A stretch of DNA of 64,000 bases from Gammaproteobacteria bacterium (GTDB taxonomy: Bacteria > Pseudomonadota > Gammaproteobacteria > Eutrophobiales > Eutrophobiaceae). The position numbers and the translations under genes are program-made. Shown piece after piece: positions 1 through 64,000 of this stretch; position 1 is the first letter of the stretch, and every line of letters begins with the position of its first letter. The DNA is taken from contig CAXMWX010000003.1 of assembly GCA_963422205.2 (NCBI GenBank), positions 29,623 through 93,622 of the forward strand, written 5' to 3'. The notes under the pieces are model-generated. The model was not told where the DNA came from. It ran no database searches and worked only from the letters and a program-made list of their open reading frames with translations.

Positions 1-1
1 G

Positions 2-271
2 AAGATCACCGCACCGGAAAAACTGATGCTGGCAGCAGGTGAGCAGGTCAGGCTGCTGATCCGCCCGGATGATATTTTACACGATGATGCCAGTGACATG
101 CTGGCACGGGTGGTGGATAAAAATTTTCGCGGGGCTGAATTTTTATACACCCTGCAGATGCCAGACAGCGGCGAGACATTATTAAGCCTGGTACCCAGCC
201 ATCACGATCATGCAATCAACGAGGAGATTGGCATCCGGCTTGACATCGATCACTTTGTCACCTTTCGCTAG
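2..271 (+). CDS. ABC transporter ATP-binding protein, C-terminal fragment (5' end outside the window; FbpC/PotA-type regulatory OB/TOBE domain)
   Basis: The frame is open from the window edge to TAG at 269-271. The tail (RLLIRPDDIL...FRGAEFLYTL...IGIRLDIDHFVTF) resembles the C-terminal domain of iron(III)/polyamine importer ATPases. Confidence 0.55.
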   Translation, partial: KITAPEKLMLAAGEQVRLLIRPDDILHDDASDMLARVVDKNFRGAEFLYTLQMPDSGETLLSLVPSHHDHAINEEIGIRLDIDHFVTFR

Positions 272-344
272 TATTTGACTATGACAATCCTTGAGTCTGA
301 TGGCCATCAGCGGGACGATCAGCGGCTTGACAAGGCCGGATAAT

Positions 345-381
345 CATTGAATATTTAAAATTATAATTTAAATATTCAATG
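345..381. repeat. Perfect 15-bp inverted repeat CATTGAATATTTAAA-N7-TTTAAATATTCAATG in an AT-rich spacer
   Basis: Read directly from the sequence. It lies between the upstream ABC ATPase stop and the DUF4143-type ATPase ORF, so it could be an operator or a weak terminator. Confidence 0.6.
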
Positions 382-416
382 ATAAATAAATGCGGCGAAC
401 GGCTTTTTAGAGCAAA

Positions 417-1457
417 TTGAGGTTTTTTTTTCAGAGTCATCCCATGGTCGGGATCCTGGGGTCGCATCAGTGTGGCAAGACGACCCTGGCACGGCATTAC
501 ATTGCAACCCTGACGGGCGAGCCGGTGCACTACTTTGATCTGGAAGACCCGGAACATCTGAATCGCCTGTCAGATCCGGGCCTCGCCCTGGGTTCGCTGG
601 AGGGGTTGATTGTTATTGACGAAGTCCAGCGCCTGCCGGAATTGTTCCCCCTGTTGCGGGTATTGATCGATCGGCGACCGAGCAAACAACACTACCTGAT
701 TCTGGGCAGTGCTTCCCGCGATTTGTTAAGGCAAACTTCCGAATCACTGGCTGGCCGCATCATCTATCTTGAGTTACCCCCGTTTACTCTGTTCGAAGCA
801 GATAATCTGCAACGGCTGTGGCTGCGTGGTGGTTTCCCGCCCTCGTATCTGGCCAAAACCCATGCCAACAGCCTGGCCTGGCGCAAAGCCTACCTGACGA
901 CTTTCCTGGAGCGGGAGCTGCCGGCCCTGGGAGTCGATTTTGCCGCGGCGATCATGCGACGCTTCTGGATGATGCTGGCCCACTGGCACGGCAACTTATT
1001 CAATGCTTCCGAGCTTGCCCGCTCACTGGATGCCAGTTCGCCGACAATCAAACGCTACCTGGATATTCTTTCAGGCAGCTTCATGATTCGAACATTACAG
1101 CCCTGGTACGCCAATATCCACAAACGGCAGATAAAATCTCCCAAGCTCGGCGCATCATGGGAGGGCTTTGCCCTGGAGCAAGTGATACATCTCTACCGGG
1201 CGGCGGCGGAATGTTTCTTCTGGGGTACTTACACCAATGCAGAGTTGGATTTATTATTGGTTCAGGGCGATAAAAAAACGGCGTTTGAATTCAAGTATAC
1301 ATCAACGCCCAAAGTCACCCGCTCCATGCACTCGGCCATTGATGATCTGGAGTTGGATGAAATCACCCTGGTTTATCCGGGCAGGGATACGTATAAACTC
1401 TCTGACACTGTCCGTGTAGCACATCTTCAGTATTTGACAGTAGAAAGATTTGGCTAA
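417..1457 (+). CDS. AAA-family ATPase with DUF4143-type C-terminal region, possibly degenerate
   Basis: P-loop GSHQCGKTTLARHY and a Walker B-like LIVIDEVQRLPE. The tail ...KSPKLGASWEGFALEQ... is typical of the AAA_14/DUF4143 family. The N-terminus is short (TTG at 417 or ATG at 444) and the segment usually found between KSPK and GASWEGF seems to be missing. Confidence 0.6.
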   Translation: MRFFFQSHPMVGILGSHQCGKTTLARHYIATLTGEPVHYFDLEDPEHLNRLSDPGLALGSLEGLIVIDEVQRLPELFPLLRVLIDRRPSKQHYLILGSASRDLLRQTSESLAGRIIYLELPPFTLFEADNLQRLWLRGGFPPSYLAKTHANSLAWRKAYLTTFLERELPALGVDFAAAIMRRFWMMLAHWHGNLFNASELARSLDASSPTIKRYLDILSGSFMIRTLQPWYANIHKRQIKSPKLGASWEGFALEQVIHLYRAAAECFFWGTYTNAELDLLLVQGDKKTAFEFKYTSTPKVTRSMHSAIDDLELDEITLVYPGRDTYKLSDTVRVAHLQYLTVERFG

Positions 1458-1513
1458 TGTGGCCCGGGTGAGCGCATCTCATTATGGCACGCTGGTCTCG
1501 CCGTTGGTTTATA

Positions 1514-2257
1514 TCAGCTTGCACAGACCGGGCAATGCCTGTCACGCGGCAGGCGGGCTGTTTGCCATTCCATCGCCAGGGCGTCAAACAACAGCAGCCG
1601 GCCTTCCAGCGGCTGACCAATCCCCATGATGACCTTCATGGCCTCCAGTGCCTGCATGCTGCCAACAATACCCAGCAAAGGGGCGATTACGCCATTAGCC
1701 GTGCAGGTCTCTTCAACGGCTGAGGCGTTCGTATACAAACAGCGATAGCAGGGCGATAGATCATTGTTCGGGTTAAAGACGCTGATCTGTGCTTCAAAGC
1801 GAATCGCCGCCGCGGTGATGAGCGGGGTTTTATGGGTGACACACGCACGGTTGATGGCAAAGCGGGTCGCAAAGTTATCGCTGGCATCCACCACCACCGA
1901 GGCTGTGGCGACCTGGTGAGCTAGTGCCTCATCGCCTAATGCCTGACCGATGGTGGTCAGTTGCAAATCAGAATTTAAGGCGTGCAGATGCTCCCGTGCC
2001 GAGTCCACCTTCAGCCGCCCTATGTCTTTTTCCTGATGCAGGATCTGGCGTTGCAGATTGGACAGATCGACTGTATCAAAATCGACCAGAATCATGCGCC
2101 CAATCCCGGCGGCGGCCAGATAGATAGCGGCCGCTGAGCCAAGCCCGCCCGCCCCGATCACCAGCACAGTTGCCTCGGCCAGCTTCAGTTGCCCGGCCGC
2201 ATCGATCTGCGGCAGCATCATCTGTCGGCTGTATCTGAGTAGTTGCTCATCGTGCAT
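1514..2257 (-). CDS. moeB: Molybdopterin-synthase adenylyltransferase (HesA/MoeB/ThiF family)
   Basis: LRYSRQ...VLVIGAGGLGS nucleotide-binding motif, CxxC pairs (CYRC, CPVC), and a position after prmC as in the Pseudomonas hemA-prfA-prmC-moeB block. Confidence 0.8.
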   Translation of the reverse strand: MHDEQLLRYSRQMMLPQIDAAGQLKLAEATVLVIGAGGLGSAAAIYLAAAGIGRMILVDFDTVDLSNLQRQILHQEKDIGRLKVDSAREHLHALNSDLQLTTIGQALGDEALAHQVATASVVVDASDNFATRFAINRACVTHKTPLITAAAIRFEAQISVFNPNNDLSPCYRCLYTNASAVEETCTANGVIAPLLGIVGSMQALEAMKVIMGIGQPLEGRLLLFDALAMEWQTARLPRDRHCPVCAS

Positions 2258-2472
2258 GGTGGGTATGGAAGCGGGGCGGTAATGGGCGGCTGGCTGTCTT
2301 TATGTGCGCTTATCTTCGCCGGACTTGCCTTCGCAGTTCCGCCAGCGCCGTTTGTCCTCCGGCACGGCGATATCATCCTGCTGATAACAGGCATACAAGT
2401 GCTGCAACATGGTGTGCCAGGTATAGATAGCTGGCCTCTCATGCCCTGCTGCTGGTGCGTTTTTTTGCTCGG

Positions 2473-3306
2473 TCATTGCTTACCCGTGGTCACTCGCTCA
2501 TGGCCTGCATAGTCATCTATCGTCTGGATATGGGTATACTGATACCGCCGCATACACGCCCTCACGCTGCCCGCCTGTGTACTGCCATGTTCAAGCAGCA
2601 ACACGCCACCTGTATGCAGATGCTGCCGTGCCTGTTTGATGATCGCAAACAGACAATCCAGGCCATGGTGTCCGCCGTCCAGGGCTAATCTCGGCTCATG
2701 ACATAGTTCAGCGGTCGCCAGGCACGGATCATCCGAGCGGATATAAGGCGGATTAGCGGTGATGTAATGAAATTCTCTCCCGGCCAGTCCGGCAAATAAA
2801 TCCGACTGTACCATGCTGACATTATGCACGGCCAGATGGTGGCGATTCTGCGCTGCCATGACCAGGGCCGCCGTACTGATATCGCTGGCGATGACGTCAA
2901 GCCCGGGCCTGGATTGGCCTATGGATATGGCAATAATGCCGCTGCCTGTGCAGAGATCCAGCAGATTGCCATTGCTGGCTGTCGGGATGATCGCCAGTGC
3001 GGTTTCAACCAACACCTCGGTCTCCGGTCGGGGTATCAGGGTGGCCCGGTTGACCTTGAACGGCAGTGATAAAAATTCCTTTTTGCCGGTAAGGTAGGCG
3101 ATGGGCAGGCCCCGTTGCCGGGCGGCAATCATGCGCTGATAGTCGGCGATAATTTTTCCGGTCGGCTGAAACTCAGGATGGGCATAAATAAAGCAGCGAT
3201 CCTGTTGCAATAATTCAGCCAGTAACACCTCACAGTCAAGCCGTGCGCTGGCGATATTCACCAGCTGCTGGCTGGCCTTGTAAATCAGATCGGCGATCGT
3301 CTCCAT
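2473..3306 (-). CDS. prmC: Release factor glutamine N5-methyltransferase
   Basis: DLCTGSGIIAI SAM motif and the NPPY catalytic motif (ITANPPYI). It lies immediately downstream of prfA. Confidence 0.92.
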   Translation of the reverse strand: METIADLIYKASQQLVNIASARLDCEVLLAELLQQDRCFIYAHPEFQPTGKIIADYQRMIAARQRGLPIAYLTGKKEFLSLPFKVNRATLIPRPETEVLVETALAIIPTASNGNLLDLCTGSGIIAISIGQSRPGLDVIASDISTAALVMAAQNRHHLAVHNVSMVQSDLFAGLAGREFHYITANPPYIRSDDPCLATAELCHEPRLALDGGHHGLDCLFAIIKQARQHLHTGGVLLLEHGSTQAGSVRACMRRYQYTHIQTIDDYAGHERVTTGKQ

Positions 3307-3327
3307 CAGCTTGCCAGTGCGTGTTTG

Positions 3328-4410
3328 TCAATCGGCCAGGGCAGCCAGCTGATCTGCCTGATACTCATTATTCAACGGCTCTATCACCATGCTCAAGTCA
3401 CCCCGCAGAAAGTCTTCCAGTTTATACAAGGTCAGGTTAATCCGGTGATCAGTTACCCGCCCCTGGGGAAAGTTATAGGTGCGAATGCGCTCAGAGCGAT
3501 CGCCAGAGCCCACCAGATTGCGGCGATTCTGCGCCATCTCGCTGGTTTGTTTTTGCTGTTCGGCGGCCAGCAGCTTGGCCTGCAATAACGACCTGGCACG
3601 AGCACGGTTTTTATGTTGCGAGCGCTCATCCTGACATTCCACCACGATGCCGCTGGGCAGGTGCGTAAGGCGCACGGCAGAGTCGGTCTTGTTGACATGC
3701 TGCCCGCCCGCACCGGAGGCGCGGTAGGTATCGACTCTGACATCTGCCGGATTGATCTTGACCTCATTGATCGCATCTGCTTCCGGCAGCACGGCCACGG
3801 TGCAGGCGGAGGTGTGGATTCGTCCCTGCGATTCAGTCTCTGGCACACGCTGTACCCGGTGAGCGCCCGATTCAAACTTCAGCTTTGAATACGCCCCCTC
3901 GCCGATAATGCGTAAAATAATCTCTTTGAACCCTTCCAGATCACTTTCGGCCCGGCTGATGATCTCAACCTGCCAGCCCAGGGTCTCGGCATAACGACTG
4001 TACATACGCATCAGATCAGCAGCAAACAAGGCGGCCTCCTCGCCACCCGTACCGGCCCTGATCTCCAGAAAAATATTGCTGTTATCTGCCGGGTCCGCAG
4101 GCAGAAGCAAGCCTTGCAGCTTGTTCTGAAGATGTGTGTTTTCCGCCTCTGCCGCCGTTAATTCTTCCTGTGCTAATTGTTGTATGTCCTCATCATCATC
4201 CGCCAGCATCTGTTTTATGTTTTGTATGGATTCAAGGCTCGCCTGGCAGCGATAAAAGCAATCCACCACCGGCTTGATATCGGCCAGCTCTTTGCTGAGC
4301 GCACGAAAGCGATTTTGATCGTTAATCACCTCGGTGCTGGCTAACAAGGCATGCAATTCGTCCTGCCGCTGTGTCAGTTTTTCCAGTTTATCCAGCAGGC
4401 GTTGTTGCAT
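3328..4410 (-). CDS. prfA: Peptide chain release factor 1
   Basis: GGQ motif ([19 protein letters not shown]) and an RF1-type tripeptide region ([13 protein letters not shown]). Confidence 0.97.
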
Positions 4411-4471
4411 TTAACAGGGAGTCGGTTATGCAAATGGACAAGGTATCAGTCGATAGCCGCAGCCAGAAAGG

Positions 4472-5752
4472 CTAGTGCTGATCTTTAGCAGGCGTATCGG
4501 CGGCCGACAGGTCAAATAGCTCTCGTGCTGCCTGTAACAGGGCCTCATCGCCGGCTGCACCGAACTCGTTCAGTTTGGTGCTGGGTCTGTGCAGCAGCTT
4601 GTTGGTGAGCGAACGGGTAACTTCCCGCAGCAACCTTTCCGGGTCTTGCCCCTGCTGCAATTTTTTCAAGGCAAGCTGTAACACCTGTTGTTGAATCTCG
4701 GTGGCCTGATCACGAACAGCGCGGATGGTCGCCACCGCTTGCAGGGAGTTTATCCAGTGCATAAACTCATCTGCCTGCCGAACAATGATCTGCTCCGCCT
4801 CCAGGGCAGCTTTCTTACGCAAGTGCAGATTCTCATCGACGAGGGTCTTCAGATCATCCACCGTATACAGATAAGCATCTTCAAGCTCCTCTACCTCGGG
4901 TTCAATATCGCGCGGCACTGCTATATCGACGATAAACATGGGGCAATGTTTACGTCTCTTCAGTGCCGTCTCAATCGCACCTTTACCCAGGACGGGCAGC
5001 GGGCTGGCGGTACCGCTGATAATCACGTCAACCTCATCCAAGTATCTGGGGATATCGTGCAGCGTGATGGCAACAGCCCCGTACTGTGCTGCCAGCACCT
5101 GCGAGCGTTCCAGCGTGCGGTTGGCAATGATCATTTTTCTTAAACCGCTGTTGTGCAGATGTTTGATGGTCAACTCGATCATCTCACCTGCACCTATAAG
5201 CAGTGCACGAGAGGCCGATAAATCACCAAAGATCTGTTGTGCCAGCCGCACGGCCGCATAGGCGACCGAGACCGGATGCTCACTGATGCTGGTATGGCTG
5301 CGAATCTGCTTGGCGACTTTGAATGAATATTGAAACAGCCGGCCCAGCAGCTTGCCGATGCTGCCGGTCTGCATGGCAACTTCATAAGCCTGCTTTAACT
5401 GCCCTAAGACCTGTGGCTCCCCCACCACCAGCGAATCCAGGCCGCTGGCCACCCGTAATATATGTTTGACCGCATGATCGTCCGGGTGCTGGTAGATAAA
5501 TTGCGCCAGTTCCTCTGGCTGATAGCCATGAAAATCCGAGAACCAGTGCAGCGGCCAATCGCTGTGATTAGCCGCCACATCACAATAGATTTCGGTACGG
5601 TTGCAGGTGGATAAAATAGCGGCCTCTTGTACAATGTTATCCTGCGTTAGCTCGCCCAATGCCGCTGGCAGCACCTGACTGGGAAACGTGACCTTTTCAC
5701 GGATCTCAAGCGGTGCCGTGTTATGGTTTAACCCTAAAGCTAATAAAGTCAT
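4472..5752 (-). CDS. hemA: Glutamyl-tRNA reductase
   Basis: N-terminal LALGLNHNTAPLEIREK...STCNRTEIY active-site Cys motif, 426 aa, upstream of prfA. Confidence 0.96.
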   Translation of the reverse strand: MTLLALGLNHNTAPLEIREKVTFPSQVLPAALGELTQDNIVQEAAILSTCNRTEIYCDVAANHSDWPLHWFSDFHGYQPEELAQFIYQHPDDHAVKHILRVASGLDSLVVGEPQVLGQLKQAYEVAMQTGSIGKLLGRLFQYSFKVAKQIRSHTSISEHPVSVAYAAVRLAQQIFGDLSASRALLIGAGEMIELTIKHLHNSGLRKMIIANRTLERSQVLAAQYGAVAITLHDIPRYLDEVDVIISGTASPLPVLGKGAIETALKRRKHCPMFIVDIAVPRDIEPEVEELEDAYLYTVDDLKTLVDENLHLRKKAALEAEQIIVRQADEFMHWINSLQAVATIRAVRDQATEIQQQVLQLALKKLQQGQDPERLLREVTRSLTNKLLHRPSTKLNEFGAAGDEALLQAARELFDLSAADTPAKDQH

Positions 5753-6006
5753 TGTACTTGGGCTGCCAGGGACAGCGTATCGGCAATAGCGGTATTTGCA
5801 TGTGCTATTTTAGCAGCTGATTGTCGGTGAATCTGCATAATGAAACAAGCCGTTTTAGCGGGTATAATACAGACTACTATGCCGATAAATAAAACGAAAT
5901 TCCGTCTCTTTCACATAAAGCCGGCGTTGACCTGGCTGGCCGGTGTGCTTGCCGTTTGCATCAAAAGGCCATGCGTTGACCGCATCTGGTCTCCCATGCT
6001 GCATGT

Positions 6007-6022
6007 CCCCCCCCCCCCCCCC
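6007..6022. repeat. Homopolymeric C16 (G16 on the minus strand) tract in the hemA / glycosyltransferase divergent intergenic region
   Basis: Counted directly: 6001 gcatgt + 16 c + gaaaatcg. The tract ends 39 nt before the ATG at 6062. Confidence 0.95.
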
Positions 6023-6061
6023 GAAAATCGGTGATAGCGGCGATAAATCACAACAGCAAAG

Positions 6062-6910
6062 ATGCCGCAAATCGCGCTATTCGTTATTAACCTAAAGAGA
6101 TGCGCCGAGCGCCGGGCCCACATGGAAGACCTGCTTGGCCGAATGGGCCTGCACTATGAGTTTATCGAGGCGGTCGATGGCAATACGGTAAGCGAGAGTG
6201 CATACCTTGAAATGCGGCAGAGCAGCATCGACTGGGCAAGAAAATACTCTCGCAAGCCGCTCAGCAGGGGCGAGGTTGGCTGTCTGCTCAGTCATTTGCA
6301 AGCCTATGAAAAAATCCTGGCAGATAACATCGATTACGCCTGCATCATGGAAGATGATGTGGTGATCCATCACCCGGACAACCTGCGCTGGGTCTTGCAA
6401 GCAGAGCACCTGTCGGCCTTGAATGAGCGCACGCCTTTTGATCTTATTTATCTGTATCTGGGTTTTCAACGTTTCAAGCGCTTCAATCGTTGGCGCCAGG
6501 CACTGTTCCCCCATGTGACCGATGCCGATTTGTTTTCCAGATGGCCGAAGATAAAAGCCAAACCCGGGCTGTATTTGAGCAAACCCTGCCATAATTTCTG
6601 GGGGGCGGTTGCTTATCTGGTCAATCGAGATGCCTGTAGTGCGCTGTTGCAGCAAGGGCGGGCTGTACACCGGCCAGTCGATGTGCTGACAGCTTGCGCT
6701 ACATTACTTGGCCTACGGCAATACTACCTCAATCCGCTGCCGGTCGGCGTGCTGAATACCATGCCAAGCACCATTATCGATGAGGGCCGATTTTTCGAGC
6801 ACGTGAAATTTGATACATCATACTGGCGCACTGCGATTGCATTTGCATGCCAGAAGGCTGGGATCATCAGCCTGCACCACATGCTGAAAAAGCTGACACA
6901 TTACGATTAG
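6062..6910 (+). CDS. Glycosyltransferase family 25 (LPS/LOS biosynthesis, Lic2/LgtB-like)
   Basis: N-terminal FVINLKRCAERRAHME... and GEVGCLLSH...DYACIMEDDV are typical of GT25 enzymes. The gene is inserted into the conserved divergent hemA / TPR-lolB locus. Confidence 0.8.
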   Translation: MPQIALFVINLKRCAERRAHMEDLLGRMGLHYEFIEAVDGNTVSESAYLEMRQSSIDWARKYSRKPLSRGEVGCLLSHLQAYEKILADNIDYACIMEDDVVIHHPDNLRWVLQAEHLSALNERTPFDLIYLYLGFQRFKRFNRWRQALFPHVTDADLFSRWPKIKAKPGLYLSKPCHNFWGAVAYLVNRDACSALLQQGRAVHRPVDVLTACATLLGLRQYYLNPLPVGVLNTMPSTIIDEGRFFEHVKFDTSYWRTAIAFACQKAGIISLHHMLKKLTHYD

Positions 6911-7225
6911 CGGCCAGGTTGACCAGATGCAGGCATAACCGCCCTGTTCGGCCCTTGGCAGCCGTCTTGCCGAGGATGATGATTTGCCAGGCCGGTTGTC
7001 TTAAAAACATGACATCAACTGCCCCGCACCATTTAACAGGCGTGCCATTGATCTGCTTTTAAGCTACTGATATTTATATAAAAATTTATCTTATCGCCAG
7101 GCAATGACAGCGGGCGTATATCCGAGGTGCAGTTATTGAATGCGAAATTCTCTCGCAAAAACGCTACTATGCGGCATATCGTTGATATTGCCCTGCTGGT
7201 GCAGGCGGTTAAAATACTTAACAAG

Positions 7226-9031
7226 ATGATGAGAAAATCAGCCCCCATATACCGTGCTCTGCCGGTGCTCGCCCCGGTTCTTGCCTTGACCTTGGGCTTG
7301 ACTGCCTGTACCACCTTGCCCCCCGTTGATAAGCAGGCCGAGCCAGCCGCTGCCCCCGCCATGCCTGAACAGACAGCCGCCCCACAGGAAGCGAGAGAAA
7401 TTGAAGCGGCAAAAGCTGTCCAGATTGCCCCCGTCAGACCGAAGATAGAACTCAGCGAGGCACTGCTGTATGAATTGCTATTAGCTGAATTTGCCGGCCA
7501 TAACGGTGAGCTGGCTACGGCGGCTGAAACGTACCTGTCGCTGGCACAAAGTATCCAGGACCACAAGCTGGCCGAGCGCGCCACCCGCATTGCGGTCTAT
7601 GCCAGAGAAGATCAGGCGGCGGCAGAGGCCGCAACGCTATGGGCTGATCTTGACCCGCTCAACCCGGATCCTCATCAGGTGCTGGCGGTGATGGAACTGC
7701 GCCAGGGCAATATGGAAAAAACAGTCATGCACTTGCAGAGCATACTGGATTACTCGCATGGTGAGTTGGATCAGAAATTATGGATGATCGCCAACATGCT
7801 TGGCCGAGAGCGGGATGCAGAGCTGGTGCTGGATGTCATGGAAGAGTTGGTCGCCACGCATCACAGCTCAGCAGATGCCTTGTATGCTTTTGCCCATGTT
7901 GCTGCCCGTCTGGGCGATCTTGAAAGGTCAAGGCAGCTGTTCGCTGAAACGCTGGTGCTGGCTCCGGGGAACGATAATGCGGCCTTGAGCTATATCTCCG
8001 TGCTGCAAAAACTGGGCGAGGTGCAACCGGCATTGCAATGGCTTGAGCAAAGACTGGCAAACGAAGCGAGGGATAATTTCAATCTGCGTATGGCTTATGC
8101 CAGGCTGCTTGCCGAGACCAGACGCTATGATGATGCCCGCCAGCAATTTGAGTTGTTAGCCGTGCAATCGCCGGCCAATAATGAAGTGCTGTATGCCCTG
8201 GGCCTGCTGTATTTGCAATCCAACCGGCTGGATGATGCCCGGGTTTATTTTGAGCGGCTGACTGAAAAGAGCGCACAAACTGACAATGCTAACTATTATC
8301 TGGGGCGCATCAGCGAGGAGGAAAAAAATTATCCGGCGGCAAGTGGCTGGTATGAAGGCGTGCATAAAGGTGAAAACTATTTTGATGCACGAATCAGGCT
8401 GGCCTTGTTGCAGGCAAAGCTGGGCGATGTTGAAAAAGCCCGACAGGCGTTGCGTTTGATAACGACCGCCAATGAGCAGCAGATGGTTATCTTGGTGCAG
8501 GCTGAGGCTGAATTGCTGCTTGAGGAGAAGCGTTATCATGAGGCGCTGGAGGTGTATAACCGGGCCTTAACCGATAACGACAATACGGATCTGCTGTATG
8601 CCCGGGCGATGGTCGCTGAGAAGCTGGACCGGCTGGATATCGTTGAGGCCGATTTACGCCGAATCTTGGCACAGGAGCCGGATCATGCCAGTGCCTTGAA
8701 TGCGCTGGGCTATACGCTGGCAGACAGAACGGCACGCTATGACGAAGCCTATGGCCTGATCAAGCAGGCGCTGGCGCTTAATCCGGCTGATTTTTATATC
8801 CTCGACAGCATGGGCTGGGTGCTGTATCGGCTGGGCCGACTGGATGAGGCCATCACGTACTTAAAACAGGCGATGGCCTTGCGCCAAGACCCGGAAATTG
8901 CCGCCCACTTGGGCGAGGTGTTGTGGGTTAAAGGCGACAAGGAGGCCGCCCGGGCAGTGTGGGAAAGTGCCTTGAAGCTGACGCCGGACGATGCTGTGTT
9001 GCTGGATGTCATCAAGCGGTTTCAAAATTAA
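7226..9031 (+). CDS. Tetratricopeptide-repeat lipoprotein
   Basis: Signal peptide with lipobox (LALTLGLTAC) after the internal ATG at 7226, then many TPR-like helical repeats. It lies upstream of lolB as in Pseudomonas. Confidence 0.8.
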   Translation: MMRKSAPIYRALPVLAPVLALTLGLTACTTLPPVDKQAEPAAAPAMPEQTAAPQEAREIEAAKAVQIAPVRPKIELSEALLYELLLAEFAGHNGELATAAETYLSLAQSIQDHKLAERATRIAVYAREDQAAAEAATLWADLDPLNPDPHQVLAVMELRQGNMEKTVMHLQSILDYSHGELDQKLWMIANMLGRERDAELVLDVMEELVATHHSSADALYAFAHVAARLGDLERSRQLFAETLVLAPGNDNAALSYISVLQKLGEVQPALQWLEQRLANEARDNFNLRMAYARLLAETRRYDDARQQFELLAVQSPANNEVLYALGLLYLQSNRLDDARVYFERLTEKSAQTDNANYYLGRISEEEKNYPAASGWYEGVHKGENYFDARIRLALLQAKLGDVEKARQALRLITTANEQQMVILVQAEAELLLEEKRYHEALEVYNRALTDNDNTDLLYARAMVAEKLDRLDIVEADLRRILAQEPDHASALNALGYTLADRTARYDEAYGLIKQALALNPADFYILDSMGWVLYRLGRLDEAITYLKQAMALRQDPEIAAHLGEVLWVKGDKEAARAVWESALKLTPDDAVLLDVIKRFQN

Positions 9032-9106
9032 CGCTACCCAGGCCGCCGCCCTGATGCCTTCGCTGGCCGCTGCCAAGCAGTGAAATAATCTCACCCGCCT
9101 CGCCGC

Positions 9107-9730
9107 TTGCATACCGTGCCTGTCTATCTCCTGCTGGTTTTATCAGGCGCTCTGCTGCTGTCTGCCTGTGCCGATTTGCCCTTGGTGAAACAGCAAGAGA
9201 CCGCCAGCACGGAGGACTGGCGGGCAAAACAGGTACGCCTGCTGGCATTGCAGGACTGGGACTTGACCGGTCGTATGGGCTTGAAGCTGGCGGGCATCTA
9301 TGGGCGGGGCTTCAGCGCCACGTTAAAATGGACGCAGCAGCAGCAGGACTACCGCGTGTTGTTGATAGCCCCCTTCGGCCGAGGCACAGCCATGCTGTAC
9401 ACCAACGATAACGGCGTGACCCTGCATACCCATGATAATCAACAGCTAAGTGCCGCCTCGCCGGAAGAGTTATTACAACACCACTTTGGCTGGACGCTGC
9501 CGGTTAAGGGCTTAGCTTACTGGATCAGGGGGATCCCGCAGCCGGGAATCCCGGTGCATGAGTTGCTGCTGGATGGGCAGCAGCGACTTAAACGCCTGCA
9601 ACAATCCGGCTGGCAGATCCGCTATGGGCAGTATGGGCAGGCAGGCCAGTATGAATTGCCCACCCGGCTGCACCTTGACCATGATGAGATCAGCGTAAGG
9701 CTGGCGGTAACACAATGGCTGTTAGAGTAA
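9107..9730 (+). CDS. lolB: Outer-membrane lipoprotein LolB
   Basis: Lipobox LLLSAC and about 200 aa, directly upstream of and overlapping ispE. The start is TTG at 9107 or GTG at 9116. Confidence 0.85.
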   Translation: MHTVPVYLLLVLSGALLLSACADLPLVKQQETASTEDWRAKQVRLLALQDWDLTGRMGLKLAGIYGRGFSATLKWTQQQQDYRVLLIAPFGRGTAMLYTNDNGVTLHTHDNQQLSAASPEELLQHHFGWTLPVKGLAYWIRGIPQPGIPVHELLLDGQQRLKRLQQSGWQIRYGQYGQAGQYELPTRLHLDHDEISVRLAVTQWLLE

Positions 9731-10602
9731 TCGAAGATTACTGGCCGGCACCGGCGAAGATCAATTTATTCCTGCATATCACCGGCCAGCGCGAAGATGG
9801 CTATCACTGCCTGCAAACTGTGTTTCAATTTCTCAAGCAGCATGACCGACTGTATTTCTCGCCGCGCAAGGATGGCCGGCTGACCAGGCAGGCGAACTAC
9901 TCGCCGGTTGATGAGCAGCAGGACCTGGTGATAAGAGCGGCCAGGGCCTTGCAGCAACACAGCACCTGCGGGCAGGGCGCCGATATCAGGATCGAGAAAT
10001 CATTGCCCGTGGGCGGCGGGCTGGGCGGTGGCAGCTCCAATGCCGCCACCACCTTGCATGCCTTGAATGCCCTCTGGGGCCTGGGCTTGTCGGTTGATAA
10101 GCTGGCCGGGATTGGCCTGTCTTTAGGGGCGGATGTGCCGGTATTCGTGCGGGGGCGTGCTGCCTGGGCGGAGGGCGTGGGTGAGATTTTGCGCCCGATT
10201 GCGCCGCCTGAGCGGTATTATGTGATCATCTGCCCCAACTGCCATGTGATGACAGCACAGGTCTTTGCCGATCCTGATTTGACACGTAACACACCGCCAA
10301 TCACAATATGCGACTTTCTCTCAGGCAAAGGTCATAATGACTGCGAGCCGGTTGTGCGCCGTGCCTATGCACAAGTAGACCAGGCCATGAACTGGCTGGC
10401 GCGGCGGGCCGAGGCCAGGCTCACCGGCACCGGGGCCTGTGTCTTTGCCGGTTTTAACAGCCAGCACAAGGCCGAGGAGGTACTCACCGATTTGCCGGAG
10501 AAATGGGAGGGATTTGTCACCCGGGGGCTGAATACCTCGCCTTTGCTGGAAAAGGCAGCAGGATGCCAGCACAAGACAGAGCAGATTGACGATGGGGTAT
10601 AG
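9715..10602 (+). CDS. ispE: 4-diphosphocytidyl-2-C-methyl-D-erythritol kinase
   Basis: WPAPAKINLFLHITGQREDGYH and the GHMP kinase motif PVGGGLGGGSSNAA. The 3' end overlaps the tRNA by about 10 nt. Confidence 0.95.
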   Translation: MAVRVIEDYWPAPAKINLFLHITGQREDGYHCLQTVFQFLKQHDRLYFSPRKDGRLTRQANYSPVDEQQDLVIRAARALQQHSTCGQGADIRIEKSLPVGGGLGGGSSNAATTLHALNALWGLGLSVDKLAGIGLSLGADVPVFVRGRAAWAEGVGEILRPIAPPERYYVIICPNCHVMTAQVFADPDLTRNTPPITICDFLSGKGHNDCEPVVRRAYAQVDQAMNWLARRAEARLTGTGACVFAGFNSQHKAEEVLTDLPEKWEGFVTRGLNTSPLLEKAAGCQHKTEQIDDGV

Positions 10603-10668
10603 CCAAGCTGGTAAGGCACAGGGTTTTGATCCCTGCATTCCCAGGTTCGAGTCCTGGTACCCCAGCCA
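10593..10668 (+). tRNA. tRNA-Gln (anticodon UUG)
   Basis: Hand-folded cloverleaf: acceptor TGGGGTA/TACCCCA, anticodon stem CAGGG/CCCTG with loop TTTTGAT, T-arm CCAGG-TTCGAGT-CCTGG, and an encoded CCA. Confidence 0.93.
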
Positions 10669-10693
10669 TTTAATCAGCAAGCTGAGTTAAGCC

Positions 10694-11647
10694 ATGTCAC
10701 TAGCCAATCTCATGCTGTTCAGCGGCAGCGCCAACCGGCATCTGGCAGGACAGATTGCCAGCTATTTGAACCTGCCCGCCGGCAAGATCAATCTGGGGCG
10801 TTTCAGCGATGGCGAGGTGATGGTGGAGATCGCTGAGAATGTCCGGGGCCGGGATGCCTATATCCTGCAATCCCTGTGTGCCCCGACGGATGCACATTTG
10901 ATCGAATTGCTGGTGATCGCCGATGCCTTGAAACGGGCATCAGCAGCCTGTATCACCGCGGTGATCCCCTATATGGGCTATGCCCGCCAGGACCGCCGGC
11001 CGCGCTCCGCCCGGGTGCCTATCACCGCCAAGGTGGTGGCGAACATGATTGGCTCGATAGGCATTAATCGGGTGCTGACCGTGGATTTACATGCCGATCA
11101 AATCCAGGGCTTTTTTGAGATGCCGCTGGATAACGTCTATGCCTCTCCGGTGTTGCTGGGCGATATCTGGAAACATAAATATGCCAACCAGATTGTGGTC
11201 TCGCCCGATGTAGGCGGGGTGGTACGGGCACGGGCGATTGCGAAACGGCTGGATGATACGGATCTCGCCATTATTGATAAACGTCGGCCCAATCCGAATG
11301 AATCGGAAGTGGTAAATATCATTGGCGATATCAGCGGCAGAACCTGTGTCATTGTGGATGATCTTGTCGACACGGCGGGCACGCTTTGCAATGCGGCGGC
11401 AGCGCTCAAGGAATACGGGGCAGAGAAAGTGGTCGCTTATTGCACGCATCCGGTGTTGTCGGGTAAGGCGATTGCTAACATCAGGCAGTCAGAACTGGAC
11501 GAGTTGGTGGTCACCGATACCATTCCCCTGCAAAGCGATGCGGCCGAATGCGGCCAGGTGAGGCAGCTTAGTGTGGCAGCGATGCTGGCTGAGAGTATCC
11601 GGCGCATTTCCGAAGGGGAATCGTTAAGCTCAATGTTCGTTGATTGA
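10694..11647 (+). CDS. prs: Ribose-phosphate pyrophosphokinase
   Basis: [13 protein letters not shown]...GRFSDGE...[11 protein letters not shown]...[14 protein letters not shown] motifs. Confidence 0.97.
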
Positions 11648-11711
11648 AGGCTGGTCAGTTGCCTTGCGATTATCCCACAATCACCGGGGCTGGCTGAACG
11701 GCGCCCTACGT

Positions 11712-11740
11712 CCTTGTCTGCTCGCAGGCAAGGGATTTTT
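11712..11740 (+). terminator. Putative rho-independent terminator after prs
   Basis: CCTTGTCTG-ctcg-CAGGCAAGG forms a 9-bp stem with one G-U pair and is followed by GATTTTT. Confidence 0.5.
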
Positions 11741-11763
11741 AACGACAAAACAGGAGTGGTTTC

Positions 11764-12426
11764 ATGCAGCAATTTGAATTAAGCGCCGAGCGGCGTTCAG
11801 AGACCGGCAAAGGGGCAAGCCGCCGCTTGCGCCGGGCCGGTAAACTACCCGGGGTCATCTATGGGGCCGGCAAAGGCGCACAGTCTCTCACGCTGGATCA
11901 TAATGCGATCGCCCACCAGCTGGAAAACGAAGCATTTTATTCCCATATCCTGACCATTAACGTGGGCGATGGCCATGAAAAAGTGGTGCTGAAAGACTTG
12001 CAACGCCACCCCTATAAACCCAGCCTGCTGCACATTGATTTCCAGCGCATTGATGAGAAGGAAAAACTCACCCTGCGCGTACCGCTGCATTTTATCAATG
12101 AAGATCAATGTATCGGCGTGAAGCAAAGCGGCGGGGTGATCAGCCATATCATGACAGAGCTGGAAGTGAATTGTCTGCCAAAGGATTTGCCGGAATATAT
12201 TGACGTTGATCTGCTGCAAACCGATGTGGGCGAGAGCATTCATCTGGCCGACCTGATACTGCCAGAGGGCGTGACAATCCATGCCTTGACACATGGCGGC
12301 GATGCTTCCCTGCCCGTTGTTGCCGTCAATCTGCCACGGGTGGTGGAGGAGGCGGCTGCCCCGGCCGCAATCGATGAGGGTGAGGCGGCGGCAGATGCAG
12401 CGGCTGATACCGGCACAAAATCATAG
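11764..12426 (+). CDS. rplY: 50S ribosomal protein L25 / general stress protein Ctc
   Basis: RRLRRAGKLPGVIYG N-terminus, long Ctc-type form with an acidic Ala-rich tail. Confidence 0.95.
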   Translation: MQQFELSAERRSETGKGASRRLRRAGKLPGVIYGAGKGAQSLTLDHNAIAHQLENEAFYSHILTINVGDGHEKVVLKDLQRHPYKPSLLHIDFQRIDEKEKLTLRVPLHFINEDQCIGVKQSGGVISHIMTELEVNCLPKDLPEYIDVDLLQTDVGESIHLADLILPEGVTIHALTHGGDASLPVVAVNLPRVVEEAAAPAAIDEGEAAADAAADTGTKS

Positions 12427-12492
12427 TCCAGGGATCATACTCTAAGGTGTTTAACAGCTGTTGCACTTGATTTAAATTGCAGCGCCGGGCAC

Positions 12493-13083
12493 GTGCCATC
12501 CAGGATCACATTAATCGCCGGTCTCGGTAACCCGGGTCTTGAGTATGCCAACACCCGGCATAATGCTGGCTTTTGGCTGGCTGACCGGCTTGTGCATCGC
12601 TTTCATGCCTGTTTCTCTATGGAAAAAAAATTATTCAGCGAGCTTGCCCGAATACAGACGGACGACCATGATTTACGGGTGATCAAACCACAAACATTCA
12701 TGAATGAGAGCGGGCGGGCGGTAGCGGCAGCAGCAGATTATTATGCGATAAACAGCGATGAGATCCTTATCGTCCATGATGAGATTGATCTGCCCGCAGG
12801 CATCATCAAGCTCAAACACGGCGGGGGTCACGGCGGCCATAATGGTCTTCGAAGTATCAGCCAGCATCTGCCTGATTGTGATTACTGCCGCCTGCGTATC
12901 GGTGTCAGTCATCCGGGCAGCAAACAGGACGTGACCTCACATGTGCTGGGGCGCCCGACAGCGCAGGATAAAAAACGGATCGACTCGGCCATTCAGCGCG
13001 GGCTTGACTGCATGGATAGGATCTTGGCCGGCGACATCAGCCAGGCCATGTGCCTGCTGCACGCTGAGAAGCCCGCCGGGTAG
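12493..13083 (+). CDS. pth: Peptidyl-tRNA hydrolase
   Basis: LIAGLGNPGLEYANTRHNAGFW signature. GTG start. Confidence 0.95.
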   Translation: MPSRITLIAGLGNPGLEYANTRHNAGFWLADRLVHRFHACFSMEKKLFSELARIQTDDHDLRVIKPQTFMNESGRAVAAAADYYAINSDEILIVHDEIDLPAGIIKLKHGGGHGGHNGLRSISQHLPDCDYCRLRIGVSHPGSKQDVTSHVLGRPTAQDKKRIDSAIQRGLDCMDRILAGDISQAMCLLHAEKPAG

Positions 13084-13130
13084 ACCTAAGGTACGCGCCT
13101 GCCTGTACACCAATGGACAGATAGAGCGTC

Positions 13131-14222
13131 ATGGGATTTAAGTGCGGCATCGTCGGCCTGCCCAATGTGGGTAAATCCACCTTGTTCAATGCCTTGACCA
13201 ATTCCGGGATCAGCGCTGAAAATTATCCTTTTTGTACGATTGATCCGAATGTGGGCATTGTGCCGGTGCCTGATCCTCGGCTGCAACACATTGCTGATCT
13301 GGTAAACCCCGGGCAGGTCATCGCCGCACAGATGGAGTTTGTTGATATTGCCGGCCTGGTCAAGGGAGCATCGACGGGCGAGGGGCTGGGCAATCAGTTT
13401 CTGGCGCATATCCGTGAAACACAGGCCATAGCCCAGGTGGTGCGCTGTTTTACCGATGAGGATATTGTGCATGTCAGTGGCCGGGTGGATCCGCTGGCAG
13501 ATGTGGAGGTAGTCAATACGGAATTATGCCTGGCCGATCAGCAGAGCCTGGAAAAAGCACAGGCGAAGGCGATAAAACTTGCCAGGGGCGGCAGTAAAGC
13601 AGCCCGATCAAAAGCAGCAATGCTGGAGAAGGCGCTGCTGCATATTGATACCGGCAGCCCGATCCGGGCGCTGCGCTTGCCGCCGGATGAGTTAAGCCTG
13701 TTACATGATTTACAGCTATTAACAGCAAAGCCCACCCTCTACATCGCCAATGTGGATGAGGCAGAGGTTGAAGATAACCCATGGCTGACGGCATTGCAGG
13801 ACTATGCCAGGGCCGAGGGCGCCCAGGTGGTGCGTGTCTGTGCGGCGATAGAGGCGGAAATCGCCGAGTTGGAGGAGGCGGATAAAACCGATTTTCTGGC
13901 AGAGTTAGGCGTGACTGAGCCGGGTTTACACCGCATCATCCGGGCGGGGTATGACTTGCTGGGGCTACAGACTTTTTTTACCGCCGGGCCAAAGGAAGTG
14001 CGCGCCTGGACGATCAAACAAGGCGCCCGTGCGCCACAGGCGGCCAGTGCCATACACACGGATTTTGAAAAAGGGTTTATCCGCGCAGAGGTGATCGCCT
14101 TTGCTGATTACCTGAAGTTCAAGGGCGAGCAAGGCGCCAGGGATGCCGGTCGATGGCGGCTGGAAGGCAAAGACTACCCGGTGGCCGATGGCGATGTGAT
14201 GTTATTCCGTTTTAATGTATGA
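13131..14222 (+). CDS. ychF: Ribosome-binding ATPase YchF
   Basis: [19 protein letters not shown]-loop, 363 aa, with the C-terminal TGS-like tail [11 protein letters not shown]. Confidence 0.96.
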
Positions 14223-14303
14223 GCGTACAGACCGGCCGGGTTGCAGATTAATGCGGCCATAAGGCCGTGAGTTGATTGATCTGTAATACGATTCGCCCTA
14301 AAC

Positions 14304-14355
14304 AGATCACCTGAGTAGATCACCTGGGCAAATCACCAGAGCAGACCAGATGCAA
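14304..14355 (+). repeat. Four tandem 13-bp units (AGATCACCTGAGT / AGATCACCTGGGC / AAATCACCAGAGC / AGACCAGATGCAA) running into the aldolase start codon
   Basis: Read directly. Units 1-2 match at 11/13 and unit 3 at 10/13; unit 4 is degenerate and contains the ATG at 14350. Confidence 0.7.
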
Positions 14356-14994
14356 ATAAAAACAGACATTATTCGATTCGCCCAGTCGCTGCATGACAGC
14401 GGGCTGGGGGTTGGCAAGGCTGGCAATGTCAGCGGTCGAGGCGGGGCGGGTTATTTTATTACGCCGACTGGCATCGCCTATGAATTACTGGATGTGAACA
14501 CGCTGGTGGAAATGGACTTCCAGGGGCAGCGCATCAACAGTGATTTGCTGCCTTCCAGTGAATGGCGGCTGCATCAGGACATATACCGAGCACGATCCGA
14601 GGTGCATGGTATCGTACACACACATTCACCTTATGCCACCGCCGTTGCCTGCACCGGCCAGGACATCCCCGCCTTTCATTACATGGTAGCGATAGCCGGC
14701 GGGAATTCCATCCGCTGTGCCGATTATGCCACGTTCGGCACCCAGACCTTGTCCGATCATGCCATGCAGGCATTGCAGGACCGGCGCGCCTGCCTGCTTG
14801 CCAACCACGGCGTGATTGCTGTCGGCCCGGATGTGGCAACGGCTTTTTATCTCGCCCGGCAAGTGGAAGAGCTGGCAAAACAGTATGTGCTCAGCCGCCA
14901 AATCGGCGAGCCGGTGTTGTTGGATGAGCAGGAGATGGCGCGTAACCTGGAGAAGTTCGCCAGCTACGGCAGGCAGAGTGCCGATGGCAGTTGA
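14350..14994 (+). CDS. Class II aldolase/adducin-family protein
   Basis: Metal-binding His pattern (HGIVHTHSPYATA ... LLANHGVIAVG) typical of the fuculose-phosphate aldolase / MTRu-1-P dehydratase fold. Confidence 0.8.
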   Translation: MQIKTDIIRFAQSLHDSGLGVGKAGNVSGRGGAGYFITPTGIAYELLDVNTLVEMDFQGQRINSDLLPSSEWRLHQDIYRARSEVHGIVHTHSPYATAVACTGQDIPAFHYMVAIAGGNSIRCADYATFGTQTLSDHAMQALQDRRACLLANHGVIAVGPDVATAFYLARQVEELAKQYVLSRQIGEPVLLDEQEMARNLEKFASYGRQSADGS

Positions 14995-15736
14995 GTTTGG
15001 ACTGTGGCAGGCGGTGACCTTATTTTTAGTCGGGATCGCTGCTGGCTTTGTTAATGTGACGGCGGCCGGGGGGTCGATGTTGAGCGTGCCGGTCATGGTG
15101 TTTATGGGCGTACCCGGGCCGGTTGCCAACGGCACCAATCGTATCGCTATCCTGGCACAGAACATCACCGCCGTTTTTACCTTCGCCCGCCAGGGGTATG
15201 CTGATTTCAGGCTGAGCGCGCATCTGGCGCTGGCGGCCTTGCCGGGTGCTATCATCGGCGCCATGATCGGCGCCCATCTGGAGGGGGTATGGTTTAATCG
15301 CCTGCTTGCCATGATCATGATCCTTATGATGCTGTTGATGTCGATGAGGCCAACAGACCGGCAAAGCAGGCAGCGGCCAGTACGCAAACGGCTGGCGTAT
15401 TTTTGTATGTTCCTTGCCGGCCTGTACGGCGGCTTCATACAAATCGGCGTGGGGTTTATCATCATGCCGGCATTGCAGCGCTGCCTGGTGCTGGATCTGG
15501 TGCGTGTGAATATGCACAAGACCTTCATCATAGGTACATACAGCATGGCCGCATTGCTGGTCTTTCACTCCCAGGTGCAGTTGCTGTGGGCCTTGGGCTT
15601 ATCTCTGGCGGCGGGTAATTCGGTTGGCGCCTGGCTGAGCGCACATACACAGATAAAAAAAGGCGAGGGTTATATCCGCATCATCTTAAACAGCGTGTTG
15701 GTCGCATTTATCATCAAGCTGTTGTTTTTCAGCTAG
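14984..15736 (+). CDS. TauE/SafE-family sulfite/anion exporter membrane protein
   Basis: Internal ATG at 14984 gives MAVEFGLWQAVTLFLVGIAAGFVNVTAAGGSML..., a polytopic membrane protein of about 250 aa. The longer 306-aa ORF start overlaps the aldolase gene. Confidence 0.75.
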   Translation: MAVEFGLWQAVTLFLVGIAAGFVNVTAAGGSMLSVPVMVFMGVPGPVANGTNRIAILAQNITAVFTFARQGYADFRLSAHLALAALPGAIIGAMIGAHLEGVWFNRLLAMIMILMMLLMSMRPTDRQSRQRPVRKRLAYFCMFLAGLYGGFIQIGVGFIIMPALQRCLVLDLVRVNMHKTFIIGTYSMAALLVFHSQVQLLWALGLSLAAGNSVGAWLSAHTQIKKGEGYIRIILNSVLVAFIIKLLFFS

Positions 15737-15867
15737 GCGATGCTAGGGGGACAGGCACAGGCAGTAAAGCAGATGATCTGACATGCAGCCATCGGCGGCA
15801 CATTATCCCGCCCTTCATGATGTATCTCATCGGCGGCATTGAATATGACGATCTGGCGAGCAGCAAC

Positions 15868-16740
15868 TCAATACCTTTTGGGTACAAACGTCTGGGTGTG
15901 CATGGCGGCGCGCTTATACCCCTTGCCCTCTTTTAATGGCGGAATCTTCGGCACCACAGGCCTTAAATCTTTATACGGGATCATGCTCAGCAGATGTGCA
16001 ATGCAGTTCAGCCGGGCGCGCTTTTTATCATCCGAGGGCACCACATACCAGGGCGCCTGCGGGATGTCGGTGTGGAAGAACATTTCATCTTTGCACTTGG
16101 AATAATCCTGCCAGCGCGAGCGGGATTCCATGTCCATCGGGCTGAGTTTCCAGAATTTATGCCGCTCCAGCGCACGCGCCTTGAAGCGCCGCTCCTGCTC
16201 TATGTTACTGACTGAGAACCAGTACTTGATCAGGATGATGCCAGAGCGTATCAGGCTGCATTCAAACTCCGGACAAAAGCGCAGAAACTCCTGGCTCTCC
16301 GCATCAGTGCAAAACCCCATCACCTTCTCCACCCCGGCGCGGTTATACCAGCTTCTGTCAAACAACACGATCTCGCCGGCCGCCGGCAGATGAGTGATAT
16401 AGCGCTGAAAATACCACTGCGTTTTTTCTTTTTCGGTCGGGGCCGGCAGCGCCACGACCGTACATATTCGGGGGCTCATGTGTTGCACGATACGCTTGAT
16501 AACGCCGCCTTTGCCGGCGGCATCCCGGCCCTCAAACACGACTACGATTCTGAGCCCTTTCTCTTTCACCCATTCCTGCAACTTGACCAGCTCAACCTGC
16601 AACCGAAACATCTCTTTCTCATAGAACTTCTTCGGCAGCTGCTTCTCCTGCTCGCCCCGAAGCCTGGGGTCATTCTCATGATAGGCATCCAGTATATCGG
16701 GCATGCCATCGTTTGATTCGGTGGTTTTTTTAGTCATCAT
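15868..16740 (-). CDS. ppk2: Polyphosphate kinase 2
   Basis: FEGRDAAGKGGVIKRI Walker A and the PPK2 lid region (RWYFQRY-like WYFQRYITHLP). Confidence 0.9.
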   Translation of the reverse strand: MMTKKTTESNDGMPDILDAYHENDPRLRGEQEKQLPKKFYEKEMFRLQVELVKLQEWVKEKGLRIVVVFEGRDAAGKGGVIKRIVQHMSPRICTVVALPAPTEKEKTQWYFQRYITHLPAAGEIVLFDRSWYNRAGVEKVMGFCTDAESQEFLRFCPEFECSLIRSGIILIKYWFSVSNIEQERRFKARALERHKFWKLSPMDMESRSRWQDYSKCKDEMFFHTDIPQAPWYVVPSDDKKRARLNCIAHLLSMIPYKDLRPVVPKIPPLKEGKGYKRAAMHTQTFVPKRY

Positions 16741-16885
16741 ACGTCTCTTTTCTATGTCGTTGTGTTGCGATCTTCAACTGTGGCGCCCACATAGTATAGC
16801 CTAATGCCAATATATATCTCATGCCGGTGTCCAGGCGGGTTAAATGTCCATGCGGCAACATGAAGGCGATTCTCGCCGTTGTCCT

Positions 16886-16907
16886 TTAACTCTGGCTTAA
16901 CTCTGGC
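16886..16907. repeat. Perfect 11-bp tandem duplication TTAACTCTGGC x2 spanning the trpC stop codon
   Basis: Read directly. The second copy contains the trpC TAA (16897-16899, minus strand). Confidence 0.8.
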
Positions 16908-17706
16908 CGAGTAGCTGCTGTAAGCACCGGCCCGGATCATCCGCCCGCATCAGTACCTCGCCGATGAGAAATACATGCACACCATGTTTTCGCATCATCT
17001 CAATGTCCGTCCGGCGGTGAATACCGCTCTCCGTGACCACGGTGCGATCAGGATAGACATCGATTAGCAAGTCCAGCGTCCTCTGCAAAGAGGTTTCAAA
17101 TGTATGCAGGTTGCGATTATTGATGCCGATCAGGGGCGAGCGCAGCATCATCGCCCGTTCCAGCTCTTCACGATCATGCACCTCCAGCAACACATCCAGC
17201 CCCAGCGCCTCGGCCAGGCCGTGCAACTCCTGCATCTGCCCATCGGTCAGCGCGGCAACGATCAGCAGGATAGCATCGGCACCCATCACCCGGGCCTCAT
17301 ACACCTGATAGGGATCGATGATAAAATCCTTGCGTAATACGGGCAGCCCCGCCGCTTGCTTGGCTTGGGTTAAATACGCATCGCTGCCCTGGAAAAATTT
17401 CTCATCCGTCAAGACAGACAGGCAGACAGCCCCGCCCTTATGATAAGAGTTGGCGATGGCAACAGGGTCGAAATTCTCCCTGATGATCCCCCTGCTGGGA
17501 GAGGCTTTTTTAAGCTCGGCTATCACGGCGACATGCCCCTGCCGCACCTGGCCGCTGATCGCCCGATAAAAGCCCAAGGTCGGCTCGGCATCCGCCGACT
17601 GCTGTTTTATATCTTGCAAGCTGATGTTTAACTGCCTGGCGGCGATCACTTCTTTTTTGCAGACCAGGATATCCTGCAACATGTCATGGCTTGCAGATGT
17701 GGGCAT
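16897..17706 (-). CDS. trpC: Indole-3-glycerol phosphate synthase
   Basis: [12 protein letters not shown]...[11 protein letters not shown]...INNRNL motifs. Confidence 0.96.
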
Positions 17707-17722
17707 GATGATTCCAGTTCGA

Positions 17723-18760
17723 TTATTCTAAAGCCAGGGTATTTGACAGTGTCACCAGCTGCTGCAACCTGGCCTTGGCCGCACCTGAGGCAAGTACCTC
17801 ATCGGCCAGCACCACACCGGCATTAAGGTCATCACACAGCCCGGCCAGATAGATCGCCGCCGCGGCGTTCAACACGACGATGTCGCGGCAGGGGCCGGGA
17901 TCGTTATTCAGCACAGCCTGCATCACGCTATGACTGTGCTCGGCACCATCAACGATCAGAGCCTGCCTGATTATCTTCCTGTCCGTCAGGCCAAAGCCAA
18001 ACCGGGCGGGATCGAGCGCATACTCGCTGATGGTATCATCTTTTAATTCAGCCACCCTGGTCGTCGCACACACACTGATCTCATCCATGCCATCGGCAGC
18101 GCATACCACCATGGCATGACAACTGCCCAGTTGTTGTAATACTTCGGCCAGCGGGCGCACCAGTTCCTCACTGTAGACGCCAACGAGTTGACGCTTGACC
18201 CGCGCCGGATTGGTCAGCGGGCCGAGTACATTAAAGATCGTGCGTATGGCCAACTCGGCGCGCGGGCCGGCGGCATGGCGCATCGCCGGATGATGCTTGG
18301 GCGCGAAGATGAAGCCGATGCCCAACTCCACAATGCAACGGGCGATGCCCTCCGGCGGCAGGTCTATGTTGACGCCGGCCTGTTGCAATACATCGGCGCT
18401 GCCGGAGCGGCTGGAGACAGCGCGGTTGTTATGCTTGGCGATGCGACCACCGGCTGCGGCAATGACAAACGCTGCTGTGGTGGAGATATTAAACGACTGG
18501 CTGCCATCACCGCCGGTGCCAACGATGTCCACCAGATTCGTATCGGCCACGCTGACCGGGGTGGCAAAGTCACGCATGACAGCAGCAGCAGCAGCAATCT
18601 CCGTCACTGTCTCGCCCTTCATCCGCAAGGCGATCAGGAAACCAGCAATCTGCGCCTCGGTCGCCTCGCCCGACATGATCGCCCGCATAACGGCCTGCAT
18701 CTGCCCCTGTTGCAGATCATAACCATCGACAAGCAGCGCTATGGCCTGTTGTATGTTCAT
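17723..18760 (-). CDS. trpD: Anthranilate phosphoribosyltransferase
   Basis: [23 protein letters not shown] and [17 protein letters not shown] motifs. Confidence 0.96.
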
Positions 18761-20439
18761 GCCAGGGTCGGTTGGGGTGAGCGAAGATTATCAGCAGGCA
18801 TTTTCCCGGCCCGATACGTTCCATCTATTGCCTCCAACCCAAGATACGCCAGCAGGGACGGGTTTGACGGCTGTTTGATATTGTTAAGGTAATCCAGATA
18901 AATCGGTATGCACTCCAGATGGGAGCGCAGTATCTTGTGTGTATTGAATAATTTTTTATGCAGCCAGTTGATCACATCCAGATTAAAGTATTCCACCAGC
19001 TTGCGGGTTTTCACCAAACGCTGCTCATCAATAATGAGCATGTTGGCACTGTTTAAGATAAACCGCTGTTGCTCATCACAGAAGAACACAAGATCAGAAG
19101 AGATGAAGCGGTAGATGATTTTGCAGGGTGCCTGATACAGCGTGAGCGGTGCCACCTGTTGGTATAGGGAAAAATCTGGCTGGAGGTAATGCGTGGGCTT
19201 TTTGATTCTGCCTTTGCCAATATCCGCCCCCTTAAACACGGGGACAAAGCCTGCTTGCGGATGCTCGACAAGATGTTTTTTATTGTTGCCGGTCACAATG
19301 CCCAGTCCCCATCTGGCCTTGTCTTTAAGCGTGGTGTGTGGTTGTTTGAGCATGAGCGCCAGCGCATCGGCTTCCGTTTCCCTGATGTCGAAATTGATAA
19401 TCGAGAAGGGGTTGTTTGCAAAAGTTGTTTGTCTGTGGGCGGTTGATTTTTCCCCTGAAAGACAATTTATTTTGTTCCCGAAGGCGGCCACCTTTTTGGA
19501 AAAAACAATAGCACTCGCCTTGGTCACGAGGCCCTCAAATGCTTTGCCAAAGTCAATCAACCATGCGATGTTCTGGGCTAATACGATGTTGCGAATCTCG
19601 TGAAATGACTTCACGTTAAAAAATGATTCGGGCAACAACAGCCCTATCTTTCCGTTTTCCTGGACAGATTTTAACATGGCCATCGTAAATAACGCACAAG
19701 AATCAAACGACTGCTGCAAGCCAAACCTTTTGGACAAGACCTGCCTTTGATTCTTAAAATATTTTTTACCCCAGGGCGGGTTGGTGATAAGCACATCGTA
19801 TCTTGCAGCATCGGTCAGGGACAGGAAATCAGCAACCCGCAAATTTTCCCCCTTGTACCCGCTGCGATCAAACAGGCGCCGCCTAGCGATTTCCAGTGCT
19901 ACCGTATCCACCTCATAGCCGGTGAGATGGCGAGGCGACACACCGGCTTCCAGGGCAGCGATTAAAAAATTACCGCTGCCGCAACACGGATCACAAAATC
20001 GGGTTTTTTGATTTAAATCCGCCTTTGCAATCAAGTCCCGACATAATGCCATGGGCGTGTAGTAGACGCCTTGCTTGTTTTTATACGTATTTGAAAGCAC
20101 ATCCTCATACGCCTGTGCCAGTCGGTCGCCATGGTTTTTATCCGCCGGATTGTGCCAGACCTTGTTAAAAATTTCCGCCGCCAGCGGTGCATGATCGTGC
20201 ATTTGAGCATGCTGTTTATTGGCCCTGGCGATGAGCTTCTCATGACCGACAATGTCCTGACAGAATTTCTCGAATGATTGTTTTTTCAGGTAGCCTTTGT
20301 ATTCCGATTTCTCCAGATACCCGGCTTTTATCCAGTTGACTATCGAGGCATGAGAGACGTTGAGCAATGCAGTCGCCTCGGTATAAGAAAGCAGATCAGC
20401 ATGGGCGATGGGATGCTTAAAAAAAAATTTCTGCTGCAT
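18757..20439 (-). CDS. Gamma-class N6-adenine DNA methyltransferase (TaqI/Eco57I-like) with an N-terminal helix-turn-helix
   Basis: Motif I FCDPCCGSGNFL and motif IV VLITNPPWG. The N-terminal LLSYTEATALLNVSHASIVNWIKAGYL is excisionase/MerR-type HTH-like. Likely start is the ATG at 20439 (MQQKFFFK); the ORF stays open up to 20622. Its TGA overlaps the trpD ATG (ATGA). Confidence 0.8.
   Translation of the reverse strand: MQQKFFFKHPIAHADLLSYTEATALLNVSHASIVNWIKAGYLEKSEYKGYLKKQSFEKFCQDIVGHEKLIARANKQHAQMHDHAPLAAEIFNKVWHNPADKNHGDRLAQAYEDVLSNTYKNKQGVYYTPMALCRDLIAKADLNQKTRFCDPCCGSGNFLIAALEAGVSPRHLTGYEVDTVALEIARRRLFDRSGYKGENLRVADFLSLTDAARYDVLITNPPWGKKYFKNQRQVLSKRFGLQQSFDSCALFTMAMLKSVQENGKIGLLLPESFFNVKSFHEIRNIVLAQNIAWLIDFGKAFEGLVTKASAIVFSKKVAAFGNKINCLSGEKSTAHRQTTFANNPFSIINFDIRETEADALALMLKQPHTTLKDKARWGLGIVTGNNKKHLVEHPQAGFVPVFKGADIGKGRIKKPTHYLQPDFSLYQQVAPLTLYQAPCKIIYRFISSDLVFFCDEQQRFILNSANMLIIDEQRLVKTRKLVEYFNLDVINWLHKKLFNTHKILRSHLECIPIYLDYLNNIKQPSNPSLLAYLGLEAIDGTYRAGKMPADNLRSPQPTLA
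20419..20427. repeat. A9/T9 homopolymer in codons 5-7 (FFF) of the gamma-class methyltransferase
   Basis: Counted directly (ggatgctt + 9 a + ttt). Confidence 0.9.
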
Positions 20440-20706
20440 TGATGTCTTCGGGTAAGGGGCTGGATAAACCGCCCCGGCTTGGTTGACAAGACGGCAGGAT
20501 ATTATCACACCAATACCGTATTTCAATGGATTAGCGTGTTGCACAGCAGCCTCCCGACGCCTTGCCTGCCATGTCGATAAAGTCTCGCCAGTGAGTGATT
20601 GAGGATTGGGGTCGATCGCCATTTACAGGCATGACTGCGGTCGCCGGGGCTAACTCTACCATGCAGGTTTTCAAACAAAACAGGGGTGCTGGAATTTTTT
20701 ATACTA

Positions 20707-21153
20707 CTAATGCGGTTGTGTAAACTCAAAGAGGGATTGGAGTAATCTCGCATTATATTTCGATATTTTATCAATCCTGGTTTGTTTTCTGGTATAAAGA
20801 GCCTCTTTGTCATTGGTGGTTTTCACTCTTTCCCGATTTTCAAAATCTGAAAAAACAGCTTCATTTGGATTAATACTTAAAACTACATTTCTGTTGCCAC
20901 GACGAGATATGTCTTTGTGCTTGTACTTGTGAATATAAATCAAATTTCGATAGTCATCGATCATTTTTGCTTCCTCTTTGTTGCGGGCTGATGAGATGGG
21001 AACGATGTGATGAAGTTCAAACTTGTCTCTTTTTTTCCACTTCATGAAAGCTAAAATATTTGCGTTTTGGAATAGCACTTCTTCTTGTCGATCTATGGAA
21101 AAATCCTGTGTTTCCAACATTGAGTCGGAAAAATCGGTTATTATCAACTTCAA
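20707..21153 (-). CDS. HNH nuclease domain ORF, the C-terminal part of a split restriction endonuclease
   Basis: FELHHIVPIS...DDYRNLIYIHKYKH fits the HNH pattern (HH...N...H). It overlaps the upstream 313-aa ORF by 137 nt in the +1 frame. Confidence 0.7.
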   Translation of the reverse strand: MKLIITDFSDSMLETQDFSIDRQEEVLFQNANILAFMKWKKRDKFELHHIVPISSARNKEEAKMIDDYRNLIYIHKYKHKDISRRGNRNVVLSINPNEAVFSDFENRERVKTTNDKEALYTRKQTRIDKISKYNARLLQSLFEFTQPH

Positions 21154-21958
21154 AATAGACAGTCGTTTTCAGCAAACCCATAATCTGCTGCGCCTGATTC
21201 TTCCAATTATGAATATCACGTTTAGCGGTTTTGTTTCCCTCAAAATTTTGAGGATTGGCATACGCCTTTACCAATTTGATCACCTTTCTTTGCTCATATT
21301 TTCTCAAGCTACGATATGAATCAAGGAGCTTGATTTTGTCTATACCCTCATTATCATCTGAGAAAATAAACATGAATTCATAGATGCTTATCTTATCATT
21401 CATATAATCGCTAAGATGTAACATGGTCGCCAGTTCAGAAATCCTGCTGCCAAATAGTCTATCTATGGCGTCAGTAAATTTTTTGTACCTGTCAATCAAA
21501 ATATCTGCTTCGATAAATTCAACTGCTCTTATCGTCAATCTACCATGAAAAATTGTTTTTCCCGTTTCATTTATTTTAATTTTTTCTCTTGCCAAAAACC
21601 CCATTTTTTCCAAATCAGGAAAGAAATTCTTTTTTATGGAATTAATCGTACCACGCCCCAATCCAGAATTTATCCTGTCGACGATTGCCTGGTAATGTCT
21701 AGCGTACTCCGGCAACTCATCGTCTTTTGCGTAGTCGCCTGGAGGAATTGTGAAATAATCTGTTCCCACAACATCATATATATTCTGTAAAATCAACCCA
21801 ATGTCATTTAAATTATATCTGTTATGTTGAGAAATATGCCAACCACGATAATTATCATCAAGCAGCCGATTTATTATGTATGTTAAGAAAAGATTATTCT
21901 CTTTTATCGATAAAATCTCATCCAGAATTTGCTGTGTTTCTTTAAGGGCGATATTCAT
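21017..21958 (-). CDS. Putative restriction endonuclease N-terminal (DNA-recognition) part, no recognisable catalytic motif
   Basis: 313-aa AT-rich ORF with a 4-nt overlap to the upstream methyltransferase stop. It ends 11 nt after an A7 tract, and a 1-nt shorter tract would join it to the HNH ORF. Confidence 0.6.
   Translation of the reverse strand: MNIALKETQQILDEILSIKENNLFLTYIINRLLDDNYRGWHISQHNRYNLNDIGLILQNIYDVVGTDYFTIPPGDYAKDDELPEYARHYQAIVDRINSGLGRGTINSIKKNFFPDLEKMGFLAREKIKINETGKTIFHGRLTIRAVEFIEADILIDRYKKFTDAIDRLFGSRISELATMLHLSDYMNDKISIYEFMFIFSDDNEGIDKIKLLDSYRSLRKYEQRKVIKLVKAYANPQNFEGNKTAKRDIHNWKNQAQQIMGLLKTTVYFEVDNNRFFRLNVGNTGFFHRSTRRSAIPKRKYFSFHEVEKKRQV
21030..21036. repeat. T7 (A7 on the coding strand) homopolymer at the frame break of the nuclease gene
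   Basis: Coding strand: GTG GAA AAA AAG AGA CAA GTT TGA in the upstream frame, against ATG AAG TGG AAA AAA AGA GAC AAG TTT GAA CTT CAT CAC in the HNH frame. Confidence 0.9.
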
Positions 21959-22725
21959 CTGACTTCCCTTAATTTTTTTCTGGCTATTGCTACATAGTCT
22001 TTTTCTATATCACAACACAGAAAATTCCTTTTTAGTTTTTTTGCGGCAACTGCTGTTGTACCAACGCCAACAAAACAATCCAAAATCAGGTCATTTTTAT
22101 TTGAACTTGCCTTGATGATTCTCCTTATCAACTCTAATGGCTTTGGCGTAGCATGTTGCATCTTTTGAACTTTACCATTGACTTTATTTTTATGTCTCTC
22201 ACTCGTAATATGCCAGACTTCGCCGCAAAGTTTTCCCTTTGGATTAGGAAACCAACGTTTGCCGTTTTTAATTATACCTTTCCTTTTTGCATGCTCAATT
22301 CTCTTCGTTGACTCATAAGGAATACGTACAGCATCATAGTTGAACGTGTGGTTTTTTCCCTTAGTGAAGAAAATTATCGTTTCCTGTCCATTGCTAAAAC
22401 GCTTTCTGGCACCGCTCAATCCATCTCTTTTATCCCAGGTTATCCAGTTTTGAAAATACATACCCTTGCTGACAAGATATTGCAGTATGAATGCCGAATT
22501 ATATGGTGTATTAAAAATATACAGGCTGCCATTGCGTTTTAGTTTTGGAATAAGAGCATCTATCCAGGAATAGGTAAAATCAAAAAATGCTTTTCTTGAT
22601 TTGAAGGTATCCCAATATGCTTTTCGCATATTGTAGGGCGGGTCAATAATAGCCAGATCAATAATGTCATCATCAACCTGTTGCAAAAATTTAAAGCAAT
22701 CCATTTGATATATTTTATTTAGCAT
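21955..22725 (-). CDS. Beta-class DNA methyltransferase (N4/N6 family, DPPY type, probably m6A)
   Basis: Motif IV LAIIDPPYN lies N-terminal and motif I LDCFVGVGTT lies C-terminal, which is the beta-class order. Confidence 0.88.
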   Translation of the reverse strand: MLNKIYQMDCFKFLQQVDDDIIDLAIIDPPYNMRKAYWDTFKSRKAFFDFTYSWIDALIPKLKRNGSLYIFNTPYNSAFILQYLVSKGMYFQNWITWDKRDGLSGARKRFSNGQETIIFFTKGKNHTFNYDAVRIPYESTKRIEHAKRKGIIKNGKRWFPNPKGKLCGEVWHITSERHKNKVNGKVQKMQHATPKPLELIRRIIKASSNKNDLILDCFVGVGTTAVAAKKLKRNFLCCDIEKDYVAIARKKLREVR

Positions 22726-23612
22726 AATTTTTTTTGATGCGATTCTTGCTCAAGGAGCATTTTAGCTAACCCTAACTTTTTATCGATTATTCTCCGGTAA
22801 TTTTTCATTACTTCATAACCAATAAAATGACGTCCCTCTTCTTTTGCCACTTTTAAGGTTGTGCCGCTACCTGCAAAAGGATCAAGCACAACATCATCAA
22901 TATAAGTAAATAACCTTACGCAACGATAAACAATCTCTTCTGGCATAATGGCACTATGATTACCAAAGGCAATATCATTTTTCCCCGGAACAGGTATTCG
23001 CCAAATCTGTTTTGTGAATTTCACCCATTCCTCTTCGGTTAGTTTACTTTGTTCTCTGATTTTCCTAGGCTTATTATTTACTGTTTTACCGTCTTTCACA
23101 TAGACAGTTATAAATTCACTGGTATTTTGTGCGTAAAAATTTCTTGGATAAGGATAACTTCCAAACATCAGTTTTTTACTTGGATTAGTTCGATCCCAAA
23201 TATAAACATCATATAAAAACATATCCGTTTTTTCCTGATATAAAATCGAATGCTGTATGTCAGCATTAAGATCAAAAATGTGTCTATTATAGTGCGTTGA
23301 GTAATCCGCCTTCTTCATTGGCACAAGTGGAGTATTGATTATCAGTTTTCCATTTGGTTTTAATACCCGCTCACACTCTTGCCAAACTTTCAATAGCCCT
23401 TTAATGAATAACTCATAATCATTTATATCGCCAAGCTGCTCTTTATGTTTTTTGTCATTACTGTTTTTTTGATAGCCATCCTTGGCATAATCTTTAATAT
23501 TAAAATAAGGCGGCGATGTAACGATCAAATGAACTGCCCTGTCTGGGACTTCACGCATATTTTGAGCGTTTTTATAAAACACTTTATTTAGAAAATCTTT
23601 ATTCTTATGCAC
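22719..23612 (-). CDS. Beta-class DNA methyltransferase (N4/N6 family, SPPY type, possibly m4C)
   Basis: Motif IV LIVTSPPYF lies N-terminal and motif I LDPFAGSGTT lies C-terminal. GTG start with GAGG 8 nt upstream. Confidence 0.88.
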   Translation of the reverse strand: MHKNKDFLNKVFYKNAQNMREVPDRAVHLIVTSPPYFNIKDYAKDGYQKNSNDKKHKEQLGDINDYELFIKGLLKVWQECERVLKPNGKLIINTPLVPMKKADYSTHYNRHIFDLNADIQHSILYQEKTDMFLYDVYIWDRTNPSKKLMFGSYPYPRNFYAQNTSEFITVYVKDGKTVNNKPRKIREQSKLTEEEWVKFTKQIWRIPVPGKNDIAFGNHSAIMPEEIVYRCVRLFTYIDDVVLDPFAGSGTTLKVAKEEGRHFIGYEVMKNYRRIIDKKLGLAKMLLEQESHQKKLC

Positions 23613-23739
23613 AGATCGCCTCGGGTATTGCTTTATTTAAGTTGCAAGCTGCTGATATTTGATTCCACAACGCTTGCCGACTTGCCTGTTTATCGCACAT
23701 GGGTACTTAAATGATAACCTGAACGATCTCATGCCTTGA

Positions 23740-24327
23740 TTATTCCTGCCCCAGCGAGATAAAATTCTTTAACAGATCATGGCCGCAGGTAGTCAGTATG
23801 GATTCTGGATGAAACTGCACCCCATAGACAGGATAGTCTTTATGTCGAACTCCCATGATCTCATCCATGCTGCCATCAGCATGCTGCGTCCAGGCGGTGA
23901 CTTCAAGGCAGCCGGGCAAGGTATCTTTGGCTACCACCAGGGAATGGTAGCGGGTGGCGATAAGAGGCACTTCCAACCCGCTGAACACATCGCTGTCAGC
24001 ATGAAAGATGGCGGAGGTCTTGCCGTGCATGACCTGTTGGGCATGTATGATGTTGCCGCCAAACACCTGGCCGATACTCTGATGCCCCAGACAAACGCCT
24101 AAGATCGGCACCTGCCCCTTGAATGCGTCAATCACTGCCATGGAAATGCCGGCCTTATCCGGCGTACACGGGCCGGGCGAGATAACCAGACGTTGCGGTG
24201 CCAGGGCGGCGATCTCATCAATACTGATAACATCATTGCGGTATACCTTGACATCCTGCCCCAGCTCGCCGAGGTACTGCACCAGGTTGTAGGTAAACGA
24301 ATCGTAGTTGTCTATCATCAGCAACAT
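23740..24327 (-). CDS. trpG: Anthranilate synthase component II (glutamine amidotransferase)
   Basis: [18 protein letters not shown]... with the GVCLGHQ catalytic Cys and the HPES triad. Confidence 0.96.
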
Positions 24328-24335
24328 AAACGTCT

Positions 24336-25835
24336 CTACCGCAAGCCTTTTTCCGCCATGGATACGGCGCGGAAGATCGCCCGGCCTTTATTCATGGTCT
24401 CATCCCATTCTTTTTCCGGATCGGAATCCGCAACGATGCCGGCGCCCGCCTGAATGTGTAATGTTCCCGCCTTTATGATGGCCGTGCGGATGGCAATCGC
24501 CGTATCCATGTTGCCCGCCCAGGAGATATAACCCACGGCGCCGGAATAGACGCCGCGCGCTACCGGTTCCAACTCATCGATGATCTGCATTGCCCGAATC
24601 TTTGGCGCACCGGCGACCGTACCGGCCGGGAAGCAGTGCATCAAGACATCAACGGCGCGGGCGCCGGCCTTTATCCTGCCAATGACATTGGAGACAATGT
24701 GCATGACATGGGAATAACGCTCGACAGTCATGTTCTCCGTCACCTTGACCGAGCCGGTCATCGCCACCCGGCCAACATCGTTGCGCCCCAGATCGATCAG
24801 CATCAGGTGCTCGGCACGCTCCTTGGGGTCAGCCAGCAGTTCCTGCGCCAGTGCCTTGTCCTGCTCTTCATTCTCGCCTCTCGGCCGGGTACCGGCTATC
24901 GGCCTGACCGTGACCATGCCATCCTCCAGCCGCGTCAAGACCTCCGGCGAAGCACCGACCACAAAAAAATCATCGAGATGCAGATGAAACATATATGGCG
25001 AAGGATTGGTGCAGCGCAGGGCGCGGTACAGTTGCAGCGGCGCCGCCTTGAACGGGATCGACAGACGTTGCGATAACACCACCTGCATGGCATCGCCCGC
25101 TATGATGTAATCCTGGATACGCTTCACTGCCCGGATAAATTTTTCCTTGCTCAAGCCGGAGATAAAATGCTTCTCTTCAACCGCTATCCCGGAGGCGAAG
25201 GCATCTTTTTGCGGCAGCTCATGCTTGATGAGTTTTCTCTCCAGCGTATCCAGCGCCTGTTGCGCCCTAGCATAGGCATCATCCTCGCTCGGATCAGCAT
25301 GGACGATCAGCATCACCCTGGCGCTGATATTATCGAAGACAACGACCCGATCACACACCAGCAGCACGATGTCCGGGCAATCCAGCGGGTCGGGCTTCGG
25401 CGGACCGGAGGCCCCAGGCTCAACGTAGCGGATACACTCATAACCAAAATAACCCACCAGCCCACCGGTAAACCGCGGCAGGTTGTCCAGCTGGGGGACG
25501 CGGTAGCGTTGCCGGAATGCCTCGATCTCGGCGAACGGATCGCTGATCTGTTTTTCTGTGATAAGTCGGCTGCCGATTTCAATTTTCATGGTATGGTTTT
25601 TCACGCTGAGTTGTGCGCTCGCCGATAAACCAATGAACGAGTAATGCGCCCATTGCTCTCCGCCTTGCACAGATTCCAGCAGAAACGTGCGTTTACCGTT
25701 GGCCAGCTTCATATAGGCGCTGAGCGGCGTATCCAGATCGGCCAGCAATTCTCTGATGACCGGGATATGGTTATAGCCCTGGTCGGCGAGCGCGGCAAAA
25801 CGCTCGGCGGTGACGATGTTCTGCATCTCATCCAT
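24336..25835 (-). CDS. trpE: Anthranilate synthase component I
   Basis: 499 aa, LLESV... Trp-feedback region and the C-terminal chorismate-binding motifs [20 protein letters not shown]. Confidence 0.96.
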
Positions 25836-26530
25836 GGGCGAGTGCCAAAGGCGCAGCTAACGGCCGACGGATTGCAGCTTCTCCCGCATCCGCGTATGGT
25901 GGCGGCATAGTCATTGCTGCTGAAAATGGCGGAGCCAGCGACAAACGTATCCGCACCAGCGGCGGCAATGTCGGCAATATTATCGCTGCTTACCCCGCCA
26001 TCAATTTCCAGCCGAATGTCACGGCCACTGGCGGCAATCATCCGGCGGGCAGTACGCAGCTTGTCCAGCGCCGAGGCAATGAAGCATTGGCCGCCGAAGC
26101 CCGGATTGACCGACATCAGCAAGATCATATCAATATGCTCCAGCACATAATGCAGATGATGCAGCGGCGTGGCCGGATTAAACACCAGCCCGGCCTTGCA
26201 GCCGGCTTCCTTGATCAGCCGCAGGGAGCGATCAATATGCTCGCTGGCCTCGGGGTGAAACGTCATATAATCAGCGCCCGCCGCCGCAAAGGCCGGGATG
26301 AGGCCATCCACCGGCTTGACCATCAGGTGTACGTCCAGCGGGGCGGTGATCCCGTAATCACGCAGGGCGGCCACCAGCACCGGGCCGAAGGTCAGGTTGG
26401 GCACGTAATGGTTATCCATCACATCAATGTGGATCATATCAGCACCAGCGGCGAGAACGGCGGCCACCTCATCGCCCAGACGGGCAATATCGGCCGCCAG
26501 AATGGATGGGGCAATAAGGTAGTCGGTCAT
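25709..26530 (-). CDS. rpe: Ribulose-phosphate 3-epimerase, with the 3' end apparently frameshifted (canonical-looking stop at 25857-25859 in another frame)
   Basis: [22 protein letters not shown]...[17 protein letters not shown]...VNPGFGGQ motifs. The last roughly 60 codons of the ORF are Arg/Ser/Pro-rich and overlap trpE by 127 nt. Confidence 0.9.
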
Positions 26531-26966
26531 CGGTGTGTGTGGGCGATCATCGTGCAGGTTATGCACTTTACCCGATCAGCGATGGTATCGCCAATGCCAG
26601 CGGTTACCGTTTATGGCTGATGGGGCTGCTGCAACAAGGCGTTTGATTTTTTCAGCCAGTTGCAAAACCCCGCAATACCCGTGGTGCATATCTGTGATGG
26701 TCAGGGTTTTGCTGTCATAATAACCTGAGGCGGATGAGCGGAGGCGGACGGGCAAGGCATTATTAAATTTTCAGATAAAAGGGACCATGGGTTATGTTGT
26801 TTGCTCTGTTTTACTATTAAAGTTTGTCATTAATTGGTATCTTTCTGATTATTGCACTGATAATTTACAGCCTGGTCATGATCATGATTACCGCAATAAA
26901 AACCTGTCACGGTGCAGCTTGCCGTTATCCGCTCACGTTACGATCAATAACATAAAGGGGCGTATC

Positions 26967-27902
26967 ATGCTTGAAATCGTATCAATCGGTTTGTTCATCC
27001 TCGGCATCGTCTTATTGTTTAAAATGGCGGTGGTGGTGCCGCAAGGCTATGAATACACGGTCGAGTATTTTGGCAAATACACCAAGACCCTGCGTCCTGG
27101 CCTGCATTTTATCATACCCATCGTTGAGTTCATTGGCTCGAAGATGAACATGATGGAGACCGTGCTGGATGTGCCAACACAAGAGGTGATCACCAAGGAC
27201 AATGCGATGGTGGCGGTTGATGGCGTGGTCTTCTTTCAGGTGCTGGATGCTCCCAAGGCCGCCTACGAGGTCAATCACCTGTCACATGCCATCCTGAACC
27301 TGACCATGACCAATATCAGGACGGTCATGGGCTCCATGGATTTGGATGAGTTGCTGTCAAAACGGGATCATATCAATGCCCAGTTATTGCAGGTCGTTGA
27401 TGAGGCAACCGGCCCCTGGGGGGTCAAGGTGACCCGCATTGAGATCAAGGACATTACGCCGCCACGGGACCTGGTCGATGCCATGGCGAGACAAATGAAG
27501 GCCGAACGTGACAAACGGGCACAGATCCTGGAGGCCGAGGGCGAGAAACAGGCCGAGATATTGCGCGCCGATGGGGAAAAACAGGCGGCGATCTTAGAAG
27601 CCGAGGGCCGGCGTGAAGCCGCTTTTAAGGATGCCGAGGCACGTGAGCGTCTGGCCGAGGCCGAGGCCAAGGCAACAGCCGATGTCTCTGTGGCGATTGC
27701 CAGCGGTGATATTCAGGCCATCAATTATTTTGTTGCCAATAAATATGTCGAGGCATTGAAAGAGATTGCCGTTGCGCCTAATCAGAAAGTCGTCTTGATG
27801 CCGTTGGAGGCGGGCAATGTGATCGGCGCATTGGGCGGCATAACCGAGATCGCCAAGGAGACCTTTGCCAGCAAAGGCGCTGGCAAGGCGGTCGCGAAGT
27901 AG
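26967..27902 (+). CDS. SPFH/band-7 (stomatin/QmcA-like) membrane protein
   Basis: ATG at 26967 preceded by AAGGGG. TM helix then [29 protein letters not shown], with a C-terminal coiled-coil EAEG repeat. Followed by NfeD, as in E. coli qmcA-ybbJ. Confidence 0.9.
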
Positions 27903-27907
27903 CAGAT

Positions 27908-28360
27908 ATGGCGGTATTAGCAATAAATGCCTGGCACTGGCTGCTGCTGGCGGTGTTGCTGTTTTGTATTGAGTTACTGGTTATACCAGCAACTTACTGC
28001 CTTTGGCTGGGGGTCGCCGCCGCCGCTGTCGGGATCATGATGTTACTGCTGCCGGAGTTGGCCTTTTTTTTCCAGATCGTTATCTTCACCTCGCTATCCG
28101 TTGCCAGCCTGGTGATACACAAGCGTTATCTCAAGCGCAACCCGCCGACCAGCGATGAGCCTGCCCTGAACAGGCGAGGCGAGCAATATATTGGCCGTGT
28201 GTTTACTCTGCAAGAAGCGATTGTCAATGGTGTTGGCAAGGTGAAAGTGGATGACAGCACCTGGAAGGTCAGGGGCGAGGATACGGCTGCCGGCGGGCGT
28301 GTCAGGATCACCGGGGCAGATGGCACGGTGTTATTGGTTCAATCGGCAGATGAGGGTTAA
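27908..28360 (+). CDS. NfeD-family membrane protein
   Basis: Three TM helices plus a C-terminal OB-like GKVKVDDSTWKVRGED. Classic partner of an SPFH gene. Confidence 0.85.
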   Translation: MAVLAINAWHWLLLAVLLFCIELLVIPATYCLWLGVAAAAVGIMMLLLPELAFFFQIVIFTSLSVASLVIHKRYLKRNPPTSDEPALNRRGEQYIGRVFTLQEAIVNGVGKVKVDDSTWKVRGEDTAAGGRVRITGADGTVLLVQSADEG

Positions 28361-28363
28361 GCC

Positions 28364-28831
28364 ATGCTCACAGTCAAACAGTGGTTACAGGAATACGATG
28401 CCAGTCATCAGAACCGCACCAACAAGCGCATTCACTGGGTGTGTGTGCCGGCGATCATGTTCAGTATCATCGGCCTGTTGTGGGCCATCCCCCGCCCGGC
28501 GGTATTTGCCGAATTCCCCCTGCTGCTGAATTGGGCGGTTATCATCGCCGGCCCGCTGCTGCTGTATTACTGCCTCTTGTCTCTGCGCCTGGCCTTCGGC
28601 ATGACCTTGCTGCTGGCCGCCATGTTTGGCCTGATGTTTCTGCTGGCGCAAACCGCCCTGTCCATAGGCTATTTCTCCATCGCCCTGTTTGTCAGTGCCT
28701 GGGCAGGCCAGTTTATCGGCCATGAAATTGAAGGGAAAAAACCCTCGTTCTTTAAAGACCTGCAATTTCTCCTGATTGGGCCGTTATGGATCATGGCATT
28801 TATCTATCGCCGGCTGGGCGTGGCGTATTGA
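28364..28831 (+). CDS. Mpo1-like (DUF962) membrane protein
   Basis: EYDASHQNRTNKRIHWVCVP...GQFIGHEIEGKKPSF motif typical of DUF962. Confidence 0.7.
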   Translation: MLTVKQWLQEYDASHQNRTNKRIHWVCVPAIMFSIIGLLWAIPRPAVFAEFPLLLNWAVIIAGPLLLYYCLLSLRLAFGMTLLLAAMFGLMFLLAQTALSIGYFSIALFVSAWAGQFIGHEIEGKKPSFFKDLQFLLIGPLWIMAFIYRRLGVAY

Positions 28832-28865
28832 ACGATTAAATCAGGGCGACTGCCGGTAACAGATG

Positions 28866-29981
28866 TCAACTCGCCTTGCGCTGCGCCAGCGCCCAGCGCA
28901 CATGCTCCCTGACCAGGGCGGAGGGATGTTCCAGCCGCTCGTTAAGGGCGGCGATGATTCCCGCCGTCATCTCGACACTCACCGCCTTGCCCGCATCATT
29001 CGCATTGCCCAGAACATTACCAAGGGCAACGGCCACATTTCTCAACCAGCGCACATAACCAATGCGCCGGATAGCACTGCCCTCGGTTTTATGCAGGAAC
29101 TCCTGCTCTGTCCAACGGAAACATTGCAGCAAGGTGATGTTATCCAGGCCATGCCGGGGCTGGTAGTCCTGCTCGTCTGAATGGCGGGCGAATTGATTCC
29201 ACGGGCAAACCAACTGACAGTCATCACAGCCGTAGATGCGGTTGCCGATCAGTGGTCGGTAGGCTTCAGGAATCGGGCCATGTAATTCTATGGTCAGATA
29301 AGAGATACAGCGGCGGGCATCCAGCTGGTAGGGCGCCACGATCGCCGCCGTTGGACACACATCCAGGCAGGCACGACAGCTGCCGCAGTGATCGGCGGTA
29401 TAGGGGCGATCTGTGGCCAGTGGCAGATCGGTATAGATCTCGCCTAGGAAAAACCAGGAGCCGGCCTTCTCATGGATGAGGTTGGTATGCTTTCCCAACC
29501 AGCCGAGGCCAGCATTGCGCGCCAGCGGTTTTTCCATGACCGGTGCGCTGTCGGTGAACACCCGATACGCATACTCGCCAATCGCCCGTTCAATTCTCCT
29601 CGCCAGTTTCCTTAACCGCGCACGCATTATCTTGTGATAATCACGCCCCAGCGCATAGCGAGAGATATAGGCCAGCGCCGGGTCGGCCAGTACCTTCTCA
29701 GGCATTGCCCCGCCATGGGGCAGGTAGTCCATGCGGGCTGAGATGATGCGGAGCGTGCCGGGCAACAAGTCCGCTGGCCGGCTGCGCTTCGTGCCATATC
29801 TTTGCATATACGCCATCTCGCCGTGGTGCTGCACGTTCAGCCAGCTCAGCAGCCGGGCCTCATCTGCGCTCAGATCGGTGCCGGTAATGCCGATGTGCTG
29901 AAAGCCCGCCGCCAGCCCCCATGCCTTGATAGCCGCCGCCATTTGCTCGGTGTTGAGTTTCGGGGAGCGCCTGTTGGTCAC
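28866..29981 (-). CDS. queG: tRNA epoxyqueuosine(34) reductase
   Basis: Two 4Fe-4S ferredoxin motifs (CGSCRACLDVCPTAAI, CDDCQLVCPWN) and C-terminal HEAT-like repeats. Confidence 0.9.
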   Translation of the reverse strand: MTNRRSPKLNTEQMAAAIKAWGLAAGFQHIGITGTDLSADEARLLSWLNVQHHGEMAYMQRYGTKRSRPADLLPGTLRIISARMDYLPHGGAMPEKVLADPALAYISRYALGRDYHKIMRARLRKLARRIERAIGEYAYRVFTDSAPVMEKPLARNAGLGWLGKHTNLIHEKAGSWFFLGEIYTDLPLATDRPYTADHCGSCRACLDVCPTAAIVAPYQLDARRCISYLTIELHGPIPEAYRPLIGNRIYGCDDCQLVCPWNQFARHSDEQDYQPRHGLDNITLLQCFRWTEQEFLHKTEGSAIRRIGYVRWLRNVAVALGNVLGNANDAGKAVSVEMTAGIIAALNERLEHPSALVREHVRWALAQRKAS

Positions 29982-30056
29982 GATGGTTATTTACTGCTCG
30001 CCAGTTTATTTGATAGTGCTATGATCGGCCACGATACAGCAGATGGAAAGTTGAGC

Positions 30057-31127
30057 ATGTTTGAATATATCAGCAGTTGGTACAAGCGTTATTTTACTGA
30101 TCCACAGGCCGCCCTGCTGGTTATTCTGCTCATGTTAAGTTTTGTCGTGATTTACTGCTTTGGCGGCATGTTGGCACCGTTGTTGGCCGCCATTATTATC
30201 GCTTATATGCTGGAGGAGCCCGTGCAGAAATTGACCCGCAAAAATATCCCTCATGTTTTTGCCGTCATCGTTGTCTTTACGCTGTTTGTGTTATTTGCTG
30301 CCTTTATCGTCATTGGCCTGCTGCCCATTCTGTCAAGACAAACCAGCCAGTTTTTTCAGGAATTGCCCGGCATGATCACCCGTGGCCAGGGCTTGTTATT
30401 ACGCCTGCCTGAACAATATCCCGGCATCATCTCCGCTGAGCTGGTCACGGACATGAGTGCCACCTTGCGTGGCGGGCTGTCCGAGATAGGCCAGAATATC
30501 CTGTCCATTTCCGTTGCGTCTATTCCGGCCATCATCACGGTGCTGGTGTATCTCGTGCTGGTGCCATTGATGATCTTCTTTTTGCTGAAGGATAAAAACC
30601 AAATCATGACCTGGCTCAGCCGATTTTTGCCGAATGAACGCACGTTGATTAACAGGCTCTGGTATGAAATGAATGAGCAAATTGGTAATTATATTCGCGG
30701 CAAAGTCTATGAGATCATCATCGTGGGGGCCGCTGCGTATGTCTTATTCAGGATAATGGGGCTGAACTATGCCTCGTTGTTGGCCATTACTGTCGGCCTG
30801 TCCGTGCTGATCCCGTATATCGGTGCGGCGGCGGTGACGGTGCCGATCGCTCTGGTGGCGTATTTTCAATGGGGTTTTGAGTCGCATTTTATCTGGCTGA
30901 TGCTGTGCTACCTCATCATCCAGTTTTTAGATGGCAACGTGCTGGTGCCGGTGCTGTTCTCTGATGTGGTGAACCTGCATCCGGTGGCGATCATCATCGC
31001 CATTCTGATCTTCGGCGGCCTGTGGGGGTTCTGGGGGGTGTTCTTTGCCATTCCCCTTGCCACCCTGGTCAAAGCGCTGATCAACGCCTGGCCGACACAG
31101 GAAGAGGAAGCACCACAACCCGGCTGA
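30057..31127 (+). CDS. AI-2E family transporter (PerM/YdiK-like permease)
   Basis: ATG at 30057 (MFEYISSWYKRYF...). Polytopic membrane protein of about 356 aa. The longer ORF start would overlap queG on the opposite strand. Confidence 0.8.
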   Translation: MFEYISSWYKRYFTDPQAALLVILLMLSFVVIYCFGGMLAPLLAAIIIAYMLEEPVQKLTRKNIPHVFAVIVVFTLFVLFAAFIVIGLLPILSRQTSQFFQELPGMITRGQGLLLRLPEQYPGIISAELVTDMSATLRGGLSEIGQNILSISVASIPAIITVLVYLVLVPLMIFFLLKDKNQIMTWLSRFLPNERTLINRLWYEMNEQIGNYIRGKVYEIIIVGAAAYVLFRIMGLNYASLLAITVGLSVLIPYIGAAAVTVPIALVAYFQWGFESHFIWLMLCYLIIQFLDGNVLVPVLFSDVVNLHPVAIIIAILIFGGLWGFWGVFFAIPLATLVKALINAWPTQEEEAPQPG

Positions 31128-31166
31128 CACCCTGCATACAAACGAAGCGGCCTGATTTTAAGCGTG

Positions 31167-31646
31167 TCACTCCGCCGCCGCTAATGCCTTGACGGCCAGA
31201 AGCACCTCATCAACATGCCCCTTCACCTTTACCTTACGCCATTCTTTTTGCAACTTGCCCTCGCTGTCGATTAAAAACGTACTGCGCTCTATACCGAGGC
31301 GTTTTTTGCCGTACATGTTTTTCTCTTTGATCACATCAAATAATCGGCACAATCTCTCATCTGTATCTGATAACAACTCAAACGGCAGCTTGTGTTTGCT
31401 TTTGAAATTCTCATGGGAGGCGATGGAGTCTCTGGAGACGCCCAGGATGACGGTGTTTCTGGTGCTGAATTTACGGATGTTATCGCGAAAGTCCTGCCCT
31501 TGCCGGGTACAGCCGGGGGTGCTGTCTTTCGGGTAGAAATACAGGACAATGTGTTTGCCTTGTAAATCGGAGCACGTGATCGTCTGCTCACCGGTTGCCG
31601 GCAGTGCAAAGTCCGGCACTTTTCTACCTACTGTTGGTGTAGTCAT
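31167..31646 (-). CDS. bcp: Thioredoxin-dependent peroxiredoxin Bcp
   Basis: FYPKDSTPGCTRQ peroxidatic Cys motif, 159 aa. Confidence 0.93.
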   Translation of the reverse strand: MTTPTVGRKVPDFALPATGEQTITCSDLQGKHIVLYFYPKDSTPGCTRQGQDFRDNIRKFSTRNTVILGVSRDSIASHENFKSKHKLPFELLSDTDERLCRLFDVIKEKNMYGKKRLGIERSTFLIDSEGKLQKEWRKVKVKGHVDEVLLAVKALAAAE

Positions 31647-31690
31647 CGTGTTCTCTAAACTCCCGAAATGTGCATGAATGTATTTATTTT

Positions 31691-32224
31691 TTATTTAATC
31701 GGCTCTACGATAGCATCCAGATTCCACTGCTCGCAAAAATCCATAAAATCGTTACGCAAGGCAGCAATAGCCGTATCCACCGGGATATGGATGCTTAGAT
31801 GTATGTTGATCATGGGGGTTGCCGTTTGCGATGCCTCATAGGCGGTCAAATGCAGATCATGGATATGAATATTATTGGTTGAGAAAAACCGCAGCAGCTT
31901 GCTGTGTATGCCGGCTTGATCCGCACAGATAACATCCACCGCATAGGGCAGCGAGCCGCCGGTCGAATGATTCAACTCGGTACGCTTGACCTGTATGGTC
32001 AGATCAGTGCCGCTCGCCAGATTCCCCAGGGCATCTTCCACCTTGGCGATGCCATCCCAATTCCCGGACAGCAGCATGAGCAGGGCCAGTTGCTGACCGA
32101 GCATGGTCATACGGCAGTCATGAATACGGCAGCCGCAGTCTGAGATAGTCTGCGCCAGACGCTCCGGCAGGCTGGCGGAATGATCGCCGAGTACGGTGAC
32201 TGCCAGGTGCAGTGGTTTTGTCAT
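31691..32224 (-). CDS. gcvR: Glycine cleavage system transcriptional repressor (tandem ACT domains)
   Basis: Aligns by eye with E. coli GcvR (CGCRIHDCRMTMLGQQLALLMLLSGNWD). The gcvR-bcp pair is divergent from dapA as in E. coli. Confidence 0.85.
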   Translation of the reverse strand: MTKPLHLAVTVLGDHSASLPERLAQTISDCGCRIHDCRMTMLGQQLALLMLLSGNWDGIAKVEDALGNLASGTDLTIQVKRTELNHSTGGSLPYAVDVICADQAGIHSKLLRFFSTNNIHIHDLHLTAYEASQTATPMINIHLSIHIPVDTAIAALRNDFMDFCEQWNLDAIVEPIK

Positions 32225-32382
32225 CAGATAAGGCGTGTTACTTGCATGATCCGACTAGGGATTGTGCAGACTCATACGGCATTATGCAAGCGGGATGTTA
32301 AGTAAAAACGTATTTTATCGGGCTGTACAGATCGCCATTCCTGGCCTAGTCTTACAGGCATACGCCAGCTGGAGATGCCCCT

Positions 32383-32970
32383 ATGCAACATGAAATCAAA
32401 ACCATTCCGCTTATCCACACCCCGGCCGCTCTGCCTTGTGTGGCCTCTGCCCTGCAAGACCAACAGGTGACCGAAGACCACCCGGCGGTTGCGGTCATGA
32501 CAGACTTTGAACAGGTAAAACCCATCACTGTAGAGCCAGCATGTCATATTAATGTGGCGCTGGAGAGAATGAAAAACTGCGGCGTGCGGCTGCTGCTGGT
32601 GGCCGATGAGCAGGGCGGCATTAATGGCGTGATTACCTCCTATGATATCCAGAGCGAGAAACCGATCAACTATGCCCGGGAAAACGACATCAGCCATACT
32701 GCTATCCGGGTGTCGATGATCATGACGCCGCTGCATGAAACGCCTGCCTTTGACCTCGCCTTTGTCAAACAGTCGCTGGTGCGCCATGTCATCAACACCA
32801 TGAAACAGCTCAGGCGACCGCATACCCTGGTGATTGACACAAGTGAGGAGCAGCAGCGCATCAGGGGCCTGTTCTCAACCTCGCAGATCTCAAAAATACT
32901 GGGGCGCTCGATCTACCAGCCACTACGCAGCGCAGATTCCTTCGCCGAACTCCAGCAGGAGATAGAATAG
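32383..32970 (+). CDS. CBS-domain protein
   Basis: Two CBS-like segments (VMTDFEQV...RLLLVADEQGGINGVITSYDI and MTPLHE...LVIDTSEEQQRIRGLFS). Confidence 0.7.
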   Translation: MQHEIKTIPLIHTPAALPCVASALQDQQVTEDHPAVAVMTDFEQVKPITVEPACHINVALERMKNCGVRLLLVADEQGGINGVITSYDIQSEKPINYARENDISHTAIRVSMIMTPLHETPAFDLAFVKQSLVRHVINTMKQLRRPHTLVIDTSEEQQRIRGLFSTSQISKILGRSIYQPLRSADSFAELQQEIE

Positions 32971-33208
32971 CACCCGCCAACCACGGCATACTGAAGCGAC
33001 ATTGCCTGGTGCTGCCCGGCTGCACCCTCATGAATCCCGACAGGCCAGAGTCCTGCAACAAAGGATCACCGGCTGGCTTGTATTAATGTGTGCAGGACAG
33101 TACCATAACGCCCCGCATGTCCGGCAGCATGGCCGATTGCAAAGTAAAGATATAGCTCAAACACGTAAAGTCATTACGCTGTCATTGTCTTAATCGCACA
33201 GGTAGAAG

Positions 33209-34096
33209 ATGTTGCAAGGTTCTCTGGTGGCTGTCATCACTCCCATGAAATCCGGCATTCAGCCCGATACGCCGCTGGATTGGAATACCCTGGCGCATCT
33301 GGTTGAGTTTCATATCGAACAGGGCACGGCGGGGATCATCGCCGTCGGCACCACCGGGGAGTCGGCCACCTTAACGCTGCCTGAGCATTGCGAGGTCGTC
33401 AGGCAGGTGGTGGCTATGGTGGATAAGCGTATCCCGGTGATCGCCGGCACGGGTGCCAACTCCACGCTCGAGGCATTGGAACTGACGCAATGCGCCAGCG
33501 ATGCCGGGGCCGATGCCTGCCTGCTGGTGACGCCATACTACAACAAGCCTACCCAGGAGGGCCTGTATCAGCATTTCAAAATGATCGCTGAACGTGTTGC
33601 TATCCCGCAGATTTTATATAATGTGCCGGGCAGAACGGCGTGTGATATGCTGCCTGAGACCATCATCAGGCTATCGAAGCTGGATAATATTATCGGCATT
33701 AAAGAAGCCACGGGGGATCTGGCACGTCTGCAACCCTTGCTGGCCGGTTGTCGGCCGGGTTTTTTATTACTCAGCGGCGATGATGAGACAGCGTGTGAAT
33801 TTATGTTAGCCGGTGGTCACGGGGTCATCTCGGTCACGGCCAATGTCGCCCCGGCAGCCATGCAGCAGATGTGCATGCACGCAGTTGCTGGCGAGCGTGA
33901 ACAGGCAAAGCAGATGGATGCGGGTTTATCCGGCCTGCATCAGCAGTTATTTATTGAGGCAAATCCGATCCCGGCGAAATGGGCGGTACACAGGCTGGGG
34001 TTGATTGAAGCAGGTATGCGCCTGCCCATGACCTGGCTGGCAGAGCAATATCATGCCGATGTTGAGGCTGCCATGAAACAAGCAGAGGTTATCTAA
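33209..34096 (+). CDS. dapA: 4-hydroxy-tetrahydrodipicolinate synthase
   Basis: GSLVAVITPM...GTTGESATLT...YNVPGRT motifs. Confidence 0.96.
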   Translation: MLQGSLVAVITPMKSGIQPDTPLDWNTLAHLVEFHIEQGTAGIIAVGTTGESATLTLPEHCEVVRQVVAMVDKRIPVIAGTGANSTLEALELTQCASDAGADACLLVTPYYNKPTQEGLYQHFKMIAERVAIPQILYNVPGRTACDMLPETIIRLSKLDNIIGIKEATGDLARLQPLLAGCRPGFLLLSGDDETACEFMLAGGHGVISVTANVAPAAMQQMCMHAVAGEREQAKQMDAGLSGLHQQLFIEANPIPAKWAVHRLGLIEAGMRLPMTWLAEQYHADVEAAMKQAEVI

Positions 34097-34099
34097 GCA

Positions 34100-35143
34100 A
34101 TGAAAATACTCTCCCCCCGTGTAATGGCTACTGTGCTGTGTGTCTGTTTATTGCAGGGCTGTACCTTTATCCCGAAACTCGACAAGGTGCTGCCTGACAG
34201 GCGCAAAGACTATGAAAAAAGCGAAGCCTTGCCCAACCTGGAACTCCCGCCTGATCTCACCAGCGAGGCGTTTAACGATGACATGTCAATCCCCAATGAG
34301 CGCGCAACGACCTTGTCCCGTTACAAGAATGCACCAGTTGCTGGCCGGGCCGAGACCGGCATCACTGAAGATGAGGAGCAGTGGCTGGCGGTGCCGGGCC
34401 GGGCTGAGGATATCTGGCCGGCCTTGCGCGACTACTTCACCGCAAAAGGCTATCCGCTTGAACTTGATGATGCCGAGCTGGGTGTGCTGGTCACTGGCTG
34501 GTCTGCGCCTGCTGAGAACCCGACCGGAAACGATGGCTTCATCTATCGTAACAGATACAAAATTTTCTCAGAGCCCGGGGCGGATCAAATCAGCACGGTG
34601 TTATTTATCAGCAAGCAGATGCAACAACGTATAGACCAGTCCGGGGCAGAGGGCTGGCTTGATGTGGAACAGGACAGAGAGGCAGAAAAACAACTGGTAG
34701 CTGAACTGGATAATCACTTGTCAGGTAACAGCAGGCAAGGGGCGGATACCGGCGGCGGTATACCGGCACAGCAGGCACAGCCGCAGATGCTTGAGATCGG
34801 TGATGGCAAGTTATACCTGTCCATCCCGGATGAGTTCACTCGTGCCTTTCGAAAGACAGGTCTGCTCATGCAGCAGGCAGGCGTGAAGATAACCGGGCAG
34901 GATAAAACCACCGGCAGCTACAAGATCAGCTATTTTGATGATACGCAAGGTAAGACAGGCTTTTTTTCCAGATTAAAATTCTGGCAGGATGATGCACCAC
35001 AACCGATCATCTATCAGCTTAACCTGACCGGTGTGGGCAACAAGACCGAGTTGATTATCATGGATGAGAACGGTGACTGGGACAGCAGCGAGAATGCCAG
35101 ACGTATCCTGTCGCTGATACAGGAGCGCTACAATGCAGGCTGA
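34100..35143 (+). CDS. bamC: Outer membrane protein assembly factor BamC (NlpB)
   Basis: Lipobox LLQGC, about 347 aa, immediately downstream of dapA as in many gammaproteobacteria. Confidence 0.85.
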   Translation: MKILSPRVMATVLCVCLLQGCTFIPKLDKVLPDRRKDYEKSEALPNLELPPDLTSEAFNDDMSIPNERATTLSRYKNAPVAGRAETGITEDEEQWLAVPGRAEDIWPALRDYFTAKGYPLELDDAELGVLVTGWSAPAENPTGNDGFIYRNRYKIFSEPGADQISTVLFISKQMQQRIDQSGAEGWLDVEQDREAEKQLVAELDNHLSGNSRQGADTGGGIPAQQAQPQMLEIGDGKLYLSIPDEFTRAFRKTGLLMQQAGVKITGQDKTTGSYKISYFDDTQGKTGFFSRLKFWQDDAPQPIIYQLNLTGVGNKTELIIMDENGDWDSSENARRILSLIQERYNAG

Positions 35144-35176
35144 ACCTCATCTTGCAAGCCGTGATTGACTGTAACG

Positions 35177-35878
35177 ATGCTGATCTGCTATCAACATAAC
35201 TTCATTTATCTCAAAGCGCCAAAGACAGCCGGCACATCTGTTGAGATGGCACTTGAGCCGCTCTGTGTGCCTCCGGGGTCGGAAATCAGGGAATGTCGGG
35301 AAGCGATGAGGACGCCTTATGGGATTGTTGGTGCTCGTGGTCCAGCCCCACACCTGCGAAGCGAGCCACTCAAGCGAATAAAACGCCGTCTAGGCTGGCG
35401 TAGTCACAATTCAGCGCGTTACATTCGGCTCCGTATCGGCAAGCAGCGATGGCACCAGAGCATCAAGATAGCCAACATACGCAACCCTTTCGACCAACTT
35501 GTTTCTGCCTATCACTTTCGTTTTCATTACAACACAAAAAAATCAGAGCCTGATTTTGCAGTGCTGCGGAAACATTTTCTGGAGAAAGTTAAAAACAACC
35601 GGTTCAGGCTGCCCTATAACAGAAAAATATTCTTTTTGTTCGGCAATTATATCATTGATAAAGTGATCCGGTTTGAGCATCTCCACGATGATTTAGCCGC
35701 CCTTCAAAACGAGTTAATGCTGCCCATCGATCCGGTTGCTAACCTGCCTCATACCAAGAAGACCTCAAGACGGCATCCGGTTTCGGCGTATTTTGATCGG
35801 CAGGCTATTGAAATTGTGAAGTCACGTTTTGCCTGGGTGTTTGATCGGTTTGACTATCCAACAGAACCAGCGGATTGA
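35177..35878 (+). CDS. Sulfotransferase-family protein
   Basis: N-terminal PAPS 5'-phosphosulfate-binding-type loop FIYLKAPKTAGTSVE, lower GC than the neighbours, and no obvious operon partners. Confidence 0.65.
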   Translation: MLICYQHNFIYLKAPKTAGTSVEMALEPLCVPPGSEIRECREAMRTPYGIVGARGPAPHLRSEPLKRIKRRLGWRSHNSARYIRLRIGKQRWHQSIKIANIRNPFDQLVSAYHFRFHYNTKKSEPDFAVLRKHFLEKVKNNRFRLPYNRKIFFLFGNYIIDKVIRFEHLHDDLAALQNELMLPIDPVANLPHTKKTSRRHPVSAYFDRQAIEIVKSRFAWVFDRFDYPTEPAD

Positions 35879-35991
35879 TGCTGTGCAAGAAAGGCAAGCC
35901 GCGGGGCTTCCTGCCCCTGCTTATTGGCGATGACAATCTGCTTCCGGGCCAGTGGCTTTTGCCCTTTCCATTTATGAGATGGAAGATAACC

Positions 35992-36017
35992 AAGCACGTC
36001 AGACGAAGCACGTCAGA
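35992..36017. repeat. Tandem duplication AAGCACGTCAGA-CG-AAGCACGTCAGA (14-bp period)
   Basis: Read directly, inside the gene-less 35.9-36.5 kb segment. Confidence 0.8.
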
Positions 36018-36527
36018 CATGGAGGCGTTAAATATTACCGTGCCACGCAGTTCCTCATAATAGAACGATCAGGAAGATCATCTGGTCGGTGTCTGTGAAT
36101 GCCGGCCTGCGGTTGGTTCCGGTTATCTTTATCTGAATGGACTGCCATCCGGGGCCTGCCCGTCAATACCCGGTGTGTTTCCGTCAGCCAGTTTACTGTC
36201 GAGAAGTTTGACGGCCACCTTCGCCAATGTCCCCGGCCAGCTTGCCGCCCAGGGTACATGTCAGGCCATATTGTAAAAAATGATCGCACAGCGTGTTGCG
36301 GACGGAAGCCAGCTTCTTGACGACAGGCGAGAGATCGAAAGGTGCTGGTGGATGGCATAGCAAATGAATTAACCCGTGACCATGCCATCCTGTAGTATAA
36401 GAGCCAGCGTTTCCTCAAGAGAGTACACGGGTAATCTCCACATACCTGAAGTTTGTTTGATAATGTAATCTGCGATTTCTTTTATTGTTTTTTGTTTTCT
36501 TTTTACATTTTTAGTTTCCCAGGCATT

Positions 36528-37082
36528 TTACCTGACCACCTGCTGCTTGTCAGGCCGGCGGAACAAGGCGGAGTGCCGCAAGATATGAAAGCTGATCGTG
36601 GCCGAACTGAGCAGCAGTTTGTCATCAGCACTCTTTACCACCGCCCGCAGGCTATGGGTGCCACGGTCAAGGTTTGACAGGTTAAACGAGGTGCTGCCAC
36701 GGCCATACTCCTGGCCATCCAGATACAAAACCACGGTATGCCCGCTGGACAATGCCGGTTCAACCACAACGGACACCGAAACCGTGCCTTCATTGCTGCG
36801 AATGGCCTCATCATTTTTGGGCGATACGATCTGGATTTTTTTATACAGGCTTGTTTTCTTCTGTTGTGGGGTGTATTCGAATTGCCTGTCAGTGGCGGGC
36901 GGAATGCTGATCGGATCGTCAAGCTTAACCTCAACCGAATCATCCGCCGGGGCATCAGAGAAAATAATATTCCCATCCTCATCCACCGTCTTGTAAACCT
37001 TGGCAGACACTGCCGCCTGGTTCAGGCCGAGCAGCAGCAGGAGCAGAAATAATTGTACAGGATTAGGCATGGTATTCAGCAT
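36528..37082 (-). CDS. DUF4124-domain periplasmic protein
   Basis: Internal ATG at 37082 gives a signal peptide (LFLLLLLLGLNQAAVSA) followed by KVYKTVDEDGNIIFSDAP, the hallmark DUF4124 start. Confidence 0.75.
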   Translation of the reverse strand: MLNTMPNPVQLFLLLLLLGLNQAAVSAKVYKTVDEDGNIIFSDAPADDSVEVKLDDPISIPPATDRQFEYTPQQKKTSLYKKIQIVSPKNDEAIRSNEGTVSVSVVVEPALSSGHTVVLYLDGQEYGRGSTSFNLSNLDRGTHSLRAVVKSADDKLLLSSATISFHILRHSALFRRPDKQQVVR

Positions 37083-37273
37083 AATGCAATTCCGCTCATC
37101 TCTCAAGGAGCTGACCGGCTGGTGGTTAAGCGTTCCAAAATCATTGCCTGGTACAAGATGCCATGCGTACTTTCGATGAGGATCACCACCTGTACAAGCA
37201 GGCAGCCGTGCTATACTGCCCCGATGTTTGACAGGGGTTTGCTGCCAGAAGCATGGACAGGAGCGCAGAGGCA

Positions 37274-38464
37274 ATGACCAACTTCGCAGCGGGCACCATC
37301 TGGGCCGGCGACAACTTGCCCGTCATGCGCGGCATCAACTCCGCCTGCATCGACCTCATCTACCTCGACCCGCCGTTTAACTCCAATCGAAACTACGAAG
37401 CGCCCATCGGCTCCAAAGCCGCCGGCGCCGCCTTCAAAGATGCCTGGACCTTGAACGATGTGGATGTGCATGAGCATGGCGAGCTGGCCGACCGCAGCCC
37501 CGCCGCCTACGCGGTGATCGAGGCGGCGCGCCAAGCCCACGGCAAAAGCATGATGAGCTACCTTATTTTCATGGCCGTGCGCCTCTTGGAGATGCAACGC
37601 ATCCTCAAACCCAGCGGCAGCATCTACCTGCATTGCGACCCAACGGCGAGCCATTATCTCAAACTTTTGATGGACGGGATTTTTGGGCGGGGTAATTTCA
37701 GAAATGAAATGATCTGGTGTTACAGCCGACCATCAGCACCCAAGCAACGTCAACTCTCGCGGGTTCATGATACCCTGCTCTGGTACAGCATGGGTGAGAC
37801 TTGGACGTTTAACGCCGATGCCATCCGTCAACCCTACGCCGCCGGCAGCCGCTCCCGCGAGGGCTATGCGGCGACCAAATCAAAAGTGGCAAAAGGTGCG
37901 GTGGCGCTGGATGAGCGCGGCAAGTTTCCTGAAAGCTGGATATACATCCCGCCCATCAAGGGCAATTCAAAAGAATATGTCGGCTACCCCACGCAGAAGC
38001 CGTTGGCCCTGCTGGATCGGATCATCAAGGCCAGTTCCAACGAAGGCGACCTGGTGCTGGACCCCTTTTGTGGCTGTGCGACCACGCTGGTGGCCGCCGA
38101 CCGCTTGCAGCGCGACTGGGCCGGGATTGACTTATCGCCACTGGCCATCAAGCTGGTGAACGAACGCATCGCCGATGACCGGGGATTATGGGGCGGGGCC
38201 ATCGCGCTCGATGGGCCGCCAGCGCGCACCGACTTGGGCAAGCTGCCCAGCTACCGCACCCACCGCCACCGGCTGTATGGCGAACAGGAAGGCATCTGCA
38301 CCGGTTGCGAGACGCACTTTCCCTTTAAGGTGATGGAGGTAGACCACATCCTGCCGCGCAGCAAAGGCGGCACCGACCACCCCGACAACCTGCAACTGCT
38401 TTGCTCACACTGCAACCGCAGCAAAGGTGACCGCACCATGGCCGAATGGAAGGCTAACCAATAA
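37274..38464 (+). CDS. Beta-class N4/N6 DNA methyltransferase fused to a C-terminal HNH nuclease domain
   Basis: Motif IV IYLDPPFNSN, motif I LDPFCGCATT, then CTGCE...EVDHILPRSKGGTDHPDNLQLLCSHCNRSKG (HNH with two CxxC pairs). About 63% GC in a counted line. The start is ATG at 37274 or 37253. Confidence 0.85.
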   Translation: MTNFAAGTIWAGDNLPVMRGINSACIDLIYLDPPFNSNRNYEAPIGSKAAGAAFKDAWTLNDVDVHEHGELADRSPAAYAVIEAARQAHGKSMMSYLIFMAVRLLEMQRILKPSGSIYLHCDPTASHYLKLLMDGIFGRGNFRNEMIWCYSRPSAPKQRQLSRVHDTLLWYSMGETWTFNADAIRQPYAAGSRSREGYAATKSKVAKGAVALDERGKFPESWIYIPPIKGNSKEYVGYPTQKPLALLDRIIKASSNEGDLVLDPFCGCATTLVAADRLQRDWAGIDLSPLAIKLVNERIADDRGLWGGAIALDGPPARTDLGKLPSYRTHRHRLYGEQEGICTGCETHFPFKVMEVDHILPRSKGGTDHPDNLQLLCSHCNRSKGDRTMAEWKANQ

Positions 38465-38536
38465 TTATCCAGCAGGGATTAATACCAATTAGAAATTGAA
38501 AAATGTCTTTTTATTTTACCTTCCGTATTTTCCCTC

Positions 38537-38569
38537 AAACCTATAAGGTTTTAGAAACCTTATAGGTTT
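38537..38569. terminator. Perfect 15-bp stem hairpin (AAACCTATAAGGTTT-tag-AAACCTTATAGGTTT) between the convergent MTase-HNH and glnA genes
   Basis: Read directly. The stem is AT-rich and no clean U-tract follows, so a terminator function is only plausible. Confidence 0.45.
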
Positions 38570-38601
38570 ATACCCCCCCAATACAGGGAATGACATCAGG
38601 A

Positions 38602-40017
38602 TTACAGGCTGTAGTACATGGAAAATTCAACCGGGTGTGTCGTCATACGAAAACGGGTCACTTCTTCCATCTTGAGCTCAAGGTAGCCATCTATCATGCT
38701 GTCTGTGAATACGCCACCCGTGGTCAAAAATGCCCTGTCATTGTCCAGCGCCTCCAGTGCCTGATCCAGGGAGTGGCAGACTGTTGGCAGCCCCTGCTCC
38801 TCCTCCGGGGGCAGATCGTATAAATCCTTATCCAGCGGGGCGCCCGGATCCAACTGGTTGACGATGCCATCCAGGCCGGCCATCAGCATGGCGGTAAAAG
38901 CGAAATACGGGTTGCCACAGGAATCCGGGAAACGTACCTCAATGCGGCGTGCCTTTGGATTTGACACCCAGGGAATACGGCAGGAAGCCGAGCGGTTGCG
39001 GGCTGAATAGGCCAGAATTAACGGCGCCTCAAACCCCGGCACCAGACGCTTGTAGCTGTTGGTGCTGGCATTGGTAAAGGCATTGATGGCCCTGGCGTGC
39101 TTAAAAATACCGCCCAGATAATGCAGTGCCGTCTCGGACAGGCCGCCGTATTTATCGCCGCTGAACAGGTTATCGCCATCTTTGGACAGCGACTGATGCA
39201 CGTGCATGCCATTACCATTATCGCCCACCAGCGGCTTGGGCATAAACGTGACGGTCTTGCCGAAGGCATGGCCGACATTGTGCGCGCAATATTTCAGGGT
39301 TAATAATTCATCGGCTTTTCTGGTCAAGGTGGCGAATCGGGTGCCGATCTCTGCCTGGCCGGCGGTGGCGACTTCATGGTGATGCACCTCCACAGTCAGC
39401 CCCATCGCTTCCAGGGCAGTGCAGATAGCCGAGCGCACATTCTGACAGGAATCCACCGGCGGCACCGGGAAATAACCGCCTTTGGGGCCCGGGCGATGGC
39501 CGCTGTTTTTATCTTCCATGATCGTATCGCTGTTCCAGTGTCCCTCTTCGGAGTCCACTTCATAAAAGGCACGGTTGACGCTGTCACTCCAACGTGCCTC
39601 ATCGAAGATAAAAAATTCAGGCTCAGGGCCGAAATAGGCCGCATCGGCGATCCCCGTTGATTGTAAATAGGCTTCTGCGCGTTTTGCCAGAGAGCGGGGA
39701 CAGCGTTCATACCCCTGCATGGTCAACGGATCCAACACATCGCAACGAATATTCACCGTGGCATCGTCATAGAAAGGATCCAGCACGGCGGTTTCTGTGT
39801 CCGGCATCAAGACCATGTCGGATTCATTGATGCCTTTCCAGCCGGCAATGGATGAGCCGTCAAACATTTTGCCATTGTCAAAGAATTCATCATTCAGCAC
39901 CGCCGCCGGCACCGAGACATGTTGTTCCTTGCCTCGGGTATCAACAAAGCGCAAATCAACAAACTTGGCCTCGCACTCCTTGAGTAAACCACGCACCTTA
40001 TCTCTGGACATTATCAT
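38602..40017 (-). CDS. glnA: Glutamine synthetase type I
   Basis: [16 protein letters not shown]..., [11 protein letters not shown], and the adenylylation-site region [11 protein letters not shown]. Confidence 0.97.
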
Positions 40018-40112
40018 CTCTCCTCAAAACAGATAAATTTTTCACCTACTGGACAGTCAGCCATGCAGCAGAATGCTGCCCGTCAGAGGGGCAGGAGCCG
40101 ACACCGGATGCA

Positions 40113-40128
40113 GGCACATTCCATGCCA
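40113..40128 (-). promoter_or_regulatory. Sigma-54 (-24/-12) promoter candidate for glnA
   Basis: Minus strand TGGCATGGAATGTGCC against consensus TGGCACG-N4-TTGCW, with the GG and GC correctly spaced, about 95 nt upstream of the glnA start. Confidence 0.6.
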
Positions 40129-40190
40129 TCTACCTCATAAGGCTAAACGCCAGCCACACGGACGGTTACTGCCAGCGCAACGGCATGTAA

Positions 40191-40207
40191 TGCACTGAAC
40201 TGGTGCG
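40191..40207. promoter_or_regulatory. NtrC (NRI) binding-site candidate
   Basis: TGCACTGAACTGGTGCG against the E. coli-type TGCACC-N5-GGTGCA palindrome. It is centred about 100 bp upstream of the predicted sigma-54 start. Confidence 0.55.
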
Positions 40208-40248
40208 TCATGGCGGAATATTGCACCCTCATCAGCATGGTAACACAC

Positions 40249-41493
40249 TTAGCAGGGCAGCAGCCTCTCTCCTCTGAGAAGATCGCTAATATCCTCCCGC
40301 TCCCGCACCACAAACATCGCCTCGCCATCAACCAGCACCTCCGCCGCCCGTGGCCGGCTGTTGTAATTTGAACTCATCACAAAGCCATAGGCGCCAGCGG
40401 AGAACACTGCCAGCAAATCGCCCTCGGTCAAGGCCAGCCGTCGTTGCAAGCCGAGAAAGTCCGCACTCTCACACACCGGCCCGACAATATCCCATAGCTG
40501 TTGCTGCCCGTCTGTCTCCTGTATTGGCAGGATTTTCTGCCAGGCCCGGTACAGGCACGGGCGCATTAAATCATTCATCGCTGCATCAACAATGGCGAAG
40601 TTTTTATCCTGATTGGTTTTCAGGTACTCAAGCCGTGTCAGCAGCACGCCGGCATGACCGACAATTGAACGGCCAGGCTCCAGCAACACCTGGTACTGGC
40701 CGGGTATATGCTCGCTGATGAGCTGGCCGAAGTCGGCGATGGCGGGCGGCTGCTCGGCATCGTACCGGATCCCCAAACCACCGCCGATATCAACATGCTC
40801 AAGCGTAATGCCCCTGGCCTGGAGCCTCTCCAGCAATGCCGTAATTTCAGCCATTGCATCTGCATAGGGCCCAAGGCTGGTGATCTGTGAACCGATATGG
40901 CAATCAATACCGCATAGTTTGATATGCGCCATGTCAGCCGCTATCTGATAGGCATTCACGGCATCTTGACATGCAATGCCAAACTTGTTTTCACGCAGAC
41001 CGGTGGCTATATAGGGATGGGTATTTGCATCGACATCAGGATTCACCCGAAGTGATACCGGTGCCTTGAGCGACATCTCGCCAGCGATGGCATTTAACCT
41101 GTGCAGTTCACTGATGGATTCAACATTGAAACATTTAATGCCGACAGTCAGGGCCTGGCGTATTTCTGCGCTGCTTTTACCAACGCCGGAGAAGACGGTT
41201 TTGTCAGCTTGTCCGCCGGCTTTGAGCACCCGCTCCAATTCGCCAGCAGAGACAATATCGAACCCTGATCCCAGCCGGGCCAGCAGATTCAGGATGGCAA
41301 TATTGCTGTTGGCCTTGACGGCATAACAGATAAGATGCTGGCGGGCGGTTAATGCCGTATCATAAGCACGCCATTGTTGCTCAACAGCACATCGAGAATA
41401 GACAAACACCGGGGTGCCAAAACGCTGGGCGACATCGGTCATGGCGACTCCCTCAGCATGCAGCAGGCCGCCGATAAAACGGAAGGTTTGCAT
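40249..41493 (-). CDS. lysA: Diaminopimelate decarboxylase
   Basis: YAVKANSNIAILNLLARLGSGFDIVSAGEL (PLP Lys) and the C-terminal CESADFL motif. Confidence 0.96.
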   Translation of the reverse strand: MQTFRFIGGLLHAEGVAMTDVAQRFGTPVFVYSRCAVEQQWRAYDTALTARQHLICYAVKANSNIAILNLLARLGSGFDIVSAGELERVLKAGGQADKTVFSGVGKSSAEIRQALTVGIKCFNVESISELHRLNAIAGEMSLKAPVSLRVNPDVDANTHPYIATGLRENKFGIACQDAVNAYQIAADMAHIKLCGIDCHIGSQITSLGPYADAMAEITALLERLQARGITLEHVDIGGGLGIRYDAEQPPAIADFGQLISEHIPGQYQVLLEPGRSIVGHAGVLLTRLEYLKTNQDKNFAIVDAAMNDLMRPCLYRAWQKILPIQETDGQQQLWDIVGPVCESADFLGLQRRLALTEGDLLAVFSAGAYGFVMSSNYNSRPRAAEVLVDGEAMFVVREREDISDLLRGERLLPC

Positions 41494-41579
41494 CGTGTTG
41501 TCAGGCGTGTTGAGGTTCAGTGCGGATGTCGGCTTGCCGGATGAATATCCCGGTTATTTTTCGGGCGTATTTGCCCGGA

Positions 41580-41696
41580 TCATTGGCTTACATCAGCATC
41601 ATGTCCTGCATAGCGATCAGGCAAATACAGATCGCCCTTCTGGCCGCAACCCGCCATACCAAGACATAATACAATGCACAGAATACGTTCTCTCAT
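41580..41696 (-). CDS. lptM: Small lipoprotein LptM/YifL
   Basis: Internal ATG gives MRERILCIVLCLGMAGCGQKGDLYLP, the conserved YifL signature, upstream of lysA. Confidence 0.75.
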   Translation of the reverse strand: MRERILCIVLCLGMAGCGQKGDLYLPDRYAGHDADVSQ

Positions 41697-42017
41697 GCGT
41701 ATGCTTAAAATAGCAACAATGTGCTTGCAACCGGTAACAAAGATAGCGATCATCTTCTGCAAGCCCGGGCAGAATGTCAAACAAAAATGCCCCGGATGGG
41801 CTACCTAAAGATGGGCTGATTTTAGGGCTGGCGCAATTTGTCGGCTCGAATAATGCCAACTGCCCGCTTGAAATCCGGGCATGTAAACCCAGTGTGTAGT
41901 ATGTCAGCCCGGCAAACCGGTATAGCTAATCACTTGCAATGCCGATCAAGATGCTATAAAAATAGCAAGGCTTGCCTTGCAGCACATCGCCACCATTAAT
42001 GAGGACATCAAACCACC

Positions 42018-42344
42018 ATGAGCGAGAAAATTATTCATGTATCAGACAGCAGTTTTGAACCAGAGGTATTACATTCTGAGCGGCCGGTGATGGTTGACTA
42101 CTGGGCTGAATGGTGTGGCCCCTGCAAAATGATTGCACCGATCCTTGATGAGCTTGCTGATGAATACGGTGATAAGCTGACGATCGCCAAGATAAACATT
42201 GATGAGAACCCGGCAACGCCACAGAAATATGCCGTGCGCGGCATTCCCACATTAATGATCTTCAAAGGGGGCGAAGTGGCTGACACCAAAGTGGGTGCCA
42301 TGACCAAATCACAGTTAGCCGCTTTTATCGACAGTGCCATTTAA
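42018..42344 (+). CDS. trxA: Thioredoxin 1
   Basis: WAEWCGPCK active site, 108 aa. Confidence 0.97.
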
Positions 42345-42557
42345 AAACTTGAAAATAAAAACTTAAAAAATCCACTGGACGCAGGCGACATGTCGTGCTA
42401 AGTTTGCCGTCAGCCCCTGTCCACAGACACGCATTAAGTTCTTAACAAATCCGATAAAACGTCCAATAAATGTATAGAACACGCTGGACATGTTCCAGCT
42501 TGGTATGGCCATGATTGTGCCGTTCATTCCCTGCAATCCAAACACGGCTTAACGTCT

Positions 42558-43817
42558 ATGAATCTAACAGAACTCAAACAACAACCTGCCTCTGAGTTGG
42601 TCACGCTCTCTGAATCTCTTGGCCTTGATGGTCTGGCGCGTTCCAGAAAACAGGATGTCATTTTTGAAATCCTCAAGGCACACGCTAGAAAAGGGGAAAA
42701 TATCTACGGCGATGGCGTGTTGGAGATTCTGCAGGATGGCTTCGGGTTCTTGCGATCTGCGGACAGTTCATATCTCGCTGGCCCGGATGATATCTATGTC
42801 TCGCCCAGCCAGATCAGACGCTTTAACCTGCACACCGGTGATAATATCTCCGGCAAAATCCGGCCACCAAAGGATGGGGAGCGTTATTTTGCCCTGCTCA
42901 AAGTGAACGAAATCAATTTTGAGCAGCCGGAGAAAGTCAAGAACAAAATCATCTTTGAAAACTTAACGCCGCTGTTTGCACAGGAGCGGCTGAAACTGGA
43001 AGTCGGTAATGGCAGCACGGAGGATTTAACACCGCGCATCATCGATCTGGCGGCCCCTGTCGGCAAGGGGCAGCGCGGCCTGATTGTCTCCCCGCCCAAG
43101 GCCGGCAAGACGATGATCCTGCAATCCGTTGCCCATTCCATTACCCATAATCATCCCGAATGTCATTTAATGGTCTTGCTCATTGACGAGCGACCGGAGG
43201 AAGTGACAGAGATGGAGCGCTCGGTGCGCGGCGAGGTCATATCCAGCACCTTTGATGAGCCGGCATCACGGCATGTGCAGGTTGCCGATATGGTCATTGA
43301 ACGTGCCAAACGCCTGGCCGAGCACAAGACCGATGTGGTCATCCTGCTGGATTCTATCACCCGTCTGGCGCGCGCTTATAACACGGTGGTGCCGGCTTCC
43401 GGCAAGGTATTGACCGGTGGCGTTGATGCCAATGCCCTGCAAAAACCAAAACGCTTTTTCGGGGCGGCAAGAAATATAGAAGAAGGCGGCAGCCTGACGA
43501 TTATCGCCACATCCCTGGTGGATACCGGCTCTCGAATGGATGAGGTGATCTACGAAGAGTTCAAGGGCACGGGCAACATGGAGTTACACCTGGATCGCGA
43601 GATCGCCGAGAAGCGGATCTACCCGGCCATCTATATCAACCGTTCAGGCACCCGCCGTGAGGAGTTTCTGACGGATAAAGATGAGTTGCAGAAGATGTGG
43701 ATATTGCGTAAGTTGTTGCATCCTATGGAGCCAATCGCCGGCATGGAATTTTTACTGGAACGCCTTAAAGCAACCAAGAACAATGCGGATTTTTTTGATG
43801 CGATGAAGAAAGGGTGA
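42558..43817 (+). CDS. rho: Transcription termination factor Rho
   Basis: MNLTELK..., RNP1-like GFGFLR, P-loop PPKAGKT, 419 aa. Confidence 0.98.
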
Positions 43818-44427
43818 TTCGGCGCCGCTTATGCCCCTCGGTCATGCGATAAAATCGCCGTAATTCACCCAGCATCTCCGCCACCCGGCCGCGACGGATA
43901 AAATGCTGCTGCAACTGCGTACAATACCGTGTTGCCAGATGATTAGCGGTTTCATAGCGCTGTCTCTCTTCAACCGACAAATCCTCAATGTAACGCACTT
44001 GCTCAAATAATAATTCTATAACCTCGCCGAAGCCTGTCGCCTGCTGACGGCTTTGCAATGCCAGAATGCTGATAAACTTGTCTACCTCAGCCTGTAATTC
44101 CAACTCCAGCCGGGTCACGGCACGGTCATAGCTGGCATTCCAGATAACATAGAGGAAATGGCTGACGCCTTCCATCGCCAGACAACAATCCTGTAGATTA
44201 TCCCGATCCAGTTGTTCCAGCGGATTGTTTGCCTGCAAATTCTCAATCACCTGCTGATCCAGATACAGGGAAATGCGTAAACCGGTCGCATCTGCGGCTA
44301 TCAATAATTGCTCACGCGGGCGCTGCCGGCCCTGCATGTTCAGCAACTGGTCGGCATCGCCGCGTTTGGTAATTAAAAAATCATACACATCATGGGTGAT
44401 ATCCAGTGCATAGATATCCTGCAACAA
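43765..44427 (-). CDS. Hypothetical protein (acidic, helical, no recognised family)
   Basis: 220-codon ORF with only a TTG start available (in-frame stop 13 codons upstream). Its 3' end overlaps the rho 3' end by 53 nt, convergently. Confidence 0.55.
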
Positions 44428-44469
44428 GCCCTGGATTTGTTTAAGTGCGATGCGTCTTTACTCTTTAGT

Positions 44470-45102
44470 TTATTGACAAGTGCGTGATGTTGGTACTGGC
44501 ACAATGCCTAGGGATTTCAGCTTGTCATGCAGGCGGCGGCTGCCCGTGCTCTGCCACATCTCATACAGACGTAACACATCGTTGTTGTTGACGAGATTGC
44601 TGCTCTCACCCACTTCACACAAGATATCGATCAGCGTGAGAAAACGCCTTGCCAACTCGGCAAAGATGGCCTGGCGTGTCGTATTATTCGACCCGGAAGG
44701 GGCCTGTGCCAGATAGCCGTAGGCACTGCCACCCATGGCCGCATAATAATCCACATCCACTAGGCTGCGGCTCAGGCTGGCCGCATACAGGCCGGAAATA
44801 AATAACGCCACATCGCCAAGTTTTTGCAGTAGCTGGTGACGTGTGTTGATACAGTCCGAATTGGCCGCATCGGCATACATCAATGCCAGCGGTGGAATCA
44901 TTTTGCCATCGGCAGTCTCTTCAAACAACTGTTCAGCATGCATGAAAGTGGTCAGCATATTGCTGATATAGCCAAGCGTGGCAGCGGAGATGGGCTGTCG
45001 CTGATTGGTGGCGGCATCCTGTAATTGCTGCTGGAAAAAAACATTGACATCACCCTCGGTGATTAACCTCATCATGGCCTGTTCAGACATGTCGGCTCCC
45101 AA
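44470..45102 (-). CDS. Hypothetical protein (no recognised family)
   Basis: 210-codon ORF co-directional with the ORF above and 42 nt upstream of it. Host-like composition. Confidence 0.6.
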   Translation of the reverse strand: MGADMSEQAMMRLITEGDVNVFFQQQLQDAATNQRQPISAATLGYISNMLTTFMHAEQLFEETADGKMIPPLALMYADAANSDCINTRHQLLQKLGDVALFISGLYAASLSRSLVDVDYYAAMGGSAYGYLAQAPSGSNNTTRQAIFAELARRFLTLIDILCEVGESSNLVNNNDVLRLYEMWQSTGSRRLHDKLKSLGIVPVPTSRTCQ

Positions 45103-45238
45103 CCCTGTGCTTGTTGCATCAATCTACAATGCAATTTAATAAAAACAAAGGCAGCACTCACGCTCAATGGCTGCTAATCACCTGTTGGCAAATCAGCCTT
45201 AATAAATAAACCGAGCTCTCACGGCGTTTTGGATAAGC

Positions 45239-45268
45239 AAAAAAAACCCGCCATCAGGCGGGTTTTTT
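45239..45268. terminator. Bidirectional rho-independent terminator downstream of groEL
   Basis: A8-CCCGCC-atca-GGCGGG-T6: a GC stem flanked by an A-run and a T-run, 23 nt after the groEL stop. Confidence 0.85.
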
Positions 45269-45290
45269 AACAAGCGCATGAAGGCAGTGC

Positions 45291-46955
<1,665 letters not shown>

Positions 46956-47243
46956 TTATTCAATAACGCCCATGATGTCGTCTTCACGCATCACCAGCAG
47001 TTCTTCACCATCGACTTTGACCTCGGTGCCGGAATATTTCCCGAACAGGATCTTATCGCCCGCTTTGACATCCAGCCCCCGAACCTCGCCGTTATCCAGC
47101 AGCTTGCCGTTGCCCACAGCGATGATCTCGCCCTGGATTGGCTTCTCGGTGGCACTGTCGGGGATGACGATGCCGCCTGGCGAGGTTTTCTCCTCCTCCA
47201 GACGCCGCACGATCACCCGATCATGTAAAGGACGTATTTTCAT
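46956..47243 (-). CDS. groS: Co-chaperonin GroES
   Basis: [18 protein letters not shown]..., 95 aa, AGGAGG RBS. Confidence 0.98.
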
Positions 47244-47297
47244 CTCACAACCTCCTATTAGCTAATTGATTGAATTATAAGGATTTACTGATTTTTG

Positions 47298-47324
47298 TTA
47301 GCACTCTTGTCGAGTGAGTGCTAG
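47298..47324. promoter_or_regulatory. CIRCE element (HrcA operator)
   Basis: TTAGCACTC-N9-GAGTGCTAG matches the consensus TTAGCACTC-N9-GAGTGCTAA at 17 of 18 positions, 55-80 nt upstream of groES. Confidence 0.85.
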
Positions 47325-47325
47325 A

Positions 47326-47353
47326 AATATAGTGATTTTTTTTGTAAAGTCAA
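47326..47353 (-). promoter_or_regulatory. Sigma-70-type promoter candidate for groES-groEL
   Basis: Minus strand TTGACT-16 nt-TATATT immediately upstream of CIRCE. Confidence 0.55.
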
Positions 47354-47493
47354 CCTTGCTGGCAATATAAAACTTCTGAGGCGATATCCGCAGGCCAATA
47401 TCAGCGGAAATTTTGCGGCTTCTATGCTGGCAGATTTGGGCGACAGCGATTATCATACGAGAATAGGCAAAACCTTATTTAAGGAGACAGTGA

Positions 47494-47697
47494 ATGGCGA
47501 TACCTGTTGATCCGGCCGAGCCGGGCAAGAAAACCTCAGATATTGTCGGGCCGATGAGCGATGAGGCGACGGTGAAAATGGAATTACTCGATGCGGCGTG
47601 TTACTGGAACGGTCAGGAATTTCAAAAAGGCGATCAAATTGAGGCGGCTGGCGTTTGCTATGAATGCGGCTTTGGGCACTGGATAAAGGTTGAATAA
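47494..47697 (+). CDS. Small hypothetical protein (67 aa)
   Basis: Strong AAGGAG RBS 7 nt upstream of the ATG. The Cys/aromatic C-terminal motif CYWNGQEF...CYECGFGHW suggests a small folded domain. Confidence 0.55.
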   Translation: MAIPVDPAEPGKKTSDIVGPMSDEATVKMELLDAACYWNGQEFQKGDQIEAAGVCYECGFGHWIKVE

Positions 47698-47729
47698 CAG
47701 AGTTTTCTATCGGCTTCGGTAGCGGGTTT

Positions 47730-48308
47730 TTACGCTCGGTCGTTTTCAGGCTTGGCATGTAAGGTATAACCCGCAGCATCCCGGATAATATCCCCCGTAT
47801 GTAATTGATAACTCCCCTGCTGTCTGTCTGCATAAAAACAATCCAGGGTGTATTTAATGGTCGGAAATGCCAGCTTCCCCCACGGAATATCCTCTTCCCG
47901 ATACAGTACCACGGCATGGCTTTCAGCACCGGGATGCGCCGTCTCGTTCAGCAGGCGGCTGCGAAACATCATATACACCTGGCCGACATGGGGCAGATTG
48001 AATACCGTAAACAGCTGTAATTGATCGACCCGGGCATTCGCCTCCTCCAGGGTTTCACGCACAGCGGCCTGCTCTGTGGTCTCGCCCAGTTCCATAAACC
48101 CGGCGGGCAGTGTCCAGTAATTCTCACGTGGTGCGATCGCCCGTTTGCACAACAGGATGCGATCATCGTACACAGGCAGACAGCCGGCGATAATCTTGGG
48201 ATTTTGGTAGTGAACCCGCTCACAGGCGATACAGACATGGCGCAGACGATTATCATTGGCGGGGATTTTCTGGACAATATCAGCACCACAAGCGCTACAG
48301 TAATTCAT
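47730..48308 (-). CDS. NUDIX hydrolase with an N-terminal zinc ribbon
   Basis: CSACG...CIACE zinc ribbon and the Nudix box GFMELGETTEQAAVRETLEEANA. Confidence 0.88.
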   Translation of the reverse strand: MNYCSACGADIVQKIPANDNRLRHVCIACERVHYQNPKIIAGCLPVYDDRILLCKRAIAPRENYWTLPAGFMELGETTEQAAVRETLEEANARVDQLQLFTVFNLPHVGQVYMMFRSRLLNETAHPGAESHAVVLYREEDIPWGKLAFPTIKYTLDCFYADRQQGSYQLHTGDIIRDAAGYTLHAKPENDRA

Positions 48309-48925
48309 TCCCCCGGCCTTTTCAGCAACGGTTGTATATCATCCCAGACATTATTGAGCATAACGAGCTGTGCTTTAGCGGTTGGGTGCAGCCGGTCTGC
48401 CTGCATCAGATCAGGCCGGGCGATTAGCTCTTCCATGACAAACCGGGTCAACTGTATGGCATGAGAGGCCGCCAGCCTGCTGTAGATTTCCCTGAATCTG
48501 CTGTTATAAACCGCACCGTAATTCGGCGGCAGCTGCATTTGCACCAGCACCACCTCACACCCAGCCGCCTGCAGGGTTTCGATGATATGGCGCAGGTTGG
48601 TCTCTATCTCCAGCAACGATATGCCCCTCAGCCCATCATTACCGCCCAGTGCTATAATCGCGATATCCACCCGGTTGTCAGCAAGAATGCCCGGCAGGCG
48701 CACCGCACCGCCTCGGGTCGTCTCGCCGCTGATACTGGCATTTATAATGGTGTAATTGTACTCTTGCTGTATCAGGCGCTGCCGAAGTTCAGACACCCAG
48801 CTTGCTTCAAGCGGCATACCATAACCGGCACTCAGGCTATCGCCCAGTATCAGCATCACTCGCTGCTCGGCACCCGCCACCGAGCAACCGGCTAACAACA
48901 GTAACCATAAATAACGATATAACAT
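48305..48925 (-). CDS. tesA: SGNH/GDSL arylesterase-thioesterase TesA-like
   Basis: Signal peptide MLYRYLWLLLLAGCSVAGA then ILGDSLSAGYG (GDSL block I) and GGNDGLRG (block III). Divergent from ybbA as in E. coli. Confidence 0.88.
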   Translation of the reverse strand: MLYRYLWLLLLAGCSVAGAEQRVMLILGDSLSAGYGMPLEASWVSELRQRLIQQEYNYTIINASISGETTRGGAVRLPGILADNRVDIAIIALGGNDGLRGISLLEIETNLRHIIETLQAAGCEVVLVQMQLPPNYGAVYNSRFREIYSRLAASHAIQLTRFVMEELIARPDLMQADRLHPTAKAQLVMLNNVWDDIQPLLKRPGE

Positions 48926-49640
48926 GAACCACTCCTCAACGTATATTTTGCAGGCAGAGCAACTGGTTAAGCAAGTCGACAGTCCGGCCGGCCGGCTGAC
49001 CATACTCGATAATGTGAGTCTACAGCTAAAAAAAGGCGACACGCTGGCGATAATCGGCGTCTCCGGCTCCGGTAAATCCACGTTGCTCGGCATCCTGGCG
49101 GGGCTGGATTTGCCCAGTTCAGGCAAAGTCCTCATGCACGACACCGAGCTGGGCTCGCTGAGCGAGGATGGGCGGGCAAGGCTGCGTAATCAACGGGTGG
49201 GCTTTGTGTTTCAGTCGTTTCAACTGCTGGCCAGCATGACCGCCCTGGAAAATGTCATGCTGCCGTTGGAGTTAAGCGGCAGGGAAGATGCCGAAGAGAC
49301 TGCCCGGAGCCAGCTTGCGGAGGTTGGCCTTGGGCATCGGCTGGCACATTACCCCAACCAATTATCCGGCGGCGAGCAACAACGGGTTGCCATCGCCCGG
49401 GCCTTTGCCGGTAAGCCGGAGATACTGTTCGCCGATGAGCCGACCGGCAACCTTGACCAGGACACCGCCGGGCAGATCATTGATTTGTTATTTACGCTCA
49501 ACCGTAACCAGCAGACGACCCTGGTGATGGTCACCCATGACCCGGCCATCGCTGAACACTGCACCAGGACGCTGACCCTGGCGGGCGGGCGGATTGTCTC
49601 TCAATCTCATCCGGCCCACTCCCGCCCGGATGCCGCCTGA
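48924..49640 (+). CDS. ybbA: ABC transporter ATP-binding protein YbbA-like
   Basis: Walker A GVSGSGKSTLL, signature LSGGEQQRVAIARA, Walker B ILFADEPTGNLD. Confidence 0.9.
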   Translation: MNHSSTYILQAEQLVKQVDSPAGRLTILDNVSLQLKKGDTLAIIGVSGSGKSTLLGILAGLDLPSSGKVLMHDTELGSLSEDGRARLRNQRVGFVFQSFQLLASMTALENVMLPLELSGREDAEETARSQLAEVGLGHRLAHYPNQLSGGEQQRVAIARAFAGKPEILFADEPTGNLDQDTAGQIIDLLFTLNRNQQTTLVMVTHDPAIAEHCTRTLTLAGGRIVSQSHPAHSRPDAA

Positions 49641-49641
49641 T

Positions 49642-52119
49642 ATGCTGTTAGTCAAGCTCGCCTTAAACAGCCTTCGGCGTGACTGGCGCTCCGGCGAGTT
49701 GCGATTGATGGCACTTGCCTTGCTGGTGGCAACGGCCAGCTACACCACAGTCGCCTTTTTTACTGATCGGGTGAACAAGGCCACAAAAATGCAGGCGACT
49801 GAACTGCTGGCGGCCGACCTGGTCGTCGCCTCGCCTGAGCCGATTACACAGCAACTCATCGATCAGGCCACCGCACTGGGATTGCAATCTGCCCGCAGCA
49901 TCACGTTTCGCAGCATGATTGTGGTTGGTGAGCGGCTGGAGTTGGCTGAGGTTAAAGCCGTTGGCACAGCATACCCGCTAAGGGGCCGGATGCGGATCTC
50001 AACCGGCCTGTTCTCGCCTGAAATCAGCACCGATCGCATACCGGCAGCCGGTCAGGTCTGGCCTGATACACGCTTGTTTCAGCTACTCAAGCTGTACCCG
50101 GATGATGTGGTCTCGGTTGGCGCCAGCCGCCTGCAAGCCAGCAAGGTGCTTACCTATGAGCCTGATCGTGGCGGTGATATGTTTGCCATTGCCCCGCGCC
50201 TGTTGATGAACATTGCAGATCTGGAGGCCACTGAACTCCTGGTATCGGGCAGCCGGGCGAGACACAAGCTGCTGCTGGCCGGCGAGGCGGCGGCGATTGA
50301 CAGATTCCGGGCGCTAGTCACACAGGACCCCGGCTTGACAATCCAGGGGATCCGCGATGCCCGACCGGAGTTACGTACCGCACTTGACCGGGCAGAGCAG
50401 TTTCTTGGTTTGGCGGTGCTGGTCAGCGTTGCGCTGGCCGGGCTGGCCATTGCCATGTCTGCCCAGCGCTACGCCAATCGCCATATCGACCACTGTGCAT
50501 TGATGCGCTGCTTTGGCATTCAGCAGCACGCCATCGCTGTGCTGTATTTCTCACAACTGTTTATCCTGGCGCTGTTGTTCAGCCTGCTTGGGGTGATGTT
50601 GGGTTTTCTCGGTCAATACGGTTTATCCGAAATTATGCTGACGCTGGTGGCCACCCCATTGCCCGCCCCCTCGCTCATGCCGTTGTTATATGGTGTGCTG
50701 GTGGGCATCATCACCACCACCGGCTTTGCCGCACCGCAACTGGTGAGCCTGCTTAAAGTGCCGCCCTTACGAGTCCTGCAAAGACACCTGGAGGCGCCGC
50801 GGATCAGTAACCGCCTGATTTACGTTGCCGCGGCAGGCGCACTTGCCCTGCTGATCCCATGGCAGTCGGGCAATGTGAAAATGACGGCTTATGGTTTTGC
50901 CGGCATGGTGGCTACTGTGGTGCTGTTGTTTGTCTTCGCCCGGCTGCTGATCAGGCAACTGGGTAGACTGCGTAAGCGATTAGGCATTGCGATCAAGTTT
51001 GGTCTGGCAAATATTGCCCGGCGTGCCGGCATCAGCACGGTGCAGATCTTAAGCATCGGGCTGGGGCTGACTGTGCTGACCCTGCTGACCCTGATTCGCA
51101 CCGATTTGCTGGCTAACTGGCGCGCAAAACTGCCGGCTGACACGCCTAACTATTTCCTTATCAACATTCAACCTGAAGAGGTTGACCAGCTACGGGCCTT
51201 TATTCACCAGCGCACGGGGATTAAGGTGGCCACCAAGCCGATGATCAGAGGCCGATTGTTGACCATTAATGATACGCCAGTCAGTGCGGATGACTACGAT
51301 GATGCGCGTGCAAAACGCCTGGTGAACCGGGTGTTTAACCTGTCGATAGCGGCCGAGCTACAGGCAGATAACCGATTGGTTGCCGGGCAATGGTGGGGGG
51401 AGACGGATGAGCATCTGTTCTCTTTTGAGGAGGGCTTTGCCGAATCATTGCGCCTTAAGATCGGCGATAAACTCAGTTTTACTATTGGCGGCAAGGAAGT
51501 CAGCGGCACGGTGCATAACCTGCGCTGGGTGGACTGGGATACGTTCAATGTGAATTTCTTTGCCGTGGCTAACCCGGGCACGCTGGATGGGCTGGCGGGT
51601 ACGCATATCACCAGTGTATATCTGGATGTTGCTGACAAACCGCTGTTGGTTGAGCTGCTGGCTGCCTATCCGAGCGTTACCGTGTTTGATGTGGATGCCA
51701 TCCTCACCCAGGTACGGACTATCATGAATCAGGTGATCCATGCGATCGAATTCGTCTTTGCGTTCACCTTGCTCGCGGGTTTTATCGTGCTGCTGGCGGC
51801 ATTGCAAAGCACACACGATGAACGCCGCTATGAGTCTGCTTTGCTGGCTGTGCTGGGCGGCAGTAAAACGTATATCCTTGGCAGCAGCGTCATTGAGTTC
51901 GCCTTGCTGGGTTTGATCGCCGGTGTCATCGCCGCCTTTGCTGCCATCGGCCTGGAGTGGCTGCTGGCCGAATACATCTTCAAGATCAGCATCACGCCTG
52001 ATTTTCGGGCAGCGTTGATCGTGCCGTTGTTGTCCATGGGTATTGTTATCCTGGGCGGATTATCGGGGATGCGCTCGGTGTTGTCAGTGCCGCCGATAGT
52101 TACCATCAGCCGGAGGTAA
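49642..52119 (+). CDS. ybbP: FtsX-family ABC transporter permease YbbP-like
   Basis: About 825 aa with two FtsX-type 4-TM modules. The start ATG is 2 nt after the ybbA stop. Confidence 0.88.
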   Translation: MLLVKLALNSLRRDWRSGELRLMALALLVATASYTTVAFFTDRVNKATKMQATELLAADLVVASPEPITQQLIDQATALGLQSARSITFRSMIVVGERLELAEVKAVGTAYPLRGRMRISTGLFSPEISTDRIPAAGQVWPDTRLFQLLKLYPDDVVSVGASRLQASKVLTYEPDRGGDMFAIAPRLLMNIADLEATELLVSGSRARHKLLLAGEAAAIDRFRALVTQDPGLTIQGIRDARPELRTALDRAEQFLGLAVLVSVALAGLAIAMSAQRYANRHIDHCALMRCFGIQQHAIAVLYFSQLFILALLFSLLGVMLGFLGQYGLSEIMLTLVATPLPAPSLMPLLYGVLVGIITTTGFAAPQLVSLLKVPPLRVLQRHLEAPRISNRLIYVAAAGALALLIPWQSGNVKMTAYGFAGMVATVVLLFVFARLLIRQLGRLRKRLGIAIKFGLANIARRAGISTVQILSIGLGLTVLTLLTLIRTDLLANWRAKLPADTPNYFLINIQPEEVDQLRAFIHQRTGIKVATKPMIRGRLLTINDTPVSADDYDDARAKRLVNRVFNLSIAAELQADNRLVAGQWWGETDEHLFSFEEGFAESLRLKIGDKLSFTIGGKEVSGTVHNLRWVDWDTFNVNFFAVANPGTLDGLAGTHITSVYLDVADKPLLVELLAAYPSVTVFDVDAILTQVRTIMNQVIHAIEFVFAFTLLAGFIVLLAALQSTHDERRYESALLAVLGGSKTYILGSSVIEFALLGLIAGVIAAFAAIGLEWLLAEYIFKISITPDFRAALIVPLLSMGIVILGGLSGMRSVLSVPPIVTISRR

Positions 52120-52120
52120 G

Positions 52121-52420
52121 GTGGCGGAGAAGCTCTTTTTCTGTGATTTTCGTGTGCTGGTCCAGCAGCATTACCATGCGCTGGCAGCACAGGCGCCCGA
52201 AGCACACAGCACGCACTGGTTTTTGTTAAGGTATGTTAGAAGGATTGTCCGCTCCTGTGAACAGCCAGCAGCGCCCTGGCGGGTGGAAAGCGCGATAAAA
52301 TCCATGCTCCGGTTTTATGTCGATAATATTGATGAGCAATCAGAGCAGGGCGAGCGTTGCCGGCAAGTCTACCAGGCATATAAAAAAACCGTACGGCAGA
52401 GCCAGGAAGCCGAATATTGA
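52121..52420 (+). CDS. Hypothetical protein (99 aa)
   Basis: GTG 1 nt after the ybbP stop with GGAGG 7 nt upstream. No family recognised. Confidence 0.4.
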   Translation: MAEKLFFCDFRVLVQQHYHALAAQAPEAHSTHWFLLRYVRRIVRSCEQPAAPWRVESAIKSMLRFYVDNIDEQSEQGERCRQVYQAYKKTVRQSQEAEY

Positions 52421-52535
52421 CTGGCCGGACAGCGGCCTTCCTCACCGCCCTCTCACCCGCCGCATCACCATAGAGGGAGCACAGCAAACCGTGTATATTG
52501 TCGCTTTATTTTGCCATCAGACCACACATCCTTAA

Positions 52536-53183
52536 ATGAGCCAACTGCAAAACCTGCTCAATAATAACAAGGCATGGGCGGAGAGAATAACCTCGGAGGA
52601 TGCGGATTTTTTTCGCCGTCTGGCCGAACAGCAACGCCCTGAATACCTGTGGATAGGCTGTAGCGACAGCCGTGTGCCGGCAAGCCAGGTGGTTGATCTT
52701 AAGCCCGGCGATGTGTTTGTGCATAGAAATATCGCCAATCTTGTGCAGACCAGTGATGTGAACTGTCAGGCCGTCATACAGTTCGCCGTTGAAACCCTCA
52801 AGGTCAAACATATCATCGTTTGTGGTCATTATGGCTGCGGGGGTGTGCTGGCTGCCATGCAGCCGGAATCCGGTGGGCTGGTGGATTATTGGGTCTGGAG
52901 CATCAAGCTCACCCGACAAAAACATGCACACTGGTTTAACATGCTGCCGAAAGACAAGCAGCCCGATGTGCTGTGCGAGTTAAATGTGATTGAACAGGCA
53001 GTCGTGCTTTCACAAAACAAGATCATCCAGCGTCACTGGCTGGCCGGCCAGGCATTGTATCTGCACGCCTGGATTTACCGCATCCATGATGGGCATCTGT
53101 GCGATCTGGATTTTAACTGCGGGCCTGGAGAGGATCCCGACACCGCCTATCAGGCGGCCATAGCCAAAATTAAACATGCCTGA
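52536..53183 (+). CDS. can: Beta-class carbonic anhydrase
   Basis: Zinc ligands CSDSRV and HYGCGG. Confidence 0.94.
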   Translation: MSQLQNLLNNNKAWAERITSEDADFFRRLAEQQRPEYLWIGCSDSRVPASQVVDLKPGDVFVHRNIANLVQTSDVNCQAVIQFAVETLKVKHIIVCGHYGCGGVLAAMQPESGGLVDYWVWSIKLTRQKHAHWFNMLPKDKQPDVLCELNVIEQAVVLSQNKIIQRHWLAGQALYLHAWIYRIHDGHLCDLDFNCGPGEDPDTAYQAAIAKIKHA

Positions 53184-54276
53184 ATTTACCGGCCCTGAAT
53201 TTTCTGGCGATGGGCGGTATGATCATGCCGCACCGGCACGCATTGGCATCCTGCTCACCAATCTCGGCACACCCACTGCGCCCACCAGTGCCGCATTACG
53301 CACTTATCTCGCTGAATTTCTGTCAGATGAGCGGGTGATTGAAGTGCCCCGGATGATATGGTGGGGCATCCTGCACGGCCTTATCCTGCGGTTTCGGCCA
53401 GGCAAATCAGCCGCCATGTATAAAAAAATCTGGACTGAAAACGGCTCGCCCTTATTGCGCCTGTCTCAAAGGATAGCGATGGCCGTTAAATCGCAATTAC
53501 ATGACGATAACATGGAGGTGGTGCTGGGCATGCGCTACGGTCAGCCCTCAATTGCCAGTGCGATGATCACGCTGCAACAGGCCAACGTACAAAAATTACT
53601 GCTGCTGCCGCTGTATCCGCAATACTCGGCAACGACCACCGCATCGACTTTTGATGCCGTCAGTGCGGTGCTGCAACGCTGGCGCTGGCTGCCGGAATTA
53701 CGCATGATTCGTCACTATCATACCCATGCACAATATATAGCGGCACTGGTGAAAAGCATTCGCCTGCATTGGGCGGAACATGGCCAGCCGGATAAACTGC
53801 TGTTCTCTTTTCATGGTATTCCAGAGAGTTATTTTCTGGCAGGCGATCCCTATCACTGCGAATGTCACCACACCGCCCGGCTCATCGCCGAGCAAATGCA
53901 ACTGGAAACTGACCGTTGGGCGGTGGCGTTTCAATCCCGCTTCGGCCCCAGAAAATGGCTGCAACCCTACACAGACAAGCTGTTAAGCCAATGGGGCAAA
54001 TCAGGCATTGCACATGTGCAGGTGATCTGCCCGGGGTTTGCTGCCGACTGCCTGGAGACACTGGAGGAGATCAACATGCAAAACCGGCAAGTATTCCTGC
54101 AAGCGGGCGGGGAAAAATTTTCCTATATCCCGGCGCTGAACGATCATCCGCTGCATATCAAGGCCCTGTGCGGGTTGATCGAGAAACACACGCAAGGCTG
54201 GGCAATTAATGAGACCGACACGCAGCGTGAAGAGCGGGCGGCAAGAGCGGCCCGCATGCAGGCAGCAGGCCGTTAG
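53176..54276 (+). CDS. hemH: Ferrochelatase
   Basis: GILLTNLGTP...YLAEFLSDERVIE...LPLYPQYS...FSFHGIP motifs. Confidence 0.95.
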   Translation: MPEFTGPEFSGDGRYDHAAPARIGILLTNLGTPTAPTSAALRTYLAEFLSDERVIEVPRMIWWGILHGLILRFRPGKSAAMYKKIWTENGSPLLRLSQRIAMAVKSQLHDDNMEVVLGMRYGQPSIASAMITLQQANVQKLLLLPLYPQYSATTTASTFDAVSAVLQRWRWLPELRMIRHYHTHAQYIAALVKSIRLHWAEHGQPDKLLFSFHGIPESYFLAGDPYHCECHHTARLIAEQMQLETDRWAVAFQSRFGPRKWLQPYTDKLLSQWGKSGIAHVQVICPGFAADCLETLEEINMQNRQVFLQAGGEKFSYIPALNDHPLHIKALCGLIEKHTQGWAINETDTQREERAARAARMQAAGR

Positions 54277-54326
54277 CCTGGCTAGTGTAAGGGCATCAAG
54301 GATTATCCGAGGCATCTGATTACCGC

Positions 54327-55325
54327 CTATGGGCTATCTATTGGCGGCGACAGAAACGCATTGGAGGCAAAGATGGCGTGGATCATATACAGGCAGATCA
54401 TCCCGTAAATGATGCGAGGGATCCATGCCGCCAACTGCTGTATACTGGCATTGACCTCGGCCCGTGCAAGTTTGCCATAATGAATCAGGCTGGTATCCAG
54501 CCGACCGGCCTGCTCACCGCTGCGTACAAATTCGATAGCCTCATCTGTCATGTATTGATTACCAAGCAGTGCCTCTGTCAGGGTAGCGGATTGATTTTTT
54601 AGCCTGATCATCACGGGATAAAAACTCTGCTGTAGCTTTGTATTGCCCAGGGTATTGACAGATTTCGGCAACGCATCAAATACCGGAATGCCGGCCTGTA
54701 ATAACAAGCCCAGATTCTCAAAAAACCGCACCAGTTCATGTTGAACACACAGCCTGCCGACCAGCGGCAGCTTCAACCATAACGCATCTACGGCGCCCCC
54801 AAGGCCGAGGCCCCGCAGGCGACCGGTTTTTAATGCCCCCGGCAACCTCATCAACACATAGCAAAACAAGGCGACTTTGAGCAAAAAGAAGACCGTGGCA
54901 TGGAGATACCCGCCCGCATCAAGCGTACCGGTCACCAGGCTGGCGATGGGGGCGATAAACACCGCCAGGACAAACACCACGACAGGCAGCGTCATTTTTG
55001 CCTGCATCTGCATCGCCAGCCCGTGGTACAACGCATAGTGCTCTGCCAGCCGCTTGAGTATCTGCTCCAGCTTGCCCCCATCAGTGGCCGCCTGAATCAT
55101 CAGCGTATCCATGTCAGTAAACAAACCAGCGGAGGCACCGGCCACGGCAAACGGCCGACCGGCTTTCAGCTCTGCACAAACCCGGCTTAACATGGGGGTG
55201 AGCTCGGCATTGGCCGAGAGCAGCTGGCTCTGAACAGCCTGGTGCAGTGGCATCCCCGCCGCTTCCATCACCGCCAACTGGCGAAACAGCTCAGCTTTTG
55301 CCTTCAGTAAATTCAGTTTTTTCAT
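54327..55325 (-). CDS. Type II secretion system F-family (GspF/PilC-like) inner-membrane protein, orphan
   Basis: Two repeats of the T2SSF pattern (FRQLAVMEAAGMPLHQAV... and FFENLGLLLQAGIPVFDAL...) separated by TM helices. No GspE/D/pilin genes are in the window. Confidence 0.65.
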   Translation of the reverse strand: MKKLNLLKAKAELFRQLAVMEAAGMPLHQAVQSQLLSANAELTPMLSRVCAELKAGRPFAVAGASAGLFTDMDTLMIQAATDGGKLEQILKRLAEHYALYHGLAMQMQAKMTLPVVVFVLAVFIAPIASLVTGTLDAGGYLHATVFFLLKVALFCYVLMRLPGALKTGRLRGLGLGGAVDALWLKLPLVGRLCVQHELVRFFENLGLLLQAGIPVFDALPKSVNTLGNTKLQQSFYPVMIRLKNQSATLTEALLGNQYMTDEAIEFVRSGEQAGRLDTSLIHYGKLARAEVNASIQQLAAWIPRIIYGMICLYMIHAIFASNAFLSPPIDSP

Positions 55326-55433
55326 GGCCTTGCCGTGGTGCGGGTTGATGTTCTCTTAACTGGCAGAAAAATATTTCCTGTTAAGGGTCTCAGGCGGGAA
55401 AGCAACATTGCCTCTCTCTCGCCCGCCCGCCGT

Positions 55434-55715
55434 TCAGCCCCGGGCGGGTTTTAGGACAAATGGCGCATAATCAATGGCTGGCGATTTTTCCCGCTGCCGG
55501 TTTGCCTGTCTTAACTGCTGCTCAGAACAAGCAATGACCTCCGCCAGGCTGGCAGGCCAGGCTCTGCTGTCAGCCGTGGGGAAAACGGGCGATTGAGTCT
55601 CCCCGGAATGGTCAATGGCATCAGGTACACGCACAGTATTTGACGACTTCATAAACTCAAGCCCGTTTGCACAGGCCGCTTCATGCAGCCGGCCTAAAAT
55701 ATTCATGTACAACAC
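55434..55715 (-). CDS. Hypothetical protein (about 90 aa)
   Basis: ORF between the CULT gene and the T2SSF-like gene on the same strand. No family recognised. Confidence 0.35.
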   Translation of the reverse strand: MLYMNILGRLHEAACANGLEFMKSSNTVRVPDAIDHSGETQSPVFPTADSRAWPASLAEVIACSEQQLRQANRQREKSPAIDYAPFVLKPARG

Positions 55716-55803
55716 CCATCAGCAAACGCCGTTTTTAAGCCTGGCCAGCCGTTGTTATTTTTCAAGCGCTCGCTGTTCGGGCCTCTCAACCGGGCATTAT
55801 ATA

Positions 55804-56229
55804 TCATTGCATCGAAACCAGCCGGTTGAGTATGAGTCCAAAGAAGCGATCGCTGCCTCGAAATAACCAGCCGAGATGCTCATCACATTCCCGACAAAGC
55901 AGAACCTGCCAACGGTACTCAGGAAACCAACTGAAATCACTCACCGCCTCACCCATCGCTGTGCAACCCGGGGCCTGCTGAAAACAGCCAAATTCAAAAT
56001 GAAAACCGGCGGGATTGGTACGCTGGTGGACATGCCGCCCCAGTTTCTCGATTCTAGCCTGGCTATCGGTGATGACCGCCCGACAGAGATGACACAGCAG
56101 CCGGTCCGGGCGTGAACGAGACGGCTGCCGGGCTTTTGCCGGCGCCCGCCGTGTTGCCGTCCTGCTGTCAAACAGCAAAGCGATAAAACCGGCAGGGGCA
56201 GGCATTTCAATTAAGCTGAATTTTAGCAT
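55804..56229 (-). CDS. Cereblon-like CULT-domain protein (bacterial single-domain form)
   Basis: LLCHLCRAVITD (CxxC) ... FSWFPEYRWQVLLCRECDEHLGWLF ... FFGLILNRL aligns by eye with human CRBN [25 protein letters not shown]...FWGLTRSAL, including the three cage tryptophans and both CxxC pairs. The start is ATG at 56229 or 56205. Confidence 0.8.
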   Translation of the reverse strand: MLKFSLIEMPAPAGFIALLFDSRTATRRAPAKARQPSRSRPDRLLCHLCRAVITDSQARIEKLGRHVHQRTNPAGFHFEFGCFQQAPGCTAMGEAVSDFSWFPEYRWQVLLCRECDEHLGWLFRGSDRFFGLILNRLVSMQ

Positions 56230-56326
56230 CAGACCATGATTCTCATGTTTCAAGTATAGCCGTATTTTCAGGCAGGTCATTGCATGACAACATTCCGCAG
56301 CGCTTCTTGCCCATGACAATGATATA

Positions 56327-58393
56327 ATGACCGCCATGATGCCGGTCAGCAAGCTGCTCGCCCTGAGAATGCCCATGCAAATGTCCATGAAGCTACCCAT
56401 GAATATATCCATGGGATTGCCCATCCGCCTGTTGCTGGGTCTGCTCTTTATCCAGAGTTTTACTGTCGCCGCCATGCCGATTGAGCAGCAAAGAAAAGTC
56501 TACCTGGAGGCAAGGCAAGCACTCACCGCCGGTCACATCAAGCAATTCAAGCGGCTGGCCGGCTCGATACAGGACTACCCGCTATACCCCTATCTGCTGC
56601 ACGATTACATGCGGCCACGGCTCTGGAAAATGGCCGATGATGACATCATCCGTTTCCTTAAACGTTATGACGATTTGCCAATGGCGGCCAGGGTACGGCG
56701 TGCCTGGCTGCGGGTGCTGGCGAAGCGAGGGCGGTGGTCGGCCTATCTGGATAACTACACACCACAGACCGACATATCGCTCCAGTGCTATCAGTTACAG
56801 GCCCGCATCAAGACCGGACGTGAAGCGTATCTGCTGGAGGATGCCCGCACTATCTGGCTGGTCGGCGTCTCACAACCGCCTCAATGTGATGCGGCATTTG
56901 CAAAACTCTACCACAGCGAGTTGATGACCGATGAGTTGATCTGGCAACGTATCACGCTCGCCATGGATAAAGGCAACATTGCCCTGGCCGGGTTTCTCAG
57001 CCGCAAGCTGCCTGAACAGCAACAGCGCTGGATGCAACGCTGGATAAGCGTGCATCACAATCCCGACAAGGGGATGCGAAATATTCGCTACCAGGATACC
57101 CCCGTCAGCCGGGCTATCCTCGTTCACGGTATGCGGCGGCTGACACAGATCAGCATTGACAAGGCCATCGCCCGCTGGGCGGCAATCAAAGATCAGTATG
57201 CCTTCAGCCGGGAGCAGATCAATGCCGTGGAGAAGGTGCTGGCCTTGAGGGCAACGGCCAGGCATCACCCGGCGGCAATCCGGCTATTGGATCAACTGGA
57301 TAAACGCCTGATTGATGCAGATTTATTTCAGTGGCGTTTGCGGGCCGCATTACAGCAGGAAGACTGGCTGATGTTAAAGAACTGGACTTCAGGTGCTGCC
57401 CCAAATGATGAGATAAACACCCGCTGGCTGTTCTGGCATGCCCGTGCCTTGCAGATCATGGGCGATGAGCCACAGGCACGCAAGATATTCGCAAAGATCG
57501 CCAGGGAGCGTGATTACTACGGCTTTCGAGCCGCCGATCGCCTGCAAAGCCGCTATCACCTCAACCATCACCCCTTGCCAGAGGATCTGGAAGCCTGGCA
57601 TCAAGTGATGCAGCGCCCGGCGCTCATTCGGGCACATGAATTGTATTTACTCGGCCAGAACTCTTCGGCCCGGCGTGAATGGCAGCATGATCTTAAATCA
57701 ATGACCACCTACCAGATGCAAATCGCCGCCAACATTGCCGCCAGCTGGGGCTGGCATGATCGTGCCATCCTGACGCTGGGCAAGGCGAAAGCCTATGATG
57801 ATCTGGTGTTACGGTTTCCGCTGCCCTATCAGGGACGCATTCAACAATACGCTGAGAAACGTGCGCTTGATCTTGCCTGGATGTATGCCCTGGTGCGGGC
57901 AGAGAGCGCCTTCATTGAAAAAGTACGCTCGCCAGCCGGGGCGCTTGGCCTCATGCAGGTGATGCCAGAGACCGGAAAAGAGACGGCAAAATCTATCGGT
58001 TATCAGCAATTTCATACCACCATGTTGCTGGATGAGGAGCATAATGTGGCCATCGGCAGCGCCTATTTGCAACACATGTTTAAGCATTTCCAGCAGAATT
58101 ATGTGCTGGCCACGGCGGCTTACAATGCCGGGCCGGGCAATGTTGCCCGCTGGTTGCCCAAACACCAGTGTGAGGACCCGGAGATCTGGATAGAAAAAAT
58201 TCCGTTTTCAGAAACACGTAAATATGTTCGCCGCATCCTGTATTATGCCAGCATTTACGACTGGCGATTGCGGCAGCAGATTATCCCCTTAGGGCAGAGA
58301 ATGCAGCACAGCATTCCAACAAAAAAGCAACTCGTTGCTAAACTGGCGTGCAGCCGGCCGGCCGATCATACCGTTGCCTCGATCACACCATAA
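56327..58393 (+). CDS. slt: Soluble lytic murein transglycosylase (Slt70-like)
   Basis: Catalytic VRAESAF...GLMQVMP...AYNAGPGNV motifs after a long superhelical domain. The true start is probably ATG 56411 (MGLPIRLLLGLLFIQSFTVAA signal peptide). Confidence 0.92.
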   Translation: MTAMMPVSKLLALRMPMQMSMKLPMNISMGLPIRLLLGLLFIQSFTVAAMPIEQQRKVYLEARQALTAGHIKQFKRLAGSIQDYPLYPYLLHDYMRPRLWKMADDDIIRFLKRYDDLPMAARVRRAWLRVLAKRGRWSAYLDNYTPQTDISLQCYQLQARIKTGREAYLLEDARTIWLVGVSQPPQCDAAFAKLYHSELMTDELIWQRITLAMDKGNIALAGFLSRKLPEQQQRWMQRWISVHHNPDKGMRNIRYQDTPVSRAILVHGMRRLTQISIDKAIARWAAIKDQYAFSREQINAVEKVLALRATARHHPAAIRLLDQLDKRLIDADLFQWRLRAALQQEDWLMLKNWTSGAAPNDEINTRWLFWHARALQIMGDEPQARKIFAKIARERDYYGFRAADRLQSRYHLNHHPLPEDLEAWHQVMQRPALIRAHELYLLGQNSSARREWQHDLKSMTTYQMQIAANIAASWGWHDRAILTLGKAKAYDDLVLRFPLPYQGRIQQYAEKRALDLAWMYALVRAESAFIEKVRSPAGALGLMQVMPETGKETAKSIGYQQFHTTMLLDEEHNVAIGSAYLQHMFKHFQQNYVLATAAYNAGPGNVARWLPKHQCEDPEIWIEKIPFSETRKYVRRILYYASIYDWRLRQQIIPLGQRMQHSIPTKKQLVAKLACSRPADHTVASITP
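56372..56425. repeat. Five YCCATS motifs at exact 12-bp spacing (56372, 56384, 56396, 56408, 56420)
   Basis: Read directly: gCCCATGcaaatgTCCATGaagctaCCCATGaatataTCCATGggattgCCCATC. The first four units contain CATG, and together with further sites in 56327-56383 this makes nine in-frame ATGs in 87 nt. Confidence 0.8.
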
Positions 58394-58410
58394 ACCAGCA
58401 ACACCAAAAA

Positions 58411-59409
58411 ATGCAGATAAGAGAAATTGTTATCCTGGGCGGCACTGGATTTGTCGGGCGCACGCTGGCCAACCAGTTATATCAGGCCGGTTATGCCATC
58501 AAAGTGCTCACCCGTAATCGGGAAGCACGGCGCCGGGACCTGCTGCCCATCCCGTCTTTGACGCTGGTGCAGGCAGATATTCACGACCAGGCCGAGTTGA
58601 ATGCACAGCTGGCCGGTGGCGATGCCGTGATTAATCTGGTGGGCATATTGAATGAGCGGGGCGGCAGCGGCCAGGGCGCTGGCGAGGGCTTTCGTCATGC
58701 CCATGTTCAGTTGAGCGAGAAAATCATCGCCGCCTGTCAGCATAATCATATCCGGCGGCTGTTGCAGATGAGCGCACTCAATGCCGATGCAGCTACCGGC
58801 AGCAGCCATTATTTAAGGAGCAAAGGGGAGGCTGAAGATCGTATCCATGCGGCGGATAATATTGATGCCACCAGTTTCAGACCCTCGGTGATCTTCGGGC
58901 CGGGCGATGCTTTTTTTAACCGCTTTGCTCACCTGCTGAAGGTAAGCCCGCTGGTTTTTCCCTTAGCCTGTGCTGAGGCGAGATTCGCCCCGGTGTATGT
59001 GGGCGATGTTGCCCGGGCCTTTGTCCAGACATTGCATGATCCGACCAGCTATGGCCAGCGTTATGCTCTGTGCGGGCCCAGGCAATACACGCTGCTGGAG
59101 TTAGTCACGCTGACCCGGCAGTTATGCGGCCTGAACCGGCTGATTATTCCGCTGCCCGATGTGATCAGCCGCTTGCAGGGGCTGTGCTTTGATCTGTTCG
59201 GTTTCTGTTTCACCCTGCTTGGCATGGAAAAACCCTTCTCTACCGATAACTACCTGTCAACAAAAACGCCCAGCATCGCTGCCGAGAACGGCCTGCTGGA
59301 ACTGCATATTGAACCTAAGAGTCTTGAAGGCATCGTGGCCCAGTATATGTCCGGCACATCAACACGAAACCAGTACGATCAGTTTCGCCAGCAGGCAAAA
59401 CGGGGATGA
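58411..59409 (+). CDS. NAD(P)-binding SDR, epimerase/dehydratase-type (NDUFA9-like)
   Basis: ATG at 58411 gives MQIREIVILGGTGFVGRTLANQL, a Rossmann GxxGxxG motif. Confidence 0.75.
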   Translation: MQIREIVILGGTGFVGRTLANQLYQAGYAIKVLTRNREARRRDLLPIPSLTLVQADIHDQAELNAQLAGGDAVINLVGILNERGGSGQGAGEGFRHAHVQLSEKIIAACQHNHIRRLLQMSALNADAATGSSHYLRSKGEAEDRIHAADNIDATSFRPSVIFGPGDAFFNRFAHLLKVSPLVFPLACAEARFAPVYVGDVARAFVQTLHDPTSYGQRYALCGPRQYTLLELVTLTRQLCGLNRLIIPLPDVISRLQGLCFDLFGFCFTLLGMEKPFSTDNYLSTKTPSIAAENGLLELHIEPKSLEGIVAQYMSGTSTRNQYDQFRQQAKRG

Positions 59410-59481
59410 CATCCAGCACCAAGCGGCTTTGCAACATTGACAGATAACCGTTGGGCAAGATACAGATCATAACGCAACCGT

Positions 59482-60714
59482 ATGCAAATCTATCAGGTGG
59501 GCGGGGCAGTTCGGGATGAGTTACTCGGCCTTGAGGTAAAAGATCGGGACTGGGTAGTCACAGGGGCAACGCCACAAGAGATGCTGGGCCTGGGTTACCG
59601 CCAGGTGGGCAGAGATTTTCCAGTGTTTCTGCATCCTGAAAGCAAGGAAGAGTATGCACTGGCACGCACGGAGCAGAAGACCGCCCCCGGCTATCGTGGC
59701 TTTGCCTTCAATACCGCTTCGTCTGTGACGCTCAAGGAGGATTTGCAACGGCGTGATATCACCATTAACGCGATGGCCAGAGACAGCAACGGCGATTTGA
59801 TCGATCCCTGTCATGGCCAGGCTGATCTAAAAGCCGGTATCATCCGCCATATCTCCCCGGCCTTCTCGGAAGATCCGCTCAGAGTATTGCGCGTTGCCCG
59901 CTTCAGTGCGCGCCTTGGCTTTACTGTGGCTGATGAAACGTTGCGACTGATGCGGGCGCTGGCGGCCTCTGGCGAGTTGACCACGCTCGCCCCGGAGCGA
60001 ATCTGGATTGAAACAGAAAAAGCACTGACAACTGAACGGCCGCGGCGGTATTTTCAGGTGCTGTATGACTGTGGTGCGCTGGCCGTGATATTGCCGGAAA
60101 TTGCCCGCTTGTTTGGCATACCGCAACCGCCGCAACATCACCCGGAGATCGACTGCGGTATACACACGCTTATGGTGCTGGATATGGCCTGCCTGTTATC
60201 CACCGACCCGGTCATTCGCTTTGCCGCCCTGGTGCACGATCTGGGAAAAGCGGCGACACCGGCAGCCATCCTGCCCAGCCATCGCGGCCATGAGGAGCGC
60301 GGCGTCACGATCATACACAAGCTGGCCAATCGGCTGAAGCTGCCGGGCAAATACCGCGAGCTGGCCGTGCTGGTATCCCGCTATCATCTTGATTGTCATC
60401 GGATTGAGGAGATGCGGGCCAGCACCATTTTAGCCAAACTGGAGGCACTGGATGCCTTTCGCCGACCGCAGCGCTTCAGGCAGTTTCTGCTGGTCTGTGA
60501 AGCCGATGCCAGGGGCCGCAAGGGCATGGAAAATATCGCCTACAGCCAGGCTGAGTTTTTCAATCGTTGCCTTGAGGTGTGTGCAGCGATAGACAGCCAG
60601 CCGTTGCTGGCCGATGGTTTGCAGGGTGAGATGCTCGCCGCGGCCATCAGAGAACAACGCCTGCAGGCGATCAAGGCACTGGATTCTGTATCAGATAAAA
60701 ATAACAAACAATAA
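59482..60714 (+). CDS. cca: Multifunctional CCA-adding enzyme (tRNA nucleotidyltransferase with HD domain)
   Basis: MQIYQVGGAVRDELLG...DRDWVV head domain and the HDLGK HD motif. Confidence 0.94.
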   Translation: MQIYQVGGAVRDELLGLEVKDRDWVVTGATPQEMLGLGYRQVGRDFPVFLHPESKEEYALARTEQKTAPGYRGFAFNTASSVTLKEDLQRRDITINAMARDSNGDLIDPCHGQADLKAGIIRHISPAFSEDPLRVLRVARFSARLGFTVADETLRLMRALAASGELTTLAPERIWIETEKALTTERPRRYFQVLYDCGALAVILPEIARLFGIPQPPQHHPEIDCGIHTLMVLDMACLLSTDPVIRFAALVHDLGKAATPAAILPSHRGHEERGVTIIHKLANRLKLPGKYRELAVLVSRYHLDCHRIEEMRASTILAKLEALDAFRRPQRFRQFLLVCEADARGRKGMENIAYSQAEFFNRCLEVCAAIDSQPLLADGLQGEMLAAAIREQRLQAIKALDSVSDKNNKQ

Positions 60715-61485
60715 GCCACCCAATAGCAAGCGATAGATGACATAGGGCAACAGGGCGATGCGATCAAGCAGCTTCAGAAAATAATGTATCGCAACATAGG
60801 CACTCAGAAAAGAGACCAGCACGACTGTCAGCAGCCCTTTCCAGTCGACCGGGGCGGTGCTGTCAATCAGTTCTAACACCTCATAAGCACTGGCGATCAA
60901 GATCACCGGGATCGCCAGCAAAAAAGAAAAGTGCGAGGTTGCCTGCCGATCAAGGCCGAGTAACAAACCGGCGGTGATGGTCACGCCAGAGCGGGAAGCA
61001 CCGGGTATTAATGCCAGCATTTGCACACAGCCGATAATCAGCGCATCCCTCAAGGTCACATCGGTCAGCACCCGTTCACGCCGACCGGTGACATCGGCCC
61101 ACCATAGCGGCAAGGCAAACAGCAAGGTGGCGGCAGCGATGATCAGGGGATGGCGTAAATCAAGCTCAAGCAGGACGGCGATGACCATGCCGGCCAGGCA
61201 GACCGGCACAGTGGCTATCAAGAGATACCAGGCAAGCCGGCCATCCTGTGACGGCGGTTGGGTAAAAGAGCCCAGCCAGCCGGTGATGATTTGCCCGAGT
61301 CGCTGCCGGAAATACCAGCTAACGGCCAACAGGCTGCCGGCATGGGCGGCCACATCATACCGCCGGCCCTGATCGGGATAATCCATCAACTCCGGCAAGA
61401 GGATGAGGTGGGCCGAGCTGGATATGGGCAGAAATTCGGTCAGCCCCTGCAACAGGCCTAGCAACAATAAATGAAAAAAATCCAA
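60691..61485 (-). CDS. uppP: Undecaprenyl-diphosphate phosphatase
   Basis: GLTEFLPISSSAHL and PGASRSG motifs. Its 3' end overlaps the cca 3' end by 24 nt. Confidence 0.95.
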   Translation of the reverse strand: MDFFHLLLLGLLQGLTEFLPISSSAHLILLPELMDYPDQGRRYDVAAHAGSLLAVSWYFRQRLGQIITGWLGSFTQPPSQDGRLAWYLLIATVPVCLAGMVIAVLLELDLRHPLIIAAATLLFALPLWWADVTGRRERVLTDVTLRDALIIGCVQMLALIPGASRSGVTITAGLLLGLDRQATSHFSFLLAIPVILIASAYEVLELIDSTAPVDWKGLLTVVLVSFLSAYVAIHYFLKLLDRIALLPYVIYRLLLGGLLFVIFI

Positions 61486-61497
61486 GCACCTGCTCCT

Positions 61498-62688
61498 TCA
61501 AAGACGCGGCAACGGGTTATTAAAAGAAAAACCGATCAAGTCGGTATCAAACTGCTGGTTAAATCCAATCACCTTAAACCGCTCCCCCATTGCCGCCGGC
61601 AGGATGAGTTGCCTGGCCTCGGCAGATAAGCGGATCAGATCCCCGCTGCCATCGCCCGCTTTGCCTGAGAGAATACGATCCAGCCCGCAGCCGACAAGAA
61701 AGCTGGCCTGGTTGGTATAGCCTGCCACCTTGAGGCCGGCTGCCACGGCACAATCGGCCAGGGCGGTGAAATCCACGGATGCCGTTATATCCTGTAAGCC
61801 CGGATAATAAAACGGATCATCATGTACACGATGCCGATAATGGCACAGCAAAGTCCCATTAACACGTTGCGGGTGATAATACTCTCGGCGAACATAACCG
61901 TAGTCTATCAGCAGGATAACGCCTGCCACCAGCGCATCGGCCAGGCGGCTTATCCAGGCCGCCTGATGGGGGTTGATTTCAGTCACGTAGCGATGCGGCA
62001 GATCATCTGTCAGCGTGGCCAGCACCGCCTCCACCTGTTGCTGCACGTCCTCTGCCGCCGGCATGACCTGCCAGCCAAACTGTCCCTGACGATGAGAGAC
62101 ATGCAGCTCATTGATACGCTTGCCTTGAAGCGCAATCCGTTTTACCGGCAGGGCATCCAGCACCTCATTGGCCAGGATAACGCCGTTGATACCATGGCTG
62201 GGCAACCGCTCCAGCCAGGTGATATACGGCAGCAGATGGGGCACGCTCTGCTGTAGCACCTGTTGCTGACGTTGCTTGAGTTCAGCACTGATTTCCACAA
62301 TATAATAGCAGGCTGGCAACTGCTGTTGCCGCTCCAGAGCCAGCAGGATATCCCGTGCCATCACACCCGTGCCGGCCCCCAACTCCAGCAGGCAACCATC
62401 TGTCATGCCTGCCAGCACCTGTTGGCATTGTACCGCAAGACACTCGGAGAACAGTGTCGATATGACCGGGGCGGTGACAAAATCACCGGCCTTGCCTATC
62501 TGCTCTGCTCCGGCGGAATAATAGCCGAGACCAGGCGCATATAAGGCCATCTGCATAAAACGATCAAAGCTCACCTGCCCGCCTTGCCGAGTGATCTCAT
62601 CAATGATCACATCGCACACCCGGCGACTATGTTCACAGGCCGGGTCATCAGGCCCGGGCAATGGCCCGGAGAGTCGCTGTTTATCCAT
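61498..62688 (-). CDS. Class I SAM-dependent methyltransferase, DUF185/MidA (NDUFAF7-like)
   Basis: FMQMALYAPGLGYYS...GDFVTAP...LLELGAGTGVMARD pattern typical of the family. Confidence 0.8.
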   Translation of the reverse strand: MDKQRLSGPLPGPDDPACEHSRRVCDVIIDEITRQGGQVSFDRFMQMALYAPGLGYYSAGAEQIGKAGDFVTAPVISTLFSECLAVQCQQVLAGMTDGCLLELGAGTGVMARDILLALERQQQLPACYYIVEISAELKQRQQQVLQQSVPHLLPYITWLERLPSHGINGVILANEVLDALPVKRIALQGKRINELHVSHRQGQFGWQVMPAAEDVQQQVEAVLATLTDDLPHRYVTEINPHQAAWISRLADALVAGVILLIDYGYVRREYYHPQRVNGTLLCHYRHRVHDDPFYYPGLQDITASVDFTALADCAVAAGLKVAGYTNQASFLVGCGLDRILSGKAGDGSGDLIRLSAEARQLILPAAMGERFKVIGFNQQFDTDLIGFSFNNPLPRL

Positions 62689-62786
62689 TCGATTTATGTA
62701 AAAAATGATTCCTTGCCGACTGCATTGATCTTCTTGGCAAGTCAGGGATGCGCTTGCTTCTATGTTTCTGCATAATACACCAGGCC

Positions 62787-63518
62787 ATGCAACGGAAAAC
62801 AGCCTTGATCACGGGCGCCTCACGGCGGATTGGTGCAGGTATTGCCAGGCACCTGCATCAAAAAAATATTGATGTTGTTGTGCATTACCGGCATTCAAAA
62901 GCCGCGGCCGAGTCCCTGGTCAAGTCGCTGAATTTAAGCCGACCAGCATCGGCCCTGGCGGTGCATGGCAATCTGCTGGATAAGGCCAGTTATGATGACC
63001 TGATTGCACACAGCCTGGCGTTGAACGGTGTGCTGGATATCCTGATCAATAATGCCTCGATGTTCTATCCCACCCCCGTGACCGCCTTCAACGAGGACGA
63101 CTGGGATGCACTCATCGGCACCAATCTCAAGGCGCCGCTGTTCCTGTCCCGGAACGCTGCCCCGCACCTTGAACAACAGCGTGGCTGTATTATCAACATC
63201 ACCGATATACACGGGCTGAAACCACTGGCAGGCCATCCACTTTACAGCATGGCAAAGGCCGGCTTGATCATGTTGACCCAGTCGCTGGCGAGGGAGCTGG
63301 CACCGGCGGTGCGGATCAATGCGATTTCACCCGGGGCGATCCTCTGGCCGGAGACGATGAAGGCCGAGGTGCAGGCGGATATTCTTGCGCGCATACCCCT
63401 TAAAAGACAAGGCGAGCCTGGCGATATCGCCAAAGCGGCTTACTTTCTGATTGCCGAAGCAGACTATATCACCGGGCAAATTCTCAGTGTGGATGGCGGG
63501 CGCAGCCTGTACAGTTAG
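62787..63518 (+). CDS. Short-chain dehydrogenase, pteridine reductase/FolM-like
   Basis: ALITGASRRIGAGIA and YSMAKAG (YxxxK) motifs. The ATG at 62787 is preferred over the longer ORF. Confidence 0.8.
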   Translation: MQRKTALITGASRRIGAGIARHLHQKNIDVVVHYRHSKAAAESLVKSLNLSRPASALAVHGNLLDKASYDDLIAHSLALNGVLDILINNASMFYPTPVTAFNEDDWDALIGTNLKAPLFLSRNAAPHLEQQRGCIINITDIHGLKPLAGHPLYSMAKAGLIMLTQSLARELAPAVRINAISPGAILWPETMKAEVQADILARIPLKRQGEPGDIAKAAYFLIAEADYITGQILSVDGGRSLYS

Positions 63519-63526
63519 GCGGCGGC

Positions 63527-64000
63527 CTATGGCTGCTTGCTCTCTGCCCCGGTCGCCAGGTGCCACTTGAGGATATTCAGCTCAATGAAGAGAAACGCCA
63601 GCAACCATAAAAAAGCATCCCAGAAATCGAGAAACTCACCGTATATTCCCCAGTACAGCGCACAGGCAAACAAGATCGAATACACCACGGCCTTGATGAG
63701 TTTACCGGCAGCTGCCATCTTCCGGGTCAGCCGGTGTCTTGATTGCAGATAGACCTCAGCCTCCAGCAACAACACAACGATCAGCCAATCGCCGGCATTG
63801 ATGATGTCCACCAGCGCCAGATGCACGGCCTGCTGCATTGCCGGGACCGTGCTGATGATGGGGGTACCGGCGATGCGTACCAGTGGCTGCCCCTGCATGG
63901 CAAGACAGACATCCGGCGTTATGGCGGCATAATTATCCACCCGCATATAGCGATACTCGGTGTCCACCAGGCGGCACACATCGGCGGTGATAAACGGCAC
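63527..64000 (-). CDS. Hypothetical membrane protein, 5'-truncated by the window edge
   Basis: The ORF is open to the window end. C-terminal hydrophobic helices (VVYSILFACALYWGIY, AFLWLLAFLFIEL). Confidence 0.5.
   Translation of the reverse strand: MPFITADVCRLVDTEYRYMRVDNYAAITPDVCLAMQGQPLVRIAGTPIISTVPAMQQAVHLALVDIINAGDWLIVVLLLEAEVYLQSRHRLTRKMAAAGKLIKAVVYSILFACALYWGIYGEFLDFWDAFLWLLAFLFIELNILKWHLATGAESKQP

What the first reader, a model, noticed from the sequence alone, without database searches (positions are those of the whole stretch)
6007..6022. 16-nt poly-C tract just upstream of a family-25 LPS/LOS glycosyltransferase: candidate phase-variation switch
A perfect C16 run sits 39 nt upstream of the ATG of a GT25 glycosyltransferase. 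Homologues in that family (lic2A, lgt and lex genes of Haemophilus, Neisseria and Moraxella) are textbook simple-repeat phase-variable surface-glycan genes.

Here the tract is not in the ORF. The 64-codon ORF that reads it as PPPPP ends at 6034, and I found no tract length that fuses it to the GT25 frame. Any effect would therefore act through promoter geometry or the 5' UTR. A good TATAAT at 5863-5868 would place the tract in a leader of about 190 nt, and weaker -10-like hexamers at 6031-6047 would place it at or near a -35.

The GT25 gene itself interrupts the conserved divergent hemA / TPR-lolB arrangement, which suggests acquisition. On the other strand the G16 run could also fold into a G-quadruplex about 255 nt upstream of hemA. 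A homopolymer this long is rare in a mid-GC bacterial genome and is also a classic site of assembly error.
Basis: partly seen in the sequence, partly recalled or inferred. Interest (0 to 1): 0.6.

Follow-up and report, generated by a model that had tools for sequence, protein, structure and literature searches.

The report
Poly-C switch upstream of glycosyltransferase gene
A run of 16 C's just ahead of a cell-surface sugar-transferase gene is real, differs by one base between two samples of the same strain, and is one of about twenty such runs in this bacterium, so it is most likely a slippage-driven expression switch of a well-known kind, found here in a methylotroph-like, non-pathogen lineage.

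Summary
C16 lies at 6007-6022, 39 nt before the conserved ATG (6062) of a 282-aa GT25 glycosyltransferase. No tract length can fuse an upstream frame to that gene.

The tract is not an isolated oddity. The bacterial part of the genome (2.86 Mb, 54% GC) has 11 G/C runs of 12 or more (0.07 expected) and 21 runs of 10 or more (1.4 expected). A/T runs show no excess. These runs sit in or beside glycosyltransferases, TonB receptors, methyltransferases and pilus genes. Closed genomes of the same family carry 3-44 such tracts, mostly at the 5' ends of secreted or surface protein genes.

Two public runs of the same strain show no substitutions in about 40 kb. They differ only at long tracts, and here they read C16 and C15.

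GT25 plus the tract is an insertion. All 12 relatives examined have hemA directly divergent from the TPR gene.

The most likely reading is a hypermutable contingency tract that tunes GT25 expression, more probably from the transcribed leader than as a promoter spacer. No expression data exist, so the regulatory effect is inferred. It is a new member of a known kind and of moderate interest.

The parts
6007..6022 (+). C16 homopolymer, the hypermutable tract (G16 on the template strand of GT25)
   Evidence: Read directly. C16 in run X1 and C15 in run X2. 1e-4 runs of this length expected by chance.
6062..6910 (+). GT25-family glycosyltransferase gene, 282 aa. The true start is ATG 6062.
   Evidence: Pfam PF01755 E=3.7e-32, covering residues 6-209. 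Homologues begin MSQIDVFVINLKR / MPQIDLFVIN at the same point. The collection holds a 262-aa call from M21 (P0001), which cuts into the domain.
5840..5868 (+). Best sigma-70-like promoter, ATGAAA-17-TATAAT. It would start the GT25 mRNA near 5875 and place the tract in a leader of about 187 nt.
   Evidence: Consensus scan, 10 of 12. This is a prediction only; no transcription start was mapped.
5879..6034 (+). Unconserved 51-codon upstream ORF, extendable to ATG 5840 (64 codons). It reads the tract as poly-Pro, and tract length sets where it stops.
   Evidence: It stops 27 nt before the GT25 ATG at C13/16/19 and 29-34 nt past the ATG at other lengths. It has no homologue and no family, so it may not be translated.
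5999..6028 (+). Weak alternative promoter spanning the tract: CTGCAT, then GT plus C(n), then GAAAAT. The spacer is 17 nt at C15 and 18 nt at C16.
   Evidence: Own scan. It scores only 6 of 12 and was chosen post hoc.
6032..6046 (+). Three stop codons (TGA, TAG, TAA) in the GT25 frame between tract and ATG
   Evidence: Read directly. They exclude any translational fusion.
4472..5752 (-). hemA (glutamyl-tRNA reductase), the divergent neighbour
   Evidence: Pfam GlutR_N, Shikimate_DH and GlutR_dimer.
7127..9031 (+). TPR lipoprotein gene, followed by lolB and ispE. In all relatives it is the direct divergent neighbour of hemA.
   Evidence: Pfam TPR families. tblastn on 12 relatives' loci.

Best explanation
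The C16 run is a hypermutable simple-sequence tract, a contingency locus. It arrived together with, or arose beside, a horizontally inserted GT25 surface-glycan glycosyltransferase gene. Slipped-strand mispairing during replication changes its length by one or a few bases at high frequency, so a clonal population holds cells with different tract lengths.

The tract lies 39 nt before the start codon and cannot shift the GT25 reading frame. Its length can therefore act only on how much GT25 mRNA is made or translated.

Most likely route (about 0.3 absolute): the gene is transcribed from the strong TATAAT promoter at 5840-5868. The tract then lies in the leader as an unpaired C-rich stretch. Its length could modulate expression through RNA polymerase or Rho behaviour on the tract, or through the frame and stop position of the upstream ORF.

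Second route (about 0.2): the tract is the spacer of a weak promoter (CTGCAT...GAAAAT), as in neisserial fetA and opc.

Shown: the tract, its non-random nature, the insertion, the length difference between samples, the genome-wide and family-wide set, and the gene classes.

Inferred: in-vivo slippage as the cause of the difference, any effect on GT25, and the route.
For: (1) The tract is one of a non-random set. There are 11 G/C runs of 12 or more against 0.065 expected, and 21 runs of 10 or more against 1.4 expected. A/T runs show no excess.

(2) Other tracts lie in or next to classic contingency gene classes:
- two GT10 fucosyltransferase-like genes;
- GT4 genes, one split at G10;
- a FUT8-like gene, behind C52;
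- three TonB-dependent receptors;
- a SAM methyltransferase split at C18;
- a DNA-methylase-like gene broken at C20;
- a fimbrial usher split at G10;
- PilY1-like and Flp-pilin-like genes.

(3) Runs X1 and X2 are the same strain, with no substitutions in the locus-bearing contigs over about 40 kb. They differ only at long tracts: C16/C15 here, G18/G16, and G16/G15. The G17 and C18 tracts are heterogeneous in X2. The G15, G14 and G10 tracts are identical. At this locus both runs give one clean contig path.

(4) The trait is family-wide. 42 of 121 genomes have tracts of 12 or more. Closed genomes have 44, 22, 14 and 3. 22 of 37 tracts examined lie within about 120 nt of the 5' edge of a long ORF. 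One example is a TonB receptor with ATG, four codons, then C22 out of frame. The genes encode LRR/cadherin-like, FG-GAP and Ig-like secreted proteins, an MCP and glycan enzymes. Paralogous 5' modules carry tracts of 12-20.

(5) GT25 plus the tract is an accessory insertion. 12 of 12 relatives have hemA directly next to TPR, and only 1 of 24 family genomes sampled has a GT25 relative.

(6) Precedents exist. A G(n) tract upstream of uspA1 changes mRNA 21-fold per 1-2 bases (PMC7302503). A poly-C between -10 and -35 of fetA alters expression (PMC5320596).

(7) A 10-of-12 promoter lies upstream. The tract is predicted about 80% unpaired in the leader.
Against: - No transcript data exist (one search found no RNA runs), so neither the start site nor any length-dependent expression is shown.
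- Only assembler contigs, not reads, could be compared. X2 is shorter at every differing tract, which could be a library or assembler bias at long homopolymers.
- The reference assembly and X1 (same sample) disagree at one tract (19 against 16). This shows technical uncertainty.
- The nearest GT25 homologues (41-46% identity) have no tract upstream. No second isolate of this locus was found in any collection.
- The spanning promoter is weak (6 of 12) and shows no clear optimum with length.
- Predicted leader folding and start-site accessibility do not change with tract length.
- MutS and MutL are intact, so instability is not boosted by loss of mismatch repair.
Confidence: 0.55

Rival explanations
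1. The tract is hypermutable but functionally neutral. It would be a by-product of a lineage-wide tendency to generate and tolerate long G/C runs, or a relic of a decayed 5' coding region carried in with the GT25 cassette. Its length drifts without changing GT25 output.
For: - Leader folding and ribosome-site accessibility are insensitive to tract length.
- No convincing promoter spans the tract.
- Some other tracts lie at 3' ends or between genes with no obvious target, for example G18 after a GT4 stop, G19 between convergent genes, and C52 263 nt from the next ORF.
- The upstream ORF looks like a remnant, with a signal-peptide-like N-terminus and no homologues.
Against: - Long tracts are strongly concentrated at surface and glycan genes and at gene 5' ends in this genome and its relatives. 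Drift alone does not predict that.
- The tract sits 39 nt from the ATG, where promoters and leaders lie.
- One-base changes in comparable upstream tracts have large effects in Moraxella and Neisseria.
Confidence: 0.25
2. Promoter-spacer switch of the fetA/opc/porA type. RNA polymerase uses CTGCAT (5999-6004) and GAAAAT (6023-6028). The tract plus GT forms the 17-nt (C15) or 18-nt (C16) spacer, so single-base slippage changes promoter strength. Transcription starts near 6035, giving a leader of about 27 nt.
For: - GAAAAT abuts the tract and keeps the key A2 and T6 positions.
- The two observed lengths give spacers of 17 and 18 nt.
- The resulting leader length is typical.
- fetA poly-C tracts of C10-C14 lie between -10 and -35 and alter expression (PMC5320596).
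Against: - The match is only 6 of 12 to consensus.
- The hexamers were chosen post hoc.
- The score does not peak at any tract length.
- A much better promoter lies 139 nt upstream.
- The similar 'C(n)GAAAAAT' flanks in relatives turned out to be coding sequence for Arg/Lys-rich signal-peptide starts, not -10 boxes.
Confidence: 0.2
3. Sequencing or assembly artefact. The tract, or its length difference, is produced by homopolymer errors, and there is no biological variation.
For: - Long homopolymers are error-prone.
- The reference has G19 where X1 (same sample) has G16.
- X2 is always the shorter.
- Contigs break at C20, and in X2 at G17 and C18.
Against: - The tract is present in three assemblies.
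- At this locus each run gives a single clean path at full depth (8x and 550x), with no minor contigs listed at a 1% threshold.
- G14 and G15 tracts are identical and clean in both runs, so noise at about 15 nt is low.
- Artefacts would not place tracts at surface-gene 5' ends across many independently assembled genomes.
Confidence: 0.05
4. The G16 run on the minus strand acts on hemA, for example as a G-quadruplex or an upstream element of the hemA promoter.
For: G16 is long enough for a three-tetrad quadruplex and lies on the hemA coding strand side, 255 nt upstream.
Against: - Relatives have no such tract at this locus, and only a few hundred nt separate the hemA start from the TPR gene. 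hemA promoters therefore lie close to the gene.
- The tract came with the GT25 insertion and is much closer to GT25.
- No tool result links it to hemA.
Confidence: 0.02

Closest known systems
Moraxella catarrhalis uspA1 upstream poly-G tract
   Same: It is a G/C homopolymer a few tens of nt upstream of the start codon and outside the ORF. One- or two-base length changes alter mRNA level in a graded way, 21-fold between G10 and G12 (PMC7302503).
   Different: The target there is an adhesin, not a glycosyltransferase. Tracts are 6-12 nt, not 16. The host is a human-adapted pathogen. The effect is measured there and only inferred here.
Neisseria fetA (frpB), opc and porA promoter tracts; Bordetella fim promoter poly-C
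   Same: A poly-C/G tract in the promoter region sets expression level by slippage. For fetA, C10-C14 lies between -10 and -35 (PMC5320596). The opc, porA and fim cases are from my own knowledge and were not checked here.
   Different: In those cases the tract lies between recognisable promoter elements. Here the flanking hexamers match only 6 of 12, and a better promoter lies upstream.
Phase-variable LPS/LOS glycosyltransferase genes of host-adapted bacteria (H. influenzae lic2A/lex2, Neisseria lgt genes, H. pylori and C. jejuni poly-G/C glycosyltransferases)
   Same: The enzyme class is the same: surface-glycan transferases, several of them GT25. The logic is also the same: random on/off or level switching of a glycan epitope by a simple repeat. 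These examples are from my own knowledge. The Campylobacter phasome is in PMC6321876 and PMC8437040 (abstracts).
   Different: In those genes the repeat is almost always inside the ORF and acts by frameshift. Here it is upstream. The organism is not a known pathogen. It carries Fae, a methylotroph marker, and its reads come from samples that also hold eukaryote-like DNA.
Poly-G/C 'phasomes' of Campylobacter, Helicobacter and Neisseria
   Same: There are tens of long G/C tracts per genome, concentrated in surface, glycan, receptor and methylase genes, with some genes caught out of frame.
   Different: Tracts here are longer, commonly 14-31 nt and up to 52. The genome is 54% GC. Mismatch repair genes are present, unlike Campylobacter and Helicobacter. 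No paper in the searched library links this to methylotrophs.

Membership tests
Glycosyltransferase family 25 (Pfam PF01755 / CAZy GT25) | Sequence matches the family model above the curated threshold over most of the domain | tested here: met
   112.2 bits against a cut-off of 24, with profile positions 4-198 of 199 aligned to residues 6-209.
Glycosyltransferase family 25 (Pfam PF01755 / CAZy GT25) | Acidic DxD-type motif and conserved N-terminal beta-strand (FVINL) | tested here: met
   The sequence shows MPQIALFVINLKR at the N-terminus and IMEDDVVI near residue 100. The same N-terminus is seen in homologues. That these are the family's catalytic motifs rests on my own knowledge.
Glycosyltransferase family 25 (Pfam PF01755 / CAZy GT25) | Transferase activity on an LPS/LOS or other glycan acceptor | not testable with these tools
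   There is no NCBIfam equivalog. The nearest homologues sit in glycan clusters: with a DXD-type GT and a GalE-like epimerase gene (my reading of the sequence) in G007, and with an ABC exporter and GT2 in L033/L034.
Simple-sequence-repeat contingency (phase-variable) locus | Repeat tract long enough to be hypermutable and far beyond chance | tested here: met
   C16, with 1e-4 expected. 11 tracts of 12 or more against 0.065 expected.
Simple-sequence-repeat contingency (phase-variable) locus | Tract length differs within or between populations of one strain while the flanks are identical | tested here: met
   C16 in X1 and C15 in X2, with no other difference in 701 nt here and none in about 40 kb elsewhere. 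Caveat: these are contigs, not reads, so a technical cause is not excluded.
Simple-sequence-repeat contingency (phase-variable) locus | Associated gene belongs to a surface, glycan, receptor or modification class, and the genome holds a set of such loci | tested here: met
   The same holds for relatives.
Simple-sequence-repeat contingency (phase-variable) locus | Tract length changes gene expression, reversibly and at high frequency | not testable with these tools
   No RNA runs were found. This needs reporter fusions and colony-lineage assays.
Promoter-spacer transcriptional phase variation (fetA/opc/porA type) | Tract lies between functional -35 and -10 elements, so its length sets the spacing | tested here: inconclusive
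   The best spanning pair is CTGCAT/TGCATG with a 17-18 nt spacer and GAAAAT. It scores 6 of 12 with no optimum in length. It is below the scan threshold of 9 of 12.
Leader (5'-UTR) tract type (uspA1-like) | Tract lies downstream of the transcription start and upstream of the start codon | tested here: inconclusive
   A 10-of-12 promoter at 5840-5868 would place the start near 5875. No start site has been mapped.

The most novel reading that the evidence does not exclude
A whole family of non-pathogenic, methylotroph-type proteobacteria, this one living with a eukaryote, would run a large poly-G/C 'phasome'. Closed genomes carry 3 to 44 tracts each, of 12 to 52 nt, despite intact mismatch repair. 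These tracts would randomly switch surface adhesins, TonB receptors, fucosyl- and galactosyl-type glycan transferases and DNA methylases. The C16 before GT25 would be the transcription- or leader-level member of that set. At this locus the tract may also double as a C-rich Rho-loading site and as the poly-proline stretch of a leader ORF whose stop position it sets.
Probability: 0.4. Interest if true: 0.6.

Novelty: new member of a known kind. Interest (0 to 1): 0.4.

Why it matters
Slippage-driven phase variation is textbook biology for a handful of host-adapted pathogens. Here the same genomic signature appears in a 54%-GC, mismatch-repair-proficient bacterium that encodes Fae, a methylotroph marker. 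It also appears across many genomes of the same family. The signature includes unusually long tracts and covers glycan transferases, receptors, adhesins and methylases.

If the tracts work as switches, stochastic surface variation is a general strategy outside pathogens, for example against phages, grazers or a eukaryotic partner. It would also mean that standard short-read assemblies systematically hide it, because contigs break at the tracts.

For annotation, several 'pseudogenes' in these genomes would be phase-off genes. Tract lengths in the deposited assembly should not be taken at face value.

Tried and rejected
- **Other isolates of this locus.** Two genome-contig scans (GT25 and HemA proteins), a metagenome contigs pattern scan across the tract, and a GT25 protein scan all found nothing. 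Tract length across isolates could not be measured.
- **RNA evidence.** No RNA runs exist, so no transcription start is known.
- **Tracts at homologues.** G007's GT25 (45% identity), two metagenomic homologues (41-46%) and weaker GT25 hits in G011, G012 and G028 carry no tract of 7 or more at the gene.
- **Insertion boundaries.** They could not be defined, because the intergenic DNA does not align with the same-genus genome. GC content of the insert equals the genome's. A 26-nt imperfect inverted repeat brackets the tract plus gene but is within chance.
- **Shared 'C(n)GAAAAT' motif as a -10 box.** Rejected, because in relatives it encodes the Arg/Lys start of signal peptides.
- **Leader RNA folding.** No dependence on tract length.
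- **Upstream ORF as a conserved gene.** Rejected: no homologue and no family.
- **Loss of mismatch repair as the cause.** Rejected: MutS and MutL are intact.
- **Five G/C tracts in C7 beyond 708 kb.** Dropped from the count, because that 128-kb tail is not bacterial.
- **C20 tract.** Not informative, since contigs break there in both runs.
- **Literature.** No paper links phase variation or contingency loci to methylotrophs or Methylophilaceae.

Full report
**1. The observation**

Window 6007-6022 is exactly C16. It is flanked by ...ccatgctgcatgt and gaaaatcggtgatagcggcgataaatcacaacagcaaagATG. The ATG at 6062 opens a 282-aa ORF (6062-6910) that matches Pfam Glyco_transf_25 at 112 bits, against a cut-off of 24, over residues 6-209.

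The start at 6062 is the conserved one. Homologues begin MSQIDVFVINLKR and MPQIDLFVIN at the same position. A gene call held in the protein collection starts 20 residues later and cuts into the domain.

The 64-codon ORF 5840-6034 reads the tract as PPPPP. The GT25 frame contains TGA 6032, TAG 6035 and TAA 6044 between tract and ATG. No tract length can therefore make a fusion.

**2. The tract is one of a set**

The genome has 14 contigs and 2.99 Mb. The last 128 kb of contig C7 is not bacterial:
- It has 37% GC and 8% ORF cover, against about 90% ORF cover elsewhere.
- It contains highly repeated segments, with up to about 760,000-fold summed word depth.
- Its depth ratio between the two runs differs from the chromosome's.

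I excluded this tail. In the remaining 2.86 Mb (54% GC), G/C run counts fall by a factor of 0.21 per added base up to length 8. Beyond that there is a clear excess:

| Run length | Observed | Expected |
|---|---|---|
| 10 or more | 21 | 1.4 |
| 12 or more | 11 | 0.065 |

The 11 long runs have lengths 12, 14, 15, 16, 17, 18, 18, 19, 20, 27 and 52. A/T runs stop at 10 and show no excess.

The genes at these tracts are:
- a GT10 fucosyltransferase-like gene with an in-frame C27;
- a second GT10 gene with G17 at its 3' end;
- a FUT8/O-FucT-like gene behind C52;
- a GT4 gene split into two frames at G10;
- a GT4/GT1 gene with G18 just past its stop;
- a SAM methyltransferase split at C18;
- a DNA-methylase-like gene (FLNGGLF... 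/ GSFYTPREIV) whose two halves are in different frames at C20;
- three TonB-dependent receptors (G14 and C12G8 in the N-terminal region, G11 internal);
- a fimbrial usher split at G10;
- a PilY1-like gene (C10);
- a Flp-pilin-like gene behind G11;
- a PAS histidine-kinase promoter region (G15).

This is the usual repertoire of contingency loci.

**3. Length variation**

Two public runs, X1 (sample S1) and X2 (sample S2), come from the same study and organism label and hold the locus. Only assembler contigs are available. Over about 40 kb laid, the contigs carrying the loci show no substitutions. The only differences are at long tracts:

| Tract in reference | X1 | X2 |
|---|---|---|
| C16 (this locus) | 16 | 15, both clean single paths (depth 8 and 550) |
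| G18 | 18 | 16 |
| G19 | 16 | 15 |
| G17 | 17 | contig breaks; minor -1 and -2 forms |
| C18 | 18 | contig breaks; minor -1 and -2 forms |
| C20 | unresolved | unresolved |
| G15 | 15 | 15 |
| G14 | 14 | 14 |
| G10 | 10 | 10 |

Variation is thus confined to tracts of 16 or more, which is what slippage predicts. It is also what library or assembler noise predicts. X2 is always the shorter, and the reference disagrees with X1 at one tract. I therefore take the C16/C15 difference as probable but not proven biological variation.

**4. The insertion**

In all 12 same-family genomes examined, including the same-genus one, the TPR gene is the direct divergent neighbour of hemA. Neither GT25 nor the upstream ORF is present. 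Only 1 of 24 family genomes sampled has a GT25 relative. It shares 45% identity and sits in an operon with a MarR-like gene, a glycosyltransferase-like gene and a galE-like gene (my reading of the ORF translations), without a tract.

The only other homologues found share 41-46% identity. They lie in clusters with an ABC transporter, GT25 and GT2, also without tracts. The insert has the genome's GC content, and its boundaries cannot be aligned.

**5. The family**

A C12 pattern search hits 42 of 121 genomes of the family. Hits are strongest in closed assemblies. In fragmented assemblies, tracts appear at contig ends. Counting tract edges gives 44, 22, 14 and 3 tracts of 12 or more in four closed genomes.

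Of 37 tracts fetched, 22 lie within about 120 nt of the 5' edge of a long ORF. In one case a TonB receptor has ATG, four codons, then C22, out of frame. It would be in frame at C21 or C24. In G021, seven copies of one 5' module carry tracts of 12-20.

The downstream proteins are LRR/cadherin-like, FG-GAP and Ig-like secreted proteins, an MCP, a glycerophosphotransferase-like enzyme and a FUT8-like enzyme.

The genome encodes Fae, a methylotroph marker, and intact MutS and MutL. My guess of Methylophilaceae rests only on Fae and on a 1.0-1.5 Mb genus in the family, and it is unverified.

**6. How the focal tract could act**

It cannot act by frameshift of GT25. Two routes remain.

*(a) Leader.* The best promoter-like site of the region is ATGAAA-17-TATAAT at 5840-5868, 10 of 12. 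It has no target other than GT25. It would start the mRNA near 5875, with the tract in a 187-nt leader. There the tract is predicted about 80% unpaired. Folding and start-site accessibility do not depend on its length.

What does depend on length is the upstream ORF from ATG 5879. It stops 27 nt before the GT25 ATG at C13, C16 and C19. At other lengths, including the C15 seen in X2, it runs 29-34 nt past the ATG. This ORF is unconserved and has no visible ribosome-binding site, so its translation is doubtful. A C-rich unpaired stretch is also the kind of sequence Rho loads on. That point comes from my own knowledge and is untested.

*(b) Spacer.* CTGCAT, then GT plus C(n), then GAAAAT gives 17 nt at C15 and 18 nt at C16. 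It matches consensus in only 6 of 12 positions and shows no optimum. Similar 'C(n)GAAAAAT' flanks in relatives proved to be coding sequence.

Both routes have precedents. A G(n) tract upstream of uspA1 changes mRNA 21-fold (PMC7302503). The fetA poly-C lies between -10 and -35 (PMC5320596).

I put the overall probability of a real expression switch at about 0.55. The leader route is at about 0.3, the spacer route at about 0.2, and a neutral but hypermutable tract at about 0.25. A pure artefact is at about 0.05 and an effect on hemA at about 0.02.

**7. Novelty**

The mechanism class is known. Earlier notes of this scan list many poly-G/C tracts at glycosyltransferase genes of uncultured bacteria (unchecked leads). 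New here are the upstream position at a GT25 gene, the tract lengths, and the lineage. No paper in the searched library links phase variation to methylotrophs. This is a new member of a known kind and of moderate interest.

Noticed in passing
G000:C7:708001-836315 (outside the window): The last 128 kb of contig C7 has 37% GC and only 8% ORF cover. It is full of A/T runs and highly repeated segments, with word depth up to about 760,000. Its depth ratio between runs X1 and X2 differs from the chromosome's. It looks like eukaryotic (host?) DNA wrongly joined to a bacterial contig. Its five G/C tracts should not be counted as bacterial.
   Followed up: partly
G000:C9:69659-69710 (L013): A C52 homopolymer lies after a MoaC-like ORF (my reading of its translation; not scanned against a family library). 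It is 263 nt before a FUT8/O-FucT-like glycosyltransferase gene. This is extraordinarily long for a bacterial homopolymer. In G007 the homologous gene carries an in-frame C20 inside the ORF instead.
   Followed up: partly
window 5977-6002 and 6910-6935: An imperfect 26-nt inverted repeat (73% complementary; core TGNCNGCATCTGGTC) brackets exactly the tract plus the GT25 gene. About one such pair is expected by chance in this region, so it may mean nothing, but the position is suggestive of a cassette boundary.
   Followed up: partly
window 6062-6124: The protein collection holds this GT25 as a 262-aa product starting at M21 (ATG 6122). Homologues and the Pfam alignment show the start is ATG 6062.
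   Followed up: yes
L037, L038, L039, L043, L045, L046 (G021) and L049-L051 (G012): In relatives the same roughly 50-nt flanks recur at six or seven loci (G021) and three loci (G012), with tracts of different length (12-20 and 17-22). These may be paralogous 5' modules of surface-protein genes, or a portable tract-bearing element.
   Followed up: partly
all G/C tracts of 9 or more in G000 and relatives: There is a flank bias on the C strand. The base before the run is A in 14 of 14 tracts of G021, 3 of 3 of G012, 13 of 22 of G007 and 10 of 24 in G000 (often CTA, GTA or TTA). 'GAA' follows the run in 6 of 24 in G000. This is partly explained by coding context (Leu/Val, then Pro(n), then Arg/Lys of signal peptides) and is otherwise unexplained.
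   Followed up: partly
G000:C2:2124-2133 and 9748-9757: Two C10 tracts with identical 60-nt flanks and identical neighbouring ORFs lie 7,624 nt apart on a 16.8-kb contig. This is either a tandem duplication or an assembly repeat.
   Followed up: no
G000:C14:108-133 kb and C3:411-416 kb: Two gene clusters each hold several tracts: C18 (methyltransferase), G10 (GT4) and G17 (GT10) on C14, and G18 (beside a GT4/GT1 gene) and G19 (beside an LCM methyltransferase gene) on C3. These are possible multi-switch surface-polysaccharide loci.
   Followed up: partly

Follow-up and report, generated by a model that had tools for sequence, protein, structure and literature searches.

An MboII-type cassette and a solitary methyltransferase gene at the trpG/trpD junction of a trp gene string

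Restriction-modification (RM) units that lack mobility genes enter operon-like gene clusters, frequently where translation starts or stops (PMC2853133, PMC2993543). The MboII system of Moraxella bovis is a Type IIS system that includes the nuclease R.MboII and the methyltransferases (MTases) M1.MboII (M.MboIIA) and M2.MboII. MboII has been placed in the HNH class (PMC2441816), and the specificity of M1.MboII is GAAGA (PMC7544214). Here, we describe a locus in which both themes are combined, within a 64-kb stretch of DNA (the window). A 4,972-nt segment of the window, made up of a 4,965-nt insert (18764-23728) and one additional copy of a 7-bp repeat, is horizontally acquired and lies exactly at the short junction between the trpG stop and the trpD start (Table 1). 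Two unrelated methylation modules make up the insert, an MboII-type cassette and a solitary MTase. Very probably, the arrangement reflects the insertion, at the trpG/trpD junction, of an acquired MboII-type cassette, now with a broken nuclease frame, along with the solitary MTase.

Table 1. Features of the interrupted trp gene string and of the inserted segment (positions are those of the window).
Feature	Position	Strand	Remarks
trpE	24336-25835	minus	ORF call; orthologues in related loci share 51-61% identity
trpG	23740-24327	minus	ORF call; Pfam GATase and NCBIfam match
GGCATGA, left copy of 7-bp direct repeat	23729-23735	minus	4 nt past trpG stop
Leader, 116 nt	23613-23728	minus	similarity searches found no source
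MboII-family Type IIS block, M2-M1-nuclease	20693-23612	minus	34-36% GC; three genes
M2, beta-class SPPY amino-MTase, intact	22719-23612	minus	GTG start
M1, beta-class DPPY N6-adenine MTase, intact	21955-22725	minus	M1.MboII (M.MboIIA) orthologue
Type IIS restriction endonuclease gene, MboII family	20707-21958	minus	416 aa if repaired
Nuclease fragments	21017-21958 (313-aa ORF) and 20707-21153	minus	last 106 codons in +1 frame
Frameshift site, A7 run GTGGAAAAAAAGAGAC	21030-21036	minus	intact relatives encode V-E-K-R-D
Spacer	20440-20706	minus	cassette homology stops at 20693, then 253 nt of ~51% GC
MTase3, solitary gamma-class NPPW N6-adenine MTase	18757-20439	minus	in 621-aa ORF 18757-20622
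GGCATGA, right copy	18757-18763	minus	holds working trpD start codon and MTase3 stop
trpD	17723-18760	minus	TIGR01245 trpD, E 1.8e-121 (NCBIfam)
trpC	16897-17706	minus	ORF call; trpD-trpC is the downstream half of the string, 16897-18760

A first-pass annotation of this DNA had proposed that trpEG and trpDC are split by extra, foreign DNA whose genes run in the trp direction, and the comparisons made here agree. The upstream half of the interrupted string (23740-25835) begins ~25 nt after rpe, with 8 nt between trpE and trpG, and every gene of the locus, trp or inserted, is on the minus strand in the ORF list. The trpG and trpD genes are contiguous in 14 relatives, spaced by 0-50 nt in 12 distant ones and abutting in the two nearest found, L032 and L033 (74% and 69% TrpD identity); here they are 4,972 nt apart. 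The TrpD N-terminus, MNIQQAI, is the same as in L032 and L033. The search for relatives turned up none closer than 74% in TrpD, and hence no sister strain with a true empty site; the insertion may be of any age. Pfam and NCBIfam searches support trpG, trpD and all three MTases, and the proposed content of three MTases and a split HNH nuclease is upheld by Pfam and PADLOC profiles. The overlaps that had been described are likewise present: 7 nt between M2 and M1, and ATGA both between M1 and the nuclease and between MTase3 and trpD.

The first-pass annotation saw no convincing flanking repeats, but the 7-bp GGCATGA brackets the insert exactly at both ends. The left copy holds the ancestral trpD start codon, with the native AGGA/AAGG ribosome-binding region just before it, and no Shine-Dalgarno sequence lies upstream of the working trpD start in the right copy (CCCAACCGACCCTGGCATG). 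The reconstructed empty site is similar to the L032 junction, ACGGCATGAATATTCAACAGGCC. The repeat is short, and its chance expectation from shuffles ranges from 0.005 to 0.07 by the framing of the test (p ~ 0.005 this near the trpG stop, ~ 0.067 anywhere in the leader). Either duplication of a short target site or illegitimate recombination through microhomology could have left it. Neither the insert nor the MboII block is bounded by significant inverted repeats. None of the five insert ORFs matches a mobility family such as integrase or transposase in Pfam, NCBIfam or PADLOC, and the only tRNA in the window (10593-10668) is 8 kb from the insert, in line with the earlier observation that mobility genes and a tRNA attachment site are absent.

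Base composition separates the modules. The MboII block has a GC of 0.34-0.36 and a GC3 of 0.30-0.36, MTase3 0.475 and 0.56, and the trp genes 0.53-0.59 and 0.65-0.70. Windows of 1 kb with GC below 45% occur in the insert only (window starts 20001-23001). These profiles, together with trpG-trpD adjacency in relatives, support a foreign origin of the inserted DNA. The idea of a single AT-rich island holds for the MboII block and fails for 18.76-20.6 kb, which is mildly AT-shifted, giving two compositional classes. Given 35% versus 47.5% GC, the two modules probably differ in donor or in time of arrival.

The gene content had been thought not to match a textbook system. Instead, the three AT-rich genes form a canonical Type IIS system of the MboII family, and the gene content overall is this cassette plus a separate solitary MTase as fourth gene. 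M1 matches crystallised M.MboIIA (PDB 1G60) with 67% identity over 249 ungapped residues (phmmer, E 9.8e-123), contains the DPPY motif and has a Pfam N6_N4_Mtase match of E 3e-63. M2 matches Pfam N6_N4_Mtase (E 1e-47) and PADLOC MTase_II PDLC03353 (E 7.5e-86), and is probably an N4-cytosine enzyme, assigned by the position of M2.MboII in its cassette. The M2-M1-nuclease unit recurs in L034, L035 and L015 at 73-76% nucleotide identity, and M2 shares 80-84% amino-acid identity with their first MTase. From the 67% identity of one MTase, M1, we infer that the cassette probably recognises GAAGA/TCTTC or a sequence close to it. In the host flanks, GAAGA has an observed/expected ratio of 1.26, with no depletion, which is uninformative on specificity.

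At its upstream end, the cassette is cut close to M2. In L034 and L035, an HTH_3 gene (E 7e-17) lies upstream of M2 and the whole is bounded by perfect 30-nt terminal inverted repeats. The controller (HTH) gene is absent at this locus: homology to L034 and L035 begins at the M2 start (nucleotide homology to L034 at 23607), and the leader has no HTH coding. The ATG used by M2 in other cassettes is AAG here; a GTG two codons upstream, at 23612, serves instead, with a GAGG Shine-Dalgarno sequence provided by the leader. The interval between trpG and M2 (127 nt, 23613-23739) is 43% GC, and the leader has no similarity to the cassette relatives or to any locus fetched. A 31-codon ORF (23732-23637), mostly inside the leader, begins at the old trpD ATG.

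The two nuclease fragments fit a single 416-position PADLOC profile, PDLC03506, one covering positions 7-316 of it and the other 308-413. Once repaired, the protein can be aligned over its full length with over 100 intact homologues of 405-430 aa, and identity to those of 405-417 aa reaches 73%; the recognition region is N-terminal and the HNH domain C-terminal. Residues H316, H317, N338 and H347 are invariant across the homologues. One intact homologue, P0002, was modelled with AF2 (pLDDT 87.8), and there the motif sits on a beta-beta-alpha element. A whole-chain fold search of the PDB gave no significant match. In the window, one extra A in the A7 run leads to a TGA stop directly ahead of the catalytic ELHH...N...H motif. 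At face value, the nuclease is broken and the locus methylates without restriction. Elsewhere in the window, ~5 kb from the nuclease frameshift, a 1-nt indel disrupts the 3' end of the housekeeping gene rpe; this suggests indel errors in the assembly, and the nuclease may be intact in the organism.

MTase3 has its true start at M62 of the longer ORF, according to homologue alignment. It has an N-terminal HTH, an N6_Mtase domain and a TaqI_C specificity domain (Pfam N6_Mtase, TaqI_C and Eco57I, with a weak HTH_17), and matches PADLOC PDLC03356 with E 2.8e-165. Some database entries name the family 'M.VspI', an automatic label at ~44% identity. The nearest homologues (L019-L021, 60-64% identity) are solitary, and a relative at 44% (L036) has an adjacent Type II restriction endonuclease (PDLC03414, E 4e-135), of which tblastn found no trace in the whole window. 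MTase3 is flanked by trpD directly downstream and a 253-nt spacer upstream, with no nuclease gene, and probably derives from an ordinary Type II MTase-nuclease pair that has since lost its nuclease. An ORF in the spacer has no family match. Homologues of MTase3 end in GTYRxKK*; here the protein continues ~14 aa past that stop, and its own TGA is part of the ATGA with which trpD begins.

How might the genes be expressed across the junction? The routes proposed below are read from the sequence, and counts from the promoter and terminator scans were near the shuffled expectation. The cassette came without the controller-protein gene and upstream region of its closest relatives, and its first gene starts on signals from non-cassette leader DNA. 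The promoter scan gave no sigma-70-like site on the minus strand of the leader, and no convincing minus-strand terminator was found in the insert. The loss of the controller region, along with the start of M2 on leader signals, makes read-through from the host rpe-trpE-trpG unit the most likely route of cassette transcription. The trpD gene left its own ribosome-binding site behind at the left insert end, and its translation now most likely depends on termination-reinitiation coupling at the MTase3/trpD ATGA. Transcripts of trpD would be supplied by read-through, by a promoter-like site upstream of MTase3 (TTGAAA-16-TGaTAATAT, 20526-20499, ~60 nt upstream, a consensus match only), or by both. 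The earlier proposal that trpD-trpC are expressed either across the insert or from inside it is supported. Co-regulation with amino-acid supply, also suggested, finds no support here, as no trp leader, attenuator or Rfam element was found at the locus and trpE starts so soon after rpe.

So, is the nuclease gene truly broken? If the frameshift is an assembly or base-calling error, an intact, active MboII-type system lies inside the trp string and could both restrict and cause post-segregational killing. We consider this unlikely on balance, though a serious contender. It would account for a single extra base in a homopolymer, and the second 1-nt indel, in rpe, lies in the same window. The 106 codons after the shift have no stops in an AT-rich gene, and the nuclease shows no excess of non-synonymous change relative to the MTases (1.7-fold, compared with 1.7- to 2.2-fold between intact relatives), which suggests that the shift is either recent or an artefact. 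However, the public gene call of the same genome is an equally truncated 313-aa product (P0001, 100% identity), placing the shift in the deposited assembly, and 10 more ORFs checked in the window (6 as adjacent pairs) are unsplit. Loss of the nuclease with retention of the MTases is also a common fate of RM systems, which counts against an error. A different possibility is that the A7 tract acts as a switch, with replication slippage (phase variation) or transcriptional slippage restoring the frame in some cells or transcripts, so that restriction would be low-level or heterogeneous. The shift does fall in a poly-A run, and indel mutations of mboIIM2 near A/T runs were partly rescued by transcriptional slippage (PMC4417176, PMC6260861), but rescue by the RNA polymerase of the E. 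coli host fell well below that by T7 polymerase (PMC6260861) and A7 is short for efficient slippage. L015, an intact relative with DNA examined here, lacks the homopolymer (GAAAAGCGG), so the tract is not a conserved family feature, and we view a switch as very unlikely.

The position of the insert raises another question, prompted by the first-pass annotation, namely whether residence in the trp string is adaptive for the element, through protection from deletion and expression tied to tryptophan supply. Any deletion with inexact ends would cost trpD its start or trpG its end, and the cassette appears to depend on upstream host transcription as trpD appears to depend on MTase3 translation. 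Yet precise excision between the 7-bp repeats would rebuild the operon, a tryptophan-responsive leader, attenuator or riboswitch was not found, trpE lies only ~25 nt past rpe, and the arrangement is a single occurrence, with no recurrence at trp loci among 24 related loci. Stabilisation is also a weaker idea if the nuclease is truly inactive. Neutral insertion at a tolerated intercistronic site explains the arrangement equally well, as noted for other RM insertions (PMC2853133), and we regard an adaptive position as unlikely. That the low-GC DNA belongs to another organism and was misjoined into a metagenome contig would explain the sharp compositional break; a source genome that lacks close relatives, with at least one further indel anomaly in its assembly, also speaks for it. 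Such a chimera is highly improbable: both halves of the operon resume exactly where the insert stops, with the 7-bp repeat as bracket, the MTase3 frame runs on into the ATGA of trpD, and two internal compositional classes are joined by unique spacers, whereas a misjoin would not rebuild the operon. An acquired cassette with a broken nuclease frame, inserted with a solitary MTase, remains the best explanation.

Compared with the MboII system, the locus likewise has two beta-class MTases and a ~416-aa nuclease with a C-terminal HNH motif, encoded in compact, AT-rich genes with overlapping or abutting reading frames; M2 and the nuclease are likened to it by family match and position. It differs from MboII in the +1 break of the nuclease frame at the A7 run, in its place within a host operon and in its use of foreign signals to start translation. 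RM operons with C proteins carry a small upstream HTH gene, which the window lacks. MTase3 has the domain order of solitary Type II gamma-class MTases of the TaqI_C/Eco57I type (HTH, N6_Mtase with NPPW, TaqI_C). Unlike the lineage-wide orphan regulators Dam and CcrM, it is not kept at this locus in relatives, and unlike other orphan gamma-class MTases it extends at its C-terminus into trpD. Further parallels are the RM units of Furuta, Abe and Kobayashi 2010 (PMC2853133) and Ishikawa et al. 2010 (PMC2993543), with which the locus shares the lack of integrase or transposase, an exact gene-boundary site, two intact neighbours, a short direct repeat and co-orientation. The repeat is 7 bp here, versus 8 bp or ~100 bp reported for those insertions, and the bounding inverted repeats of L034 and L035, reminiscent of the transposon-like units in those studies, are missing from the window copy. 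Unlike those units, a full system is here accompanied by an unrelated solitary MTase, and the downstream trpD is apparently coupled in translation to a foreign MTase. Insertion of RM systems into operons is already documented, and this case is a clean, but not unprecedented, example.

The tryptophan operon is interrupted between trpG and trpD. ORF calls together with Pfam and NCBIfam assignments bear out the separation of trpEG from trpDC noted in the first-pass annotation, and place five foreign ORFs in the gap, all on the minus strand and including three DNA methyltransferases confirmed by both profile sets. The gene overlaps listed there (7 nt, ATGA and ATGA) are correct. The AT-rich island is real, in that GC falls below 45% in 1-kb windows only within the insert, but it comprises two compositional classes rather than one. 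Overall, the observation of an island inside the trp gene string is confirmed, and the interpretation first placed on it is partly supported.

Positions and composition of the trp genes and the parts of the insert
Feature	Position	Strand	Basis	GC	GC3
trpE	24336-25835	minus	ORF call		
trpG	23740-24327	minus	ORF call, Pfam, NCBIfam		
Insert	18764-23728	minus			
Leader (116 nt)	23613-23728				
M2 (SPPY methyltransferase)	22719-23612	minus			
M1 (DPPY methyltransferase)	21955-22725	minus			
Nuclease gene	20707-21958	minus			
AT-rich block	20.7-23.6 kb			34-36%	30-36%
Spacer	20440-20706				
MTase3 (third, NPPW methyltransferase)	18757-20439	minus		47.5%	56%
trpD	17723-18760	minus	ORF call, Pfam, NCBIfam		
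trpC	16897-17706	minus	ORF call		
trp genes together				53-59%	65-70%

The initial view that no textbook system obviously fits does not hold for the AT-rich block, which by homology is a textbook MboII-family Type IIS restriction-modification cassette. In M1, 249 residues align without a gap to the crystallised M.MboIIA (PDB 1G60), 67% of them identical (E 1e-122); the methylation target of M1.MboII is the 3' adenine of GAAGA (PMC7544214). The SPPY methyltransferase, an intact beta-class N4/N6 enzyme, occupies the M2 position. Both nuclease ORFs match one 416-position PADLOC Type II REase profile (positions 7-316 and 308-413) and are halves of one gene. Joined across an A-run, they give a 416-aa protein that is gapless at the joint against intact homologues of 405-417 aa (identity ≤ 73%), with His316, His317, Asn338 and His347 invariant in the alignment. 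MboII has been placed in the HNH superfamily (PMC2441816, PMC2699513). The AlphaFold model of an intact homologue (P0002, pLDDT 87.8) sets the invariant His and Asn residues on a beta-beta-alpha element, and a PDB fold search with this model returned no match at E ≤ 0.001 and no solved structure matching the whole protein. The N-terminal ~270 residues of the model (m2d1c607e063d) are weakly like the recognition domain of Nt.BspD6I, a Type IIS nickase (Foldseek probability 0.98, TM 0.37, E 0.19). The M2-M1-R unit recurs at three other loci (L015, L034 and L035) in unrelated contexts, at 73-76% nucleotide identity. Among plasmids, a search for nuclease homologues found only distant ones (34%), on small Helicobacter suis plasmids. 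No avoidance of GAAGA or ATTAAT was seen in host DNA, which is uninformative. Four in-frame A7/A8 runs occur in the two cassette methyltransferases (at 23470, 22735, 22042 and 21979).

The fourth gene, MTase3, stands apart from the cassette and is a solitary N6-adenine methyltransferase of the gamma class; it carries an HTH at the N-terminus, the NPPW motif and, for specificity, a TaqI_C domain. Alignment with homologues places its true start at Met62 of the long ORF (position 20439). The homologues nearest to it (60-64%) are solitary and sit in unrelated neighbourhoods. One (60%, locus L020) lies ~75 nt downstream of a tRNA-like gene recognised by eye at about 7850-7925; tRNA genes are classic integration sites. 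In a 44%-identical relative (locus L036), a 243-aa ORF at 6628-7359 overlaps the end of the methyltransferase gene and matches a Type II nuclease (PADLOC PDLC03414, E 4e-135), which shows the family normally to be an M-then-R pair. Because this relative is paired with a nuclease and tblastn with that nuclease found no remnant of it in the window, the reading that fits MTase3 best is a methyltransferase left over from a Type II pair. The ‘M.VspI’ label carried by some database relatives is automatic annotation and says little on specificity. A T9 run at 20419-20427 (minus strand), in codons 4-7 of MTase3 (MQQKFFFKH), is in frame and a potential slippage site. An annotation should list the AT-rich block as a Type IIS system of the MboII family, its nuclease disrupted, and the fourth gene as a solitary methyltransferase apart from it, with none of these genes entered as unknown or as part of a novel defence system.

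The ends of the insert can be placed to the base pair. The heptamer GGCATGA (minus strand) lies at 23735-23729, 4 nt past the trpG stop, and again at 18763-18757, where it contains the trpD start, so that the earlier statement that there are no convincing flanking repeats was too strong. In shuffles, a 7-mer overlapping the trpD ATG recurred anywhere in the leader with p = 0.067; for a recurrence no more than 15 nt from the trpG stop, p was 0.005. Dropping the 4,965 nt between the heptamers together with one copy yields ...GGGGCAGGAATAATCAAGGCATGAACATACAACAGGCC, and the predicted empty trpG-trpD site reads ...AATAATCAAGGCATGAACATACAACAGG... This reconstructed junction is a normal trpG/trpD joint with a purine-rich ribosome-binding region, and is similar to that of the locus with the nearest TrpD (L032, ACGGCATGAATATTCAACAGGCC). 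The heptamer pair would fit duplication of a short target and joining through microhomology equally well. A long target duplication is rejected, since the local alignment of leader and spacer is no better than shuffles, 76 of 300 of which reached its score; the 26-nt likeness of the two methyltransferase starts (23602-23627 and 20429-20454; family D11), considered as such a duplication, is attributed to chance. Neither leader nor spacer had a blastn match to indicate its origin, whether in any of the retrieved loci or elsewhere in the window, and the spacer ORF had no Pfam match.

Relatives were sought in GTDB species representatives, JGI metagenome contigs and a set of 5.8 billion proteins. 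Across 12 distant relatives in the GTDB species set (TrpD identity 47-63%), the trpG-trpD gap is 15-50 nt. The two nearest TrpD sequences came from the search of 5.8 billion proteins: in L032 (74% identical, on a 3.5-kb contig) trpG and trpD overlap as ATGA, and in L033 (69%) they abut as TAG-ATG within the gene string rpe-trpE-trpG-trpD-trpC. As far as available relatives can show, the insert-bearing arrangement is derived. None of the three sets held a relative closer than 74% TrpD identity or yielded a true empty site, so the insertion may be of any age.

Both joints have been remodelled. The left copy of the heptamer retains the old trpD ribosome-binding site and ATG, and from this old start runs a 31-codon ORF (MRSFRLSFKYPCAINRQVGKRCGIKYQQLAT; 23732-23637, minus strand) that ends 24 nt ahead of the M2 GTG and could couple translation into the cassette. 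Homology to the cassette relatives starts at 23607, the M2 start, where the window has AAG against ATG in the relatives; a GTG two codons upstream and a GAGG Shine-Dalgarno in the non-cassette leader substitute for it. At the other end, MTase3 homologues normally terminate in GTYRxKK-stop, and the window copy runs ~14 residues longer, stopping at the TGA within the ATGA where trpD begins. Ahead of the working trpD ATG stands CCCAACCGACCCTGGC, without a Shine-Dalgarno.

Upstream of M2, the cassettes of L034 and L035, the MboII cassette's closest relatives, carry a controller-like HTH_3 gene of 70 aa (at about 93-305 and 101-313, respectively; Pfam E 7e-17) and are bounded by perfect 30-nt terminal inverted repeats; the window has neither, and the gene is absent from L015 too. 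The inverted repeats, at 1-30 and 3198-3227 in L034 (contig of 3,227 nt) and at 1-30 and 3649-3678 in L035 (contig of 3,678 nt), have a length that presumably reflects k-1 of a k=31 assembly graph, and the actual repeats could extend further. Some 20 of 120 nuclease homologues are on cassette-sized contigs (3.1-3.7 kb). There are hints here that the MboII-cassette relatives form a unit with inverted repeats at its borders, one that is mobile or varies between strains. The core of the L034/L035 repeat is absent from the window at ≤ 4 mismatches, and neither the insert nor the MboII block is flanked by inverted repeats. As for the nuclease 3' end as a possible remnant, just 19 of 28 positions match by eye, and we do not claim it.

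An additional A, in the A7 run at 21030-21036, breaks the nuclease reading frame. In the window this stretch is GTG GAA AAA AAG AGA CAA GTT TGA, and the intact relative L015 encodes V-E-K-R-D-K-F-E at this site (GTGGAAAAGCGGGAC). The resulting stop falls just ahead of the catalytic ELHH motif, and the predicted 313-aa product would retain the recognition region without the nuclease. Beyond the frameshift, 106 codons remain open. Non-synonymous divergence of the nuclease relative to the two methyltransferases is ~1.7-fold, compared with 1.7- to 2.2-fold between intact relatives (the comparison uses dN ratios alone because of saturation at synonymous sites). Given the open codons and the matching ratio, the shift is either recent or unreal.

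A second single-base shift occurs in rpe, the housekeeping gene for ribulose-phosphate 3-epimerase (25709-26566, minus strand), near 25870-25880 and ~12 codons before the expected end; another frame continues like the L033 orthologue, and the called frame extends 60 aa, overlapping trpE by 127 nt. This suggests a real lesion or assembly indel errors, and a second such shift makes the latter likelier in the nuclease as well. We consider an artefact somewhat unlikely. That the A-run acts as a slippage switch, by analogy with mboIIM2, where indels are rescued by slippage (PMC4417176, PMC6260861), strikes us as quite improbable. Genuine recent inactivation of the nuclease takes the remaining probability.

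Promoter and terminator scans found no sigma-70-like site in the leader and no convincing minus-strand terminator in the insert. These are consensus matches whose counts lie near shuffled expectation, so what follows on expression is offered as hypothesis. With no promoter-like site in the leader and no convincing terminator, the cassette would most simply owe its transcription to read-through from rpe-trpE-trpG, and trpD would most likely be translated by termination-reinitiation at the MTase3/trpD ATGA. If the frameshift is real, ~580 nt of untranslated RNA would precede MTase3 and could give polarity; a promoter-like TTGAAA-16-TGaTAATAT at 20526-20499 could then drive transcription of MTase3-trpD-trpC. 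The suggested co-regulation with amino-acid supply finds no support, as no tryptophan-responsive RNA element was found and trpE begins ~25 nt after rpe. Further upstream, GC dips to 40-43% at 26600-27050, between rpe and a divergent band-7/SPFH-like gene (26787-27902), and this is probably a promoter region.

An unlikely extension is that insert and operon now each depend on the other. The cassette, left with neither a promoter nor a controller region of its own, would be expressed only from the host transcript, as a passenger of rpe-trpEG; trpD, its ribosome-binding site lost to the insert, would be translated only through coupling to the foreign methyltransferase. If so, losing or silencing either partner would be costly, a positional form of genetic addiction that would persist after nuclease decay.

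Insertion of restriction-modification units into operon-like clusters was reportedly described between 2000 and 2010. The trp locus is a well-resolved new instance of such insertion and no new class of system. It gives a base-pair-resolved example of a cassette without mobility genes set between two genes that are translationally coupled and lie only a few nucleotides apart, neither of which was destroyed, and of the remodelling of the joints: the old trpD start was turned into a leader ORF, the foreign methyltransferase runs into the trpD start, and the cassette start codon was replaced. Mobile restriction-modification units to which no mobility genes are linked are already known, among them units at translation start or stop sites, units flanked by direct repeats of short or long extent, units with inverted repeats at their ends, and units in operon-like clusters (PMC2853133, PMC2993543). 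Particular to the trp locus are that its insert is composite, joining a complete Type IIS system to a solitary methyltransferase unrelated to it, that the cassette has apparently lost the control region it once had, and that translation of a host biosynthetic gene is probably coupled to that of a foreign methyltransferase.

Follow-up and report, generated by a model that had tools for sequence, protein, structure and literature searches.

R.HpyAII (HP1366 of Helicobacter pylori 26695) is a type IIS restriction endonuclease of the HNH kind directed at GAAGA (8/7), and it is accompanied by two methylases, M1.HpyAII (m6A) and M2.HpyAII (m4C). Residues H328, H329, N350, and H359 of HpyAII have been tested by mutagenesis, and the enzyme has been termed phase-variable (PMC7494987). 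HP1366 has been annotated as MboIIR and listed among the candidate phase-variable genes of H. pylori, in a study whose methods set the criterion for a candidate tract in this organism at a run of at least 7 G/C or at least 9 A/T (PMC4209511). The prototype of the GAAGA (8/7) type IIS enzymes is R.MboII of Moraxella bovis, which likewise has two methylases, of matching chemistry. MboII is listed as a type IIS member of the HNH superfamily (PMC2441816, PMC4081073), a classification that conflicts with the assignment to MboII of a PD...(D/E)XK site distinct from HpyAII (PMC7494987). MnlI and Eco31I are listed as HNH, type S, enzymes (PMC2441816).

Here we describe a related cassette from an uncultured gammaproteobacterium. 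It lies in a 64,000-nt stretch of DNA, referred to below in its entirety as the window, and its nuclease gene (R) is a disrupted member of the HpyAII/MboII family.

Results

The nuclease gene is split at a run of seven A residues

The R gene and its parts are located in the window as follows.

20707..21958, minus strand: whole R gene, HpyAII/MboII-family HNH type IIS nuclease, frame-broken (from the sequence, the ORFs, the reconstruction, and the homologues)
21017..21958, minus strand: upstream ORF, 313 aa, recognition domain and linker, ending ...HEVEKKRQV and stop
21030..21036, minus strand (T7 on the plus strand): A7 run, site of the putative +1 A insertion (from the sequence and the homologue junctions)
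20707..21029, minus strand: HNH nuclease domain part, beginning at codon position 2 of R310, ending at the stop, and read in frame +1 with respect to the 313-aa ORF
20917..21012, minus strand: HNH catalytic core, with H316 at 21012-21010, H317 at 21009-21007, N338 at 20946-20944, and H347 at 20919-20917

The ATG of the R gene and the stop of the preceding methylase gene overlap (ATGA), and a Shine-Dalgarno-like AAGGGA lies 5' of this ATG, with which the 313-aa ORF begins. In the zero frame the A7 run is read as GAA AAA AAG AGA, and the ORF ends at a stop eight codons past the frame slip. The HNH motif, FELHHIVP...NLIYIHKYKH, is contained in a second ORF of 148 aa (21153..20707, minus strand) in frame +1 with respect to the 313-aa ORF, which it overlaps by 137 nt; an HNH ORF begun at the ATG at 21045 would still share 29 nt with the upstream ORF. 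The HNH part from 21029 to 20707 carries no further lesion. As sequenced, the locus does not encode one chain of approximately 405-430 aa with both recognition and cleavage parts, and only after one A was removed from the run did our reconstruction give such a chain, a continuous protein of 416 aa. The coordinates, ORF lengths, overlaps of 137 and 29 nt, and position of the A7 run given in the preliminary description were all reproduced on re-computation.

Homologues match the upstream frame through ...YFSFHEVEK and the +1 frame from RDKFELHH onward, so that the break is placed at the A run by the switch of frame in the homologue matches and not by geometry alone. The A6 reconstruction aligns with the closest relatives with no gap across the join (...YFTFHSVEKRDKFELHH...). 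Because the proteins of these relatives run gap-free as ...VEKRDKFELHH... across it, the window sequence is read as having gained one A (+1) within what was ancestrally GAA AAA AGA (E K R). The corresponding DNA is GTG GAA AAG CGG GAC AAG in locus L001 and GTT GAA AAG AGG GAT AAG in L005.

Past the break, the reading frame stays open for 107 codons. This open stretch is not due to chance, since it holds all of the family-invariant residues, L315, H316, H317, D334, N338, Y341, H347, and N402. Lineage-specific change at conserved positions amounted to 0.078 after the break versus 0.099 before it. An absence of secondary damage is also expected from an assembly error or from continued expression by slippage.

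A look-up in the protein collection returned no exact match on record for the 313-aa product, and the flanking proteins are singletons in 90% clusters. A scan of JGI metagenome DNA allowing A6 to A9 at the tract found no match, and a scan of the JGI metagenomes with a 20-mer over the HNH motif returned five matches, all attributable to chance and lying in unrelated DNA rich in GC.

The reconstructed protein is an HNH nuclease of the HpyAII/MboII family

The fused protein has 120 homologues, nearly all of 405-430 aa and covering 97-100% of its length. Among 79 genome loci the R gene is mostly in a single frame, and the majority of 338 cluster representatives are full length. By BLASTP, residues 5-408 are 33% identical (E 1e-61) to the HpyAII orthologue of H. 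pylori hp60, and NCBI gives the name "Type-2 restriction enzyme MboII" to an H. pylori family member (P0435). On these alignments, the window gene belongs to the HpyAII/MboII family of HNH type IIS nucleases. The preliminary description had proposed a single chain of approximately 416 aa, with N-terminal recognition and C-terminal HNH parts, split by one extra homopolymer A, and the single-chain homologues agree with this proposal.

The residues H316, H317, N338, and H347 do not vary among the 36 aligned family members (alignment A1), and their spacing in the window protein, 21 and 9, equals that of H328/H329/N350/H359 in HpyAII, which we found at the published numbering in the H. pylori orthologue. 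The HNH region of the window protein fell below threshold in Pfam (PF01844, E 0.011-0.035; PF14412, E 0.005-0.035), and sub-threshold Pfam matches were also obtained among the 36 members, to AHH in 17, HNH_2 in 10, and HNH in 8. When the family profile was searched against the PDB, the best match was the HNH DNase of pyocin AP41, at the motif (E 0.075). A single-sequence search of PDB sequences gave irrelevant weak matches only. The C-terminal domain was modelled with a pLDDT of 92.6 and a beta-beta-alpha arrangement predicted around the motif. A Foldseek search of this model against the PDB gave no significant match, the best having an E of 0.73, with faint matches to the nuclease-like domains of autotaxin and NPP3.

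The AlphaFold model of the 313-aa upstream ORF had a pLDDT of 88. The best Foldseek match of its N-terminal portion (approximately 275 residues) was the recognition region of the type IIS nickase Nt.BspD6I (probability 1.0, TM 0.34-0.37, E 0.05-0.3), with many winged-helix regulators lower in the list.

Stops or frameshifts in R were found in 7 of the 79 loci. These disruptions lie elsewhere than at the A-run site, and the one frameshift junction read, that of L012, is not at a homopolymer. The HNH part has been lost in L093 and both methylases kept. The wider family also includes stand-alone recognition-only proteins of approximately 285 aa, present in complete genomes, whose chains terminate at the domain boundary and are not followed by an HNH ORF; in some cases the cassette holds a further gene, for example one for a PLD-family nuclease in L043. 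Members of the family are spread over Gammaproteobacteria, lineages of the candidate phyla radiation, Bacteroidales, Clostridia, and Spirochaetes.

The methylase genes are intact and the cassette lies within the trp operon

The preliminary description had mentioned two adjacent methylases, and two intact PF01555 genes were indeed found beside R, along with a third methyltransferase gene on the other side.

22719..23612, minus strand: beta-class DNA methyltransferase, 297 aa, motif IV SPPY (PF01555, E 1e-47), intact, first gene of the cassette
21955..22725, minus strand: beta-class DNA methyltransferase, 256 aa, motif IV DPPY (PF01555, E 3e-63), intact
18757..20622, minus strand: gamma-class N6-adenine methyltransferase with a TaqI-like specificity domain, 621 aa (PF02384, PF12950, PF07669)

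By the motif IV convention, the SPPY enzyme would be of the m4C type and the DPPY enzyme, whose gene is translationally coupled to R, of the m6A type. The order SPPY methylase, DPPY methylase, R is kept in approximately 80 loci, including that of H. pylori, and identities to the genes at the same positions in these loci are 56-86% for the SPPY methylase and 54-85% for the DPPY methylase. The 621-aa methyltransferase does not belong to the conserved cassette, being absent 3' of R in L001, L005, and other loci.

The island has a GC content of 33-37% versus approximately 56% in the host and lies between trpG and trpD, inside the trp operon. The remainder of the island is filled by the gene of the 621-aa methyltransferase, which has 48% GC and a stop overlapping the trpD start. 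In the nearest relative, trpG directly adjoins trpD. The low GC content and this adjacency indicate that the cassette is most likely of foreign origin and horizontally acquired. Direct or inverted repeats flanking the island consisted of short, chance-level families only, and a scan of the island for promoters and terminators gave counts equal to the shuffled expectation.

The family membership suggests a GAAGA-like target, with the qualification that the R protein is only one-third identical to its characterised relative. The observed/expected ratio of GAAGA in the host DNA of the window was 1.26, showing no depletion, which is uninformative either way on the target.

Discussion

The break is most likely a recent inactivating frameshift in an HpyAII/MboII-type nuclease gene, with an extra A that is probably real. 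In intact relatives, a chain of approximately 415 aa comprises an N-terminal DNA-recognition domain of approximately 290 aa and a C-terminal HNH cleavage domain, with a predicted beta-beta-alpha-metal fold. In the window copy, an additional A in a run of lysine codons before the first HNH strand would have converted GAA AAA AGA to GAA AAA A AGA, shifting the frame into a stop eight codons on and leaving a 313-aa recognition fragment without a nuclease. Cleavage activity would thereby have been lost, and with both methylases intact, modification would be on and restriction off. The A run itself would be an ordinary outcome of Lys codons in an AT-rich gene, rather than a dedicated switch. The loss of a nuclease with retention of its methylases is a common and ordinary fate in restriction-modification systems. 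As judged from the undamaged state of the rest of the gene, the lesion appears to be young, and one-base slippage could revert it. Because the A7 run can revert, the term pseudogene may overstate the permanence of the lesion.

The main rival explanation, that the true genome has A6 at this site and encodes an undamaged nuclease of 416 aa, we consider distinctly less probable, while giving it some weight. A change of one base in the length of a homopolymer is the classic type of assembly or sequencing error; the rest of the gene shows no flaw, none of the invariant residues being missing and divergence not being accelerated; and neither the protein collection nor the JGI metagenomes offered independent confirmation of the allele. 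Against this, the window contains 28 other long homopolymers within intact ORFs, among them several A8 runs and the A9 at 20419-20427, tracts at which errors are more likely than at A7, so that homopolymer calls in this contig look reliable, and no other split ORF was found among its approximately 60 genes, the adjacent pairs tested being complete and having distinct domains. A disrupted R beside intact methylases is, moreover, frequent in the family. The break falls exactly in a homopolymer of an otherwise intact gene, and slipped-strand mispairing at the A run might switch the nuclease between ON (A6 or A9) and OFF (A7) at a useful rate; in our reconstruction, the addition of two A residues gave a 417-aa protein. 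The reported candidacy of HP1366/HpyAII itself for phase variation in H. pylori (PMC4209511, PMC7494987) speaks for such a switch, as does a C16 tract before a glycosyltransferase gene in the same genome as the window, showing that long tracts do occur there. Nonetheless, we regard a switch as improbable. The A7 run is shorter than the A9/T9 cut-off (PMC4209511) and so lacks the feature of a hypermutable tract, and the run is interrupted in the closest relatives (GAA AAG CGG and GAA AAG AGG), indicating that the run as a run is not conserved. At the same site, 30 more distant loci have A6 or A7 in frame, yet none of the 79 loci compared is broken there, so that the site is not a recurrent break point. 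The disruptions that do occur in the family are at other places, with a non-homopolymeric junction in L012.

Two further explanations would have the sequenced allele yield a working enzyme. The first, which we hold to be very unlikely, is that a low level of full-length enzyme is made from A7, through a ribosomal slip (+1 or -2) or through the loss of one A by RNA polymerase slippage. The tRNA-Lys is prone to slip on an A run. Moving by +1, from AAA (21034-21032) to AAA (21033-21031), it would restore the ancestral EKRDK exactly, and moving by -2 it would yield EKKRDK; the undamaged HNH part is also compatible with continued use. The two-frame layout is absent in the homologues, however, and in the intact HNH-bearing homologues examined a single ORF spans the site. 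The shift site has no stop or rare codon, the next zero-frame codons being AAG AGA, and the RNA 3' of the tract folds no better than its shuffles (z +0.44). The only slip for which the heptamer A AAA AAG is in register is one of -1, and this runs into a dead-end tail of 22 codons. Transcriptional slippage becomes appreciable at runs of approximately 9 or longer, and A7 is shorter. Thus, the +1 translational frameshift that had been put forward in the preliminary description finds no supporting signal in the codons, the RNA structure, or the homologues. The least probable arrangement, in our view hardly to be expected, is a two-subunit enzyme composed of the 313-aa recognition subunit and an HNH subunit begun at ATG 21045 or TTG 21153. 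Stand-alone recognition proteins of approximately 285 aa do exist in the wider family, some of them, as in L043, accompanied by an extra gene. These short forms, however, end at the domain boundary with no HNH ORF following, and in the HNH-bearing relatives examined R is one chain across the site. No Shine-Dalgarno sequence precedes either candidate start, and the junction is exactly accounted for by one inserted base. We rejected the two-polypeptide model because the close-family homologues are not encoded as two overlapping genes.

There is also a slight chance that the break is something other than simple decay. The A7 run could act as a reversible valve, in which slippage at a low rate on DNA or RNA keeps a toxic nuclease near off in a cassette transcribed with the trp operon. 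Alternatively, the 313-aa product could be useful in itself, by analogy with the many natural stand-alone recognition proteins of approximately 285 aa, which share the same domain boundary and in some cases occur in cassettes with other nuclease genes.

For annotation, the two ORFs are to be treated as one disrupted type IIS R gene by two intact methylases, and not as two hypothetical proteins. With a recent inactivating frameshift as the preferred reading, the locus would be a further example of the common pattern of a nuclease lost and methylases kept. The survey also shows a family known mainly from Helicobacter to be widespread. If it is true that tract length varies in the population, a short A run would serve as a restriction switch outside host-adapted pathogens, which would be a modest advance.

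Comparison with known systems

Host-adapted bacteria, H. pylori among them, have phase-variable restriction-modification genes in which a homopolymer likewise decides whether the full-length product is made. The tracts in these genes are typically G/C runs of at least 7 or A/T runs of at least 9 that vary among cells or strains, whereas the run in the window is A7. The N-terminus of the window protein has a weak structural match to the recognition domain of the FokI/Nt.BspD6I type, which is found in type IIS enzymes and is made up of several winged-helix subdomains. There is no sequence similarity to that type, however, and the cleavage domain in the window is HNH rather than PD-(D/E)XK.

The preliminary description had likened the architecture to that of enzymes such as MnlI and Eco31I. 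Neither was returned in any sequence search, the relatives found being the HpyAII/MboII group, in which R.HpyAII and MboII are the characterised enzymes nearest to the window gene. MnlI and Eco31I share with the window gene the general design of a type IIS enzyme, a recognition part joined to an HNH cleavage domain. Relatives in the HpyAII/MboII group are accompanied by two beta-class exocyclic methylases. For MboII, the likeness to the window gene is one of annotation and classification.

The closest comparison is with R.HpyAII. Flanking repeats of 80 bp have been reported for the HpyAII locus of H. pylori (PMC7494987), and none were found at the window cassette. The window copy further differs from R.HpyAII in that it is frame-broken, is one-third identical in R, and resides in a gammaproteobacterial host at a site within the trp operon. 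In contrast, the two resemble each other in full-length homology, in the kind and spacing of the catalytic H-H...N...H residues, and in the order of the three genes; the chain lengths are 416 aa for the fused window protein versus 423 aa for the HpyAII orthologue, and the window methylases are 54-63% identical to those of H. pylori.

A nuclease gene interrupted at an A7 run

The window gene belongs to a known family of restriction enzymes but is disrupted; it is located in the typical three-gene cassette with its methylases kept. The coordinates of the two overlapping nuclease frames in the preliminary description were checked against the sequence and the ORFs, and all were correct.

22719-23612, minus strand: beta-class methylase with motif IV SPPY, the first gene, upstream of the nuclease
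21955-22725, minus strand: beta-class methylase with motif IV DPPY, the second gene, whose stop overlaps the nuclease ATG
21958 to 21017, minus strand: upstream ORF of 313 aa, ending ...YFSFHEVEKKRQV and a stop
21153-20707, minus strand, +1 frame: HNH-bearing ORF with FELHHIVP...NLIYIHKYKH, overlapping the 313-aa ORF by 137 nt
21030-21036, minus strand: A7 run of the coding strand

Removal of one A from the run yielded a continuous protein of 416 aa, and addition of two yielded one of 417 aa. A search with the 416-aa fused protein returned 120 relatives, the top one 73% identical, and nearly all were 405-430 aa long with a query coverage of 97-100%. The A6 reconstruction was gap-free in a 36-member alignment, reading YFSFHEVEKRDKFELHHIVP at the junction where the closest relative has YFTFHSVEKRDKFELHHIVP. 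The junction DNA of the nearest relatives is GTG GAA AAG CGG GAC AAG and GTT GAA AAG AGG GAT AAG, and that of the window is GTG GAA AAA A AGA GAC AAG; therefore, one A was inserted into a former GAA AAA AGA. The lengths of the relatives and the gap-free junction support the earlier proposal of a single-chain nuclease broken by one extra A. The site falls in a lysine-rich linker immediately 5' of the first strand of the catalytic motif, where 30 more distant relatives, H. pylori among them, carry an in-frame A6 or A7, indicating that the run is a by-product of lysine codons in AT-rich genes.

A family scan taking one genome per species gave 79 loci, many H. pylori strains among them. The order SPPY methylase, DPPY methylase, nuclease was found in practically all of the approximately 80 loci compared, including H. 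pylori, with methylases 54-86% identical to the full-length pair of the window. Other nuclease genes beside intact methylases are frameshifted (loci L012, at about 6432-6437, and L084), nonsense-mutated (L008, L034, L074, L075, and L081, two of them H. pylori strains), or truncated with removal of the HNH domain (L093, 4001-4879); the L012 junction is not homopolymeric.

Genomic setting of the cassette

The cassette has a GC content of 33-37%, versus about 56% in the host, and is part of an island within the trp operon.

23740-24327, minus strand: trpG
18761-23739, between trpG and trpD and in their orientation: restriction-modification island of four genes, about 5 kb
18757-20622, minus strand: gamma-class N6-adenine methylase of 621 aa, with a TaqI-like specificity domain and a weak N-terminal HTH
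17723-18760, minus strand: trpD

In the nearest relative found, a gammaproteobacterial MAG (L086) with a TrpD 69% identical, trpG directly abuts trpD within the same rpe-trpE-trpG-trpD-trpC synteny, and therefore the cassette represents inserted DNA of about 5 kb. Expression can consequently reach trpD and trpC only across foreign genes, and the cassette may share a transcript with the trp genes. A search for repeats flanking the island found none.

The 621-aa methylase lies outside the cassette conserved among the loci compared and, at 48% GC, is unlike both the host and the adjoining cassette. Its stop and the trpD start share 4 nt, in the manner of the trpG-trpD coupling of relatives, and no partner nuclease gene for it was visible. 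In the host part of the window (1-18756 and 23740-64000), a small sample, GAGTC occurred 26 times versus 47 expected under a Markov model, and GAAGA occurred 96 times versus 76 expected, without depletion.

Origin of the broken frame

A +1 insertion within a short run of A appears to have inactivated the nuclease, and the extra A is probably a real and recent mutation. An error of assembly could also have produced the A7, although we consider this unlikely. The rest of the nuclease gene is perfect, and conserved positions show no accelerated change past the break (0.078, against 0.099 ahead of it), as an error would predict, but this lack of secondary damage is equally compatible with a mutation of very recent date. 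The protein collection and the JGI metagenomes yielded no second copy of the A7 allele. Arguing against an error, the window has 28 other long homopolymers, an A9 and several A8 runs among them, within ORFs that remain unbroken, and the dense gene map has no other split genes, the adjacent pairs tested having complete and distinct domains. Furthermore, roughly a tenth of the relatives have a disrupted nuclease gene, and L093 lacks the HNH part altogether while keeping both methylases.

The preliminary description had also entertained a switch operated by slippage, a +1 translational frameshift, and a two-polypeptide enzyme with its second chain starting at ATG 21045. Phase variation at the A7 is improbable, since the run is shorter than the A9/T9 length used to nominate phase-variable tracts (PMC4209511, methods), and is not kept in the closest relatives, and since none of the 79 loci has its gene broken at this site, though 30 have A6 or A7 there; where the gene is disrupted in other members of the family, a nonsense mutation or indel lies at another place, and the only frameshift junction read, that of L012, is not at a homopolymer. 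Recoding would restore the enzyme through a +1 or -2 slip of tRNA-Lys or the loss of one A in transcription, yet nothing points to such slippage above background, and we hold it to be very improbable. No relative uses such an arrangement, the site lacks a slow or stop codon, downstream RNA structure is no greater than that of shuffled sequence (z +0.44), and the A AAA AAG heptamer is in register for a -1 slip only, which ends after 22 unrelated codons. The two-subunit enzyme, the least credible of these, was rejected: the HNH-bearing relatives examined are one chain across the site, no Shine-Dalgarno sequence precedes ATG 21045 or TTG 21153, and one inserted base accounts exactly for the junction.

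Elsewhere in the window, the ATG of a family 25 glycosyltransferase gene of LPS/LOS biosynthesis (6062-6910, plus strand; PF01755, E 3.7e-32) is preceded, at a distance of about 40 nt, by a C16 homopolymer (6007-6022), and an upstream ATG at 6003 would be in frame with this gene only at C17 or C14. The layout is like that of classic phase-variable surface-glycan loci, and the locus is a much stronger candidate for a switch than the A7 run.

The recognition module in the wider family

Among 1.84 billion cluster representatives, a profile search identified 338 members, most of them full length. Approximately 18 consist of the recognition part only (270-307 aa; P0297, P0303, P0311, P0321, P0322, P0328, and others), ending at the same domain boundary, and some such genes occur in complete Helicobacter genomes (L094, 5001-5873; L095, 5001-5858). 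H. enhydrae carries one after two methylases, which are separated by a 226-aa gene of unknown function, and one H. pylori strain has a 285-aa form flanked by the methylases on one side and a full-length HpyAII gene on the other. In the AT-rich cassette of a gammaproteobacterial MAG chromosome (L043, 2977-8619), a gene for a 448-aa PLD-family nuclease, matching PLDc_2 and RE_NgoFVII above Pfam cut-offs, is inserted between the two methylases; the recognition part there no longer has an HNH domain and reads in frame into argS. The HNH domain is replaced by AAA ATPase domains in P0085 (663 aa) and by a T5orf172-like C-terminus (GIY-YIG-related, a weak match) in P0325 and P0329 (420 aa), and a 674-aa ORF at L079 keeps the ELHH motif at position 582. 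This modularity leaves a small chance that the 313-aa fragment of the window might be useful in itself.

The finding is ordinary; its worth is the correct annotation of a disrupted nuclease gene and the recognition of the HpyAII/MboII family as widely distributed.

Relationship to HpyAII and MboII

Pfam alone gave only sub-threshold HNH and AHH matches to the nuclease, and its identification instead stems from its relationship to HpyAII, profile-level support, and predicted structure. R.HpyAII, the HP1366 product, targets GAAGA and is active in strain 26695 (PMC2588503; PMC4917963). The window protein is 33% identical over its full length (E 1e-61) to the 423-aa H. pylori hp60 protein, which has His328, His329, Asn350, and His359, the HNH site of R.HpyAII by mutagenesis (PMC7494987). 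The corresponding H316, H317, N338, and H347 of the window are invariant in the family and spaced as in HpyAII.

Against PDB sequences, the top match of the family profile was the HNH DNase domain of pyocin AP41, at the motif (E 0.075), followed by HNH-Cas8f fusions; three related Pfam HNH families matched below threshold in 17, 10, and 8 of the 36 members. The confident full-length model (pLDDT 88) predicts two strands followed by a helix around the motif. Modelled alone, the C-terminal domain was likewise confident (pLDDT 92.6), and Foldseek returned no significant match with it. For the N-terminal 275 residues, the best structural match was the type IIS nickase Nt.BspD6I in its recognition region (probability 1.0, E 0.05, TM about 0.35), which agrees with a layout of recognition domain followed by cleavage domain.

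MboII is the prototype GAAGA (8/7) enzyme and is classed as an HNH-superfamily type IIS nuclease (PMC2441816; PMC4081073), although a PD...(D/E)XK site has also been claimed for it (PMC7494987). Its link to the family comes here through annotation and classification: HP1366 is annotated as MboIIR (PMC4209511), and 'Type-2 restriction enzyme MboII' is the name given to one H. pylori member of the family. The likeness to HpyAII extends to the cassette, which matches the published HpyAII pair of m6A and m4C methylases (PMC7494987).

What the first reader, a model, noticed from the sequence alone, without database searches (positions are those of the whole stretch)
37253..38464. Solitary GC-rich gene encoding a DNA methyltransferase fused to an HNH nuclease domain
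One roughly 400-aa polypeptide combines a complete beta-class N4/N6 MTase (IYLDPPFNSN ... LDPFCGCATT) with a C-terminal zinc-finger HNH nuclease (CTGCE ... EVDHILPRSKGGTDHPDNLQLLCSHCNRSKG).

Its composition (about 63% GC in a counted line) is clearly above the window average, and AT-rich DNA flanks it. It sits alone, wedged between a DUF4124 gene and glnA, with no separate nuclease, specificity or control gene. Modification and cleavage domains in one small protein could make a minimal self-contained R-M or defence module, a methyl-directed nuclease, or a phage- or homing-derived remnant.

Together with the trp island, this window carries four DNA MTase genes and two HNH domains.
Basis: partly seen in the sequence, partly recalled or inferred. 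Interest (0 to 1): 0.6.

Follow-up and report, generated by a model that had tools for sequence, protein, structure and literature searches.

The report
Solitary one-protein methylase-HNH restriction unit
A single foreign gene wedged between two housekeeping genes encodes a DNA methylase joined to an intact HNH nuclease; it probably works as a one-protein restriction-modification enzyme and belongs to a large, untested family that has spread across many phyla of sponge-associated microbes by swapping its DNA-recognition module.

Summary
The ORF at 37253-38464 (likely start 37274) encodes a complete beta-class N6_N4 DNA methyltransferase followed by a zinc-finger HNH nuclease.

- **Active sites:** both catalytic centres are at least 99% conserved in 74 full-length homologues, so the HNH is not degenerate.
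- **Insertion:** in four relatives of the same family, glnA is followed directly by the DUF4124 gene. Here about 1.4 kb holding only this gene sits in that spacer. It has no transposase, terminal repeats or partner gene, and its GC3 is raised.
- **Paralogues:** the same 3-Mb genome holds five HNH-type copies. The same methylase core is also fused to Mrr-like (3-4 copies) and GIY-YIG (1 copy) nucleases.
- **Distribution:** close relatives lie almost only in sponge-symbiont MAGs of at least eight phyla, including one archaeal MAG. About 10% of those copies ride IS1595 elements.
- **Recognition module:** the conserved "arms" stay about 80% identical while at least 13 unrelated central recognition cassettes are exchanged, even between alleles at one chromosomal site.

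Best reading (0.55): a single-chain restriction-modification enzyme gained by horizontal transfer. It is not a phage remnant and not a methyl-directed nuclease. I found no characterised or solved member. Novelty: new variant of a known kind. Activity is inferred, not shown.

The parts
37274..38464 (+). MTase-HNH fusion gene (396 aa from M8; the alternative upstream ATG at 37253 gives 403 aa)
   Evidence: ORF. The gene-call length of 396 aa matches P0001. The consensus start of homologues aligns near M8.
37349..38161 (+). Beta-class N6_N4 DNA methyltransferase domain (aa 33-303). Motif IV DPPF lies at 37367-37378 and motif I FCGCAT at 38066-38083.
   Evidence: Pfam PF01555, E 6e-46. Both motifs are 100% conserved in 74 homologues. 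The fold matches RsrI, M.BceJIV, CcrM and MboIIA.
37706..37972 (+). Variable central segment (aa ~152-240), at the position of the target-recognition domain in beta-class MTases. Ours is the 85-aa type 'T3'.
   Evidence: Column conservation drops to 0.2-0.5 here. There are at least 13 unrelated cassettes of 63-171 aa on arms about 80% identical. Our type recurs at 71-81% identity on backbones only 48-68% identical.
38165..38287 (+). Conserved basic linker (aa 305-345, ...RTDLGKLPSYRTHRHRLYGEQEG) joining the MTase to the HNH
   Evidence: 80-100% column conservation. Modelled with pLDDT about 70-90, and whole-model pTM is 0.82.
38297..38434 (+). Zinc-finger HNH (beta-beta-alpha-Me) nuclease domain (aa 349-394): C349xxC352, D364-H365, N379, C384xxC387-N388
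   Evidence: Pfam HNH 6e-14 and HNH_5 3e-13. It resembles the HNH of Cas9, IscB and group II intron maturase. All listed residues are at least 99% conserved.
37083..37273 (.). Divergent intergenic region between the DUF4124 start and the fusion gene start. The tentative left edge of the inserted DNA is near 37143.
   Evidence: The motif TTTTGGAACGC (minus strand, 37131-37142) aligns with the sequence that follows the glnA terminator in relative G003. The boundary is uncertain because the relatives are divergent.
38465..38601 (.). AT-rich (34% GC) spacer between the convergent fusion gene and glnA. It holds a perfect 15-nt hairpin at 38537-38569 that is a multi-copy repeat.
   Evidence: GC. Inverted repeat I2. 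Further copies lie on C9 of the genome. Contigs break here and depth rises. The spacer does not align with the relatives' glnA terminator region.
36528..37082 (-). DUF4124 gene (flank). In relatives it lies directly downstream of glnA on the same strand.
   Evidence: Pfam DUF4124. Synteny in G007, G005, G008 and G003.
38602..40017 (-). glnA (flank), glutamine synthetase type I
   Evidence: ORF. 84% identical to a protein named type I glutamate-ammonia ligase.

Best explanation
The gene encodes a single-chain restriction-modification enzyme built on a beta-class (Mod-like, probably N6-adenine) DNA methyltransferase.

Proposed mechanism:
- The central variable module of the methyltransferase reads a short DNA sequence.
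- On the host chromosome the enzyme methylates that sequence.
- On incoming unmethylated DNA, the rigidly linked C-terminal HNH domain has no recognition domain of its own. It borrows the methylase's specificity and nicks or cuts at or near the site. It probably acts as a dimer, as beta-class MTases do, which would give a double-strand break.

Origin: the gene reached this gammaproteobacterium by horizontal transfer as a one-gene cassette of about 1.4 kb and landed in the glnA-DUF4124 spacer. Its nearest relative is a Chloroflexota copy at 80% amino-acid identity.

Family behaviour: the family diversifies its specificity by recombinational exchange of the recognition cassette between conserved arms. 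It spreads between phyla, in part on IS1595 elements.

Shown here: the architecture, intact motifs, the insertion, solitariness, the distribution and the mosaicism. Inferred: methylation, cleavage, adenine specificity, dimer action and a defence role.
For: 1. Both domains are complete, and their catalytic residues are at least 99% conserved in 74 full-length homologues from many phyla. Both activities are therefore under selection.
2. There is no partner gene. Own-genome paralogue loci share no neighbour family. The 121 flanking genes of about 70 loci fall into 128 Pfam families, and the commonest has 7 members. No recurrent small ORF touches our locus.
3. In this one genome the same MTase core (40-58% identity) is fused to HNH (5 copies), Mrr_cat/PD-(D/E)xK (3-4 copies) or GIY-YIG (1 copy). 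The nuclease fold is interchangeable, as expected if its job is simply to cut where the MTase binds.
4. Variation is of the specificity type. There are at least 13 unrelated central cassettes on arms about 80% identical. Alleles at one conserved Chloroflexota site carry 5-6 cassette types. The five HNH paralogues of this genome fall in four cassette clusters, and no other paralogue matches ours directly.
5. The distribution is sporadic and driven by transfer. Only 6 of the 41 genomes searched (40 relatives plus the window's own) have any hit. The HNH tail occurs in 9 of 401 genomes of the class. Our copy sits in a 99*-supported clade with Chloroflexota, Poribacteria and an archaeal MAG.
6. The gene is an insertion. 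Relatives have glnA directly followed by DUF4124, and the gene's GC3 is 75% against about 62% for its neighbours.
7. The AF2 model is confident with a fixed inter-domain arrangement (pLDDT 84.8, pTM 0.82).
8. The MTase half matches N6-adenine beta-class enzymes, including M.MboIIA. The natural partner of M.MboIIA, R.MboII, is an HNH enzyme (PMC4081073).
Against: - There is no biochemical, methylome or phage-challenge evidence for any member. I found no characterised homologue in the literature or in the PDB.
- A covalently linked nuclease and methylase needs a control mechanism to avoid self-cleavage on establishment, and none is evident from the sequence.
- In most hosts the gene's GC has ameliorated (r = 0.83 with flank GC). 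Many copies sit inside metabolic operons. This would also fit a long-resident housekeeping or epigenetic role.
- PADLOC models see only an MTase.
- Several copies in other genomes are broken, so the gene is dispensable.
- The HNH subtype resembles nicking HNH domains (Cas9, IscB, intron maturases), so a double-strand cut is not assured.
Confidence: 0.55

Rival explanations
1. Selfish mobile gene. The main role of the HNH is the element's own spread or retention, not host defence. It could act like a homing endonuclease, cutting unmethylated 'empty' DNA so that repair copies the gene in. Or it could act like an addiction module that kills cells which lose the methylase. Any defence would be a by-product.
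For: - It is a single-gene insertion into an intergenic spacer between housekeeping genes, with no transposase, inverted repeats or target duplication.
- Other copies are wedged inside metabolic operons, with the start overlapping the upstream stop.
- The family spreads across phyla and occurs in many copies per genome.
- About 10% of copies ride IS1595 elements.
- Copies decay often.
Against: - Insertion sites are heterogeneous (128 neighbour families), so there is no single homing site.
- The recognition module that varies is the methylase's own. Classical homing enzymes do not methylate.
- No empty-site allele is seen in the two samples that hold the organism.
- This reading largely overlaps the best explanation, because R-M systems are themselves selfish (established view, Kobayashi 2001, from memory).
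Confidence: 0.2
2. An orphan or epigenetic methyltransferase, or an anti-restriction methylase. The HNH domain would serve a non-restriction task such as DNA repair, recombination or nicking for replication or regulation, or it would be tolerated baggage.
For: - The gene is solitary, and PADLOC recognises only MTase models, including an 'orphan MTase' model.
- Its GC has ameliorated in most hosts, and Chloroflexota copies hold conserved chromosomal positions.
- Related beta-class enzymes CcrM and M.BceJIV are regulators (PDB titles; their roles are from memory).
Against: - The HNH catalytic residues and zinc ligands are at least 99% conserved, so the domain is not baggage.
- The distribution is sporadic.
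- Rapid exchange of recognition cassettes and up to ten fusion paralogues with three nuclease folds in one genome are not expected of a regulatory methylase.
Confidence: 0.12
3. A methyl-directed (Type IV-like) nuclease. The MTase-like domain would only read methylated DNA and guide the HNH to modified foreign DNA.
For: HNH domains are common effectors of modification-dependent enzymes such as McrA, TagI and VcaM4I (PMC12707154). PDB McrA gives a weak hit.
Against: The SAM-binding motif FCGCAT and the catalytic DPPF are invariant across the family. This argues for an active transferase, not a reader. No known modification-reader domain (SRA, EVE, wH, RAMA) is detected.
Confidence: 0.04
4. A remnant of a phage or prophage: a phage methylase combined with a packaging or homing HNH.
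For: The PHROG MTase and HNH families each hit one half of the protein. A handful of IMG/VR contigs carry full-length relatives at 53% identity or less.
Against: - In 50,697 phage records the listed best matches cover only the MTase part at no more than 42% identity, and only 3 of 518 matching records cover at least 80% of the protein.
- No phage genes flank the gene.
- The inserted DNA is only about 1.4 kb.
- No single PHROG family covers both domains.
Confidence: 0.03

Closest known systems
Type III restriction-modification Mod subunits (EcoP15I Mod, PDB 4zcf; H. pylori Mod, 6k0w; Mbo45V Mod, 7dsu)
   Same: - Beta-class motif order (IV before I).
- Conserved N- and C-terminal arms around a central variable DNA-recognition domain that is exchanged between alleles.
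- Sequence, profile and fold hits (PADLOC MTase_III 1e-55; PDB hits).
   Different: There is no Res helicase-nuclease gene anywhere nearby. The nuclease is a small HNH fused to the methylase C-terminus. The protein is about 200 aa shorter than typical Mod.
Type IIC/IIG single-chain R-M enzymes (MmeI family; PMC2582602, PMC2731913)
   Same: One polypeptide carries both the methylase and the nuclease and shares one recognition module. The gene is solitary. Specificity can be changed by altering the recognition part.
   Different: MmeI-type enzymes have an N-terminal PD-(D/E)xK nuclease, a gamma-class (NPPY/W) MTase and a C-terminal TRD, and are about 900-1000 aa. Here there is a beta-class MTase with an internal TRD and a C-terminal HNH, about 400 aa in all.
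MboII/MnlI-type Type IIS systems (an HNH REase plus a separate beta-class MTase such as M.MboIIA, PDB 1g60)
   Same: They use the same two catalytic folds: a beta-class N6A MTase (TM-score 0.81-0.83 normalised to the target) and an HNH nuclease (PMC4081073).
   Different: In those systems the nuclease is a separate protein with its own recognition domain. Here it is fused and has no recognisable DNA-reading domain of its own.
LlaGI / Type ISP single-polypeptide R-M (PMC2790908)
   Same: A single chain combines a nuclease (Mrr-family) and an MTase. The Mrr-tailed paralogues in this genome echo that pairing.
   Different: Type ISP enzymes carry a helicase-like translocase, are about 1,500 aa and use a gamma-class MTase. 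No ATPase is present here.
IS1595-family 'transporter' insertion sequences with passenger genes
   Same: About 9 of 82 related loci have an IS1595 transposase directly upstream of the fusion gene. This matches earlier notes from this scan.
   Different: At this locus there is no transposase, no inverted repeats and no target duplication. The gene stands alone.
HNH domains of Cas9/IscB and group II intron maturases
   Same: These are the best profile and PDB matches for the tail. They share the CxxC...DH...N...CxxCN layout with a terminal Asn in place of His.
   Different: Those HNH domains are guided by RNA or by an intron RNP. Here the only available guide is the methylase domain.

Membership tests
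Beta-class N6/N4 amino-DNA methyltransferase (Pfam N6_N4_Mtase) | Motif IV (D/S)PP(Y/F) lies N-terminal to SAM-binding motif I (FxGxG), with the recognition domain between them | tested here: met
   DPPF is at 39-42 and FCGCAT at 272-277. PF01555 covers 33-303, E 6e-46. The fold matches RsrI, BceJIV and MboIIA.
Beta-class N6/N4 amino-DNA methyltransferase (Pfam N6_N4_Mtase) | Target base is N6-adenine rather than N4-cytosine | tested here: inconclusive
   Asp in DPPF and the nearest solved relatives (all N6A) suggest adenine. No methylome data are available.
HNH (beta-beta-alpha-Me) nuclease | General-base His preceded by Asp, a metal-ligand Asn, and a Cys4 zinc site | tested here: met
   C349, C352, D364-H365, N379, C384 and C387-N388 are present and at least 99% conserved in 74 homologues.
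Type IIC/IIG single-chain R-M (MmeI-like) | Nuclease and methylase in one polypeptide, with no separate R or S gene | tested here: met
Type IIC/IIG single-chain R-M (MmeI-like) | MmeI architecture: N-terminal PD-(D/E)xK nuclease, gamma-class MTase, C-terminal TRD | tested here: not met
   The order here is a beta-class MTase (internal TRD) followed by a C-terminal HNH. There are no MmeI or Eco57I Pfam hits.
Type IIC/IIG single-chain R-M (MmeI-like) | Demonstrated site-specific cleavage and protective methylation | not testable with these tools
   This needs biochemistry or a methylome.
Type III R-M | A mod gene paired with an adjacent res (SF2 helicase-nuclease) gene | tested here: not met
   The neighbours are DUF4124 and glnA. 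SMC_N, AAA_23, AAA_16 and AAA_29 ATPase-type domains are each seen in only 2-4 of 121 flanking genes, and no helicase family is among the 25 listed.
IS1595 passenger (transporter IS) | An IS1595 DDE transposase adjacent, with terminal inverted repeats bounding the unit | tested here: not met
   There is no transposase within the insertion, no flanking inverted repeats or target duplication, and no tblastn hit to the IS1595 transposase on contig C5. The feature is met in about 9 related loci elsewhere.
Homing endonuclease gene | Presence/absence polymorphism at one defined target site, with the nuclease cutting the empty allele | tested here: inconclusive
   Relatives in other genera of the same family have the empty glnA-DUF4124 junction. 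Across the family the insertion sites differ widely. No empty allele is seen in the reads. Cleavage cannot be tested here.
Type IV (modification-dependent) HNH restriction enzymes | A modification-reader domain (SRA, EVE, wH, McrA-N) and no active methylase | tested here: not met
   No reader domain is detected, and the MTase catalytic motifs are invariant.

The most novel reading that the evidence does not exclude
The beta-MTase-nuclease fusions (HNH, Mrr or GIY-YIG tails) are an unrecognised class of one-gene, self-mobilising R-M elements. The tethered nuclease would cut unmethylated DNA of cells that lack the element. Repair would then install the about 1.4-kb cassette at new intergenic sites without any transposase. 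This 'methylation-protected homing' would explain three things: the solitary insertions, the spread across phyla and into an archaeal MAG within sponge microbiomes, and the reported separate enrichment of PF01555 and PF01844 in sponge metagenomes.
Probability: 0.12. Interest if true: 0.8.

Novelty: new variant of a known kind. Interest (0 to 1): 0.55.

Why it matters
If the family is active as proposed, it would be the smallest natural R-M format known to me: about 400 aa, with a beta-class methylase lending its recognition module to an HNH cutter. It also comes with a natural library of exchangeable recognition cassettes, which would be useful for engineering new restriction or nicking specificities.

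It would give a concrete molecular basis for the long-noted excess of methylase and HNH domains in sponge microbiomes. It is also a clear marker of gene flow between bacterial phyla, and possibly archaea, within one host-associated community.

Finally, standard defence-finders call such genes orphan methylases at best, so R-M counts in symbiont genomes may be underestimated.

Tried and rejected
- **Conserved partner gene:** rejected. No family recurs among own-genome paralogue loci. Across about 70 loci there are 128 Pfam families among 121 neighbours. Among small ORFs of 35-130 aa, clusters are confined to host-synteny groups and none includes our locus.
- **IS or transposon borders at our locus:** none found. 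There are no inverted repeats, target duplication or transposase. The flanks match nothing in the other loci.
- **Downstream hairpin as an element end:** rejected. It is a multi-copy host repeat that also occurs on C9.
- **Exact insertion boundaries:** only tentative, because the nearest relatives with the empty site share just 75-83% glnA identity. The same-genus genome G001 is rearranged here; a TonB-dependent receptor gene follows its glnA.
- **Phage or plasmid origin:** rejected. Viral contigs rarely carry the full fusion.
- **HNH tail attached to other partners:** rejected. All 10 sampled shorter hits are truncated MTase-HNH proteins.
- **Transcription evidence:** the runs found are of unknown kind and kept as contigs, so nothing can be said about expression.
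- **Empty-site allele in reads:** not seen.
- **Literature:** no paper with the terms MTase-HNH or methyltransferase-HNH. Type II and HDRM reviews list HNH nucleases only as separate REases or Type IV enzymes. REBASE could not be searched.
- **Second HNH domain in the window:** not found.
Full report
**Observation**

The ORF 37253..38464 (+) exists as described. Pfam finds a full N6_N4_Mtase domain (residues 33-303, E 6e-46) and an HNH domain (349-394, E 6e-14). NCBIfam and the PDB place the N-terminal part with adenine-specific beta-class methyltransferases (M.BceJIV, M.RsrI, CcrM, M.MboIIA, Type III Mod). They place the tail with the HNH of Cas9, IscB and group II intron maturases.

The gene caller's product (396 aa) and the homologue alignment favour a start at M8, which is 37274.

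The gene is 60.0% GC with GC3 of 75.5%. The window is 53.5% GC and neighbouring genes have GC3 of 60-64%. Only the downstream spacer is AT-rich, at 34% GC.

A second HNH domain could not be found.

**It is an insertion**

In four relatives of the same family (G007, G005, G008, G003), glnA is followed on the same strand by the DUF4124 gene. The spacer is 140-180 bp and holds a GC-rich terminator hairpin. In the window that spacer is occupied, in the opposite orientation, by the fusion gene plus a 137-bp AT-rich tail.

The tail ends in a perfect 15-nt hairpin (38537-38569), which is a multi-copy host repeat.

A short motif shared with G003 suggests a left boundary near 37143, giving about 1.4 kb of inserted DNA. 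The relatives are too divergent to fix the ends.

There are no inverted repeats, target duplications, transposase or integrase at the locus. Contigs from two samples carry the insertion identically, and no empty allele was seen.

**It is solitary, here and elsewhere**

The genome (2.99 Mb) holds five intact MTase-HNH paralogues at 42-58% pairwise identity. It also holds three intact copies and one split copy in which the same methylase core carries an Mrr_cat/PD-(D/E)xK tail, and one 821-aa copy with a GIY-YIG domain.

No neighbour family recurs between these loci. Among 121 genes flanking about 70 related loci from other genomes, 128 Pfam families occur and the commonest has seven members, which reflects host synteny. 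Small ORFs likewise form no family-wide partner.

Copies in other genomes sit inside metabolic operons, sometimes with the start overlapping the upstream stop.

**Both activities are under selection**

Across 74 full-length homologues the following are 99-100% conserved:
- DPPF and FCGCAT in the methylase;
- the four zinc cysteines, D364-H365, N379 and N388 in the HNH.

The 40-residue basic linker is also conserved. An AlphaFold2 model built on 50 sequences is confident and has a defined inter-domain arrangement (pLDDT 84.8, pTM 0.82).

Foldseek finds only beta-class methylases in the PDB, and they cover just the N-terminal half (TM-score about 0.5 normalised to the query). No solved structure has this architecture.

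The HNH tail subtype is essentially always attached to this methylase. There are 898 representative clusters at E of 1e-10 or better, and all ten sampled shorter hits are truncated fusions.

**Specificity-type variation**

Residues ~152-240 are where beta-class enzymes carry the recognition domain, and this segment is hypervariable. At least 13 unrelated cassettes of 63-171 aa occur on arms that stay about 80-86% identical to ours.

Conversely, our 85-aa cassette recurs at 71-81% identity on backbones only 48-68% identical. These are in Poribacteria, an archaeal MAG and other Chloroflexota.

At one conserved chromosomal site in Chloroflexota (same flanking genes, 14-15 genomes) the alleles carry five or six cassette types. 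At a second site inside a hydantoinase operon there are three types plus a cassette-deleted copy.

The five HNH paralogues of this genome fall in four cassette clusters, and no other paralogue matches ours directly. From memory of the phasevarion and methylome-diversification literature, this is the pattern known from Type III mod alleles and Type I S subunits.

**Distribution and mobility**

The top 120 database hits all carry both domains at 62-83% identity. In named genomes, nearly all of the 80 loci with close relatives are MAGs whose names or bin codes mark sponge or marine-holobiont studies. The phyla are Chloroflexota, Poribacteria, Alpha- and Gammaproteobacteria, Cyanobacteria, Dadabacteria and Spirochaetota, plus one Nitrosopumilaceae MAG. 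Several genomes carry more than one copy.

Linking the bin codes to sponges rests partly on my memory of those studies. MAG binning can also misplace contigs.

The tree puts our copy in a strongly supported clade that mixes Chloroflexota, the archaeal MAG, Poribacteria and own-genome paralogues. Its nearest neighbour is a Chloroflexota copy at 80% identity.

Within the host's class the tail occurs in 9 of 401 genomes, and only 6 of the 41 genomes searched (40 relatives plus the window's own) have any hit. Gene GC tracks host GC (r = 0.83), so most copies are old residents. Ours is 6 points above its flanks, which fits a more recent arrival.

An IS1595-family transposase lies directly upstream of the fusion gene in about 9 of 82 loci, mostly outside Chloroflexota and including the archaeal MAG. 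This independently confirms a lead from earlier notes of this scan and gives one route for spread between phyla. It does not apply to the copy in this window.

In phage and plasmid records the listed best matches cover only the methylase half; only 3 phage and 6 plasmid records have a match covering at least 80% of the protein. Only about six of the 80 best viral-contig relatives are full-length.

**Interpretation**

The best reading is a single-chain R-M enzyme. The methylase's recognition cassette sets the site, host sites are methylated, and the tethered HNH cuts or nicks unmethylated sites on incoming DNA. I give this 0.55.

The interchangeability of HNH, Mrr and GIY-YIG tails on one methylase core is the strongest argument that the tail's job is simply cleavage where the methylase binds.

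The main rival (0.2) is that the nuclease mainly serves the element's own spread or retention. This overlaps with the selfish behaviour already accepted for R-M systems.

An orphan or regulatory methylase with a repair-type HNH (0.12), a methyl-directed nuclease (0.04) and a phage remnant (0.03) fit the evidence less well.

None of the activities has been measured.

**Comparison with known systems**

- **Type III Mod:** the protein resembles Mod in its methylase and allele structure but has no Res.
- **MmeI-type Type IIG:** it resembles these enzymes in logic but not in class, order or nuclease fold.
- **MboII-type systems:** it uses the same two folds (beta-class MTase plus HNH REase), but those are separate proteins.

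I found no paper describing the fusion. Two broad reviews mention HNH only in separate REases or Type IV enzymes. One paper notes that PF01555 and PF01844 are each enriched in sponge metagenomes (PMC12284385), and this family may contribute to that. REBASE could not be searched, so an uncited characterised member cannot be excluded.

**Verdict**

The feature is real and well supported: a solitary, horizontally acquired MTase-HNH gene that belongs to a large, mosaic, mobile family. It is a new variant of a known kind (single-chain R-M). Interest is moderate, because the function is inferred and because the same family has already been flagged elsewhere in this scan.

Noticed in passing
Own genome (outside the window): C4:7665-9101(+), C4:40698-42188(-), C5:195761-197284(-), split copy C7:33127-34635(-); C14:105001-107466(-): The same beta-class MTase core is fused to an Mrr_cat/NA-iREase1 (PD-(D/E)xK) tail in three intact copies and one split copy. 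In an 821-aa protein it is fused to a GIY-YIG domain. All are solitary.
   Followed up: partly
window 18757-23612 (-): An R-M gene cluster sits inside the trp operon, next to trpD (17723-18757). It comprises a 620-aa gamma-class N6_Mtase+TaqI_C protein, a 312-aa ORF with no Pfam hit (a possible nuclease), and two overlapping beta-class MTases, one DPPY and one SPPY.
   Followed up: partly
window 38537-38569, and genome C9:19676-19710 and C9:22682-22715: A perfect 15-nt hairpin (AAACCTATAAGGTTT/AAACCTTATAGGTTT) is a multi-copy REP-like repeat. Assemblies break at it and local depth rises 5-fold.
   Followed up: partly
Own genome C10:30096-31761 (-): A frameshifted IS1595-family transposase (30857-31761) is followed on the same strand by a different beta-class MTase (30096-30611, about 30% identical to the finding). 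This may be a decayed IS1595 with a passenger methylase.
   Followed up: no
L027, L039, L062, L067, L086, L088, L090 (Chloroflexota loci), just 3' of the fusion gene: A conserved ORF of about 91 aa on the opposite strand abuts or overlaps the 3' end of the fusion gene in one synteny group. I did not identify it.
   Followed up: no
L054:6391-10867 and L049:7989-14496: Tandem arrays of three or more MTase-fusion paralogues lie side by side in a Poribacteria genome and an Arenicellales genome.
   Followed up: no
L024, L080, L081, L089, L093, L094, L095, L096, L064, L091: Many related copies are split, truncated or lack the central cassette, which indicates frequent decay of the family.
   Followed up: partly
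window 35165-35878 (+) and 36035-36418 (-): A low-GC (48%) sulfotransferase-family gene and an ORF with no Pfam match lie between bamC and DUF4124. In relative G007 the genes after DUF4124 match genes on C11 of this genome instead. A rearrangement breakpoint therefore lies beside the insertion.
   Followed up: no
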